A stretch of DNA of 64,000 nt, taken from the NCBI GenBank assembly GCA_002269645.1, contig NIVC01000197.1:186001-250000 (forward strand), written 5' to 3'. The stretch comes from Macrostomum lignano. Lineage: Eukaryota. Position 1 is the first letter of the stretch. Every line of letters starts with the position of its first letter. Below, in pieces: positions 1 to 64,000 of the stretch. The notes beneath the pieces are model-generated. The model was given only the letters and a program-made list of their open reading frames with translations. It did no database searches and was not told the DNA's origin. A program made the position numbers and the translations under genes.

Positions 1-215
1 ATCTGACCCGCTTAAGGCTTATGTCTCTTCTCTCCACTCTTCTCTCTTATCTCTCCTTTTTCTTCTCTCCTCTTATCTTTTCTCTCACGTCTGTTCTCTC
101 ATTTCTTTTCTTTTCTCTCTCCTCTATTCCCTCTTACTTTCCTCTCTCATCTCTCCCGGTAGTCATGAGCTAGATTATTTATTTGGCCCTTGAAGTAAAA
201 TTGTTTGCTGACAAA
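1..215. mobile_element. Partial copy of GA/TC-rich non-autonomous hAT-like element family
   Basis: TC-rich tract followed by atgagctagattatttatttggcccttgaagtaaaa, the reverse complement of the family end seen at 60030-60070. Confidence 0.4.
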
Positions 216-340
216 GGGTTGGACTAATTAATCGTTTGAAAGCTGAATTATAAAAACTTTCTTCATAAATTCAATCATTCATTTTGTTTCATTATAAAGC
301 CTAATAAATCTTCACAAGTCGCTTGAATTTTAGAAAATTT

Positions 341-920
341 CAAGGATCGGCTATAGCTTTTACTTCAGAGGCCAGATAGGATTTTAGTGCATGATTGCGG
401 GTGAGAGGAGGGAATAGATAAGAGGGAATAAAAGAGAGAAGAGAAGAAATAGGATAGGAGAGAGGAGGAGAGAGGAGAGGAGAGAGGATAGAGAAGAGGA
501 GAGAGGAGAAGAGAGGAGAGAGGAGAAGAGAGGAGAGAGGAGAAGAGAGGAGAGAGGAGAAGAGAGGAGAGAGGAGAAGAGAGGAGAGAGGAGAGAGGAG
601 AAGAGAGGAGAGAGGAGAAGAGAGGAGAGAGGAGAAGAGAGGAGAGAGGAGAAGAGAGGAGAAGAGAGGAGAGAGGAGAGAGGAGAAGAGAGGAGAGAGG
701 AGAAGAGAGGAGAGAGGAGAAGAGAGGAGAAGAGAGAAGAGAGGAGAAGAGAGGAGAGAGGAGAGAGGAGAAGAGAGGAGAGAGGAGAAGAGAGGAGAGA
801 GGAGAGAGGAGAAGAGAGAGGAGAAGAGAGGAGAGACGAGAAAGGAGAAAGGAGAGGAAAGAGTTTTAAAGGACGCTAGGGCCGGATAGAGGCTTCGCGG
901 GCCGGAGTTTCACAGCTGGT
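341..920. mobile_element. Non-autonomous hAT-like element with internal (GAGAGGA/GAAGA)n polypurine array
   Basis: Left end caaggatcgg..ttttacttcagaggccagatagg resembles 60016-60055; right end gatagaggcttcgcgggccggagttt matches the reverse complement of 6551-6578. Confidence 0.55.
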
Positions 921-1580
921 GGTCCGGGTGTTACTCCATATTATAGTTTCAGACCTCCTTGACCCAAAGTCCTCTCTCTCTGACCCGCTTTGCACTGTCC
1001 GTAACCGGCCGCCACCCCCAGCGGGAGGAAAGGGATGCGAAGCAACATCAAAGAGAAGCGCGCCGCCGGACAGAGAGAGAAGGAGGAATATAATATTAAG
1101 TGCATAGATTGGGAGAGCGGAAGGGGATTAGTGACATCGTAGGGATAGGAAGCCAACAAAACTTCAATAGGAGAAGATGCTGTTTGGAGGGACTTACGAT
1201 TATTACAGTTATTCATAATAGTGATTCGAGAGCAGAAGGACATTGAGTGCATTTTTCGAAGCTGTAAATTGATGCATAGAAATGTCGAAGCGTACTCAGA
1301 GAACGGCGGTGCCCATTTTGGTGCTGCTCGTGCCAATGAAAGGAATGACTGGCCAGGTAATAGAGAGGCGTGTGTGGTCCTGTCTTGTGCTTGTGTTGCA
1401 GTGACCCTTGGCCCTGTATGGTTAGCAAACAGAGAGAGAAAGTAAACAAAAAGCAGTTTTGGCAGCATTTTTGAATGTCATGTTTCCGCTACAGATAATA
1501 TATTAGCTTTGCTGCTATTACAAAATCATTGTATGTCTATCAACGAATACCAAAATGGCACCATTCAGATCCAAGATGAC

Positions 1581-1658
1581 ACCTACCTACCTACCTACCT
1601 ACCTTCCTACCTTCCTACCTACCTACCTACCTACCTACCTACCTACCTACCTACCTAC
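1581..1658. repeat. (CCTA)n microsatellite
   Basis: Direct tetranucleotide run. Confidence 0.95.
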
Positions 1659-2278
1659 TAACTCCCAACATAACAACCTACTTACCGATATTTAGTATTT
1701 GGGACTCGTATTCAAGCCACACCAGTAACCAAGTATTATTGCAACAGAAGACAGTACAGAAATGTCGGCACCTTTAAAGCTTCAAAAAGACTGTCCCGCC
1801 ACTATTACAAAGAGCCGCCGCCGCCGCCCGCTAGCATGCTTCTCAAACAAAGACTCCAAACCAGCGGCACGGTCAACTGGAAAGTGCAAAGGGATTTAAC
1901 CAACTTATTAGCCATCGGACAGTGCGGTGAGGACAAAAGGAAAAAGGAGCAGCGTTATTAATAACGGACCGAGCGAACCCCCGACGGTTAATTTGCACCG
2001 AAACTTGTCTCCTTATCTTTTCATGGTGTCAGCCGCGGGGAGCTGGTTGTTATGGCATAAAGCTGGGGTAACTGGGGCACGGCTGTCACTCAGCCGGTGC
2101 AAGAGACCTTTTTGTTACTAAAAAATAGGAATCTTATCTATGCATTCTTTGAAGGGTTCTATTTTTGTGAAGGGTTTACAAAACTGGTGTTCGTTGCTCT
2201 CAGGAAGACAAAATTTTTTTTGAGAGTGCCCCAATATGCGGTGCATGGGAGGTGCCAACTGCGGCCGCCTAACTTCAC

Positions 2279-2917
2279 TATGTCCTTGGGGCTTGGTGCG
2301 CTGTCCTTGGGGCTTGGTGCGCTGTCCTTGGGGCTTGGTGCGCTGTCCTTGGGGCTTGGTGCGCTGTCCTTGGGGCTTGGTGCGCTGTCCTTGGGGCTTG
2401 GTGCGCTGTCCTTGGGGCTTGGTGTGCTGTCCTTGGGGCTTGGTGCGCTGTCCTTGGGGCTTGGTGCGCTGTCCTTGGGGTTTGGTGTGCTGTCCTTGGG
2501 GCTTGGTGCGCTGTCCTTGGGGCTTGGTGCGCTGTCCTTGGGGTTTGGTGTGCTGTCCTTGGGCTTGGTGCGCTGTCCTTGGGGTTTGGTGTGCTGTCCT
2601 TGGGGCTTGGTGCGCTGTCCTTGGGGTTTGGTGCGCTGTCCTTGGGGTTTGGTGCGCTGTCCTTGGGGCTTGGTGCGCTGTCCTTGGGGTTTGGTGTGCT
2701 GTCCTTGGGGCTTGGTGCGCTGTCCTTGGGGCTTGGTGCGCTGTCCTTGGGGTTTGGTGTGCTGTCCTTGGGGCTTGGTGCGCTGTCCTTGGGGTTTGGT
2801 GTGCTGTCCTTGGGGCTTGGTGCGCTGTCCTTGGGGCTTGGTGCGCTGTCCTTGGGGCTTGGTGCGCTGTCCTTGGGGTTTGGTGCGCTGTCCTTGGGGC
2901 TCGTGGCGCTGTCCTTG
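2279..2917. repeat. 21-bp minisatellite (tgtccttggggcttggtgcgc), about 30 copies
   Basis: Direct reading; explains the overlapping SLGLGAL/CPWGLVR ORFs. Confidence 0.95.
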
Positions 2918-3461
2918 GAGGCACTGTATTTAATAGAATGTTATATCTGCATGATATTTGCGGGGATTGATTTGCATTACATTATGTCTGAATCAGCTGT
3001 GAATCGGCTGCGTTTAACAATATTATATAGCCTTAGTGTTCAGGGACGACTACTGTAAGTAAGATGTTATGGTTGGGGTCGATATTGACGGGTTTAGCTG
3101 GAATTCCACAGTCCCACTCAGAAAACTTTTAAAAAACCAATAATGAGTTCCTGCGTCATGGAGGCTTGGCAAAATAAGGCAAGTTTTTTTACAATGTTCA
3201 AGTTGCTTGCGAATTGAAATCTCTTTTTCCTTTGACGAATTTCCCCTTGATGTATTCTCTATCGATTGCACGTGACCTGGTGGTGCCTGCTCACCAAACT
3301 TGCATGTGAAGGGCGAAAAAAATTGCTTTCAAGGTATCTGATGACAAAAAAGAGAGTCTTGAAGTTTTCTTTGCGCTGTTTGTTATTTCAGAGACCTGCA
3401 GCTCAACTTTCCAGCTGCAGTCACGGCATGCTTGTGAAATTTGGCCTGAATTAACCTTATT

Positions 3462-3468
3462 GATAGAC

Positions 3469-3523
<55 letters not shown>

Positions 3524-3528
3524 CAGAC

Positions 3529-3594
<66 letters not shown>

Positions 3595-3633
3595 GTAGGT
3601 AGGTAGGTAGGTAGGTAGGTAGGTAGGTAGATA
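3462..3633. repeat. Compound (GATA)n(GGTA)n microsatellite
   Basis: Direct reading. Confidence 0.95.
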
Positions 3634-4286
3634 CACTGGTAGAGATGTAACAAAACAATGGAAATTGATTGTCATTTTTATTCAAGCCCTGTACTATTCA
3701 TTTATTAGCCGAAAATGGAATTGCAAAACTCACAGAAAAAAATCTACGTTACCAAAAGATTGACTCAACAAAAGGGACAGACAGCACATTGTCTTCGGGA
3801 AAAATGAAAATGAAATTGGCGCCATGAACAAATGACAGTTGGCTCTTAAGTAGCCCACGTAGATAAATTTGATTACGTTCGTAGCATTGACGAGACTTAG
3901 TTCAAGCTTATTTAAACTGAATTTTTCATAAAGAGTTTGGGTACCTGCTCGCACAGGTGGAGCAGGAACCCGCTGCTGACTAGCAGTAATGAGTGCAACA
4001 TGACATCAGCCATTGTGTCACAAACTAGCTCAGAAACAAGAAATCGGTGACATTTAAAATCTATATGCGATATTACGAGTTGCATATAGGAGAAGCATGG
4101 GAGAAATAAACAGGATGTTCGTAAAAGCCGCATCCTGGTAGACCATCTGTCTTCAGTGAGCTTGGGACGCTATAAGTCAGTAGTGCCACCCAGGACTGTG
4201 CATTTATGCCTGGGTGAAGTCATTTTTCAATGTGCGCTTTTGTCACTGAAACTTATGAGTGTCAACAGCTATGCAAGTTATGTAAC

Positions 4287-5903
4287 CACAGAGAGTCAGC
4301 CTGCCCAATCACAGCTCCACTGCAGGCACCACACAGAGAGTCAGCCTGCCCAATCACAGCTCCACTGCAGGCACCACACAGAGAGTCAGCCTCCCCAATC
4401 ACAGATCCACTGCAGGCACCACACAGAGAGTCAGCCTCCCCAATCACAGCTCCACTGCAGGCACCACACAGAGAGTCAGCCTCCCCAATCACAGCTCCAC
4501 TGCAGGCACCACACACAGAGTCAGCCTCCCCAATCACAGCTCCACTGCAGGCACCACACAGAGCGTCAGCCTCCCCAATCACAGCTCCACTGCAGGCACC
4601 ACACAGAGAGTCAGCCTCCCCAATCACAGCTCCACTGCAGGCACCACACAGAGAGTCAGCCTCCCCAATCACAGCTCCACTGCAGGCACCACACAGAGAG
4701 TCAGCCTCCCCAATCACAGCTCCACTGCAGGCACCACACACAGAGTCAGCCTCCCCAATCACAGCTCCACTGCAGGCACCACACAGAGAGTCAGCCTCCC
4801 CAATCACAGCTCCACTGCAGGCACCACACAGAGAGTCAGCCTCCCCAATCACAGCTCCACTGCAGGCACCACACAGAGAGTCAGCCTCCCCAATCACAGC
4901 TCCACTGCAGGCACCACACAGAGCGTCAGCCTCCCCAATCACAGCTCCACTGCAGGCACCACACAGAGAGTCAGCCTCCCCAATCACAGCTCCACTGCAG
5001 GCACCACACAGAGAGTCAGCCTCCCCAATCACAGCTCCACTGCAGGCACCACACACAGAGTCAGCCTCCCCAATCACAGATCCACTGCAGGCACCACACA
5101 GAGAGTCAGCCTCCCCAATCACAGCTCCACTGCAGGCACCACACAGAGAGTCAGCCTGCCCAATCACAGCTCCACTGCAGGCACTACACAGAGCGTCAGC
5201 CTCCCCAATCACAGCTCCACTGCAGGCACCATACAGAGAGTCAGCCTCCCCAGTCACAGCTCCACTGCAGGCACCACACAGAGCGTCAGCCTCCCCAATC
5301 ACAGCTCCACTGCAGGCACCATACAGAGAGTCAGCCTCCCCAATCACAGCTCCACTGCAGGCACCACACAGAGCGTCAGCCTCCCCAATCACAGCTCCAC
5401 TGCAGGCACCACACAGAGAGTCAGCCTCCCCAATCACAGCTCCACTGCAGGCACCACACACAGAGTCAGCCTCCCCAATCGCAGCTCCACTGCAGGCACC
5501 ACACAGAGAATCAGCCTCCCCAATCACAGCTCCACTGCAGACACCACACAGAGAGTCAGCCTCCCCAGTCACAGCTCCACTGCAGGCACCACACAGAGAA
5601 TCAGCCTCCCCAATCACAGCTCCACTGCAGACACCACACAGAGAGTCAGCCTCCCCAATCACAGCTCCACTGCAGGCACCACACACAGAGTCAGCCTGCC
5701 CAATCACAGCTCCACTGCAGGCACCACACACAGCGTCAGCCTCCCCAATCACAGCTCCACTGCAGGCACCACACAGAGAGTCAGCCTCCCCAGTCACAGC
5801 TCCACTGCAGTCACCACACAGAGAATCAGCCTCCCCAATCACAGCTCCACTGCAGACACCACACAGAGAGTCAGCCTCCCCAATCACAGCTCCACTGCAG
5901 GCC
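4287..5903. repeat. 45-bp minisatellite (gagagtcagcctccccaatcacagctccactgcaggcaccacaca), about 36 copies, overlapping the GPCR stop codon
   Basis: Direct reading; 15-aa periodicity in the three long ORFs. Confidence 0.95.
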
Positions 5904-6290
5904 TCGGCTGCCCGCCGACCTCGCGTAGCTCCATCCGCAGCAGCCTGCGCTGGCACTGCCGCTGCCGCTGTTGCTGGAGGCGACGCCGAGCGGCAGCAGC
6001 GCCGCAGAGCAGCCGCAACAGCCGGCGGCAGACGGCCCGGCGGAAGGATCGCAGGGCGAAGCAGTAAAGCACAAAGTTGAGGCTGAACCCGAGGCTCTGC
6101 ATGCAGTTGGTGACGGCTTCCACAGCTTTGTAGGCGGCGTTGGTCTCCAGACTCTCTCGCTGTTCGTCGGAGTTGCCGGCCCGGAGCAGCGCGTAGAGCT
6201 TGATGGTCTCGCTGGGTGCCACCAGGACCAGAAAGGTGACCACGATGCACACCAGAGTGATGGTCATTGTGGTCCCGGAGCGGCCGTCCG
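5884..6290 (-). CDS. Rhodopsin-class neuropeptide (FMRFamide-receptor-like) GPCR, exon 2 (TM6-TM7, C-tail)
   Basis: Acceptor ttccag at 6291; phase 1 joins exon 1 in frame (G|CG GAC GGC..ATG ACC ATC); TM6 ITLVCIVVTFLVLVAP, TM7 FSLNFVLY; TGA at 5884-5886. Confidence 0.85.
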
Positions 6291-6540
6291 CTGGAATTTT
6301 TATTAAAGAAAGTGACTTGAAGAACCATTTTTAAACGACTGGAAACACCATATTCTCGACAGACTGTCTAAGGCAAAACGCAAATTAGCACAATGCAAAA
6401 AAGCAAATCTTTGCGATATCCGTTTTGTGAGATTTTTTCATGATCTGCGACCGCAGCGTCTTTCTGTGTCGTATTGAATTCTTAAAATTGCCCTTTTCCC
6501 GATCTTTGGAATACATTTTAACTTTAAACTCGATGCAGCT

Positions 6541-7074
6541 CAGGGGTCGGCAAACTCCGGCCCTCGAAGCCTCTCTATCAAGATTTATCTTGGGATAGTA
6601 TTGTGAAGTATGTAACTTCACAAAAAGTTACATACTTTTGTGAAACTTCACAATAGCAATCCAGCCCGCTCAAGGTTTGTCTCTCTTCTCAGCTCTCTCA
6701 TCTCCTCTCTTACCTCTCATCTCCTATCCTCTCATCTTCTCTCTTACCTCTTCTTTCTTTTTATCTTCCATCTCTTCTCTCATTTCCTCTCCCATCTCTT
6801 CTCTCATTTCATCTCCCATCTCTTCTCTCCTTTCATCTCCCATCTCTTCTCTCCTTTCATCTCCCATCTCTTCTCTCATTTCATCTCCCATCTCTTCTCT
6901 CGTTTCATCTCATATCTCTTCTCTCCTTTCATCTCCCATCTCTTCTCTCCTTTCATCTCCCATCTCTTCTCTCCTTTCATCTCCCATCTCTTCTCTCCTT
7001 TCATCTCCCATCTCTTCTCTCATTCCATCTCCCATCTGCAGATTCTTTATCTCAAAAATTTTTGCGGACCCACG
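6541..7074. mobile_element. hAT-type MITE with internal TC-rich minisatellite
   Basis: Ends caggggtcggcaaa / tttgcggacccacg (11/14 inverted match); flanks atgcagct / atgtagcc (6/8 putative TSD). Confidence 0.65.
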
Positions 7075-7395
7075 ATGTAGCCTAGCTCGCACATGTTTAA
7101 AACAGCGATTTATCCTGCATTTTAGCTGCAGTTGCCGTTTTCTTACTGACAAGACGGATCGCAGTTCATCCAAAAATCCAAAATTCATTCAAAAATGTTC
7201 TTCTATACAGCGTCCTCCTAGTCAAGAAATCCCCGTGGCCGCCACTTGGAACTGTCAATACACTCGCAGCTTGGAGAGTTCGCCCTCCAGTGCAGCTCGC
7301 CCCCAGCACTTGAGTCGTCACTCTCAGTATGACAGAGACGGAGGCTTCTTTCTGCCCAATCCAGGCCTATTCGTCCAAGGGGGGGGGCGCGTACG

Positions 7396-7817
7396 ACAAG
7401 CTCGAATCTTCACAAGCTCGAATCTTCACAAGCTCGAATCTTCACAAGCTCGAATCTTCACAAGCTCGAATCTTCACAAGCTCGAATCTTCACAAGCTCG
7501 AATCTTCACAAGCTCGAATCTTCACAAGCTCGAATCTTCACAAGCTCGAATCTTCACAAGCTCGAATCTTCACAAGCTCGAATCTTCACAAGCTCGAATC
7601 TTCACAAGCTCGAATCTTCACAAGCTCGAATCTTCACAAGCTCGAATCTTCACAAGCTCGAATCTTCACAAGCTCGAATCTTCACAAGCTCGAATCTTCA
7701 CAAGCTCGAATCTTCACAAGCTCGAATCTTCACAAGCTCGAATCTTCACAAGCTCGAATCTTCACAAGCTCGAATCTTCACAAGCTCGAATCTTCACAAG
7801 CTTGAATCTTCACAAGC
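7396..7817. repeat. 16-bp minisatellite (acaagctcgaatcttc), about 26 near-identical copies, in GPCR intron
   Basis: Direct reading. Confidence 0.95.
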
Positions 7818-8516
7818 GCAACATTTAATTGTGTCATGCTAAATTTTATGCTAAACTTATGAAACGACCCATCGAATTCACCTGGAACTCGACCTGCACA
7901 GACAGTCGCGCCAGAATCACCTCGGTGTTCATCGAGTCTGCTTGGGCGATTACCGGATGCGGTGTCACGCGCAGCCCGCATCCGAGCAAGTTTGAGTCCG
8001 GGGCAGCCTAGCTTGGTCCAGATTTGGCTCAAGATTGGTGCAGTATGCGGAGACTAATGAAATGCGAGAAAACCGTTTGTGTTTTTGTTCTGCGAGTTCA
8101 ACTCGTCGACAGCGAAGACACGTGAGTTGTGCAGAAAAAGTACCTTTCAGGTAAACATATGGCAATTGCAGCCGGTTCTCGGCAAGTCTGGCTAAAGGAG
8201 CAGAAGGCGTGTTGCCGACAGGAGAGCAAGCAAGCCGGAGATGCTCGCGACACAGCGAAGCCAAACCAGTCAAAGTGAACTCGGCATGAAATCCATTAGC
8301 GGCACAAAGCCAGGGCACTTCGCGCTCTCGATTACCGTAAATAAACCGAAATAAGTGACGCCCGCTAAAGAGCTCATACTGCTCCATTAAAATTGAGCAC
8401 ATGCATTGAAACCCCGCTGAAACGTGTTGAACAGAGCCTCGGAGCCTCCTTTTCTGCCCGCAAATGAGGGTAACAATTGTATTGTTAGTTAGACATACAA
8501 GATTTACCATAAGACC

Positions 8517-8976
8517 CACAGATACTAGAATAACTAGATGGGCCACTCAGCACATTTGCGTGTAAGCTACTTTCAGTTCAGTAGCAAGTTAAACTGAAGC
8601 ATTTCAATGTATTCTTAAAGCCAAGCAAGGCTCATTTTAATTGGCTCTTCCCCCCCCCAGCTTAAACCCTCCAAGCGCGCCTTTCCACACTACCCCCCCC
8701 CCTCGTCCCGCCCCAATTTTTACTGCCTTTCTCGGAATTCCAGCCCAAAGCTGCCATGTACATTTCAGTGGACCGGCTAATGTACATTATTGCTGAACCA
8801 ATTAGCAAGCTGTTTACGCCTGCAAGCTTGGGCTTCTTAACTTATCAAAGTCGTTTCAGCAGGCTTTATTCTTATAAAATAGCTTATGTATCCTTCTTTG
8901 CTACTGAACTGAAAGTAGAAAGCTGATTTACTAAGTATATGCCTGAGTGGCCCATCTAGTTATTCTAGTATCTGTG
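8517..8976. mobile_element. MITE with 34-bp perfect TIR, probably P superfamily (copy 1)
   Basis: cacagatactagaataactagatgggccactcag ... ctgagtggcccatctagttattctagtatctgtg; flanks ataagacc/cttagacc (6/8); full-length sister at 61847-62289. Confidence 0.85.
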
Positions 8977-9272
8977 CTTAGACCAGACAGATTCTCACCA
9001 AGCGGGGGTGCGGGGACGGAGTCCTAACCATAGACAAATTTGACTGAAATTTTGTCGACGGACTAAAGATCGATCTGCTTTTGTTGTTTTCGTTGCTATA
9101 AATCCTAATTTTTCTATATTTTCTTTGCGTGCGTTAAATACGCTTTACCAATAAAATCTATCATAGACACATCAAAGCCATATATCAAAGCCATATTATC
9201 GGGCATGCCTAAAGGCTCGCTGACTTAAAAAGCCTACGAACAATAGACCAACGAAAGCGGTCGAGTCCTCAC

Positions 9273-10071
9273 CCTTGCCGGCTGAGCCGGCGGTCGAGCA
9301 GCGACCGCCGCTGTTGCTGTGGCTGTTCGTCAGGCGCCTGCGGTCAGCCACGGCCCGCCTGACGCTCAACAGCAGGCGAGCGTTGCAGTACACGAGAACT
9401 ATCAGCGGCAGAACGTTCCCGGCCAGGGCCCACATCACCCGGTAGGCGGTGTCCACGCCAGGACTGACTATCGCTACGGCCTCTGTGGCGTACATCAGCT
9501 GCCAGTCTGTGCCGGGCTCGGCGCCAGGCAGCGGCGCCAGGCAACGACGGGATTGCGACGACCACAGCATCGGCAGGTTGAACGCCGCGGCGAAAGCGAA
9601 CGCGCCGACAACCACGGCGACGCGGGCCCGACTGTCGCCAACTGGACCGCGGCCTGACCGAGCCCGCAGCGGCTGGCAGACGGCTAGGCAGCGTTGAACA
9701 GCCAGCGCCACAGTCAGCAGCGTCGACGACATGATGAACGCGCTGATGACGGCCGGCGCGGCCATGTGGTAATAGTGTCCGAAGCTGCGGCCGGCGGACA
9801 GGCGGCCGGTCAGCGCGGTGGGCAGGACGCACAGGCTGAACAGCAGGTCGCTGACGGCCAGGACCACCAAGCCGAGCTTGGCGCCGCCGTCGCGAGAGCC
9901 CAGCGAGTTGCGCATGGCCGGGTCGGTGAGTCCCAGCAGGCTAAGGGCGTTGCCAACGACGCCTAGAAGCGAGATAGGCAGCGTGAGACGTTCACTGGCC
10001 GCTACTACCACGGCCGCTGGGCCGTCGGCCTGCAGAGCGAGGCAGAACTGGGAGGAGGAGTTGTTGCTCAT
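9273..10071 (-). CDS. Rhodopsin-class neuropeptide GPCR, exon 1 (TM1-TM5)
   Basis: GNAL (TM1), LAVSDL (TM2), AVQRCLAVCQP (TM3), FNLP (TM4), NVLPLIVLVYCN (TM5); donor gtgagg at 9272; both exons give 401 aa. Confidence 0.88.
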
Positions 10072-12730
10072 ACTCTGTTAACTCGCGCTGTTCCGCTTGT
10101 TCGTGGCGCTTCTGCACGTGAGGCTGCGAGGGCAGAGAAAGGTTTGTATGAGCAATTCCTATTTTATCTATGCGATAATTCCGTGGGCCAATCGGCTGCA
10201 GCAGTCTGGTTGGCTCAGGAGAAAGCGACAGGCCAACAAGGAGATCTCGCACTAGAATCTGGTTCTTGATCTTGGCACGCAGGACGCAAGTGTAAAGCTG
10301 CAATCAATCGAAAAAAATCCTTCAGACTTTGAGTGAAGGGATAGTTCCCTTCAGTTCCGTTCCTAGAATTTACGTCGAAGAAACTAATTTAAAAAACCGC
10401 ATATCAAACCAAGGCCAAAGGAAGAAGATGCTTCAGACGTTTCACTAGATACGGGTCTCCTTTGCTTCCTCTCTCGATCTAGGCACCCGAACCCTTTCAC
10501 TGCTTCAGCAGAGCTCTGTCTCTCTGACCTCTATTGGGTGTTTCTTCTCGCTGTAAATGTCACTCAATAGGCAAATAGTTTAGTTCGGTGCACTTTCGGT
10601 GAAAGCGACCACACGCAGCATGCGTTCGATTGGCGTCTTATCTGTTTGTTAGAGAATTATAGAACTTGTACTATAATATGCACCTAAAGGAGAGCGAACG
10701 CCTTTGATCCGGTATACGAATGAAATTGAATGAATAATATATTGTATATAATATATATACCGGTATATTATTTATATATATTAATAAGTCGGATGAAAAG
10801 ATTGGTGAAAGTTTGCATCCAATTCAGTGCTATGCACCAACTGGAATGGTGCTGGAAAGTTACCCTCGTAAACAAATCTATAGTTTCGTTTAATGAATGT
10901 ACCGTAAGAGGTGCAAGCAATTATACATATACAAGGAATTGAAGATGCGTGCAATATATGCAATTACATAATTTGTTGGATTAAAAAGTTGTGAAAATAA
11001 AAAATCACTACACGGCTTTGTGATCCTAATTGTAGTGCCTATACACGTTATTACGGGAAACATGCATTCTAGAAACTTCTGTATGCTTTTTATAAACCTA
11101 ATAGGTAAACTTTACTAACATTGTCCCGCGTTTTCGGGAACTTAACTCTCATCCCCATGCCAGATGTGGCAATTTTCTTGAAAATTCTCCCGCACATTCC
11201 GAGTTTATAAATAGAAACACCCCCACTGTAGCAAAACCCAGGACTCTTACTCTTCTACCCACTATGAGCGCGTACTGTTTTAGCTACACCTGGCATCTGG
11301 CAGCTACTAAATACGCTTCTCCTTGCTCTCGACTTCCGACGAGCACTAGTTAATCAGCATGAACTACCTAAATAACTTGGTATATCTATTCATCTCTTTT
11401 TATAAAGATACAACACCTTACGCTACAGTATTTGCATGTACATAAATGTATATATCACCATGGCAGTAAATTAATGAAGCCAACATTGCAGTAGGCTTTT
11501 TGGGATTCCTTGGGGGGTTCCTTTTGGTTTGGTGATTTTAGTAGCATACGGGAATCAGAAAAACAGTGAATTTGATTAAGTGTCTATATAGATGAAGAAT
11601 TGTGATTGCAAGTTTTATTGAAAAACAACGAAAGTATAATCATAGATTTTAATTAGCTAAGTATATTTATGACACAGGTTGAGTTCCACGGATTGTTGTG
11701 AGTTTTATACTCATCAATTTAAACAAACGATTATTGCATACCTATTTATACCTTTGTTTATTCGTGATGTAACCGCTAATTTTTGCGATTTAATTAAGTT
11801 TTTTATATCAAATTAGTTAGGTTAAGAGCACTTATTATGTAACTAACCATAAATTTAGTTCACTAATTCAATTGCATCCACACATTATGAATTTTAAATA
11901 TGCAAAAATAAATAAGATTTTGTTTTTGATGGCATCTAGTGACCTAGACAGTCATGAAAAAATTTCAAGACCACTGTTATTATTTATAAATTCAGTCTTT
12001 GAAACTTTAATTTTTGGTGTACTAGTAAAGTAAAGCTGGAAATATGTAGAAGGTAGTGTGTAGGTAGCATGTAGAAGGTCAAATTTAATCTTTAAACCAT
12101 TGGATAATTGGATTAATATTTGACCAGTTAGACCAATTAAAACTCACATTTCAGAAAAATCTTAAATCTGTAGTTCCGTACTTCACTGATATGCTATGTT
12201 ATCGGTTTTCTATCATTGAAAGGAAGAAGGTTACATGATTGTGTAAATTGTAGTCCTTGGCCCAAATTTAGCTCTTTAGATTAGCTTTTTAGAATACTTT
12301 AGCTTTATAATACTTTATACTTTAGCTTTTAGCATATTTAAGCATATATAAGCATATATTACATCTAAAATTCTAATTAATTAAAATCTAAAGTTTGATA
12401 AGCTGTATAAAATTGATGGCATTTTACATAGCCTATCACAATTGTAGGCGGAGAGAGTTTCTAAAGTCTGATTCAAGTTTATTTTATTCCGTCAGAGCAT
12501 ATCTTCAAAATGGTTTCTATAAGAGACAAATCGTTAAAATTTAATTCGGCATTTATATCACTTTTATCTTTCTATGAATATGCCTCTATACCACTGAGAA
12601 CAAGAAATATGAAAAATTGTGACATTTTTATCATCTTTATGATTTCATCTATAGTTAATTTAATATTTCGAAAACTAATTACTTTACTACTAAGTTAGCT
12701 AACTTAGTTTTCGTTCCATTTCAGGTGACA

Positions 12731-12784
12731 ATGGCGGATGCAAAGGAATATATTACTAAACGGGAAATCCCACAACTTTTCGAA
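12731..12784 (+). CDS. AK5: AK5-like adenylate kinase exon 1 (MADAKEYITKREIPQLFE)
   Basis: Closely resembles the AK5 N-terminus (DAKEYLARREIPQLFE); donor gtaaga at 12785. Confidence 0.85.
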
Positions 12785-12868
12785 GTAAGATATTGAGCAG
12801 TCTATTAAAAAATTAAAGAATTATCAAGTACTCAAATACCAATGAAAACTATTGCTGCATCATTCCAG

Positions 12869-13070
12869 TGCCTGATGACAGCGCTGATGTACCACAGGCC
12901 GACTGATCACCTCAGCTTCATTCAGGAATGCGTCGAGAGGGTGAAACTGCATGGCGTGTCCAGCGTCCGCTGGGACCTCTTCCTGGAGGAGGGCGGCGGC
13001 GGTGCCAACAAGGCCGGCCGCCAGCTGCCCCCGGTGACCCCGCCAGGCTCCAGCCGCGCCTCAAGCCGAG
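12869..13070 (+). CDS. AK5: AK5-like exon 2 (rest of N-terminal docking/dimerisation domain)
   Basis: Acceptor ttccag, CLMTALMYHRPTDHLSFIQECVERVK..VRWDLF, donor gtatgt at 13071. Confidence 0.85.
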
Positions 13071-13364
13071 GTATGTTGGAGTCAACCTGCGACCGATGGG
13101 CCGCTGAGCGGTTGTGAGAGGAGGAAAATCACATTTTAAAGGCTTATTTTGAACTATCCAACAAGAAATGGCTTATTTTTTTATTTAAAGCTGTGAGCCG
13201 TGCTTCGTGTCCAAGGGTTGGTTGTAAAAGTTTATCGACTTTACTATTGAAAACTGGCAAACTGCCAAACCACAGCTCCTCCAAATTTCTCTATCGATTT
13301 TTTGTAGTTATGGAACTAATTTCGTCTTGACGAATAGTTCCCACGAGATAAACTGGAACAGATT

Positions 13365-13830
13365 ATCAGAGAGATTAGGAGAGAGGGGATCAGGGAGATT
13401 AGGAGAGAGGGGATCAGGGAGATTAGGAGAGGAGATCAGGGAGATTAAGAGAGGGGATCAGGGAAATTAGGAGAGGGGATTAGGGAGATTAGGAGAGGAG
13501 ATCAGGGAGATTAGGAGAGAGGGGATCAGGGAGATTAGGAGAGGAGATCAGGGAGATTAGGAGAGAAGGGATCAGGGAGATTATCAGAGAGGGGATCAGG
13601 GAGATTAGGAGAGAGGATCACGGAGATTAAGAGAGGGGATCAGGGAGATTAGGAGAGGGGATCAGGGAGATTAGAAGAGGGGATCAGGGAGATTAGAAGA
13701 GAGGGATCAGGGAGATTAGGAGAGAGGATCAGCGGGGATTAGGAAAAGGGTTTCGGGGAGACTAGGAAAGGGGATTCGGGAGATTAGGAGAGAGGGGATC
13801 AAGGGAATTAGAAGACGTAATCAGGGAGAT
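13365..13830. repeat. Purine-rich about 20-22 bp minisatellite (gggagattaggagaggggatca) in AK5 intron 2
   Basis: Direct reading. Confidence 0.9.
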
Positions 13831-14005
13831 TAGAATTGCAAGAAGTTAAAATAGTTTACAATAGTCGGAACGCGTGCTCACTAAGAAGGTTATGGCTAAG
13901 CGTTCAACTAAGCGTTCTGGAATCCCACTTATGGACGCAATGCACCCACTTACTGCCTAGATAATACCAGACACTTCATCCCATCGTTCTCCCCCTCTCC
14001 ATCAG

Positions 14006-14463
14006 CGGGATCACGGGCGGACTTCGTCGACAAGGCCAAGCAGCCGCTGCCACCAATCGGTGCCCCTGTTGAAGCCGCATCAGCCGTTGAGAAGGCGCCG
14101 CCTCCTCCTCCATCCACTGGCGACAGCGAAGCGCCAGTCGCGCCTCAGATTGAAGAGCAGCCGCAGGCAGCGGAGCAATCCAAGCCTCCCGCTGCTCCCA
14201 TCGCCTGCCCGCTGGTTTTGCTGATCGGCGGTCCCGGCAGCGGACGTCGCCGCGTCTGTCGAGAGTTGGCGCGGCGCTACGACTTCCAGGCTGTCTGCTT
14301 TGGCGACCTGGCGCGCGGCGCCACTGCCAAGGACAGCCTCACAAACTCAGCGGCTCTGGCGCTCCTGACTGACGCCCTCGGCAGGCTGCCCGCCGACTGC
14401 CAAGGCGTCTTCGTTGAGGGCTTCCCCTGGAATGAGGCGCAGCTGGGAGAACTGCTGCTGCAG
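14006..14463 (+). CDS. AK5: AK5-like exon 3 (linker and first AK domain, GGPGSGR)
   Basis: Acceptor catcag, phase 1 in frame with P-loop; donor gtgact at 14464. Confidence 0.85.
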
Positions 14464-14464
14464 G

Positions 14465-14654
14465 TGACTGACTGACTGACTGACTGACTGACTGACTGAC
14501 TGACTGACTGACTGACTGACTGACTGACTGACTGACTGACTGACTGACTGACTGACTGACTGACTGACTGACTGACTGACTGACTGACTGACTGACTGAC
14601 TGACTGACTGACTGACTGACTGACTGACTGACTGACTGACTGACTGACTGACTG
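14465..14654. repeat. (GACT)n microsatellite starting inside the 5' splice site of AK5 intron 3
   Basis: CAG|GTGACTGACT...; about 47 units. Confidence 0.95.
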
Positions 14655-14690
14655 AAGTATCGCTCACTTTCTTCCCGGGAACTCCGCCAG

Positions 14691-15533
14691 GTGCAGAGCA
14701 TCAAGTGCGCCCTACTGCTGGACTTTCACGAGGCGGCTCTGCGCAAGCGGCTGGAAGACCGGGCGGTGCCAGCGGACGAGGCCGCCGCCAGACTGGAGAA
14801 ATTCCGATCTGCCACCCTGCCCGTGTGCCGCCACCTCGACGACGAGGGCAAGCTGCTGCTGCTGCCAGTCGATGGCGAGCCGGGAGACGGCGCGGCCGAC
14901 GCCGATGTCTCGGTTGTTGCTGGCGACGCGGTCGCTCTGCTTGAGCGGGTGCTCGGCGCGCCATCCAAGCCGGCAGCCGAGACGTCAGCGCCGGCAGCGC
15001 CGCACCCGACGGGTCCGCAGCTGTACATCCGGACGCTGGACTTCGACGTGGAGTCGGCCACGGAGTCTGTGGAGCGGGACACCGACCTGCCCGCCTGCCC
15101 CATCCTCCTGCTGCTCGGCGGTCCCGGCAGCGGCCGCTCCGCGCTTTGCCGCCGTCTGGCCGCCGCTTTCGACGGCTTCGTCCGCGTCGACGCCCGCAAC
15201 GCCCTTGGCGGCGACAGCGACGCCGACAGCGACAATCGGCCAGACGGTCGGGTCGAAGCGGAGGCGCTGCGCCGCCTGCTGAGCTCGCCGGCGCTGGCCG
15301 GTGCCCGCTGCGTCCTGCTGGAGGGCTACCCGACCTGCGAGGCCGACCTGCGCGATGCCTGCGCCAGGCTTGGCCGGCCCGACCTCGCTGTGCTGATCGA
15401 CTGCAGCGAGACCGGCCTGCTGGCCCGGCTGGCGTCCCTGCCCGAGGAGGACGTGGCGGCCCGGCTGCGCTACTTCAAGGAGGAGACGCTGCCGGTCGTT
15501 CGCAGTCTTGACGCTGCGGGCCGACTCAGTGTG
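14691..15533 (+). CDS. AK5: AK5-like exon 4 (end of AK domain 1, AK domain 2)
   Basis: Acceptor ccgccag, phase 0; second GGPGSGR, LLEGYP, VLIDC motifs; donor gtgaga at 15534. Confidence 0.85.
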
Positions 15534-17266
15534 GTGAGACACCTGGGGGCTCAGTGTGTGAGACACCTGGGGGAGCTCAGTGTGTGAGACACCTGGGGGC
15601 TCAGTGTGGTGAGACACCTGGGGGCTCAGTGTGTGAGACACCTGGGGGGGGCTCAGTGTGTGAGACACCTGGGGGCTCAGTGTGTGAGACACCTGGGGGG
15701 GGCTCAGTGTGTGAGACACCTGGGGGCTCAGTGTGTGAGACACCTGGGGGGGGGCTCAGTGTGGTGAGACACCTGGGGGGGCTCAGTGTGTGAGACACTT
15801 GGGGGGGGCTCAGTGTGTGAGACACCTGGGGGGGGGCTCAGTGTGGTGAGACACCTGGGGGTTCAGTGTGGTGAGACACCTGGGGGGGCTCAGTGTGTGA
15901 GACACCTGGGGAGCTCAGTATGTGAGACACCTGGAGGGCTCAGTGTGTGAGACACCTGGGGGGCTCAGTGTGTGAGACACCTGGGGGGGCTCAGTGTGGT
16001 GAGACACCTGGGGGGGCTCAGTGTGTGAGACACCTGGGGGGGGGGCTCAGTGTGTGAGACACCTGGGGGGGCTCAGTGTGGTGAGACACCTGGGGGTTCA
16101 GTGTGGTGAGACACCTGGGGGGGCTCAGTGTGTGAGACACCTGGGGAGCTCAGTATGTGAGACACCTGGAGGGCTCAGTGTGTGAGACACCTGGGGGGCT
16201 CAGTGTGTGAGACACCTGGGGGGCTCAGTGTGGTGAGACACCTGGGGGGGCTCAGTGTGTGAGACACCTGGGGGGGGCTCAGTGTGGTGAGACACCTGGG
16301 GGGGCTCAGTGTGGTGAGACACCTGGGGGTTCAGTGTGGTGAGACACCTGGGGGGGCTCAGTGTGTGAGACACCTGGGGAGCTCAGTATGTGAGACACCT
16401 GGAGGGCTCAGTGTGTGAGACACCTGGGGGGCTCAGTGTGTGAGACACCTGGGGGGCTCAGTGTGGTGAGACACCTGGGGGGGCTCAGTGTGTGAGACAC
16501 CTGGGGGGGCTCAGTGTGGTGAGACACCTGGGGGGGCTCAGTGTGTGAGACACCTGGGGGGGGCTCAGTGTGTGAGACACCTGGGGGGGGGGGCTCAGTG
16601 TGTGAGACACCTGGGGGTTCAGTGTGGTGAGACACCTGGGAGGGCTCAGTGTGTGAGACACCTGGGGGGGGGCTCAGTGTGGTGAGACACCTGGGGGGGG
16701 GCTCAGTGTGTGAGACACCTGGGGGTTCAGTGTGGTGAGACACCTGGGGGGGGCTCAGTGTGGTGAGACACCTGGGGGGCTCAGTGTGTGAGACACCTGG
16801 GGGTGGCTCAGTGTGTGAGACACCTGGGGGGGGGCTCAGTGTGTGAGACACTTGGGGGCTCAGTGTGGTGAGACACCTGGGGGTGGCTCAGTGTGTGAGA
16901 CACCTGGGGGCTCAGTGTGGTGAGACACCTGGGGGGGCTCAGTGTGGTGAGACACCTGGGGGGGCTCAGTGTGGTGAGACACCTGGGGGGGCTCAGTGTG
17001 TGAGACACCTGGGGGTGGCTCAGTGTGTGAGACACCTGGGGGGGGGCTCAGTGTGTGAGACACTTGGGGGCTCAGTGTGGTGAAACACATGGGTGAATCA
17101 GTGTGGTGAGACACCTGGGGGCTCAGTGTGGTGAAACACATGGGTGAATCAGTGTGGTGAGACACCTGGGGGCTCAGTGTGGTGAAACACATGGGTGAAT
17201 CAGTGTGGTGAGACACCTGGGGGCTCAGTGTGGTGAAACACATGGGTGAATCAGTGTGGTGAGACT
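15525..17266 (+). repeat. About 25-30 bp minisatellite ctcagtgtg(g)tgagacacctg(G)n, roughly 65 copies, unit spans the exon 4 donor site
   Basis: First unit overlaps the last 9 coding nt and the GTGAGA donor. Confidence 0.95.
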
Positions 17267-17442
17267 ACTTAGCTCGTACAGTAGGAAATATATAGGTGTT
17301 ATGAAAGGAAATGATTTCTTAGAAAACACAAGCTTCCAAGCTTTCTTAGAAACGAGGATTGTGTTGTAAATACCTATCCATTTAACGAGCTAATTTCCAA
17401 TAAAAGCCAGTTTCCCGCCCTCTTCATCAAACCCAACTCAAG

Positions 17443-17523
17443 ATCGACGGGGACAGAAGCGAAGAGGCGGTGTTGGCCGATCTAAAGGCGCTGATCGATT
17501 TTGTCATCTTTAATCGCCGCTAA
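17443..17523 (+). CDS. AK5: AK5-like exon 5 (IDGDRSEEAVLADLKALIDFVIFNRR*)
   Basis: Typical adenylate kinase C-terminal IDG..S.E.V helix; phase 0; five exons sum to 545 aa. Confidence 0.8.
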   Translation: MDGDRSEEAVLADLKALIDFVIFNRR

Positions 17524-17974
17524 AATTTCAAACGCTGCCGGTGTGCGCTGATTGCACTACTGACTGACTGTAAGTAGGCTGTAAAGCGAAGCTAAACTGA
17601 TACCAAAGTTGGTTATCTGTGCTAATTAAAGCGTATGAGGCGAAGAATATTGAACAGCGAACGGCATCCATCCATGAGAAACTAAGTTTACTATCGTTGT
17701 GTCTACATGTATGTAGTCTCTATATATGTTTTCTTGTACAATTTTATATTAACAAATTTGGACAATATTTTTGCAAGCTGTGATTAGCAAGCTCTATACA
17801 CTATATTTCTGATGCTCTTTTCTTTCGCTGATTTTTATACCTGATTATGAAACAGATGTTTTAAGCCAGATTGCAAACTGCATATGTTTTTAATTTCTAT
17901 ATTCTTTCCTGAGTCTTAATGTTCCAATAAAAAAGTACTTAATTGCCAAAATGCCCACTTGAGTCGAATTTTTC

Positions 17975-18205
17975 TAGAATTCCCCTTACACTATGGGGAT
18001 TCTCTATAGAATTCCCCATTAGTACAAGCTGGAAATCGATAGCGGGGAATTCCCATAGAATTAGTGGGGAATTCCCATAGAATTCCCCTTTGACTAGGGG
18101 GATTTTCTATAGAATTTCCGATTAGTACAAGCTGGAAATCAGCAATGGGGAATTCCCATAGAATTTCCCTAGACTATGGGGATTTTCTATAGAATTCCCT
18201 ATTAG
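17975..18205. repeat. Short array of direct and inverted gaattcccc/ggggattc motifs
   Basis: Recurring tagaattcccc..ctatggggattctctatagaattcccc..ttagtacaagctggaaatc. Confidence 0.65.
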
Positions 18206-18457
18206 TAAGCTGATGAAAATCGACAGCAGACAGTTACTGTTGACAGCACATAGCTTTTATTACCTTAAGTATCTATATAATCGGTCATAATTTTCATTTT
18301 TCGATTTGAAAAGCTAGGATTAAGAAGAAATGATTTATTCAAATAAATTAAAAAGTCACTCCTGTATTTCAAAACTATTTTTTGGATATTCTGTGGAAAA
18401 TGACTCCAGTAAGCGTTGTTTTGTTTTACTGCTTCTATTGCCTTTGGTTGGTTTGCT

Positions 18458-18585
18458 ATTCGTTAGGCATGTACACTTCACTGCGCCTTGTGGCTTGGCC
18501 TTCAGGGGCGTTAATTGCACGAGCCGCAGAGCCAAGCCGAGATTCCAATTCAGCCCCAAAATCAATGCGACTGCATCTGCTTCCA
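18458..18585 (-). mobile_element. Partial tRNA-derived SINE (same family as 27472-27847)
   Basis: cgttaggcatgtacacttcactgcgccttg..ttaattgcacgagc..agagccaagccgagattccaattcagccccaaa is the reverse complement of the 27575-27672 core. Confidence 0.75.
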
Positions 18586-18624
18586 TTTGCATTTGGGTAT
18601 TTGGGACAGCTGACCCATCCTCAG

Positions 18625-20032
18625 ACCATGCACAGACCATGCACAGACCATGCACAGACCATGCACAGAACATGCACAGACAATGCACAGAACATGCACA
18701 GACCATGCACAGACCATGCACAGACCATGCACAGAACATGCACAGACAATGCACAGAACATGCACAGACCATGCACAGAACATGCACAGACCATGCACAG
18801 ACCATGCACAGACCATGCACAGAACATGCACAGAACATGCACAGACCATGCACAGAACATGCACAGACCATGCACAGACCATGCACAGACCATGCACAGA
18901 CCATGCACAGAACATGCACAGACCATGCACAGACCATGCACAGACCATGCACAGAACATGCACAGACCATGCACAGACCATGCACAGAACATGCACAGAA
19001 CATGCACAGACAATGCACAGAACATGCACAGACCATGCACAGACCATGCACAGACCATGCACAGACCATGCACAGACCATGCACAGACCATGCACAGAAC
19101 ATGCACAGACTATGCACAGACCATGCACAGAACATGCACAGACCATGCACACAGACCATGCACAGACCATGCACAGACCATGCACAGACCATGCACAGAC
19201 CATGCACACAGACAATGCACAGACCATGCACAGACCATGCACAGACCATGCACAGACCATGCACAGACCATGCACAGACCATGCACAGAACATGCACAGA
19301 CCATGCACAGACCATGCACAGAACATGCACAGACCATGCACAGACCATGCACAGAACATGCACAGACCATGCACAGACCATGCACAGAACATGCACAGAC
19401 CATGCACAGACCATGCACAGACCATGCACAGACCATGCACAGACCATGCACAGACCATGCACAGAACATGCACAGACCATGCACAGACCATGCACAGACC
19501 ATGCACAGACCATGCACAGACCATGCACAGACCATGCACAGAACATGCACAGACCATGCACAGACCATGCACAGACCATGCACAGACTATGCACAGACCA
19601 TGCACAGACCATGCACAGAACATGCACAGACCATGCACAGACCATGCACAGACCATGCACAGAACATGCACAGACCATGCACAGACCATGCACAGAACAT
19701 GCACAGACAATGCACAGACCATGCACAGAACATGCACAGACAATGCACAGACCATGCACAGAACATGCACAGACCATGCACAGACCATGCACAGAACATG
19801 CACAGACAATGCACAGACCATGCACAGAACATGCACAGACAATGCACAGACAATGCACAGACCATGCACAGAACATGCACAGACAATGCACAGACCATGC
19901 ACAGAACATGCACAGAACATGCACAGACCATGCACAGAACATGCACAGAACATGCACAGACCATGCACAGACCATGCACAGACCATGCACAGAACATGCA
20001 CAGAACATGCACAGACCATGCACAGAACATGC
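18625..20032. repeat. 11-bp minisatellite (accatgcacag and aac/aca variants), about 128 copies, upstream of the nicotinic receptor
   Basis: Direct reading; source of all MHRPCTDHAQT-type ORFs. Confidence 0.95.
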
Positions 20033-20290
20033 AAAATCTTGCATGACGAGACGCAAAGTCCACTCAGCTGGGCCCCAGGCTCGAACAGTCCCATTGGCTG
20101 CAGCACGGGCCTCACTCCCCCATAGCGGCGGAGCTGCCAATCCCAGCTAGCACAGAGAGATTGCAGCTGTCGGCAAGACTTTACCTACTACGCTGGCCCA
20201 ATTTTGTTGCCATTCATTTTGTCCTCAAGGCGCATCACCCACTGACAGCTGTCACTCCTCCAGTCCTTCCCTTGGCCAAGTCGCGCACTC

Positions 20291-20926
20291 ATGCCGCAGC
20301 CTCGGCCGCTAGTAGTTCTGGCGCTGCTCATCGCCTGGACCGCCTGCTCAGGGCTCTGGCCGGCGCTGGCCGTCTCCGACCGGGTGTCCAGCTTCCGTAA
20401 CCAGCTGTCCAATAACTCGCTAGAACGCGAGCTCATCACCAAACTGGTGGACAAGTACACTCAGACCGGACTGCTAGGCAGGCCTGTCAACACCACTGGC
20501 GACCTGTTGGAGATCAACTTCGGCCTGGCGATCATCCAGATCCTCGACCTGGACGAGAACAAGCAGCTGCTGCGCACGAACTGCTGGGTTCGCTACACCT
20601 GGCTGGACCGGCACCTCAAGTGGGAAGGCGAGCGGGGCTTCGAGCGGTTCCAGAACATCACGCAGGTGCGCCTGGAGCCCGACTCGGTGTGGAAGCCGGA
20701 TATCCAGCTGTACAACTTTGCCGACACACGGCCTGAGGAGAAGCGCACGGCTCGGGTTGTGGTGTACTGGTCTGGCGAGGTGCTGTGGCACCCGCAGAGC
20801 CTGTTCAAGAGCACCTGCGCCGTGGAGATTCAGTACTTCCCGTTTGATACGCAGCTGTGCGCCCTCGAGTTTGGCTCGTGGACCTACGACATGACGCAGA
20901 TCAACCTCACCTGGGTTGGTTACGAG
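20291..20926 (+). CDS. Nicotinic acetylcholine receptor-like subunit exon 1 (signal peptide, most of ligand-binding domain)
   Basis: RPV, IIQILDLDE, VWKPDIQLYNFAD, Cys-loop CAVEIQYFPFDTQLC, FGSWTYD; donor gtcagt at 20927. Confidence 0.92.
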
Positions 20927-20977
20927 GTCAGTACCAGGGATTTGTGAGCATTTTTCTAGAATTTTTCCTTGTTTGCT

Positions 20978-21215
20978 AGGGGCTTGAAGGTCGGGGGTTC
21001 GATTCCCGATCCCACTGGAACAGTTAGTGTCCTTGAGCAAGACACTTTAAACTCTGCATTGCTTCAGTTCGCCCAGCTGTAAACTGGGTGCCAGCATTAC
21101 TGGGGTAACTGAGGGTGTGTGGCGACCCCCCCCCAGTCCTTGGACTGAACAGCCGTACACAGCCTTCAGATGCGCCGCGCGATAGCTGCGGCTGAGCTGT
21201 CGGTTGCATAAATAA
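20978..21215 (+). mobile_element. CORE-type tRNA-derived SINE
   Basis: B box ggttcgattcc at about 20996 followed by gtgtccttgagcaagacactttaaactct..cagctgtaaactggg, matching the recalled MIR/CORE core consensus. Confidence 0.7.
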
Positions 21216-21640
21216 TTATTAATTGCTAGTACAGCGCGTGGCTAGCTGAGGGTCAATTTTAATGCAAAATTGATCTGAACAAAAGCGTTCTCTTACCAGC
21301 GCCGCTCGCATAACTACACCATGGTTAAATTAAAAAACCTCCAAGGGCCGTTTAGCATTCAGAGCACATGCGGTCTGCCAAAAGAAGTTTCATAGCGTAT
21401 CTCATAGCCTATCTTATTCTTGGCCTATACTCTTCCCAAGCCTTGTTATTTGCATATATGCAAGAGTGGCACCGTGGTGTGCATACGAATATCCCATTAT
21501 GTTAGCTCAGGATTTCTATACGCTAACTTGCCACTAAGGCTTCCCATGTTGTTTCCGCTAAATAAGCCTATTTAGTGAAGTCCTTCGAATTCTCTTAGAT
21601 AATTTCACTATAGTGACCTGCAAGGGAAGCCCTTTAGTGT

Positions 21641-22345
21641 TGGCACTCAGATATTGGCACTCATGGCGCTTACATATTGGCACTCCAAGGCACTCAGATA
21701 TTGGCACCCCTGGCACTCAGATATTGGCACTTCTGGCACTCAGATATTGGCACTTCTGGCACTCAGATATTGGCACTTCTGGCACTCAGATATTGTCACT
21801 CATGGCGCTTACATATTGGCACTCCAAGGCACTCAGATATTGGCACTCCAAGGCACTCAGATATTGGCACCCCTGGCACTCAGATATTGGCACTTCTGGC
21901 ACTAAGATATTGGAACTCCTAGACACTCCGATATTGGCACTTCTGGCACTAAGATATTGGCACTTCTGGCACTAAGATATTGGCACTTCTGGCACTAAGA
22001 TATTGGCACTTTTGGCACTAAGATATTGGCACTTCTGGCACTAAGATATTGGAACTCATGGCACTAAGATACTGGCACTCATGGCACTAAGATACTGGCA
22101 CTCCAAGGCACTCAGATGTTGGCACTCATGGCACTAAGATATTGGCACTCCAAGGCACTCAGATATTGGCACTCATATATTGGCACTCAGATATTGGCAC
22201 TCAGATATTGGCACTCACATATTGGCACTCCTGGGCACTCAGATATTGGCACTCACATATTGGCACTCCTGGGCACTCAGATATTGGCACTTCTGGCACT
22301 CAGATATTGGCACTCCTGGGCACTCAGATATTAGCACTCAGATAT
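21641..22345. repeat. Compound minisatellite of GGCAC-initiated 14-bp and 9-10-bp monomers
   Basis: ggcactcagatatt alternating with ggcacttct/ggcactcat/ggcactccaa. Confidence 0.9.
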
Positions 22346-22994
22346 TTGACCCACTTATTGGAAATCTTCGTGAACTAACAGACGGCTTAAATGATTTGAG
22401 TAGAAATGGGAAATTTCGCAGTCCGTTGCCCACTCTCATCCTGAGGCTTATTGCAGGGAGCTAATGCGATTTTCTCACTATGAACTTCATCTTTGCTATC
22501 CAGGAGATCTGGCTGGTGTGTTGTTAAACAATTCATGCAGTCAGTCCGTGCATTATTAAACAATATCTTTATTGGCTGCAGCTGGGACTGCCGCAGACAT
22601 TGCAGACACCGCAGTGCCACCGCAGTGCCACCCAGCTGCTGCACTTCTAGATGGCTTGGAGTTTCTCACGAACGTCTTTCTCACCCTCTGTTTTCACTTC
22701 GCTATTAAATTTTATTCCTTCTTATCTGTTGGAATTCTCATTTGGGTCTCAGCAGCCGCTGTCCCGGTTCCCTATTCCCCTGGGCCAGCTCAAAGCCGAG
22801 AATTCCGAGAACACTGGCTGCATGTTCAAGCGGAAGATGATGAAATAAAATGCTAATAAGTTTTAGATGCAGGCCTCAGTCTGAGTCAATTAGTTGAACA
22901 AGACAAAAATGCAGACCTAAGCAGCAGTAGTGAAACATTTATAAAGTACATTATCTAGGAGTGTCCGAGAGTGTCTCTGATGTGACCGAGAGTT

Positions 22995-24165
22995 TCTAAG
23001 GGGCTGTCCGAGTGTGTCTAGGAGGCTGTCCGAGTGTGTCTATAGGAGGCTGTCCGAGTGTGTCTAGGAGGGTGTCCGAGTGTGTCTAGGAGGGTGTCCG
23101 AGTGTGTCTAGGAGGGTGTCCGAGTGTGTCTAGGAGGCTGTCCGAGTGTGTCTAGGAGGCTGTCCGAGTGTGTCTAGGAGGCTGTCCGAGTGTGTCTATA
23201 GGAGGCTGTTCGAGTGTGTCTAGGAGGCTGTCCGAGTGTGTCTAGGAGGCTGTCCGAGTGTGTCTATAGGAGGCTGTCCGAGTGTGTCTAGGAGGCTGTC
23301 CGAGTGTGTCTAGGAGGCTGTCCGAGTGTGTCTATAGGAGGCTGTTCGAGTGTGTCTAGGAGGCTGTCCGAGTGTGTCTATAGGAGGCTGTTCGAGTTTG
23401 TCTAGGAGGCTGTTCGAGTGTGTCTAGGACGGTGTCCGAGTGTGTCTAGGAGGCTGTCCGAGTGTGTCTAGGAGGCTGTCCGAGTGTGTCTAGGAGGCTG
23501 TCCGAGTGTGTCTAGGAGGCTGTCCGAGTGTGTCTAGGAGGCTGTCCGAGTGTGTCTAGGAGGCTGTCCGAGTGTGTCTAGGAGGCTGTCCGAGTGTGTC
23601 TAGGAGGCTGTCCGAGTGTGTCTAGGAGGCTGTCCGAGTGTGTCTATAGGAGGCTGTCCGAGTGTGTCTAGGAGGCTGTCCGAGTGTGTCTAGGAGGCTG
23701 TCCGAGTGTGTCTATAGGAGGCTGTCCGAGTGTGTCTAGGAGGCTGTCCGAGTGTGTCTAGGAGGCTGTCCGAGTGTGTCTAGGAGGGTGTCCGAGTGTG
23801 TCTAGGAGGCTGTCCAAGTGTGTCTAGGAGGGTGTCCAAGTGTGTCTAGGAGGCTGTCCGAGTGTGTCTATAGGAGGCTGTCCGAGTGTGTCTAGGAGGC
23901 TGTCCAAGTGTGTCTAGGAGGCTGTCCGAGTGTGTCTATAGGAGGCTGTCCGAGTGTGTCTAGGAGGCTGTCCGAGTGTGTCTAGGAGGCTGTCCGAGTG
24001 TGTCTAGGAGGCTGTCCGAGTGTGTCTATAAGAGGCTGTCCGAGTGTGTCTAGGAGGCTGTCCGAGTGTGTCTAGGAGGCTGTCCGAGTGTGTCTATAGG
24101 AGGCTGTCCGAGTGTGTCTAGGAGGCTGTCCGAGTGTGTCTATAAGAGGCTGTCCGAGTGTGTCT
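22995..24165. repeat. 22-bp minisatellite (tgtccgagtgtgtctaggaggc; 24-bp variant), about 50 copies
   Basis: Direct reading. Confidence 0.95.
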
Positions 24166-25133
24166 TGAAGTGTTTCTGGGATGTCTGAGTATCTTGAGTA
24201 TTGAATGGAAAACGGTTTCTCCCAGTCAAACCCAGTGTTCAGTTATTAATGAGGCGCCAGCAGTGCAAATAGAGCATGTCAATCTGGACCCTGGCAACAA
24301 TCTCCCTTTCTCCCGCCAACACCGGTTATTAAAGACGCTGTCAGCAGCCCCGCCTCTGCTTGGCGAGTTCCTCTCCCCTCCTGCCGCATTCCTCGGGCGG
24401 GGCAGGCAAATGGCGCATCCCAGGGGCACTCGTTGCGCGTTTTATTTGGGATTTGGGATGGACGAGATGGGGGGTGGGCGGAAGCTGACAGACTGCGCGC
24501 TGGATCAGGGAGAGGGATTAGATAATCCGGTCCAAACTGGATCAGCTTAGAGATGGAGCTGGGCGGGGAGCTGGGAAGCGGCGGCGGCGGCAGCCAGTTG
24601 GATCGGTGGGGAGCTGCCAGTCCCAAGAAACGGACGAAAGTGCAACCGGCGGTGGCGCGCGAGTGGCCGAGGCGGATGGGGCAGGGGATTAGCTGGGGGG
24701 AAGAAGTGGGAAGCAATTGGATTTGCTCGCTCTTCAGCTGGAACGCAGCTGCAGTGGCGGCGGCCAGGACTGAGTGGAATTGCCCGACGATGAAGCCAGA
24801 AGCCGGGGGGAGGGGGGGAGGCTGTGGGATTTTCCAAGAGCCGCTTTTGCGACAAAATTGCCCCGGCTGCTGGTACCTGCAGCCAGCCAGCCACCGCCCT
24901 CTCCAAGTCCCAGCGGCCCCCATTTAGCCGATTTCTTGCCTGATATTTGAGTAGTGGGGAGAGGGGGGAGCGCTAAGGAATCCGTCAACTGTCAAGGTTT
25001 GAAAGGAGGAAGATTTTGCTGATTCGCGTGTTAAGACAGACTGCTACTGTGAGTAGTGAAGAAGGTTTTTCTCGCAGCATAAGGTCCCAAAGTGAAATAA
25101 AATTTTAAGAGATGCTTGGAGACAAGACTGAAT

Positions 25134-25204
25134 GGATGGCGAGGCGCTAACGCTTCCGGCTCTCGCGCCAAGGTCCCTGAGTTCGATTCCGTCTGCCGAA
25201 AGTG
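25134..25204 (+). mobile_element. tRNA-like SINE head preceding the 33-bp array
   Basis: ggatggcgaggcgctaacgc (A-box-like) and gagttcgattcc (B-box-like). Confidence 0.5.
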
Positions 25205-26002
25205 GGGCAGTAGATAACCGGATGTGAGCCGGAAGTGGGACAGTAGATAATCGGATGTGAGCCGGAAGTGGGACAGTAGATAATCGGATGTGAGCTGGAA
25301 TGGGAGAGTAGATAACCGGATGTGAGCCGGAAGTGGAACAGTGGATATCCGGATGTGAGCCGGAAGTGGGACAGTAGATAACCGGATGTGAGCCGGAAGT
25401 GGAGCAGTAGATAACCGGACGTGAGCCGGAAGTGGGACAGTAGATAATCGGATGTGAGCCGGAAGTGGAGCAGTAGATAACCGGACGTGAGCCGGAAGTG
25501 GGACAGTAGATAACCGGATGTGAGCCGGAAGTGGAACAGTAGATAACCGGACGTGAGCCGGAAGTGGGACAGTAGATAACCGGATGTGAGCCGGAAGTGG
25601 GGCGGTAATGTTGATAACCGGACGTGAGCCGAAAGTAAAACAGTGATTAACCGGATGTGAGCCGGAAGTTGAGCATTGGTTAACCGGATGTGAGCCGGAA
25701 GTTGAGCAGTAGGTAACCGGATGTGAGCCGGAAGTGGGACAGTAGATAACCGGATGTGAGCCGGAAGTGGGGCGGTAATGTTGATAACCGGACGTGAGCC
25801 GAAAGTAAAACAGTGATTAACCGGATGTGAGCCGGAAGTTGAGCATTGGTTAACCGGATGTGAGCCGGAAGTTGAGCAGTAGGTAACCGGATGTGAGCCG
25901 GAAGTGGAACAGTGGATATCCGGATGTGAGCTGGAAGTGAAGCAGTGGTTAACCGGATATGTGAGCCGGAAGTGGGGCGGTAATGTAGATAACCGGATGT
26001 GC
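25205..26002. repeat. 33-bp minisatellite (cagtagataaccggatgtgagccggaagtggga), about 24 copies
   Basis: Direct reading; 170-bp higher-order duplication at 25601 and 25771. Confidence 0.95.
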
Positions 26003-26032
26003 TCAGACTCCGCACCCGCCGGTCTCCCGCAG

Positions 26033-27049
26033 TACGAGCCCAACCAGTACGAGCCGAGTCCCTACATCGACTTCACAAACTACATCAAGAGCAAAGAGTG
26101 GATCACGGACGGTCAGGAAGATTTCGAAATTCGGCCATCGCTTCGCCGGCGCCAGGTCCGCTCGAAGATGCGCTGCACTCGAGTGAAATTCCAGGACGAG
26201 AACGGGCACGAGTACAGCCGCACGTACCAGCGCCTGGTCTACAAGATCCGCATTAGGCGGAACCCGGCCTTCTACCTGTCAATCCTGGTGCTGCCCTGCC
26301 TGCTGCTGTCTTGCCTCACCTGGGTGATCTTTTGGCTGCCGCCAGAGTCGCCGGCCAAGATGCAGCTTGGCATGAACATCTTCGTGGCTTTCTTCATCCT
26401 GATGCTGCTGCTGGCCAAGACTACGCCGAGCGCGGTGCGCAACTTCCCCTACATCGGCTATTTCTACGGGCTCAACATGGTGCTGATCACGCTGAGCACC
26501 TTTCTGGCGGCCATCGTGCTCAATCTGTACATGCGGGCCGACAGCCGGGGCCCGATGCATCCGGCGCTGCGCCGTGGCATCGTTGACGGCCTCGGCAGGC
26601 TGCTGCTGGTACGCCAAGCCGTCCCGCTTCAGGAGCCATCGTCGGAGTCGAAGCCGGACCCGGCCGCGCCGGATGAGCGGCGCCGTCAGCAGCAGCCGGA
26701 GACGGCGGCAGCTGCGCAAAAGTTGCAGCAGAAGTCACCGATGTCCAATTTCGACGGCGCGGTGGCAGCAGTCTCCGGCGGCCAAGTGGAGCGGGACGTC
26801 CGCGAGATCCGGCAGCTGTTCCAAGTCTACGTCGGCCGGCTGAAGGACCGCGAGAGGCGCTGCCAGGCAGCCATGGAGTGGCGCACTCTGGCCATTGTGC
26901 TGGACAGGCTGTTCTTCACGGCCTACGTCATCTGCATCCTGGTGGCCATCATTATCTGCCTGCCGCGGCCGGACACCGAGATCACGGAAATTGACAGCGT
27001 TGGCGCACCAGAGACAGACAGTTGCCAGCACATGAGCGCAGCCTACTGA
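26033..27049 (+). CDS. Nicotinic acetylcholine receptor-like subunit exon 2 (end of ECD, M1-M4)
   Basis: Acceptor ctcccgcag, phase 0; IRRNPAFY, FWLPPESPAKMQLG, EWRTLAIVLDRLF; no vicinal CC (non-alpha); about 550 aa total; exact acceptor (26033 vs 26048) uncertain. Confidence 0.9.
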   Translation, partial: YEPNQYEPSPYIDFTNYIKSKEWITDGQEDFEIRPSLRRRQVRSKMRCTRVKFQDENGHEYSRTYQRLVYKIRIRRNPAFYLSILVLPCLLLSCLTWVIFWLPPESPAKMQLGMNIFVAFFILMLLLAKTTPSAVRNFPYIGYFYGLNMVLITLSTFLAAIVLNLYMRADSRGPMHPALRRGIVDGLGRLLLVRQAVPLQEPSSESKPDPAAPDERRRQQQPETAAAAQKLQQKSPMSNFDGAVAAVSGGQVERDVREIRQLFQVYVGRLKDRERRCQAAMEWRTLAIVLDRLFFTAYVICILVAIIICLPRPDTEITEIDSVGAPETDSCQHMSAAY

Positions 27050-27082
27050 GGCAGACGAGAGACACAAATTGCGGATCTGGAC

Positions 27083-27905
27083 TACTTACTAAAATAACTA
27101 AGATGAGCCACTCAGGCACATATACTGAGTAAAACAGCTTTCTACTTTCAGTTCAGTAGCAAAGAAGAATACACAAGCTATTTTATAAAGTCAGCTGAAA
27201 TGACTTTGATAAGTTTAGAAGCCCAAGCTTGCAGACGTAAACAGCTTGCTAATTGGTTCAGCAATAATGTACATTAGCCAGTCCACTGAAATGTACATGG
27301 CAGCTTTAGGCTGGAATTCCAAGAAAGGTAATAAAATTGGGGCGGGGAGTAGTGTGGAAAAGCGCTGGTTGGAGGGTTTAAGCTGCGGGTAAGAGCCAAT
27401 AAATGAGCATTGGCTTTAAAATACTTTAAAATGCTTCTGTTTAACTTACTACTGAACTAAAGTAGCTTACAGGGGGGTCGTAGCCCAGCGGTAGCGCAGC
27501 TGCTCTGGTGTGCCAGCGACCCAGGCTCGATTCCAAGTGCAGTCCCCAGGTCCCCAAGTGCAGGCCCCATTAATTTGGGGCTGAATTGGAATCTCGGCTT
27601 GGCTCTGCTCGTGCAATTAACGGCCTTGAGAGCCAACCCCCCAAGGCGCAGTGAAGTGTACATGCCTAACGATAATATAAAGATAGGGCCGCTGTACACT
27701 CCTGTGTGAGTGTGTGCCTGCGTACGTATCCGCGCGCTTGTATGCCTGCTCAGGGGAGTCGGCGGAATGGGCAGTAATGCCTCTCGCCGGTAGTGTGCCT
27801 ATGTCGCTTAAAGTGCGCCAGGGTGCACACAACCCCCCTGCCTCTAATAAAGTAGCTTACATGCAAATGTGCTGAGTTAGTGCTGAGTCTAGTTAACCAT
27901 CTGTG
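27083..27905. mobile_element. P-like MITE copy in reverse orientation, interrupted by a SINE
   Basis: Reverse complement of 8517-8976 from 27083 to 27471, resuming at 27862. Confidence 0.8.
27472..27847 (+). mobile_element. Full-length tRNA-derived SINE with 14-bp TSD
   Basis: A box tagcccagcgg, B box ggctcgattcc; taaagtagcttaca at 27458-27471 and 27848-27861. Confidence 0.9.
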
Positions 27906-27934
27906 GCTCATCTGGACCGTCAGGTACTGCAATA

Positions 27935-28315
27935 ACTTGATAGGCCCCTCAGCTCTGCTGCCTTCAATTCAATAGAAAGTTAAACAGAAGCATTTTGATG
28001 TATTTTATACGAGGAGAACAGTTAAGACTAGGGCAAGCCTTACCCTGGTCCCCTAGCGGAACCCCTCCGACCGCGTCTTTCAATAACACAAGCTACACAA
28101 TCTCCAACCCCACCCCGCCGCCGCACAATTTCGGTGGCGCTGGCTAATGTACATTCGGCTGCACCAATAGCAAGTTGTTTACGTCTAATAGTCACTTCAG
28201 CTGCCTCTGCATTTTATAAAGTAGCTTACGCACGCTTCCTTGCTACTGAACTGGGAGTAGAGATATTGAAAATGCATTAGTGGCAAATCTAGTTACATGT
28301 ACTATAGTAGTATCT
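27935..28315. mobile_element. Diverged relative of the P-like MITE family
   Basis: Shares gttaaacagaagcatttt, ctggctaatgtacatt, ttgctactgaactg blocks in the same order. Confidence 0.6.
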
Positions 28316-28499
28316 TTAGTCTGGAAATGTTGTCCGCTAAAAGTACATAATTTCATAACTGTGCGGTTCCTTTTTTTAACTGATTTAATTTGTAACGCGA
28401 CCTACATTTACTTACACATAGCATCACTTTAGGCTCATGTAAATACTGTAGCAGCTAACCACCCTAACCACCCAGGTAAAGCATCATTGGTTGGTGATT

Positions 28500-28850
28500 C
28501 AAGCGGTCATTGTGGTTGGATCGGTTGTTGATAGGTCAGGCTCTATTCAAAGTGCAGGCAAATTAATTTGGGTCTAAATTGGAATGTCGGCTTGGCTCTG
28601 CTCGTGCAATTAACGCCCTTGAGAGCCAACCGCACAAGGCACAGTGAAGTGTACATGCCTAACGATAAATAAAGTTAGGGCCGCTGTACACCTGTGAGTG
28701 TGTGCCTGTGCGTATGACTGCGTACGTATCCGCGCGCTTGTGTGCCTGCCCAGGGGAGTCAGCCGAATGGGCAATGCCTCTCACTGGTTGTGTGACAATG
28801 TCGCTTAAAGTGCGCCAGGGGGTGCGCACACAGCCTCCTGACTCTGACTA
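28500..28850 (+). mobile_element. tRNA-derived SINE, second near-full copy with decayed head
   Basis: Body colinear with 27557-27845. Confidence 0.8.
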
Positions 28851-30169
28851 AAAACTAAATCGGTTGGTGATTTAGGATACCTAGCAACGAATGACGGCAC
28901 TTTTGCATGTGCTCTCGTGTTACTGAGCCTCAATCAATAGATGTCAACAGCCTCAAAAGATTTGAATATCAAAGATGAACCTTGTCTGCTTCCTATCAAA
29001 AGCAATAGCAATCATTACTGTGCTAAAAATGAGAACCTCTAATCTCCGTAGTGTATTTTTTCGGTAAAACATGCCTCTTAAACTGTTTCCAGGAAACTTT
29101 CCCGTCCTACTACAGCGGCGTAGCCATATCTAATAAATTAGTAGTACATTTATTTAACTACCCTGCACTCGAACAGACTACTTGTAGTACTGCATTCAGT
29201 AGTCTGTATGTAAACATGCAAGTTTTTTTCACTCAAAAATTAGCAATATTCTACTTTGTGCGCTATTAATTTCCCAAGTAAGATTCTTCACTTGCTTTCG
29301 CGTTCCAACTATTTTTTGCAAAACAAATAGAAGAATCGAGGAACAGATTGATGATTTACTACTGAGATTGATGGCCTACTCTGTTCAAAATGCAGCGTGG
29401 CATGCTTTCACGCGATTGATTGATTGATCGATCCCGTTCCGACGTGCCTAAAGAGGGAGAAAATGCAAAAAGCACAAAACCTAAATATGATATTTTGTTT
29501 TATTTTATCGAAACACGAAAAACTGTATGCGCAAATTATATTTTATACTTAGTAGTAAAATATTAAAACTTTAGTAACGTGTGCAAATTGCTGAAATACT
29601 GTACTACTAACAATAGCGAGCCTGATAAGTAGTATATATGTATATAGAAAGGTACAGCAGCAATTATTGACAAGCTATAAAACACAAGACGGAGGGGGCG
29701 GAGCGGCTGCATATGTATTTGGGGAGTAATTAGTAAATAATATAGCATTACTAAAGATGGAAGCCGTACGGTACAGTGGTTTTCAAAGCCGATTAAAAAC
29801 ACAAAAAATAAGTGCCAGCATTACCAAGGTACGGGTGTCAGTGCACACAGTGCGTGCTGCCCGCTCCTTGCGTAGACGCTCAAACAGCACGCAAATGCAA
29901 AATAATAGCGGCAAACAACAAATTTAGACAACACCACTTGGGGTAATGACCGGTAATTGCTACTTGCTAGTAGTATAAGGACAAAAATGATGACAACAAT
30001 GTCAGTTTAGAAAGCAAGCAAAGCGATGTTTTCGCTAATTAAATTAAAAAATGAGAAACAAAAAGCAATCCCTCAGTTTGCCTTGCAACTCCTTCGTTGA
30101 CCTGGTCAGGCCAACTTATCTGATTTCATTCGATTTATATTATCAGACCGGTAACTTTCGATTCTTTAG

Positions 30170-30645
30170 TGCAACTTCCGGTATTTATAGTGGAATTTCC
30201 GGTTATACCATACAAGTTCCGGTATTTTATAGTACCACGTCCGGTTCACTTCTACAACTTCCAGTATTTTATAGTGCCACTTCCGGTTCACTTCTACAAC
30301 TTTCAGTATCTTAGAGTACCACTTCCGGTTCACTTCTACAACTTCCAGTATCTTAGAGTACCACTTCCGGTTCACTTCTACAACTTCCAGTATCTTAGAG
30401 TACCACTTCCGGTATTTTATAGTGCCACCACGGTTTTTACATATACAACGTCCGGTATTTTATAGTGCCACTTCCGGTTCACTTCTACAACTTCCAGTAT
30501 TTTATAGTGCCACTTCCGGTTCACTTCTACAACTTCCGGTATTTTATAGTGTCACTTCCGGTTCACTTCTACAACTTCTGGTATTTTATAGTGCCACTTC
30601 CGGTTCACTAATACAACTTCCGGTATTTTATAGTACCACTTACGG
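30170..30645. repeat. 42-bp minisatellite (cacttccggttcacttctacaacttccagtattttatagtgc) downstream of the KDM2 stop
   Basis: Direct reading; 14-aa periodic ORFs. Confidence 0.9.
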
Positions 30646-30831
30646 TCGTTTAATAACGAGAAATTTAGTGCAAAACGATCTAAGGATGCGAATTCGCTTC
30701 GTTAGGGGAAAAAGCTAAGCCCAGCATGCTGTGCAGTGAAAAGCGAGGACTGCAATCAATGATCGAACAAGTGCGCTCGCCTCCAGCTAAGCGGCTTCCA
30801 TTTATAAAAAGCAGAGTCTGCGATCAATTTG

Positions 30832-31980
30832 TTACGCGTAGAAGTCCGGATCGTCCGAGTCGTCCTCGTCGCTGCCGAACGCCGCCCTGGCCTTGGCGGT
30901 GCGTCGGCGCTTCCTAGCCGGACGGCCGCGAGCGCCGGCGCTGGCCCGATGATTAGGCGCGGCGGCGACGGTCGCGGTGCCAGCGGCGGAGGTAGTTATC
31001 TTAATAATCACTGGCTTGACTTCAGCTGATGTCGAAGCGGAAGACGTCGCCGCCGCTGTCGACGTAGCGCCGTCGCCAACTATAATGGACGGCTCGTCGG
31101 CGCCGTTGTCGCTATCGTAGCCAGCCGAGGCAGCGGCGCCAACCATTGCAGTTTTGTTCTCCTTACCGGCTCGGCCGCCAGCCTGTCCAGTTTCCACCTG
31201 TTCGCTCTCCAGCTTCAGCAGCATCTTGAGACCTTTGGAGATGCGCGGATGCAGCTGGTCGGCTTTGCCAGCGTGGTGGCACACCGGGCAGCACCAGTAG
31301 TTGGGCATCTGGTCGGAGCGGAGGTCGGCAGTGACGAAGGCCGGATCGAAGTCGGCCGTCTCCAGCTGGCGCACGCAGTCGGGGTGCAGCAGGCGCCAGC
31401 AGACGCCGCACTCGAACAGGTCCAGATCGGGGTCATAGTTGTCTTCTTCTTTTTCAACTTCGTTGAATTTGCGCGCGTCCCGGCAGAGGAAGCAGGCGGC
31501 CTTGGCTGGCAGGCTGCAGGCGATGCACTGCTTCTGAATGCAGCACTGCTTGAGTATGCCGTGGCCGCCGTACTTCACCATGTCGGCGCAGAACACGCAC
31601 TCGCGGCAGTCCTGCCTGCGGCACGGCTCGCACAGGCGGCAGCGGACTCGCCTGTGAATGAATTTGTCAGCTGGCAGCTTGCTGGGACGGGCGGCGCCGC
31701 CCGATTTTCGGCCGCGACCACCGGCGCTGGCGCCGCCGCGCAGCTGCCTGACGTGCCCGGCGGCCTCCTTGAGCATGCCGGCTGGCCAGCGGATCACCGG
31801 GGCGCCCGTGCAGGCCGCGTCGGGCGTGTCGGCAGCGTGCTCCTGTAGCAGCTCTTGAATGTCGTCTAGCAGGCGATCGGGTTCGGGCAGGTCGGCCGGC
31901 ACCTCCCTGCGGTTTGGGGGCAGCGGCCTGAGCCACTGGAGCAGCAGGCGGAGGCCCTGCAGCTCTGCCTGGGTCAGCGC
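30832..31980 (-). CDS. KDM2: KDM2 histone demethylase exon 3 (post-JmjC helices, CXXC, PHD, low-complexity tail)
   Basis: Acceptor ccgcag; ALTQAELQGL; CRLCEPC..CRECVFCADMVKYGG..KQCCIQKQC; PHD LFECGVCWRLLHPDC..WCCPVC; TAA at 30832. Confidence 0.9.
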   Translation of the reverse strand, partial: ALTQAELQGLRLLLQWLRPLPPNRREVPADLPEPDRLLDDIQELLQEHAADTPDAACTGAPVIRWPAGMLKEAAGHVRQLRGGASAGGRGRKSGGAARPSKLPADKFIHRRVRCRLCEPCRRQDCRECVFCADMVKYGGHGILKQCCIQKQCIACSLPAKAACFLCRDARKFNEVEKEEDNYDPDLDLFECGVCWRLLHPDCVRQLETADFDPAFVTADLRSDQMPNYWCCPVCHHAGKADQLHPRISKGLKMLLKLESEQVETGQAGGRAGKENKTAMVGAAASAGYDSDNGADEPSIIVGDGATSTAAATSSASTSAEVKPVIIKITTSAAGTATVAAAPNHRASAGARGRPARKRRRTAKARAAFGSDEDDSDDPDFYA

Positions 31981-32089
31981 CTGCGGATTAATTAGATGGG
32001 GAATAAGCCCCGGCTCCAGCTGATCCCAAATTCTAGCCTAGTTCCCTGCTGTGACTAATTTGGAAATTGCTGCAATGATGAAATCGGTG

Positions 32090-33950
32090 CTTCAGTGGCC
32101 GCCTCTGACCAGCCACCAGACATTCAGTGGCTGCAGCTGACCAGCCACCGGAGCTTCAGTGGCCGCAGCTGACAAGCCACCGGAGCTTCAGTGGCCGCAG
32201 CTGACCAGCCACCGGACATTCAGTGGCCGCAGCTGACCAGCCACCGGACATTCAGTGGCTGCAGCTGACCAGCCACCGGAGCTTCAGTGGCCGCAGCTGA
32301 CAAGCCACCGGAGCTTCAGTGGCCGCAGCTGACCAGCCACCGGAGCTTCAGTGGCCGCAGCTGACCAGCCACCGGAGCTTCAGTGGCCGCAGCTGACCAG
32401 CCATTGGAGCTTCAGTGGCCGCAGCTGACCAGCCACCAGAGCTTCAGTGGCCGCAGCTGACCAGCCACCGGACATTCAGTGGCCGCAGCTAACCAGCCAT
32501 TGGAGCTTCAGTGGCCGCAGCTGACCAGCCACCGGAGCTTCAGTGGCCGCAGCTGACAAGCCACCGGAGCTTCAGTGGCCGCAGCTGACCAGCCACCGGA
32601 GCTTCAGTGGCCGCAGCTGACAAGCCACCGGAGCTTCAGTGGCCGCAGCTGACAAGCCACCGGAGCTTCAGTGGCCGCAGCTGACAAGCCACCGGAGCTT
32701 CAGTGGCCGCAGCTGACCAGCCACCGGACATTCAGTGGCCGCAGCTGACCAGCCACCGGACATTCAGTGGCTGCAGCTGACCAGCCACCGGAGCTTCAGT
32801 GGCCGCAGCTGACAAGCCACCGGAGCTTCAGTGGCCGCAGCTGACCAGCCACCGGAGCTTCAGTGGCCGCAGCTGACCAGCCACCGGAGCTTCAGTGGCC
32901 GCAGCTGACCAGCCATTGGAGCTTCAGTGGCCGCAGCTGACCAGCCACCAGAGCTTCAGTGGCCGCAGCTGACCAGCCACCGGACATTCAGTGGCCGCAG
33001 CTAACCAGCCATTGGAGCTTCAGTGGCCGCAGCTGACCAGCCACCGGAGCTTCAGTGGCCGCAGCTGACAAGCCACCGGAGCTTCAGTGGCCGCAGCTGA
33101 CAAGCCACCGGAGCTTCAGTGGCCGCAGCTGACAAGCCACCGGAGCTTCAGTGGCCGCAGCTGACCAGCCACCAGAGCTTCAGTGGCCGCAGCTGACCAG
33201 CCACCGGAGCTTCAGTGGCTGCAGCTGACCAGCCACCGGAGCTTCAGTGGCCGCAGCTGACCAGCCACCGGAGCTTCAGTGGCCGCAGCTGACCAGCCAC
33301 TAGAGCTTCAGTGGCCGCAGCTGACCAGCCACCAGAGCTTCAGTGGCCGCAGCTGACCAGCCATCGGACATTCAGTGGCCGCAGCTGACCAGCCACCGGA
33401 CATTCAGTGGCCGCAGCTGACCAGCCACCGGAGCTTCAGTGGCCGCAGCTGACCAGCCACCGGACATTCAGTGGCCGCAGCTGACCAGCCACCAGAGCTT
33501 CAGTGGCCGCAGCTGACCAGCCACCAGAGCTTCAGTGGCCGCAGCTGACCAGCCATCGGACATTCAGTGGCCGCAGCTGACCAGCCACCGGAGCTTCAGT
33601 GGCCGCAGCTGACCAGCCACCGGAGCTTCAGTGGCCGCCTCTGACCAGCCACCGGACATTCAGTGGCTGCAGCTGACCAGCCACCAGAGCTTCAGTGGCC
33701 GCAGCTGACAAGCCACCGGACATTCAGTGGCCGCAGCTGACCAGCCACCGGACATTCAGTGGCCGCAGCTGACCAGCCAGCGGACATTCAGTGGCCGCAG
33801 CTGACCAGCCAGCGGACATTCAGTGGCCGCAGCTGACCAGCCACCAGAGCTTTAGTGGCCGCAGCTGACCAGCCATCGGACATTCAGTGGCCGCAGCTGA
33901 CCAGCCACCGGAGCTTCAGTGGCCGCAGCTGACCAGCCACCGGACCTTCA
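32090..33950. repeat. 32-bp minisatellite (cagtggccgcagctgaccagccaccggagctt), about 58 copies, KDM2 intron 2
   Basis: Direct reading; 512-bp internal duplication. Confidence 0.95.
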
Positions 33951-34155
33951 GTGGCCCGTGTCAGTCAGCCAGTCGCTCATTCAGTGGCCCGTGTCAGTCA
34001 GCCAGTCGCTCATTCAGTGGCCGGTGTCAGTCAGCCAGTCGCTCATTCAGTGGCCCGTGTCAGTCAGCCAGTCGCTCATTCAGTGGCCCGTGTCAGTCAG
34101 CCAGTCGCTCATTCAGTGGCCGGTGTCAGTCAGCCAGTCGCTCATTCAGTGGCCA
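33950..34155. repeat. 33-bp sub-array (cagtggcccgtgtcagtcagccagtcgctcatt), about 6 copies
   Basis: Direct reading; shares ttcagtggcc and cagcca with the 32-mer. Confidence 0.9.
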
Positions 34156-34198
34156 CCTGCCAGCAGGCAATTCCAATCACAGCCAACATTAGTCTCAC

Positions 34199-34561
34199 CT
34201 GGCCGGGCTGATGCGAGTTCTTCAGCTCGGTACCGTACTCAGCCATCCGCTCCGCGTAGGCGGCCAGATCCTCGCCCTCTTCCCTAGGCGGCACAACGTG
34301 CTCCCGGCGCATCAGGCAGCCGGCATAGCGGGCCAACACGTACCAGTGCAGCTGCATGAACAGCGGGAAGCGGAACTGACGTTTCACTCGGGTTTTCTCT
34401 TCCAGCTCCCACACTCGCAGCTGCAGTTTGATGTTCAACGAGTGCAGATAGTTGCCGCCGAATACTAGCGAGTCCTCCGGCGTGTACACTGCGTGCATCC
34501 AGCCCGTGGGGATGAAGAAGGTGTTGCCCGGCTCCAGCTCTACTCGCTGGCACTTCTCCAC
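34199..34561 (-). CDS. KDM2: KDM2 exon 2 (JmjC C-terminal half)
   Basis: Acceptor caacag; FIPTGWMHAVYTPEDSLVFGGNYLHS; donor gtgaga. Confidence 0.92.
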
Positions 34562-34594
34562 CTGTTGGTTAAGTAGTTGAACATTTTGTTGTGA

Positions 34595-36610
34595 CCCTCC
34601 CGACTTCAGTGACTGACCAATCACCTCTCAGACTTCAGTGACTGATCGATCACCCTCTCAGACTTCAGTGACTGACCAATTACCCCCTCAGACTTCAGTG
34701 ACTGATCGATCACCCTCTCAGACTTCAGTGACTGACCAATTACCCACTCAGACTTCAGTGACTGACCAATTACCCACTCAGACTTCAGTGACTGATCGAT
34801 CACCCACTCAGACTTCAGTGACTGATCGATCACCCACTCAGACTTCAGTGACTGATCGATCACCCTCTCAGACTTCAGTGACTGATCGATCACCCTCTCA
34901 GACTTCAGTGACTGACCAATTACCCCCTCAGACTTCAGTAGTGACTGATCGATCACCCTCCCGACTTCAGTGACTGACCAATTACCCCCTCAGACTTCAG
35001 TGACTGACCAATTACCCCCTCAGACTTCAGTGACTGACCAATCACCCTCTCAGACTTCAGTGAGTGACCAATTACCCCCTCAGACTTCAGTGACTGACCA
35101 ATTACCCCCTCAGACTTCAGTGACTGACCAATCACCTCTCAGACTTCAGTGACTGACCAATTACCCCCCCCCCAGACTTCAGTGAGTGACCAATCACCTC
35201 TCAGACTTCAGTGAGTGACCAATCACCTCTCAGACTTCAGTGAGTGACCAATCACCTCTCAGACTTCAGTGAGTGACCAATCACCTCTCAGACTTCAGTG
35301 AGTGACCAATCACCTCTCAGACTTCAGTGAGTGACCAATCACCTCTCAGACTTCAGTGAGTGACCAATCACCTCTCAGACTTCAGTGAGTGACCAATCAC
35401 CTCTCAGACTTCAGTGAGTGACCAATCACCTCTCAGACTTTAGTGAGTGACCAATCACCTCTCAGACTTCAGTGAGTGACCAATCACCCCCTCAGACTTC
35501 AGTGAGTGACCAATCACCTCTCAGACTTCAGTGAGTGACCAATGACCCACTCAGACTTCAGTGAGTGACCAATGACCCACTCAGACTTCAGTGAGTGACC
35601 AATCACCCACCTTGACTTCAGTGAGTGACCAATCACCCACTCAGACTTCAGTGAGTGACCAGTCACCCACCTTGACTTCAGTGAGTGACCAATCACTTCT
35701 CAGACTTCAGTGAGTGACCAATCACTTCTCAGACTTCAGTGAGTGACCAATCACCTCTCAGACTTCAGTGAGTGACCAATCACCTCTCAGACTTCAGTGA
35801 GTGACCAATCACCTCTCAGACTTCAGTGAGTGACCAATCACCCCTCAGACTTCAGTGAGTGACCAATCACTTCTCAGACTTCAGTGAGTGACCAATCACT
35901 TCTCAGACTTCAGTGAGTGACCAATCACCTCTCAGACTTCAGTGAGTGACCAATCACCTCTCAGACTTCAGTGAGTGACCAATCACCTCTCAGACTTCAG
36001 TGAGTGACCAATCACCTCTCAGACTTCAGTGAGTGACCAATCACCTCTCAGACTTCAGTGAGTGACCAATCACCTCTCAGACTTCAGTGAGTGACCAATC
36101 ACCTCTCAGACTTCAGTGAGTGACCAATCACCTCTCAGACTTCAGTGAGTGACCAATCACCCCTCAGACTTCAGTGAGTGACCAATCACTTCTCAGACTT
36201 CAGTGAGTGACCAATCACCTCTCAGACTTCAGTGAGTGACCAATCACTTCTCAGACTTCAGTGAGTGACCAATCACCTCTCAGACTTCAGTGAGTGACCA
36301 ATCACCTCTCAGACTTCAGTGAGTGACCAATCACCTCTCAGACTTCAGTGAGTGACCAATCACCTCTCAGACTTCAGTGAGTGACCAATCACCCCTCAGA
36401 CTTCAGTGAGTGACCAATCACTTCTCAGACTTCAGTGAGTGACCAATCACCTCTCAGACTTCAGTGAGTGACCAATCACTTCTCAGACTTCAGTGAGTGA
36501 CCAATCACCACTCAGACTTCAGTGAGTGACCAATCACCACTCAGACTTCAGTGAGTGACCAATCACCCCTCAGACTTCAGTAAGTGACCAATCACCCTCC
36601 CGACTTCGGT
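34595..36610. repeat. 29/30-bp minisatellite (cagacttcagtgagtgaccaatcacctct), about 69 copies, KDM2 intron 1
   Basis: Direct reading; 30-bp gtgactgacc variant block followed by 29-bp block. Confidence 0.95.
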
Positions 36611-36721
36611 GAGACAGTACTTTCTTACATTAATATTCAAAGCAGTACAGAGCATTATTTAACCATAAACGAAAATATTCTAGGCTATTAGCGAACATGA
36701 AAAAATAAACAAATGACTCAC

Positions 36722-37465
36722 CATATCCCCAAAGAAAGTGGCATCCTGCCTACCGGACAGTGTCCACTGTTCAAACAGTTGAAAATTGCGTTCGGTAGGC
36801 GGCACCAACCAGAAGACTTTGCGGCCGCGCAGAATATGATACCAAACACTGGTGCCGCCCATATCGACGTGCCAATCTGTGTAACAATCGGCCACGCTCA
36901 TCAGTACATACTTGCGCACCTTCGGATAGAACATTGTGTCCATAGAATTGAGCGCGTCCATTTGTTTCTCGCGCAGATACGGCGGCCAAGCCCGATCGAT
37001 CCAGTCAATCTGGCGAACAACAGTTGGACTCTCCACATAATTATCCAGCTTAGTGTGCGAGAATTCCAAGCTGATTACGTTGAGAATGCGGTCCCTATTG
37101 GGGTCTGTGTAGTAGTCAGTCCACTGGCGCATGGTCATAACCAGCGCCTGCTGGGTGCGAACATCCATGACGTCCACAGGGCGCCTGGCGCCAACCATGA
37201 GCTTGACATCGGCTACATTAAACGACTCTGAGGGGACCCGCAGGCCGAGGCCGGTTTTATTTTTAAACAATAACGGATTGCGGAAGCCGTCCCGCTGTAG
37301 CTCGGCGAGGCCGAAGCCTTCGCCAGTGTCGCGGACGTCCACAAAAGTGGCCGAATAGTTGGTGGAGTTGAGCTTCTCCTCCAGGTCCCACTCGCGCTGC
37401 CCGTCAATCAGTGGGTCGTAGTCCTCCTCGTCTGGGGTCTTGCGTTTTAGTCCTGGACGCACCAT
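36722..37465 (-). CDS. KDM2: KDM2 exon 1 (JmjC N-terminal part)
   Basis: ILNVISLEFS, YPKVRKYVLMSV, TDWHVDMGGTSVWYH, KVFWLVPPT; donor gtgagt; three exons give 751 aa. Confidence 0.93.
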
Positions 37466-37937
37466 GCTGGTTGCTGCTTTTTAGGCTATAGACACTAGCT
37501 AGCAGTGCTGGAGATTGGCCAGTGCGATTGGATGTTTAATCTGATGCCAGTATGAGCAAGCCTTTATTAAGAGATGGGGTGGATTCTAGGGTCAAGACCC
37601 AAAGTAGAGGCAGAAGGACCTGTTTTTTCGTTCCACAGATACTAAATGTTATTTTGAATTTCTAAAGTTTAATTACAATTACAGTATACTTTATATCAAA
37701 CAGATAAATAAATACTAATTTTTAACTTTTTAGCCATCTTTTAAATACCATAGACGGTTGCTTTACTGCACCAGTGTGCGCTTGTGCAAATGTTTTAAGA
37801 CATATAAAGGTAAACAGCAAGAGTAACTATGGCTGTATTTAGCTACCTAAATGCCTCGTCATGTAAGTACCTTTTTATCGTTTTTGCTTTATAGAATTTT
37901 TGCTATGTTGTATTGTGCTTGTCTGCTTTAGCTAGCC

Positions 37938-38129
37938 TAGAGGCAGATTTAGAAATATAATAAAATGAGGATAGGGAATGCCATGTTATTCACAAGAGGG
38001 GCGCCATAATATATACTAGAGGGGAGCCATACTGAACAAACTGAGGGCAATAAGGACCTTTTTGGCCCAAAAGAAAAGGGGCACCATCATTGGTAGACAT
38101 AAGACTATCTACCTTAAAATCTGCCCCTA
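37938..38129. mobile_element. 192-bp hAT-type MITE
   Basis: TIR tagaggcagattt / aaatctgccccta (12/13); perfect 8-bp TSD agctagcc at 37930-37937 and 38130-38137. Confidence 0.85.
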
Positions 38130-40921
38130 AGCTAGCCTACTACTAATTTGTTAAGATGCACTTCTAATTTTCAATTAATACAAGAAATTGTCTTAGAAAA
38201 GCTTTATTAACTTCTTTGGCGCCCAAATAGGTTCTTGTTTCTTTGAAAACTAGAACATTGGCAGAAATGCTCTTAGAACAATGGTAAATGAGAAAATCGA
38301 AATATATTTTAATATAACTTACTTAAAAAAATTAAATATCAAATAAAAAAACATGATACCCAAGGAAAAAGCTAAAATTTTAGGATGCCATTTAATGTAA
38401 GATTAGGATAGAGGGCCCAGGGGGTATACTATACATTTGATCTAGAACATGAAGAATGATGACACAAATCAAGACAATGCCACAAGTTTTAAATACTCTA
38501 AGGTATTTAACTTAGGGCCTAGTATTCGATTTAAATTTGTATTGACTGTTATAAAAGGTTATGCTACAAAATCGATCCTAATAGAAATATATAGAACTTA
38601 TAGTCCAGGTATAGACTGTGTTGATCGATGCTGATAGTGATAAGCTTAACAATAAGCGATTTTATAAATTGAAAATATGATCATTGATTGGGTGTAAACC
38701 CTTGGCCTAAAATAACAACTACACGGGCGAAAATAGTCTAGGCCTACTACTACTAGTCAAAGACAAGAACAACAACTTTATCAAATTAGGCATTGGGTCC
38801 TAAGCCTAGTCTATTAAGGGCTAGAAATAAAAATAGGACATGTTATAAACTTGAAACCTTAGTTTAATCGCCTAATATTCTATTAGGCCTGGTAGAATAA
38901 TATATTAGATATTTAACCACAATAATTTAGGTCGAGTTATGATCATAGGCCTAGGCCTAACTAAACTTATAGATAATAACTAACACTTTGATTCTTGTGA
39001 AAAGACAAAGCAAATTTAATTCGAACTTTATACTAGAAGTAGAAATAAACCATTAAGAGAAGTTTCAGTATCATGATTTTTTTCAAATCGATTGGACTCT
39101 TATAGAGGTTGTATATTTTAAATTTTATCAAACATCTTAATTCCAGCCATAGTTAATTAATTACAAAGTCCGAAAATACAGCAAATCACGAACTATTCTA
39201 CTGGAAGTAGCCTTATACAGATTAAATAAGACAAGTGCATAAGCAAAATTGAAATTCTGCTACTATTGCAGTACAGTTTCTGTAAAGTTCCAGAATTTTA
39301 AAATAAAATTATAAGTATCTTGATTGAAACTTTAAAAAATAAATTTAACCCACAGTTAACTTTATAGCTTAATTACTTAAATCGTTTGCTGTGCTACTGC
39401 CTACTATTCCAGGCATTTTTAATACATGTAAGTAAATGAAATAGTTTGTATTGAGTTTAAAATATTTGATTTTCGCTTTCCATTGAAACCCAGGCGAAAC
39501 ATCAAATAACAAATCAAAGACATCAATATTATATCATCCCATTTGGTAAACTAAAGCCTTGTAATTTACGTTACAATTTATTATACGAAGCGGGCGGATT
39601 GATTATTTACATTTTTGCTTCAAGATCCAAATTGAACCTGAAGATTGTATTTTCCTTTTTGAGCAAAAGCAATATAACAATATCTATATTTTCTGTATAG
39701 CATCGATAATTCACACATTGTCTGTTTAAAAAAATCCGAAGTATTAAAATAAAATTAGTTCTTGTTTTTGTGCAAAGAACATTCTTTCTTGTTGTTTTTT
39801 TAATATAAATTGAATGTGCACTGGGGGGCGAACTATGGGCAATATAATTCATGCCCGCCGTTGAACGTCGACGAAGATATGAAGAACAACCAAAATTAAG
39901 TAACGTCGGGCTTAGCACCACCTTCTGGCCAAGGCCTATGCGATATGGCTCCTCGCAGAATATTAAGACTGTATGATGGGTATATGTATACTACGTGTAC
40001 ACATTTATATGATCGGGTGCAGATTACGATCGCGTGCATGTATTTCGCATGCACAACCGCTGTAACATCTAGGTACAGTACAGTTCATCTTATATTATTT
40101 ACTGACGCAGATGTGCAGCATGTAGCTGCGTTATTTCACTGAGCTGCCAATCGAAAATTATGTCAATTTGATTTTTCGACAGTTCAAACTTAAATTACAT
40201 TTACGTGCATCTTCACATGCACGTGTGGCATGTGCATGTACAAATGGTACTTTTCACTCAAATTTAAATGTTTATGGACAGTATAACTACATGTTTAAAT
40301 CCCTGAATTGAAGCTGTACAATAATTTACATGCATGCATGCATGCATGAGCATGACTGTCCCATAAATGCATATGCATTTTATAAAGCTACACTCAACAA
40401 CAGTCAAAAGTTCCACCTGCCAAGCAAATATATTTTTATTCACCATTTACTGTGTATTTTAAATGAGAATTTTTATCTCTACCTACACGTGATTTGTACA
40501 GGTGGAAATTTTGACTGTTGCTGAGTATATGTATCAACCAAGCTTTTAAACACTTATACATTTACTAAAAGGTTTGAGAAAGTGTAATATTAATGCTCGT
40601 ATGCTGTAGTTACTGTCAGAGAGCTAGCACTATAATTGCACCAGCTAGCCGTTTACGCCACAAGCCACATGTACACTGTGTGACATATATACACATTTTA
40701 CATCTTGTATCTGCGAGCAAGCTACAAGTATAAAGTATAAAGTATCGAGTATAAAGCTAGATTTTTATTTTAAACATTATTGGTAGAAAAAACTGAGTCT
40801 GCATGAATGCACTTTATTTTCTTGCATGAAAGTATTGAGTCCGAGTCATACAACACAACTTCTTAACTTTAGGGTCTCAAAATAGTGGGTGATTTTTCCG
40901 GGTTTTTCCGGGTCTATCTTT

Positions 40922-43110
40922 GAGTCCGCTTCGGGATAAATCGTGCGCCGGCTGCTTTTTATAAGGTGCTATCGAAAGTGCTGGAGAAGATCAAGGGCGT
41001 CGTGCACTATATCGACGACATCGTGGTCAACTCAGCGACCAGAAGTGAGCACGATAAGGCTGTCCAGGCAGTCCTGGAGCGTCTCAAGAAGCGCAAATCA
41101 CGCTGAACCTAGAGAGCTCTGAGTCAGTGGGCCAGCGACGGCGTGGAGTTCCTTGGCTGTGTTCTCAGCAGTGAGGGCCTCCGGCCGATCACATCCAACG
41201 TGGACGCCATCACAAACATCAAAAGTCCAAAGTGTCAGAAGGAAGTCCGGCCGTCTCGTTTCTTGGCATGGTGAAGTTTTATGACCACTTATTTGACAAC
41301 CTGTCGACAGTGGCTCCGTTGCTGCAGCTACTGCGGAAGGACGCGACATGGCAATGGACGGCGAAGCAGCAACAGGCATTTGAGTCTCTGAAGTCGATGA
41401 TCGTGTCGCCACCATGCCTGAAGTTTTTCAACACCGAGCACGGCACGATCGTCGCCTGTGACAGCTCAGCTACAGCAATTGGCGCAGTCCTCGCCTAAGA
41501 AGACGAGCATGGCGCAACTGCCGCCCTGGCCTTCGCGTCAAGAACGCTGAACGCGGCAGAACGCACGTACTCGGCCTCCGAGCGCGAAGCTCTGGCGTGC
41601 ATCTTCGCGTGCGAACGATGGAATTTCTTCCAATTCGGCCGAAATTCGAGTTGCAGACGGACCACCGGGCGTTGACTACTCTGCTGAGCACCCTCGGCAC
41701 CGGCCACAGGCCACTACGACTCCATCGCTGGGCAGACAGGCTGATGGCCTACGACTTCAGCATCAAGTACATCGCTGGGAAAAGCAACACCGTCCCAGAC
41801 TTTCTGTCCCGATGCCAGCCCGATGAAGCTGAAGTCGACGACAACAGCCTCTGTGGCGATCAGGCTGTCAATGCGATCCTCCTGTCTGGAGTACTCAACC
41901 TGGTGTCCGTGGAGCAGCTAGCAGCCGCAACCCGCGAAGACACCGTTCTGCAACAGGTGATCCAGATGGCCAGAATCAAGCAAGCAACTGGAAGCGGAGC
42001 TGCTACCTTTCTGGAAGGTCCGCGGTGAGCTGTCAACGTGGAACAACGGCAGCTGCCTGGCCAAAGGCGCCAGGGCAGTCATTCCACTGGCGCTGCAAGA
42101 GACAGTGCTGAACCTGGCTCACTTCGGTCACCTTGGCATCAGCCGGACAAAGCAGCACTACCGAGAAGCTGTTTGGTGGCCGAACTTTGATCGAGGCGTC
42201 GAAGACTTCATCAAGAATTGCAAGCCATGTGCCGTGAGTGAAAAAAACATTTAAGCCTCCAAGGGTGCTGCTCACACCGACGAGATGGCCATCTCAGCCG
42301 TGGAGTGAGGTGCAAATTGACATCTTCGGAGAGCTGACGGCTCCGGCGCTGCAGACCTGTCGGTTTGTCCTGGCAGTTCACGATTTGCACTCCAAGTGAC
42401 CAGAGTTCGCCTGCCTGCCATCTGTGACGGCATCGCAAGTCATCAGCGTCCTAAAGTCACTCTTCGCCAGATGGGGACTCCCGAAGCTCATCAATACATA
42501 GGGACGGTAGACCGCAGTTCACGTCCACCGAGTTCGAGGAATTCTTCAAAGGCCACGGCATCGAGCACCGCAGGTCGCCAGACAATTATCCTCAGGGGAA
42601 TTCCGGCGTTGGGCGTCTGAACAGGTTCCTCAAGGAGGGGCTGAAGAGCCAACTGGCTGACGGCTAAGAGTTCAAGGACGCCATCTGGATGCTGCTGTAG
42701 TCCTACAGGGCGACTCCGCACGCGCTTGCTGGCGTCTCTCCAGCCGAGCTGAAATATGACGACCCCGCTCTCGAAGCTGAAGCCGAGCCAACCGAGAGTT
42801 CATCCAGCGGCCGCAGGCATCCGAGATCGACAGAGGCTGAACCTGGAGACTCGAAATCAAGGCCGGGTGCCGCCGCCGCAGTTCGCACCTGGTGAGAAAG
42901 TGCGCGTTCGACGGCCGCAGGCTCGCGGCAAGCTGGCCAGTCGGGTGTCCGAGCCAAGGACGGTCGCTGCGATGTGCAGCCCCACAATCTTCAAACTCGA
43001 CGACGGCTCCCGCTGGCATGTTACAGCACTGATGCGGGCGCCAGGCGTCGGCGAAGGAGTCGCGAAGGCGTCGGCGAAGGAAAGAGCAGGACGATGCACG
43101 GGTAACTGAC
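40922..43110 (+). mobile_element. Degenerate Ty3/Gypsy pol (RT-RNase H-integrase), 5'-truncated
   Basis: HYIDDIVV, ACDSSATAIGAVL, YSASEREAL, TDHRAL, HLGISRTK..WWP..CKPC, QIDIFG in Gypsy order, with stops and frameshifts. Confidence 0.9.
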
Positions 43111-43114
43111 GGCC

Positions 43115-43630
43115 AGTTTGCGGCAGCGAAGATTTGCGGCGTCGCCGCGGGCTCGCTTGGGCTGCCTTTCGCTCTGTGAGGGCGGTCCTGCAGTCCGAGG
43201 CCCTACCTGACCGCCAGAGGGCGGCGCTGTTCCAGGCGGTGGTCTAGACCGTTCTGTTGTACAACGCCGAGACTTGGACGCTGACGGATTCGCTCGAACA
43301 GCAAGTCAACGCGGCGCACGCTGGCCTGCTGCGCGCCGCCTTTATGATCAGGGACGAGCGGATCACTAATGCGGCACTCTATCGCCGCGCCGGCCTGGCC
43401 CGTCCAAGTGAACTGCTGCGACTTCGGCGACTCCAGCTGGCAGGCCACATCATCCGCGCCGAGTCCTACTGCCCGCAGCCGGTGCAGGAGGTGCTGCTGC
43501 TAACGCTGCAGGCACCCTACCGGCGCGGCTAGGCCCGAACTCGGCGTTACGTTGACTGCCTGCTGGCCGATGCTGGCGCCCCGGACTCTGCCGGGGTGCG
43601 GCCTTTGTTCGCACCCAGGCTCTGAAACGT
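43115..43630 (+). mobile_element. RTE-clade non-LTR retrotransposon 3' fragment
   Basis: RRGLAWAAF..LFQAVV*TVLLYNAETWTLT..RRLQLAGHIIR. Confidence 0.8.
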
Positions 43631-44239
43631 GCCCTGTGACGCTGCTTTTTTCCACCTGACAGCGTACTTTGTTGTTGTTGTTGTTGTTTTGATCCCGAAT
43701 GGGGGACAAGGGTTGTTTCTTTGGAGACACAGTCAAAGAACCTGCCTCTCTTCCGAGTCTTCATTTTGTCCCCTGCACAGATAGAACAGCTCTCTCAAAC
43801 CTCAATCCCATCTGACATTGTCCATCACTGTACGTTGTATTTTTAAGAAGTCATGAATTCATTTTTTATAATGGATCACTCCTACTAGCAAAATAGTATC
43901 ATAGCCTCCACGTAAATGTCAACTACTAGCTGAGAAGAGCAAGTGCAATTGCAAAGGATAAATTTGTACTTTCTAGCTTAACCACTTACCTACGACAGAA
44001 TACCTTCCCCACATCCCTACGCTCGTATCTTACCAGATCGGCAAGACAATTTTGATTCTGCGCTGTATACTTTGAATTCCAAAACAGTTGCTACATTATG
44101 CACAAACAAGAAAACCCTTTCTCAACAGGAGAAGTGACACCTTTGATTGGAGAATTGTCTATGGCCAAGCTAGAAAAAGTCAAGAGAGAGAAAATACAGG
44201 CTGAAAAGTTAACTGAAAGAATTTTTTCACGTGCCTCCT

Positions 44240-44688
44240 CAGCTGAACATATGGGAGGTGTGGATCGGATGGATGCCGCAGCCCAGCCTTACAGCGCATG
44301 TCGCCGAACACACAAATGGTTCGTAAAGCTGGTGGTATTTCTGCTACAGCAACTGGTTCGCAACATCTAGGAAAGAAAGCATCTAGGTGGATCGATGAGC
44401 TTTCTCAACTACACTGAAAGGTGTGTAAAGCACTTGATTGAAAGCAGCGGAAATGGTCGATCCAGAGTTAAGCGTCGGGCTCTTCCCCGTCAGTCAGGCG
44501 ACATCCATCATCACCGGCTGGAAAAGCTACCTGCTACCGCAGTACAAGAACGGCATACCAAGCGTAGCCGAGTTTTTTACCAGCGCAGGCTGAAAAAGCG
44601 GACCCTTCTGTACCTCTGCCAAAGCTGTGACGGTCAGCCTGAGCTTTGCCTGAAGCCGTGCTTCTTTGAATGGCGCTCGGCTAACTGA
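44240..44688 (+). pseudogene. piggyBac transposase C-terminal fragment
   Basis: MGGVDRMD, RRTHKWFVKL, Cys-rich end CQSCDGQPELCLKPCF; one in-frame stop; no TTAA ends found. Confidence 0.8.
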
Positions 44689-45315
44689 TTGTTGAAACCT
44701 ACTTTTCATTCACTTACACGCAACTTCATCTGCCCGTATGTTCTTAATATTTACTCTTGTTAGTGCCCACTGCCCACCCCAGAAGACGAACGCAGCAAGC
44801 TCAAGAGCAGCAAATGGCGCAGGAACAGCGAGGAGGTCAGGGAAGGCTGCCATGCACTCCCCCCCCCGTATATTTCAGACCGATTACGAGAAAATATTCA
44901 AGCAATATTGACAACAGTTAGAACGGATCAAAGCAGGATTAAAAGAGTGACAGGATACGAAAAAAATTTTTTTTCAATTGCAATGCGACAGCGAGGCCAA
45001 AGAGCCAACCGCGGGGATAAAAAAAACCCCGCCACGCAACCCCCCCCCCAACACCGGGGGTGGGGGGAAGCCGCGGGGGAGGGGCAGGGGTGGGCAGCGT
45101 ACACAAACGCCAGTTAGCGCAGCCCGCGCAAACTAGCCATACCCATGGATGAATGAATAGAATGGATTGCTATTCTGGCTCTGGCTATTTTCGTTTTTGA
45201 CTCTTTTGCATCCGGTTCCCCCCCGTGCCTTTTCATTGGTTGATGATTGCCATAGACAATTTTCGGCCTTCGCCCCTTTCTTTCGATGCACAAGCGCAAA
45301 GAACTGAGAATGTCA

Positions 45316-45361
45316 GTTACTTGCAGAGAATATCGAGCGCTCGATATTCTCTGGTTACTTG
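45316..45361. other. Probable transposon excision footprint: 30-bp perfect palindrome between 8-bp direct repeats
   Basis: gttacttg-cagagaatatcgagcgctcgatattctctg-gttacttg. Confidence 0.8.
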
Positions 45362-45799
45362 TTTGTCAATTGAAGTTGTTAATTGAAGCAGAGGAATGAT
45401 AACAAATCCCCTGCAAATTACAACAGTAATGATTTCAGATTTTCATGTCGAGGGTGATGATGAGGGTGCGATGACAATGCTACAATAATGGATTACTGGC
45501 GATGCTTTATCTGAATTTTACTATTGGAGTTATGAAATTGGTTTTAAAGTTCTATTTCAACACAAGTAACTTCTATTTCGCCCATCATCATCATCGAGGG
45601 AGTACCTTTGTGTGTGCATCACGCATCAAAACTTGTGGTACACGATTCTATTAACGTACATGACAACACAGACTGTTAGAATGGTGAAATTGAGTGAAAT
45701 TGGAACAGGAAAACAACACACATATACGATACCAGTAACGATGAGAACAGACTGTTAGAATGATTAAATCATATGAAATTAGAGTCGGAACACTACAGC

Positions 45800-46035
45800 C
45801 CAATGTTAGGAGCACAGGACAATCTTTAGCTGTTACTGGCCGAGAAAGAGAATACTGAGCTCTTTGTCAAGACAAACTGCGGTGCCATCTTCACATTGCT
45901 CATCCATTCGGTCAGTTGAAGTGGAGATTTGACAGGAAAAGAAAAGAAGCTGATATTCACTCCAGTGTCGTCCCGCATCCCTGACTTGGATAGACATCCT
46001 AGTGCAGCACAGTAGCGCTTTGAGCCATTAGGCAT
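45800..46035 (-). pseudogene. THAP zinc-finger relic
   Basis: YCAALGC..SFFSFP..EW; expected CSxHF appears as FS-F; stop follows. Confidence 0.75.
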
Positions 46036-46514
46036 GGTAGTGATAAAAGTAAAATAAGCAGTGAGTAAACAACAACAACAAGCGCAAAGAACTGATTTTA
46101 TTGTAGACGAATCGACTCTCGAATCGTGCTTGTAGGTCTTCCCCCTTTATTTCAAAACACGAGCGAAAGCGCTTGTGCATCGAAAGAAAGGGGCGAAGGC
46201 CGAAAATTGTCTATGGCAATCATCAACCAATGAAAAGGCACGGGGGAACCGGATGCAAAAGAGTCAAAAACGAAAATAGCCAGAGCCAGAATAGCAATCC
46301 ATTCTATTCATTCATCCATGGCCATACCTGCAATGTATGCCATTTCCTATTGACACATGGCCAAGCATTCTTAAATTGCTGACACTATTCATTGTCTATG
46401 GCCAAAAAGCAATCCTTCACCAATAACGCGACTGTGCTGTAAATTCCAAGCCGTGCTGTAAATTCCAAGCCGTGCTGTAAATTCCCGCACGTATTCAACT
46501 TATTAAATTTATTT

Positions 46515-48170
46515 AATTCTACCTGAGCTACTGGTCTAATTCTACCTGAGCTAATGAGCTATTCCTGCCTAAGCTACTGTCTCAGTACCTGAGCTACTGA
46601 CCCAATTCTACCTGAGCTACTGATCTAATTCTACCTGAGCTACTGAGAAAATTCTACCTGAGCCACTGACCCAATTCTACCTGAGCTACTGGTCTAATTC
46701 TACCTGAGCTAATGAGCTAATCCTGCCTAAGCTACTGTCTCAGTACCTGAGCTACTGACCCAATTCTACCTGAGCTACTGAGAAAATTCTACCTGAGCTA
46801 CTGACCCAATTCTACCTAAACTACTGGTTTAATTCTATCTGAGCTACTGACCCAATTCTATCTGAGCTACTGACCCAATTCTACCTGAGCTACTGAGAAA
46901 ATTCTACCTGAGCTACTGACCCAATTCTACCTAAACTACTGGTTTAATTCTATCTGAGCTACTGACCCAATTCTACCTGAGCTACTGAGAAAATTCTACC
47001 TGAGCCACTGACCCAATTCTACCTGAGCTACTGGTCTAATTCTACCTGAGCTAATGAGCTAATCCTGCCTAAGCTACTGTCTCAGTACCTGAGCTACTGA
47101 CCCAATTCTACCTGAGCTACTGAGAAAATTCTACCTGAGCTACTGACCCAATTCTACCTAAACTACTGGTTTAATTCTATCTGAGCTACTGACCCAATTC
47201 TACCTGAGCTACTGAGAAAATTCTACCTGAGCTACTGACCCAATTCTACCTAAACTACTGGTTTAATTCTATCTGAGCTACTGAGAAAATTCTACCTGAG
47301 CTACTGAACCAATTCTACCTGAGCTACTGGTCCAATTCTACCTGAGCTACTGAACCAATTCTACCTGAGCTACTGGTCCAATTCTACCTGAGCTACTGAA
47401 CCAATTCTACCTGAGCTACTGGTCCAATTCTACCTGAGCTACTGACCCAATTCTACCTAAACTACTGGTTTAATTCTATCTGAGCTACTGACCCAATTCT
47501 ACCTGAGCTACTGAACCAATTCTACCTGAGCTACTGGTCCAATTCTACCTGAGCTACTGACCCAATTCTACCTAAACTACTGGTTTAATTCTATCTGAGC
47601 TACTGACCCAATTCTACCTAAACTACTGGTTTAATTCTATCTGAGCTACTGAGAAAATTCTACCTGAGCTACTGAACCAATTCTACCTGAGCTACTGGTC
47701 CAATTCTACCTGAGCTACTGAACCAATTCTACCTGAGCTACTGGTCCAATTCTACCTGAGCTACTGAACCAATTCTACCTGAGCTACTGGTCCAATTCTA
47801 CCTGAGCTACTGACCCAATTCTACCTAAACTACTGGTTTAATTCTATCTGAGCTACTGACCCAATTCTACCTGAGCTACTGAACCAATTCTACCTGAGCT
47901 ACTGGTCCAATTCTACCTGAGCTACTGACCCAATTCTACCTAAACTACTGGTTTAATTCTATCTGAGCTACTGACCCAATTCTACCTGAGCTACTGAACC
48001 AATTCTACCTGAGCTACTGGTCCAATTCTACCTGAGCTACTGAACCAATTCTACCTGAGCTACTGACCCAATTCTACCTGAGCTACTGAACCAATTCTAC
48101 CTGAGCTACTGAACCAATTCTACCTGAGCTACTGAACCAATTCTACCTGAGCTACTGAACTAATTCTATC
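46515..48170. repeat. About 23-bp minisatellite (aattctacctgagctactgaccc) with higher-order blocks
   Basis: Direct reading. Confidence 0.93.
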
Positions 48171-48506
48171 AGCCGAGGTACCGAAATTTAGGACTGAAAC
48201 TTACATGTTCGCAGGCAAAAATATTTTACATTGCTGTTGTCACTTAATTAAAATAAATTATAAAGCCCTCTTATCCCTCTTATAGTCCATGCGTGCGGTA
48301 AATTCCAATCTATCTATCTATGGCTAAAACCAGAAGAATGCTTTGCCAAGACTATTTACGCACTCGAAACCTAGAGATAAATCTACCAATGTTGCACGCT
48401 CCAAATATGTCTATGGCCCAAAGATCTGGGCAGTTTAGAGCAGTGAAGAGACGGGCAAGGCCAAGCCAAGCGAGGTCAGCGAGTTTGCGGCCAAAAAGCT
48501 GTCATC

Positions 48507-50054
48507 ATGATTTACGAAGCATCAACGGGCGAGCCTATTGGATTGCTGCATATGTCGCAAGGAGATGTCGTTGGTTTGTCGTCTTCTGAGATTGACGAGC
48601 GAATCTGGCGGGAGGCGACTATGCAAGGCATGCTGGACGATCTGGCTCAGTTGGATGTGAATGAAATCAAGGTGCTGTTAGCTGGTCAAGATCCGGAACG
48701 AGACTTGCTCAGGGAGATGGATGTAATGCAACTCGACACTACGCCAAAGTCAGCTCTGTTGCAAGAAAAGTGGGCACTTCGTAAGTTCAACGAGGTGCTT
48801 TCAAGCGAGGTGCTTTCAGACTACGCCTGCGATCTGAATACAGCCGATATCGAACAGTTTGTCACTGGCTTGCGAATCTTCTATGTTAGCTGGTCAGTTT
48901 AGAGTGAAGAGTTCTACTATGCTTTTGTTCGTAAAATTGACGGTGGCTTCTATGCGCTTGCTTCGTTGATTACCGCTCGAGCTGGTGTTTTCCGCTATTT
49001 GCTGCGTGTCCGTGACGTTAATATTATCGAGGATCCGCGCTTTGCAAAGGCCAACATGCAATTGAAGGCTACAGCCGCCATGTTCATCAGATCAGGCGGC
49101 ACCGTCAGATAGTTCTGCGCCTTGGAGACAGAGGATCTAGAAAAGCTGCGCCGCTACTTCGATCGAAGTAGCCCGACCATTTTGCAGCAGGAGGTCTACT
49201 ATGTATTAGCCTTGCAGTTTGGCTTGCGTGGACGCGAATGGTTCCGTAAGCTAACTACGGATTCTATTGAGAGATGCAACATCAATGGGCGACGCACATT
49301 CAGGCTGGCATCAATGGAAACCAAGACTGTTCGAGGAAGTTTAAAAGCGCGGACCTCAGAAGATAGGAAGCAGAGTGCGATTGTCGAAACCTTTGAAATA
49401 GGATGCCCCTACGAGTGTGTTGAGCTTTACCTGAGCAGGATCGAAGAGGCCAAGAGAAAAGAGGGAGTGTCGAGCTCCGTTGTGTTCATACGTCCCCGAG
49501 TACGCGGCTTTGCAGAGTCGTGGTATTTTGCTAAGCAGGTTGTAGGCGTCAAGACTCTTGGGAACATGATGAGTGGCATCTCCAAAGCGGCTAATTTGAG
49601 CAAGATTTATACTGGCCACTGTCTAAGAGTCACCCTGGCAACCGAGTTGAGTGCAGCTGGAGTGTCCCTGAGGGATATCAGCGCTGTAACGGGACACAAA
49701 ACTGAAACAGCTGCACAAAGGTACATTCGGAACAGCAGAAAGCGTGACGGAGAGATGGCTGGGCTGTCTGTAAGGATCAGTTCCATCGGCGAGGAAAAGA
49801 GCGCAAGGATAGAGATCCCGCACGACGAGGTGCGTGTGCCGACGCCCGGCTCAGAGGTACCGGCTGATGCGTTGCTACCGGAGACCAGTGCTCAGGCCGA
49901 TGTGCGACAGCAATCATCTACAGCCACGAGGGCTAGAACGGCAGATGCAAACGTTGGCTACAGCTATATCGGGCACATTCAACAACTGCCAATTCCACGT
50001 GCATATTTCGAACATGCCTTGATCCGGCGTACAGCTTGGACCGATTTATACTAA
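48507..50054 (+). pseudogene. Crypton-like tyrosine recombinase (DUF3504/KCTD1/ZMYM-related), one frame with two TAG stops
   Basis: VRKIDG..Y..SL..RAG..RYL, GLRGRE, ETKT, TGHCLR, VTGHK, QRYIR; stops at 48900 and 49110 in the same frame. Confidence 0.85.
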
Positions 50055-50112
50055 ATCCGTTGATTGTTTTGTTCATATTAGGTTTTTATAAATGTTACAA
50101 ACTTGTTTTCTC

Positions 50113-50254
50113 ATATTAAGTTTTTATAATGTTCAACTGCTAAATATAGCATTAAGTAGTTAGTTCAGACGTTGGCTTCGGCCAGACATTCAAAGCGTGC
50201 AACAATCTGGCTTGATTGCTATACCCCTAAAAACCCCTCCAAAATGATACAATG
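50113..50254. repeat. Left arm of 142/144-bp inverted repeat (partner 52499-52642)
   Basis: Near-identical reverse complement; 2-bp deletion in left copy. Confidence 0.9.
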
Positions 50255-50839
50255 CGTTATGGCTCTATTTCTAGCATACCTATGGTGTTTGGTAGCTAAA
50301 TAAGAATTAATTCAGACAGTTATTTTCTTCACCGAATTACTTCATCAAATATTGTTTGCTGTCACGCTGATCGATCGCTGCAGCAGATACATGCATTTAG
50401 AACACGCAAATTTGAATGTTTGAATTTCAATATATAGAGTACAATTCTTTATCACCAGGCTGGAGTTGATCGTCGTTTGTGTAGGCAGCGCCTACTATCA
50501 TTGGCGTTGGGTTGTTTGTTAGCGGCTGCGCCGCGTGACTCAATCGCTATATATACATATATATATCTTCCCCCTGCGCAAGTACAATATCAAATGTGCA
50601 TGATGCGACTTTAGCCACCACCCTGACTCAGTTCAATTCAGCCAATAAAATATACTGATCGCTATTATTCTCGCCTGCAAGCTTTCGGCAACTATCGACA
50701 ACAAGCGTGCAGTCTAGTCTCGTTTCACTCGCTACAGTGGCATGGCAAAGCAACCGCACCCAACGCGGAATGGTCACAAATTACATCGCTCTAACGCCTC
50801 CTGAATACATTTGTCATCTCCGACGAACCTCACAATGCT

Positions 50840-52185
50840 GGCAAGCGCTGTCATGAATAGGCAGTGCGCTTCACAGACTTTATCAAGGCGTCCGGAGTTG
50901 CAAATGAGAACCAGAAGTGCAAGCTGCTCTGCTACACTGCCGGAAAGGAGCTCTCGGGCATCGTTCGCGAGCTGCCAAAGCTTTGGGTTGTAGGTGAACA
51001 GGAGGAGCACACACGGGTCAGCATATTTGATGGACTGAAGCGCCATTTCGACGACAGGAAAACATCGTTTTCGAGAGATACCAATGTTCTCTAAAGCGTC
51101 CAACAATAATCGGCCGTGAAAAATCGAGGCAGCTGCATGGTACAGCAGACTGCGGACGGCAGCCGAACCTTGCGAATTTAATTCACTCAGCTCGTCGCGA
51201 CATGCACCTCCGACAAACTGCGCAGACGACCACATGTACTCCAAGAAGCAGACGTCACGTACGTTGGACGATGCCCTGCGGAAGGCCAGAGCATTCGAAT
51301 CTGCGGAAGAGCAGGCTGCTGAGATGAAGAAGACCCCCGACGCCTAGGTACAAATGTAGGTAGCGTAGCCAGGAGCAGCAAAGCAGCGACAGGCAGACGC
51401 GGATCCGCCAGCAAACCGAGATCAAAGCCGAGCCAGTTGCCGACCTGCTACCGCTGCGGCGAGCGCGGCCACGCCACCTGCGACGCAGCCATATGCAGGG
51501 GCAATATCTGCAACAACTGCGATAAGCCAAATCAACATGGCCAAGGCGTGTCGTCAACCGCACTCAGCCGGCAGCAGAGTCCCGCAGCAGATCCACGTCA
51601 ACGCAGACTGCACGGTCCCCGACGCTGTCGCCAGCGAAGACCTGTTCACCCTGCACAGAGACGGCACCTTCCCGGGTGAGGAAGTGGGAAGTCGGTAGCT
51701 CTCGATGCTGATCGACAGCGGCGCCAGCTGCAGCATACATGTAATGAGCAGCCGCACTTTTAAGACGCTCAATTGGCCTCACCTGCGAGCTCCATTGTCG
51801 GAAGTCAGAGCCTACAGAGCTCTGTGCACCACTCAATATTTTAGGAATCGCCGACCTGGAAGTTCAAGTCGGAGCAGCCAGTACCGTCGTCCCCTTCCAC
51901 ATCATGGATGGCGATGGTCGCACAATACTCGGTTGCAATCCCGCATTCAGGCTCGGAGATCTCAAAACTCAGTACCCGGAGTTCAGTGGACGCCAATTAA
52001 GCAGCACCTGCACCACGACAGACTAGACGCCTGTCTTCACCACCTCCGCGAATTCAGCAGCGTCACGCTGAACAAGGACAAGTGTAAGTTCGCCAAACCG
52101 GGGGTCGAATTTCTCGGGATGCACCTGTCAGACAAGGGCATCCAACCAGCTGCTGAGAAAATTTGCGCAATTGTTCATTCTTTTG
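50840..52185 (+). mobile_element. Heavily deleted Gypsy remnant (gag, zinc knuckle, protease, RT fragment)
   Basis: CYRCGERGH, LIDSGAS, LNKDKCKFAKPGVEFLG. Confidence 0.8.
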
Positions 52186-52498
52186 ATTGACCATAGACAA
52201 ATTTGAAGTCGAAGGGAAAGCGATTTTAGACAGAATCATGTCTTACTTAACCAGATGGAATACATGTATGTCATAGCGAAGAAACTGCTTGTATATCATT
52301 CTGCGTCACAACGGAAGGAAACAAATGAAGTATTGTTGCACGCTCAGACTACTTTATTGTTGCACGCTCCAAATGTCTATGGGTAATAGCTGCGCCCAAA
52401 ATAATACAATGCCAGTGGAGAATGGCTATATCGTGCACCAATGTTTTTGACCGAGGGCGCGCAGCTACTAGCTAAAACAGCTAAAACAGTTACTACAT

Positions 52499-52642
52499 CA
52501 TTGTATCATTTTGGAGGGGTTTTTAGGGGTATAGCAATCAAGCCAGATTGTTGCACGCTTTGAATGTCTATGGCCGAAGCCAACGTCTGAGCTAACTACT
52601 TAATGCTATATTTAGCAGTTGAACATTATAAAAACTTAATAT
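52499..52642. repeat. Right arm of inverted repeat (partner 50113-50254)
   Basis: See left arm. Confidence 0.9.
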
Positions 52643-54930
52643 ATGGCGCAACCAGAAATTTGGGAGCGGATTCTAAAGAGGGTAAAAGAACCAAAAGGAC
52701 CGGGGGCGGAGGGGATGGCTCTAAATTTTGGCGAATATGCGCTTGGTCCGCCTTTCATTTTTCAGGTCTCCGCCAAAAAGGTGGCGGTCCCCGCCCCTCC
52801 TAGTTGCGCCACAGCATTAAAGGGATTAAAGAGTAATGTATTCAAGGTAAACGCAATGTCAAGATTACGTTTAGATTTACTTTTTGGAAAATCGTTTACT
52901 ACGACTACGAGCAATATTTAAAATATTTCAAGACATTTTGATCAAAACGAAATCCATGATATATATAGGAGGACTTCAGTGTTCACTCACAAGTTGTCAG
53001 TACTTTTAAACTAAATTTAATCACGCAGCTTGACTGTAGCGTTGTGTGCTTTGCCTAGGTTTCACCGAGTCAATCTATTTTCTAATCTTTAATTAATGTC
53101 AGAAATAGGTATGGTATGGACGATAATATCTAGTGAATCTGTGCTTTTTTACTCAGTAATATTTCTCTATCTAGAAGTGTAAATCTACGTCTCTAGTCTA
53201 ATTTTTAACAAGGCCTAAGTCAAAGTTCTTAGTTCTTTCTAACTAACTATCAGCTAGTAATTATGATTATGAAATAATTTTGATGCAATAATAGTGACGA
53301 CCTAGTAAAGTTAATTCTAAGCCTAACTACACCTAAAACCAAATTTAAAGTAATGACAATGTAAATGAAAATGGAACAGTTTAGGCCTAATAGGCCTACT
53401 TTTTTAATTTTTAATATGCCACTGGCATCATATTCTAGAATCTAGACCCAAATCTAATAGTATGTATGTAGGCCTAACACATTAAATTATCTGCTTTTTA
53501 TTAGCTAGTAGGCATATGACTATCTCCTTAGATATGTGATATGTGACTGTCTAGTCTAGAGTATATGTATTTTTTGAGTTAAAGTATGATTAGACTACCT
53601 ATATTCTATGGTATAGGCTAATTTGACCTAATTAATTGAATCAAATTTCCATTGTTGAATTTTTGCTAAAGTGCATAGGTTATAATAAGAAAATATGATG
53701 TTAATATCTTTGAATCTAAAATTATACCATAGTAAGCTCATTGTAAATTTATTATAATATTGAGCCTTCTCTAATATGAAATGTTCTTTAGGTTGATGAA
53801 AAGGTTGGACAATATTGAATTTTCAATTTCAAAAAAGTATTTTTTTGACAATATGATATGAGATACAATTGAGATTTTGAGATACTTTATTCAGATAAAA
53901 CAAAGCTAATTTAAAGAATTTAAAGAATTGAAAAAAATAGATTTCTTTTTACAAAATTTCTATATTCAAAAACAACTTTAAACTTTGTGCACTTTTGTTA
54001 AAAAATCATAACCTTTAATTTGTAAACAGCATGGACATTTTTGGGTGTATATTATTTTTCCAAACATGGCTAAATCCTTTAATGAGTTGTTTTTTGGCAC
54101 TAATTTGATTCATATTAAATTCAATGTGTTTATATTAACTTCTAAGTAATCTATGCTATATTCAGAAGATTAATATTCAACCTAAGGCTCTTTATTTTAC
54201 TTTATTTTATATCTTAGATTCTTGACATTTTTAAAAATCATGATTCAACTGAGATTCAATCAGAAAAAAGTCGAAATCTTAAATATTAATTGCAAAATTG
54301 AGATCTTGTCTAACCTCTATCTTTATTTGTAGATTTATACTTTTATCAAAGCTAGGTAGGCCTAATATAGCAATGCAAAACCAATCTATTGTGCCGGGGG
54401 TTAGGCCTACCATTGTCTTATTACATAAAATCCTTAAAGCTATCTCATCAATATCATTAAGCTATGCTAGGCCTAAGGCTAATACTTCTCTATCATAATA
54501 AGTCCTAAAATCTATTATAAAAAGTGTCTTAAATCTATTTTTTATATTGCACTTTAATTTCTATGATTGCACTTTGTAACTCTGGTCTTAGTATACTTTT
54601 GGTGCCATCTTAGTTAGTGATGGACTAAGTATAGATTTTTGCAAGTTTCCTAAACTGAATCCAAATGTACAAAAATTCCAAATCTGAATATCCAAATATG
54701 TTTCCAAATATAAGCAAACGTAAAAAGTGAATGGAAGGAATAATTATGACACTTTTAAATAATAAAAATACCTTATTATCTAATTAATTATCAACACAAG
54801 CAACTAGTTAATGAAAACAGTCTCTCATCCCAGTGAGCTTTGGGGTTGGAATATTATAATATAAGGTGCTGGCAAGTTGCAGTAATTGGCCATGGCCACC
54901 CTATTTTTTTAGAAGTACCAATCCATATAT

Positions 54931-55270
54931 GCACAACCTTAGGAATCACCTGGCTGCATCTATTGGCAACACACACATGTAAGTCGCTTTTGGCTGAGAA
55001 TATACATGCGCAACCTTGGGAATCACTCGGCCATTTCTATTGGCAACATACATATTTAAGTCGCTATTGGCTGAGAGCAATCACGTGACTATTATTCTGT
55101 CTAATAGTGACTTACATGTGTGTGTTGCCTATAGAAACAGCCGGGTGAATCCCTAGGTTGTACCCAAACATAGCTGAGAAGCAGTCACGTGACTATTATT
55201 TTGTCCAATAGCAACTTACATGTGTGTGTGTTGCTAATAGAAATGGCTAGGTGAATCCCTAGATTGCACC
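54931..55270. repeat. Fold-back structure: two direct plus two inverted copies of an about 65-70 bp unit
   Basis: A1 54931-54999, A2 55008-55076, inverted B1 55101-55164, B2 55205-55270. Confidence 0.8.
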
Positions 55271-55899
55271 CAAGCATGTACCAATCAAACCTATCTTCTG
55301 GCCATAGGCTGGTTCATAGCCCTCACTGTTCAATAGAGCCATTTGGCCATGTCTTATAGGATGGCTACCACCTTTGATATGCTAAACTACTCTTGGAGCT
55401 GTCTGTCTTAGATATGACCATACTTGCAAGCTCTATAGAAATCTCTAACATTGATCTAGCTTAAAAAAGGCAATCTTAAGCAAGAATTGCTCAATATAGT
55501 GCCAGATTTTCTTAACCCCTAAGCTGTTTATAGTAATTAGACTATGTACTACTATGTAATAGTCTTTAGGTTTTTGTTTGAGTGCTAAAGCCTTTGCCCT
55601 TTGGCAAGGTGCCTCTATAGAGTTAGCAGCTTTGTTGGTGCTTCCTTGCCAAGGTGTGATGTCATGGCTGTAGGCTGATTTACTTGGCTGATATATTGGA
55701 GCTTAAGACTTCTAGGAAGGGCCTAATGGTAGTGCAGATGGCAGCATTGTGATCTATTGTGTCTTGGCTAATGTCAAGGTTGCTATAGATCCCTTTATAA
55801 CATATTATTGCATTGGTATAGCCACATACAAACCTTAGAGATTTAGATATTTAAGATTGCTTCTATTCTAGGCCTTCCACTTTTATCTGTCAGCATAGC

Positions 55900-57620
55900 A
55901 ATGAGGTTGGAATGGCCTCTTATTGGTGCTAGGCATCTTCAGCATTGTAGGGTAGCAGGGTAGAGCCTCATTCTTATTTATGCCTTATTGAACCTCAGGT
56001 TTGCCAAGTAGTTCTTGAAAAATGTCTATGGAATTGTCATATTAGGCTATTAGCAATCTTATAGCAGTCTTGTTATAAAGAATCGATGTAATATAAGATC
56101 TCCAAAGCTTGCAAGGGCTTGCATTTATAGCCTGGTTGACTAAAAATTGGACTATATCATTGTGTTCCTCCTTGCACCTTAGGTGGGGTATACCAGAATT
56201 GACAGATTTTCTATTTATGTTTATAACTTTTTTTAGATATTTTAATGAGCAATATGTCTAATTAAGGATAAAATTTTGTAGATTATTATGATATTTGCAG
56301 ATTCACTTTTTGTGCATGTCAGTTTTTATAAGCAGATAACTATTACTAACATGAAATTTTTATAGATTGCTTATTTGCTTGCATGTCTTTTGACTAGTGG
56401 CCTGACTTTGACATGGCACCTAGTGGCCTATAATATTTTGTCTTGCACAGTATTCAAGAAATTATGAAACAATTGCTTTTCTACTCCCAGTGATCTTAGT
56501 CTAGATAGTGTATCTGCCTCAGGTATCTCCATAGATTGATAGCATTTGATAAAATACTTGTATTTGGCTCAATACTGAATTCTAGTGTTCACCAAGATAT
56601 ATTTTAATGACATGATGATTAGTGAGCAAGGTAAACTTCTCAGAAAACAAGTATTTACCCAGCTTTTTGACAGCCCAAACAATGGCCAAGGCTTTGTGCT
56701 CAATTTGTATAGTTTCTTTCCACTTTGCTTGGGATTTTCAAAATATAAAGAACACAACCATTAGACTGCTCTAGCATGGCACCTAGACCAAATGGTGAAG
56801 TGTCTGTTTTCAGCTTGATGTTTTATCATGAGGGTTGAACAGCTTGCTGATATCCACATTCAGAATCCTTCATTTAATTGCACTAAATGCTGCACTTTTT
56901 TGAGACCCCAGTGCCATTTTTCATTCTATTGCACAAAGTAAGCAAGGGGTTCCTTTATGGTGAAAAGGTTGCAGACCAGGCCCAAAGAGGCCATAGTTCC
57001 TTCATAGATTTAGGCTCTTCAATTCCTCTGATTGCTTCCATTTTGTCTAGTGATGATATCTTGCCTTCACCACTGATGCTTAAGCCTAGATGCTTGACTG
57101 CCATTTATTCTAGTTATTTGAAACAGTATTTGTCTTTAGAATCCATGTAATAAATTTCAGTTGTTCATTGTGTTCTGATTATATTCTACTGAGCACAAGA
57201 ATGTTATCCTGATATAATTAACAATCAGTTTTTCTTGTTCACTAAAAGCCAGTCCATGTATCCTTGAAAGATAGCAGGTGCTTGCTTGACTCTAAAAAAG
57301 GCCAATGTCTGTGGTTGATATAGGCCAAAAGGTGTACTAAAAGTTAGTATCTAACTTTGTAAAGACCCTTAAGTAAATTTAGCTGTCACCCCAGAAGATG
57401 CATAGAGTGGACACATTGCTGCTATCACTGATGACAATAGATAGCTTTGAAACAACACTGCTAGTCTTGGTCTTTATGTCTTTACTTTCCTCCTTTGAAA
57501 CAACAATTCCGATTATGTCAACAAATCCATAAAATGTTAAATTGGCCAATTTATAAAAAAACTTTGCAACATAGATTTCATGAGAATGAAATTGTGTCTT
57601 TTTTAAGGTTAGTTTAGTCA
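55900..57620 (-). mobile_element. Ancient CpG-depleted Gypsy pol relic
   Basis: Minus-strand RNase H segments DTSPFGLGAMLEQ (56767-56805) and KALAIVWAVKKLGKYLFSEKFTLLTNH (56600-56700); RT-like KMEAI..P near 57030; boundaries approximate. Confidence 0.7.
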
Positions 57621-58023
57621 TATGCTTCTTTTTTCAAAAAAGCACTTTTAACAGTTGAGGGCGCTTTCAAAAATTGTTCCTTTCTGTTTGAACTTGCTTT
57701 GAAAAATACTTTGAAAACTATGTTCAAATTCTTGCAAAGAAACAAACTTATAAAATTTAGTTGCTAAATTTATTTTTAGTATTTAAAATAAAAATTAGAA
57801 GACACTTAAGATTTTTTCTAGATTATTAGTCAGGAGGTCAGGAGTCATTTCCCCCTTCTCATTGAAAAATCTGTCCTATGGTGCTAAAATAGAAGTGGGA
57901 TATTTTTTCTGTGGAATTCTGCCTTCTTGAAATAGTAATAATTTTCTGTTACACAATTCACAGCCTCTATAAAAATCTACTTTCATGCTTTCAGTTGGAT
58001 AAAACTGTTTCGACAGAGAAGCA

Positions 58024-58760
58024 ATGGAGGTAGACGAGCTTGGAAGCGGCGGTGGAAGTAGCGGCGACCCCGAGAACCAGTTGGTTAACATGTTCAGTAG
58101 CATGGCTACAGAGGACAAGGACAATCTAGTCAAGGCGCTGCAGGCCATTGTGGGCACCAGCGTCAGTCCGGCCAATTGCCAATTCTTTCTGGAGCTGGCC
58201 AACTGGAACCTCAGTGGCGCCATTGGGGCTTATTACGATTTCGACTTCTCACAGCAGCAGCAGCAGCCGCAGCAGCAGCAGCAGCTTCTTCGGCAAGATC
58301 TTGTCGCAACTGACACGTCTGGTCCTCGGTTGGCCATTCTATCCTGCGAGGCTGTCGTCTGCGAGGACAGCAGCCTGGCCGTGTCGTGCACTGTCTACAA
58401 CGAATCAACAAACGATTGCCCGCCAGGCTGTCGGTTGGTGTGCTGCCCGGAGTCCGCCGACGCTAGTGGAGGTGCCTACTTGTGCGAACCCTGTCAGCTA
58501 CCCATTATGCGGCCTGGCAGCAACTGCAGCTGCCGTTTTATCTTGCCGCCGTTATCGGCCGGGGCGCTGAACGATTTGGCCAATCCTGGCAGGCGGGTTC
58601 GGCTGCGCTTAGTTGCGCCGACGGTCTGCCGCTGACCCTGCCGGCCTCTACTCGATGTTTAGATTTAGTCGATCTGGCAATGAGAGGGCGCGGCGGCGCT
58701 GAATCTGGCGCCTGCGCCGATGCAGCCAGCCGACCTGGCGCCGATTCGCCTGTTGCTGTG
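58024..58760 (+). CDS. ILRUN: ILRUN/C6orf106-like protein, main exon (UBA-like plus divergent NBR1-FW domain), apparent 1-nt frameshift near 58618
   Basis: EDKDNLV..CQFFLELANWNLSGAIGAYYDF matches ILRUN (DKDVL..CAFFLDMTNWNLQAAIGAYYDF); -1 frame continues to donor gtaagt at 58761. Confidence 0.8.
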
Positions 58761-59099
58761 GTAAGTATGAAATCTGTACGAACACCGGCTGTGACTTACT
58801 TTTTGGCCAAAAATGCAACTTACCTATGAGAGAAACCTAAGCAAAATTTAATGTAATTTTGGGTAAACGGCAGAAGTAACTATGTCTTTATTATTAAGGC
58901 TAAATTCCTCGTCATCTAATTGGTACTACGTCTTTTTGGGTTGGCATTTTTGCCACTTACCTTGGCTGGGCCCTGACTGTGCCAGGTATTGCGCATGTAT
59001 GTGTCTGCATAATGCGTAGATTACATTTAGCTAATGTTGGCTTAGCTAATTTTGCACATTTTTCGATCGCTAAAATCACTTGATCTCTAACTATAAAAA

Positions 59100-59460
59100 T
59101 CAAAACTCTGTGTGTCTGTGTGTGTGTGTGTCTGTGTGTGGACAATTTCGATCGCTATGGACTCCCAAACCGCTCAACCAAATTACACCAAACTTTACAC
59201 CCACCCTAAACCTACTACGGAGAATGTCTTAGGCTACCTTTTAATTTTCTAAATTTGAGTCTTCCTACCTAAAAGTACAAAAAACTGCTCAAAATGCGCG
59301 ATTTTTTCACTAAATCCTCCATAGCGCCGCTCCACTTCTACCGATTCTCTTCAAATTTGACACACTCAATCTTCAACTATTTTGACACTATCTAAATGTA
59401 AAGTTTCAACTCTGTAACTCAACCGAAAAAGAAATTGTAAGCATGTGAAGTTTGTCTGCT
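59100..59460. mobile_element. Possible Helentron/HINE-like non-autonomous repeat
   Basis: (TG/TCTG)n followed by aaccgctcaaccaaattacaccaaacttt and accgattctcttcaaatttg, reminiscent of DINE-1-like elements (recall only). Confidence 0.35.
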
Positions 59461-60015
59461 TTTTCTGTTGTTTGTGCCACTCACTCACTCATTTCCCCAG
59501 AGCCAGACGAAGGGTCAGGCGATAGGACTGAATGTACATAGCAAATGTACAGTGTTTTGGAATAACTTTATTTATAGCCTTCTCTGCACCCCGAGAGTGG
59601 AGAGGCTACGTTTAGCCATAACAGTTTAGTGAGAAATTCTAACCACTGCCCTCCCCTCTGTATTGGCAAACTCTGCAGCAGTTTAACAGTGGATGGCAAT
59701 TGGCAATTGGCAAATCGAGGGAATCCAGCATGGTTTGTAAAAGCGAAAGATTTATGAAAAGGCAATGCAGTGCAATACAACCCTACTAAATTAGCCACAC
59801 CATGGAAATTTTAGGTTTCTTTTAAAGGTAGTGTGTAAATTTTAAATGGCCTCCTAAGAAATGCGTATTTCCTTGGTTGTTAGACTGATGCAGACTGCAG
59901 TGGAGCTGAAGATACACAAATTCCTTTAAGGGCTGCAAATTGGCAAGAAAGATGACGTGATCAAAGCATGAGAACAACCATGAGAGTACTACGTCCCACA
60001 AACTGGCTTTCCAAG

Positions 60016-60776
60016 CAGGGATGGGCAGACTTTTACCTCAAAGGCCAGATAAAGAATCCAGCTCATAGCTGAGGGGCAGATGAAAGTGGAAAGAAGAAGG
60101 AATAGACGATTCGAAGAGAGGAGAGGCGACAGAGGGGATAAAAGAAAATATAAAAGATAATAGGAGAGATGAGGGGGTGAGGACGATGAGAGAAGAGGGG
60201 AGAGAGGAAAAGCGAGAGGAGAGAGTAGAGATGAGAGAGCAGAGAGCTGCAGATGAGAGGAGAGAGGAGACAGCAGAGAGGAGAGCAGAGAGGAAACAGG
60301 TGAAAGAAGAGATGAGAGAGTAAAGGGAAGAGAGAAGAGATAAAGATACATCTCTACATCTCTAAGGTTGTAGAGATGAGAGAGTTGGAAGGAGAGATGA
60401 GAAATGAGAGATGAGAGATAACGGAGAGAGGAGAGTGGAGTGAGAGAAGAGAGGGAGACAGAGTATAGAAAAGGGTAGAAAAGAGAAAAGAAGAAAGGAG
60501 AAAGGAAAGTGAGGAGTCAAAAGAGGGGAAAGAAAAGAGTACAGAGGAGAGAGGTGTGAGAACAAATAAGACAGAGATGCCAGATTAAAGAGGGGGATGA
60601 GAGAGCAGAGACGAGAGTGAACAGATAAAAGATAGGAGAGTAGAGAGAACAGAGGAGAGGTTACAGAGACGAGAGGAGAGAGGAGAGACAAAGGTAGAGA
60701 AGTGAGTCAGGAGAGAGGAGAGAAAAGAGGAGAATGGAGAGGGGAGAGAGTAGAGAGAGGAGGAGAGATAACAGAG

Positions 60777-60834
<58 letters not shown>

Positions 60835-61291
60835 AGGGGGAGCAGAGAGAAATGAGAAGAGATAAGAGAGAAAAGATAAAAGAAGAGAAAGGAAAGATGA
60901 GAGAGCAAAGACGAGAGAAAAGAGGTGAGGGAAGAGACGAGAGAAAAGGGGAGAGATGAGAGAGTAGAGGAGAGAGTTAAGAGCAGAGAGAAAAGAATAG
61001 AAAGGAGAAGGAAGAGAAGAGAGAAGAGGGGGTGAGAGGAGAGGGGGAGAGAGGAGAGAGGAGAGGAGAGAGAAAGCAAAAAAGTAGAGAGGAGAGGAGA
61101 GAGAAACGAAGAGACAAGAGATGAGATAAGAGAGATGAAAGAGAAGAGAGATGAGGAAAGATACGAGAGAAGAGGGGAGAGAGGAGAGACGAGGGACGAG
61201 AGAGATGAGAGGAAACAAAGAGACGATAGAAATTTTAAAGGATCCAAGGGACGTAGGGAGAGTCAGGGAGAGACCAGAGTTTAGCAATATG
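60016..61291. mobile_element. Largest copy of the GA-rich hAT-like element (about 1.15 kb polypurine interior incl. (GA)n)
   Basis: Start cagggatgggcagactttt; gataaagaatc block shared with 7041-7052 (reverse); decayed right end ccagagttt. Confidence 0.6.
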
Positions 61292-61846
61292 TTTTAGAGT
61301 CAGAGAGACATTGCTTGACATTCTGCGCAGTACCCCAGCCAACAATGTCTCAAACCCTAATTTTACTCGAATGTGCTCCATTTTATGTCTACATCTATCC
61401 TACTAACTATTAACAAGTTTTTGTTTGTGTATGGCCTTAGATTTCAGAATACATGCAAAAGTAGTTCCGGGTATTGGAATTCCCCGGGTTCAAAATCCGC
61501 GGGTTTCAACAGCTTGTTACTTCTAAAAAATAATCCTTTATAATTCGTGTCAAGTTAGGCCTGAATATTAATACAGGTGAGACCATCCGTAGGGTTCTGA
61601 TTGAGAGATTCAAAAAGTTTCTAGCATGTTAACTTACCCAATTGTACTACTAATAATCTGATGAGAGAGTAGGCATAGGCTAGCATATTCAACGGTTCTC
61701 AAGCAATAAATCAAGAATGAACAAATCTCAATGTCTAAATTTCAGCTAAAAATTACATTTATTCCCGGCTTTTAACGTTAGAATCGCAGTGCCATTTGGC
61801 ATCCTAGATTCAAACCCAGGATGCCAGCTGAGCATCAGTATAAGAA

Positions 61847-62289
61847 CACAGATACCAGAATAACTAGATGGGCCACTCAGCACATTTACGTGTAAGCTAC
61901 TTCAGTTCAGTAGTAAGTTAAACAGAAGCATTTTAATTTATTTTTAAACTCAAGGCTCTTTTATTGGCTCTTACCCCAGCTTAAACCCTCCAACCGCGCC
62001 TTTTCACACTGCCCCCGCCCCACCCTAATTTTTTTGCCTTTCTCGGAATTCCAGCCTAAAGCTGCCATGTACATTTCAGTGAACTGGCTAATGTACATTA
62101 TTGCTGAACCAATTAGCAAATTGTTTCCGCCTGCAAGCTTGGGCTTCTAAACTTATCAAAGCCATTTCAGCTGCCTTATTTTTTTAAAATAGCTTATGTA
62201 TTCTTCATTGCTACTGAACTGAAAGTAGAAAGCTGTTTCTTAAAAGTATATATGCCTGAGTGGCCCATCTAATTATTCTAGTATCTGTT
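61847..62289. mobile_element. P-like MITE, full-length copy 2
   Basis: Colinear with 8517-8976; flanks tataagaa/gttaagaa (6/8). Confidence 0.85.
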
Positions 62290-62533
62290 GTTAAGAATTT
62301 CAATATAAAAAATATTAATGTCTGTACCCTACCCTGATAGCTTCAGAAGTCAGCTCAGCAGTCTCAGTGTTTTCAGACTACTCAAAGTTGACAATTAATG
62401 GAAATCTCGGATCCGAATTCAGAATGCCAAAAGTACGGTCGCACGCTATGACAGAAAGCCTTGTTCCTTGGCATAAATAAACAATAAGTGATTATTAAAT
62501 GAACTTTAAATTATTTACCCTTGTATATTTCAG

Positions 62534-62581
62534 AATCCACCGCCGTCTCCGTCCCACGCTGATGAGAACATGATGGATTAG
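62534..62581 (+). CDS. ILRUN: Putative ILRUN terminal exon (NPPPSPSHADENMMD*)
   Basis: Acceptor tatttcag, phase 0 matching the donor at 58761. Confidence 0.55.
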   Translation, partial: NPPPSPSHADENMMD

Positions 62582-63731
62582 CCTAAATTTGTCTGCAATG
62601 AAAAATTGATACAAGTTTAAAATGTTTATTTATCGTGAAAAAAGCATTTTAGACTAGACTACTTATCGTTATATGTTTTGTGCAGACTTTTGACTAAGAC
62701 AGGACATTGCTTATCTTGATTGATATTTCCTTTTGATGTTGTACAGTTTGTGCTTTCAAATCGATGAATCAATGGTAGGTACTTGCACTTGAATTTAAAT
62801 TTTTTATGGAAGTTGACTTATTTTAATTTACTGCTATATTAGGAAAGTAATAAGTTGCAAGAATATGTAAACCCAGAAGTAAGCTTTTGCTATATTCAGA
62901 TTTGCGTACAGTTCCTTTTTTGTCGCAGTTCCTCCTTTTCTTCACCCTTTGACTTTAATGAGTTTTGCTACTTGCAGCATCAGCGTGAGCTCTATTTAAT
63001 CTGTTACATATTTACACTCAGAACACCAAAACAGCAGCAGCCCATTATTTGCAGTGTTACACTTTCCGCACTCTGTTATTATTAGCCCCATTCACCTTCA
63101 GATATGACTCCATCACAATAGCTTTAGTTAGATTTTGCCAATTCTCTTCATCAGATCCAATGCTAATACCAAAATATATATTCACAATTTGCCATTTTTT
63201 GTGAAGCTGATTCAACAGCTTATACTAACTTGACTGCTAGAGTTTCATTCATTTATTATGAGTATTTTTAATTTAGCAGAATGAAAACTTTAGGTACTGC
63301 GTTAACCATCCTATTACTGGATAACTAAAAACTAGAAGTAAAATGAGCTCCCAAAGAATTTGATTTGAAAAATTCTGAAAAATTTTTTGATTTAGATCTC
63401 GATCAAAGTTAGAATCCCAATGCCGCCCGATCCCAAAAAAGTTTGATCCCATCTTACCTCTAAAAACAAATCGATTCTTGCCCCTACGATATTTGATCCC
63501 TATCTAAACCTGTCGTCGTGATAACAGCTTATGACCTTGTTATGAAACAAAATAAAACAATAAATGCAATGAAATAAATCAAAGTAATATTTTATTTTCT
63601 TGTCGACTAAAGTTACAACTAAACTAAAACTAAGCTGAACAAACTAAACAAGCTAAACTAAACTAGTTGCTCCTTTCCAATCTGTTTTGATTTTTGTAAT
63701 CTTCGATTGCTTGTACAAATTTTCAGCTCCA

Positions 63732-63781
63732 ATGATCGGTACTGGGTCCGGATCTTCACAAGAAATACCGGAAACTGTTGG
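63732..63781 (+). CDS. Probable RRM-domain gene, first visible coding exon (MIGTGSGSSQEIPETVG)
   Basis: Acceptor tttcag at 63726, donor gtaagc at 63782, phase 2 matches next exon; could be an internal exon. Confidence 0.5.
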
Positions 63782-63874
63782 GTAAGCCTTATGTGTATAT
63801 AACTCAGATTTACGTCATATTAATATTCATTTAATAATTTTTATTAAATAAAAATATGCATATGCCTTTTTCAG

Positions 63875-63932
63875 AAATGAGTATGAACCATTCCGCCTGT
63901 ACTTCACCGGATTTCCGTACACATTTAACGAG
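63875..63932 (+). CDS. Probable RRM-domain gene, next exon (NEYEPFRLYFTGFPYTFNE)
   Basis: Acceptor tttttcag, donor gtgagt; LYFTGFP resembles the RNP2 motif; gene runs off the window. Confidence 0.55.
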
Positions 63933-64000
63933 GTGAGTTTTATCTTCATTATCTTTTTTCTTTATTAGTAGAGGATAAACACTTTCAAGACAAAAATATC

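Follow-up and report, generated by a model that had tools for sequence, protein, structure and literature searches.

Results

The window analysed here is a 64-kb stretch of the genome of the flatworm Macrostomum lignano (assembly Mlig_3_7, contig NIVC01000197.1), and the non-arthropod origin supposed in the first-pass annotation is thereby confirmed. It contains a KDM2-like gene with JmjC, CXXC and PHD domains (30832-37465, minus strand), which we rebuilt from three exons into a 751-aa product that matches PAA88276.1 exactly. Minisatellites make up much of the window, and two of them lie in the region of the KDM2-like gene, with a 32-bp unit repeated 58 times at 32085-33956 and a 29-bp unit repeated 68 times at 34602-36613. 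At 50113-52642, a 2.5-kb unit with inverted repeats of ~142 bp that are 99-100% identical encloses broken gag (zinc knuckle), protease and reverse-transcriptase fragments of an LTR retrotransposon, an arrangement that suggests a foldback-type or composite element. Transposon debris at 44098-44688, 48507-50054 and 41232-43532 comprises C-terminal fragments of piggyBac-type transposases, LTR and non-LTR reverse-transcriptase fragments and a Crypton-like tyrosine-recombinase ORF (Phage_integrase and DUF3504). In the protein collection, neither the Crypton-like ORF nor the piggyBac fragments and other transposon ORFs are called as genes. Redundancy is high in the assembly (GCA_002269645.1), where blocks of ≥95% identity add up to 180 Mb and DNA transposons account for ~3% (PMC5730564).

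Surrounded by this debris, positions 45316-45361 hold a 46-bp structure, hereafter called the scar, in which two exact copies of the 8-bp sequence GTTACTTG (45316-45323 and 45354-45361) directly abut a perfect 30-bp palindrome at 45324-45353. Both repeat copies were found by direct reading and by palindrome and TIR/TSD scans. The palindrome, found by direct reading and by an inverted-pair scan, consists of a left arm of 15 nt on the plus strand (CAGAGAATATCGAGC; 45324-45338) and a right arm on the minus strand (GCTCGATATTCTCTG; 45339-45353) that is its exact reverse complement, giving arms of 15+15 nt that are 100% complementary with a spacer of 0. The repeat and the palindrome thus exist as first described. 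As DNA, the scar can fold into a hairpin with a 13-bp stem (-12.5 kcal/mol).

The scar is exceptional within the window. Its palindrome is the longest perfect one among the nine with arms of at least 8 nt, of which the runner-up has arms of 10 nt, and in all the others the flanking direct repeat is at most 2 bp. Only the scar and the element that hosts it combine a perfect 10-bp TIR with a perfect 8-bp TSD, and a relaxed scan that allowed mismatches, spacers and TSDs of 7-9 bp added only minisatellite artefacts. By a rough estimate, a palindrome with 15-nt arms and an 8-bp flanking repeat is expected by chance 64000 x 4^-15 x 4^-8 = ~1e-9 times per window. To judge from its architecture, the scar preserves both tips of a cut-and-paste transposon, now lost, together with its 8-bp TSD, the interior being gone; the inverted tips between intact copies of GTTACTTG support the earlier view of a transposon remnant. 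The palindrome fixes only nucleotides 1-15 of the parent end, and the sequence cannot show which transposase family, P or hAT, lies behind the scar. The scar has no function of its own, and none is evident for its host. Rfam and tRNA scans were empty, and a structural RNA was rejected on this basis.

The host is a non-autonomous P-like element of 1,177 bp on the minus strand (45144-46320), located by inverted-pair and TIR/TSD scans and flanked by 8-bp TSD copies GCCATACC at 45136-45143 and 46321-46328. Its TIRs of ~155 bp (45144-45297 and 46169-46320) are of the CATG type, start CATGGATGAATGAATAG (CATGGATG) and are identical except for one C/G run that differs in length. The scar is situated 19 bp inwards from the inner border of the left TIR. 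A transposase-gene remnant at 45826-46035 (minus strand) is a 69-aa ORF that encodes the N-terminal half of a THAP zinc finger, and it matches Pfam THAP at 26.3 bits (cut-off 23.9) over profile positions 1-43 of 87. This partial coverage identifies the host as an internal-deletion derivative, and the RNase-H-like catalytic domain with its GTP-binding insertion is absent from this copy. When the THAP stub was compared with 1.84 billion representative proteins, P0137 was its closest relative by identity (48-54%); this protein combines THAP, Tnp_P_element (the P-transposase HTH), TNP-like RNaseH_N and GTP-binding insertion domains. In the protein collection, the host ORF had no word-sharing homologue and no exact gene call; a 24-mer of the host TIR had 0 exact matches in metagenomes, and the metagenome contigs that carry the nearest P-type relatives are unrelated and lack host and scar termini.

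The 8-bp TSD, the CATG-start TIRs and the THAP remnant nearest to a P-type transposase place the host in the P superfamily by sequence, in agreement with the first-pass annotation. The host and a 288-bp MITE in one duplicate of the locus (described below) share CAT-start TIRs, 8-bp TSDs, a THAP-bearing transposase and internally deleted copies with zebrafish Pdre2 and THAP9. Zebrafish Pdre2 has a 13-bp TIR, CATACCTGTCAAC, that starts CATACC and an 8-bp TSD (PMC10983969). The ~155-bp TIRs of the host differ from those of vertebrate P-like elements in being foldback-like, and in that respect they are closer to Galileo.

Several smaller features were seen in and around the host. The 12-mer GCCATAGACAAT is over-represented in the window, with 15 matches at ≤2 mismatches against 5.4 expected. 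It occurs exactly at 44154, 45249, 46206 and 46391, that is, in both host TIRs and both flanks, and with 1-2 mismatches at 52190, 52563 and other positions, where a longer related stretch spans 52173-52204; it may be a transposase-binding motif common to related elements. At 45455-45593 inside the host lies a candidate nested element of 139 bp whose ends, TGATGATGAGGGTGCGA and TGATGATGATGGGCGAA, match but for one indel and which is flanked by the 7-bp repeat TCGAGGG, and this candidate may be due to chance, its ends being of low complexity. A link between the scar and the inverted pair GTTACTTGT/CAAGTAAC at 45354/45563 was rejected; the pair is 75% identical and is probably due to chance or part of another nested element.

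Duplicated regions of the locus were fetched via paralogues of the KDM2-like protein PAA88276.1. An independently assembled contig of the same genome, NIVC01002574.1 (L130), is 99.2% identical to window positions 44135-46766 and repeats the 46 bp of the scar base for base at its positions 1406-1451, within the same host element, which again occupies the GCCATACC site. Three homopolymer indels are the sole differences between the two copies of the host. L130 represents a duplicate of this very locus, as opposed to a sister copy of the host that had transposed elsewhere, and its scar site is filled. Because the identical scar occurs in two contigs, it is not an assembly error and is older than the split of these duplicates. 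The comparison at the scar site is that of the window with L130; in the third duplicate, NIVC01000606.1, the sequence compared ends ~1.3 kb before the site, which falls within a gene-free 3.4-kb stretch (~228,700-232,147) between segments L131 and L127. An empty site with a single GTTACTTG was found neither at the window locus nor in the L130 duplicate.

Other elements with 8-bp TSDs are present in these regions. A 192-bp hAT-like MITE at 37938-38129, with ends TAGAGGCAGATTT and AAATCTGCC(C)CTA and the 8-bp TSD AGCTAGCC (window 37930-38137), occurs in all three duplicated copies (window, L130 and L131). In NIVC01000606.1, a 288-bp MITE (L127 8750-9037) has an 11-bp perfect CAT-start TIR, CATACATGCGC, and the 8-bp TSD CTTAAGCC. 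It is present in one of the three duplicates, and a clean single CTTAAGCC stands at window ~57076-57086 and in L128. An element with CAT-type, P-like ends has therefore transposed with an 8-bp TSD since the duplication. A further MITE of ~260 bp in L128 (~4674-4935) has the TIR GGCCTTTTCATATT and a 5-bp TSD CAGTG, and is absent from the window, where the empty site is at 52977-52981.

A parent family for the scar was sought with its terminal 17-mer, which has no second occurrence in the window at ≤3 mismatches. Neither the window nor ~100 kb of duplicated loci (L126-L131) yielded elements with scar ends, and none was found, among the matches listed, in IMG/VR or metagenomes. An exact scan gave 1 match in IMG/VR and >120 single matches in microbial metagenome contigs. 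Among the matches listed, none has the palindrome and only one contig (L024) has an inverted partner (≤2 mismatches), without a TSD; lacking palindrome or TSD, these listed matches are therefore attributed to chance.

Discussion

The best reading of the scar, to which we give an even chance, is a P-type excision footprint. A cut-and-paste transposon with ends beginning CAGAGAATATCGAGC would have inserted into the P-like host, duplicating the 8-bp target GTTACTTG, and the whole element would later have been lost except for ~15-17 nt per tip, leaving a donor-site scar. A P-type transposase would have cut the 3' strand at the boundary between element and TSD and the 5' strand ~17 nt inside the inverted repeat, so that the element's tip would have remained on each flank as a 3' tail. 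The tails would then have paired at the self-complementary GC or GCGC within positions 14-17, and fill-in and ligation would have produced a perfect palindrome between two intact TSD copies. As the two tails would be identical in sequence, they could pair only at a self-complementary stretch, and junctions formed in this way would be palindromic. Loss through excision, a P-type staggered cut and a parent from the P superfamily are what we infer in this reading.

Donor-site end-joining footprints after a 17-nt staggered P-element cut have reportedly been described by Beall and Rio (1997) and by Chan, Yu and McVey (2010). In Drosophila, excision of P{wa} leaves 17-nt 3' tails of the inverted-repeat tip (PMC2895639), and the 17-nt stagger is also given in PMC7776569. 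The commonest short-microhomology P{wa} junction, acccagac-CATGATGAAATAAC(AT)GTTATTTCATCATG-acccagac, is a 30-bp perfect palindrome between intact TSDs that was recovered in 14 isolates, and the next is 15+(TA)+15 = 32 bp (PMC2895639, Table 1). The scar has the same architecture, namely ~15 nt from each of the two ends, bracketed by TSD copies, and the resemblance to the Drosophila form of P excision followed by end joining that had been pointed out for it is sound. Intact 8-bp TSDs, ~14-17 nt per tip, a short self-complementary microhomology and a perfect palindrome of 30-32 bp are common to both. The flatworm scar differs in having GC or GCGC where the P{wa} junctions have AT or TA, in a tip that starts CAG and not CAT, in a cut position that is not readable from the scar, and in a parent that is putative.

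Comparable footprints of the confirmed P-like families would take a form such as CATGGATGAATG...CATTCATCCATG between 8-bp repeats, with a length of ≤34 bp. Both 8-bp TSD copies are retained in the scar, each inverted end keeps ≤17 nt (30 ≤ 34; 15, 16 or 17 retained) and the microhomology is 0-4 nt. Simple tail joining requires ≤17 nt per side, and the scar passes this weaker test. P-type transposons are also present in this genome, as the host with its THAP remnant, CATG-start TIR and 8-bp TSD shows, and the CAT-start MITE found in one duplicate only speaks for recent transposition with 8-bp TSDs. Against a P-type origin, the documented P-like ends of Drosophila P, zebrafish Pdre2, the host and the L127 MITE all start CAT, whereas the scar tip starts CAG. 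If gap repair stopped short and the ends were then joined at that same GCGC, an element of any superfamily would yield an identical product, and the filled duplicate L130 gives no direct evidence for a once-empty or once-full state. We regard it as slightly less than an even bet that the scar is a true P footprint of a second, undescribed P-like family of M. lignano with ends CAGAGAATATCGAGC..., which would make it a natural trace of a long P stagger conserved in Platyhelminthes.

The length of the palindrome had also been taken as evidence for a 17-nt cut, on the grounds that two 17-nt ends joined through four nucleotides give 17+17-4=30. This argument does not hold, as 2L-(2L-30)=30 whatever the value of L between 15 and 30. 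The solutions 15+15 blunt, 16+16-2 and 17+17-4 are equivalent, and the arithmetic is therefore silent on the cut position; even in Drosophila, whose cut is established, 16+16-2 is the palindromic junction seen most often. Likewise, the central GCGC carries no weight as microhomology, because any palindrome of even length has, by definition, a self-complementary centre, and the proposed 17-nt parent terminus shrinks to the first 15 nt, which are all that the scar determines. P-like chemistry outside arthropods would not be new either, since P-type transposase activity has already been shown experimentally for zebrafish THAP9 (PMC10983969).

A hAT-type element, or another element with 8-bp TSDs, with ends CAGAGAAT... 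that collapsed in situ by abortive gap repair is a possible source of the scar, albeit one we lean against. After excision or an internal break, the gap would be refilled with the sister chromatid or a duplicate copy as template; synthesis would stop ~17 nt into the element on each side, and the nascent strands would anneal at GCGC (SDSA and end joining) to form an immobile mini-element. The CAGAG termini and the 8-bp TSD point equally to hAT. The scar tip CAGAG fits the hAT terminal motif YARNG, and an 8-bp TSD is a hallmark of the superfamily (PMC3014272). The first 7 nt of the tip are identical (7/7) to the Hermes ITR CAGAGAACAACAACAAG, and Hermes starts CAGAGAAC (PMC3030943). The YARNG motif and the 8-bp TSD are shared with hAT ends such as those of hobo and Hermes, and a hAT-like MITE with an 8-bp TSD lies 7 kb from the scar. 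The hobo terminus is CAGAGAACTGCA. The target GTTACTTG fits only half of the hAT consensus nTnnnnAn, with T at position 2 but T instead of A at position 7 (PMC10368747). This misfit is weak evidence because the TSD AGCTAGCC of the neighbouring hAT-like MITE does not fit either. The scar also differs from hAT elements in keeping element tips and in having neither subterminal repeats nor hAT coding sequence (a BED/hAT-dimerisation transposase), as nothing lies between its 15-nt tips. According to Zhou et al. (2004), hAT excision is said to form hairpins on the flanking DNA and to leave no element nucleotides, and a hAT-derived scar would therefore need extreme incomplete gap repair. In flies, gaps made by a transposase are usually repaired by synthesis that starts from both sides, stays incomplete and gives way to end joining (PMC2895639). 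However, products of abortive repair normally keep hundreds of bases, and a symmetrical remnant of ≤17 nt per side is extreme; we found no documented hAT example of such a collapse. Ds, KP-type P elements and the host itself, which are abortive-gap-repair products, resemble the scar in having lost the interior while keeping both ends and the TSD, and in showing microhomology at the junction, but they retain hundreds of bases and are mobile, whereas the scar retains 30 bp and is almost certainly immobile. End-to-end joined episomal hAT circles were also considered and rejected, as the orientation of the tips is wrong.

The perfection of both TSD and palindrome would suit a 30-bp palindromic micro-MITE of two 15-bp inverted repeats, which would have been mobilised in trans and have generated the 8-bp TSD as it inserted, and palindromic MITEs consisting of almost only two TIRs exist in the mariner family (MADE1, 80 bp). 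Nevertheless, such an origin is very improbable. The window and the duplicated loci hold no second copy except at the same locus, and 30 bp is far under any known mobile unit. In hAT elements, the subterminal sequence required extends well past the TIR, and amounts to 200 and 150 bp in Tol2 (PMC10368747), and a 30-bp unit is therefore not mobilisable as such by hAT; P elements need internal transposase-binding sites (PMC7776569). Origins that involve no transposon, that is, a templated or snap-back insertion at a staggered break, chance, or an assembly or adapter artefact, have in our judgement next to no chance of being right. Polymerase-theta end joining can make short templated inserts (PMC2895639), which is nothing specific to this locus. 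The arms of the palindrome are not copies of the flanks and are therefore neither P-nucleotides nor templated from nearby sequence; P-nucleotides from hairpin opening were rejected for this reason. The chance expectation of ~1e-9 stands against coincidence, and the identical assembly of the scar in two contigs led us to reject an adapter or assembly artefact. Presumably, the scar sequence also matches no SMRTbell, Illumina or Tn5 adapter.

As a new instance of a known scar type, the P-type footprint that we favour is of modest novelty. If the parent was P-like, such scars would let the cleavage geometry of P/THAP9-type transposases be read from animal genomes without biochemistry, and they would flag active endogenous 8-bp-TSD transposases in M. 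lignano, which bears on transgenesis and genome stability in this neopolyploid model. Should the scar be a true P footprint, it would, together with the insertion found in one duplicate only, suggest recent P-like transposase activity in this transgenic model flatworm. With a hAT-like parent, it would be a curiosity produced by abortive gap repair in an extreme form.

The duplicated regions also differ in their genes. The KDM2-like gene spans 6.6 kb in the window against 3.3 kb in L130 (10001-13340), and this length gap is consistent with minisatellites filling the introns of the window copy, as judged from the window's introns. The UBA_4-domain gene at 58024-58635 has a single-exon product of 203 aa in the window and a spliced product of 259 aa in L127 and L128, which reflects either a difference between gene models or a real truncation.
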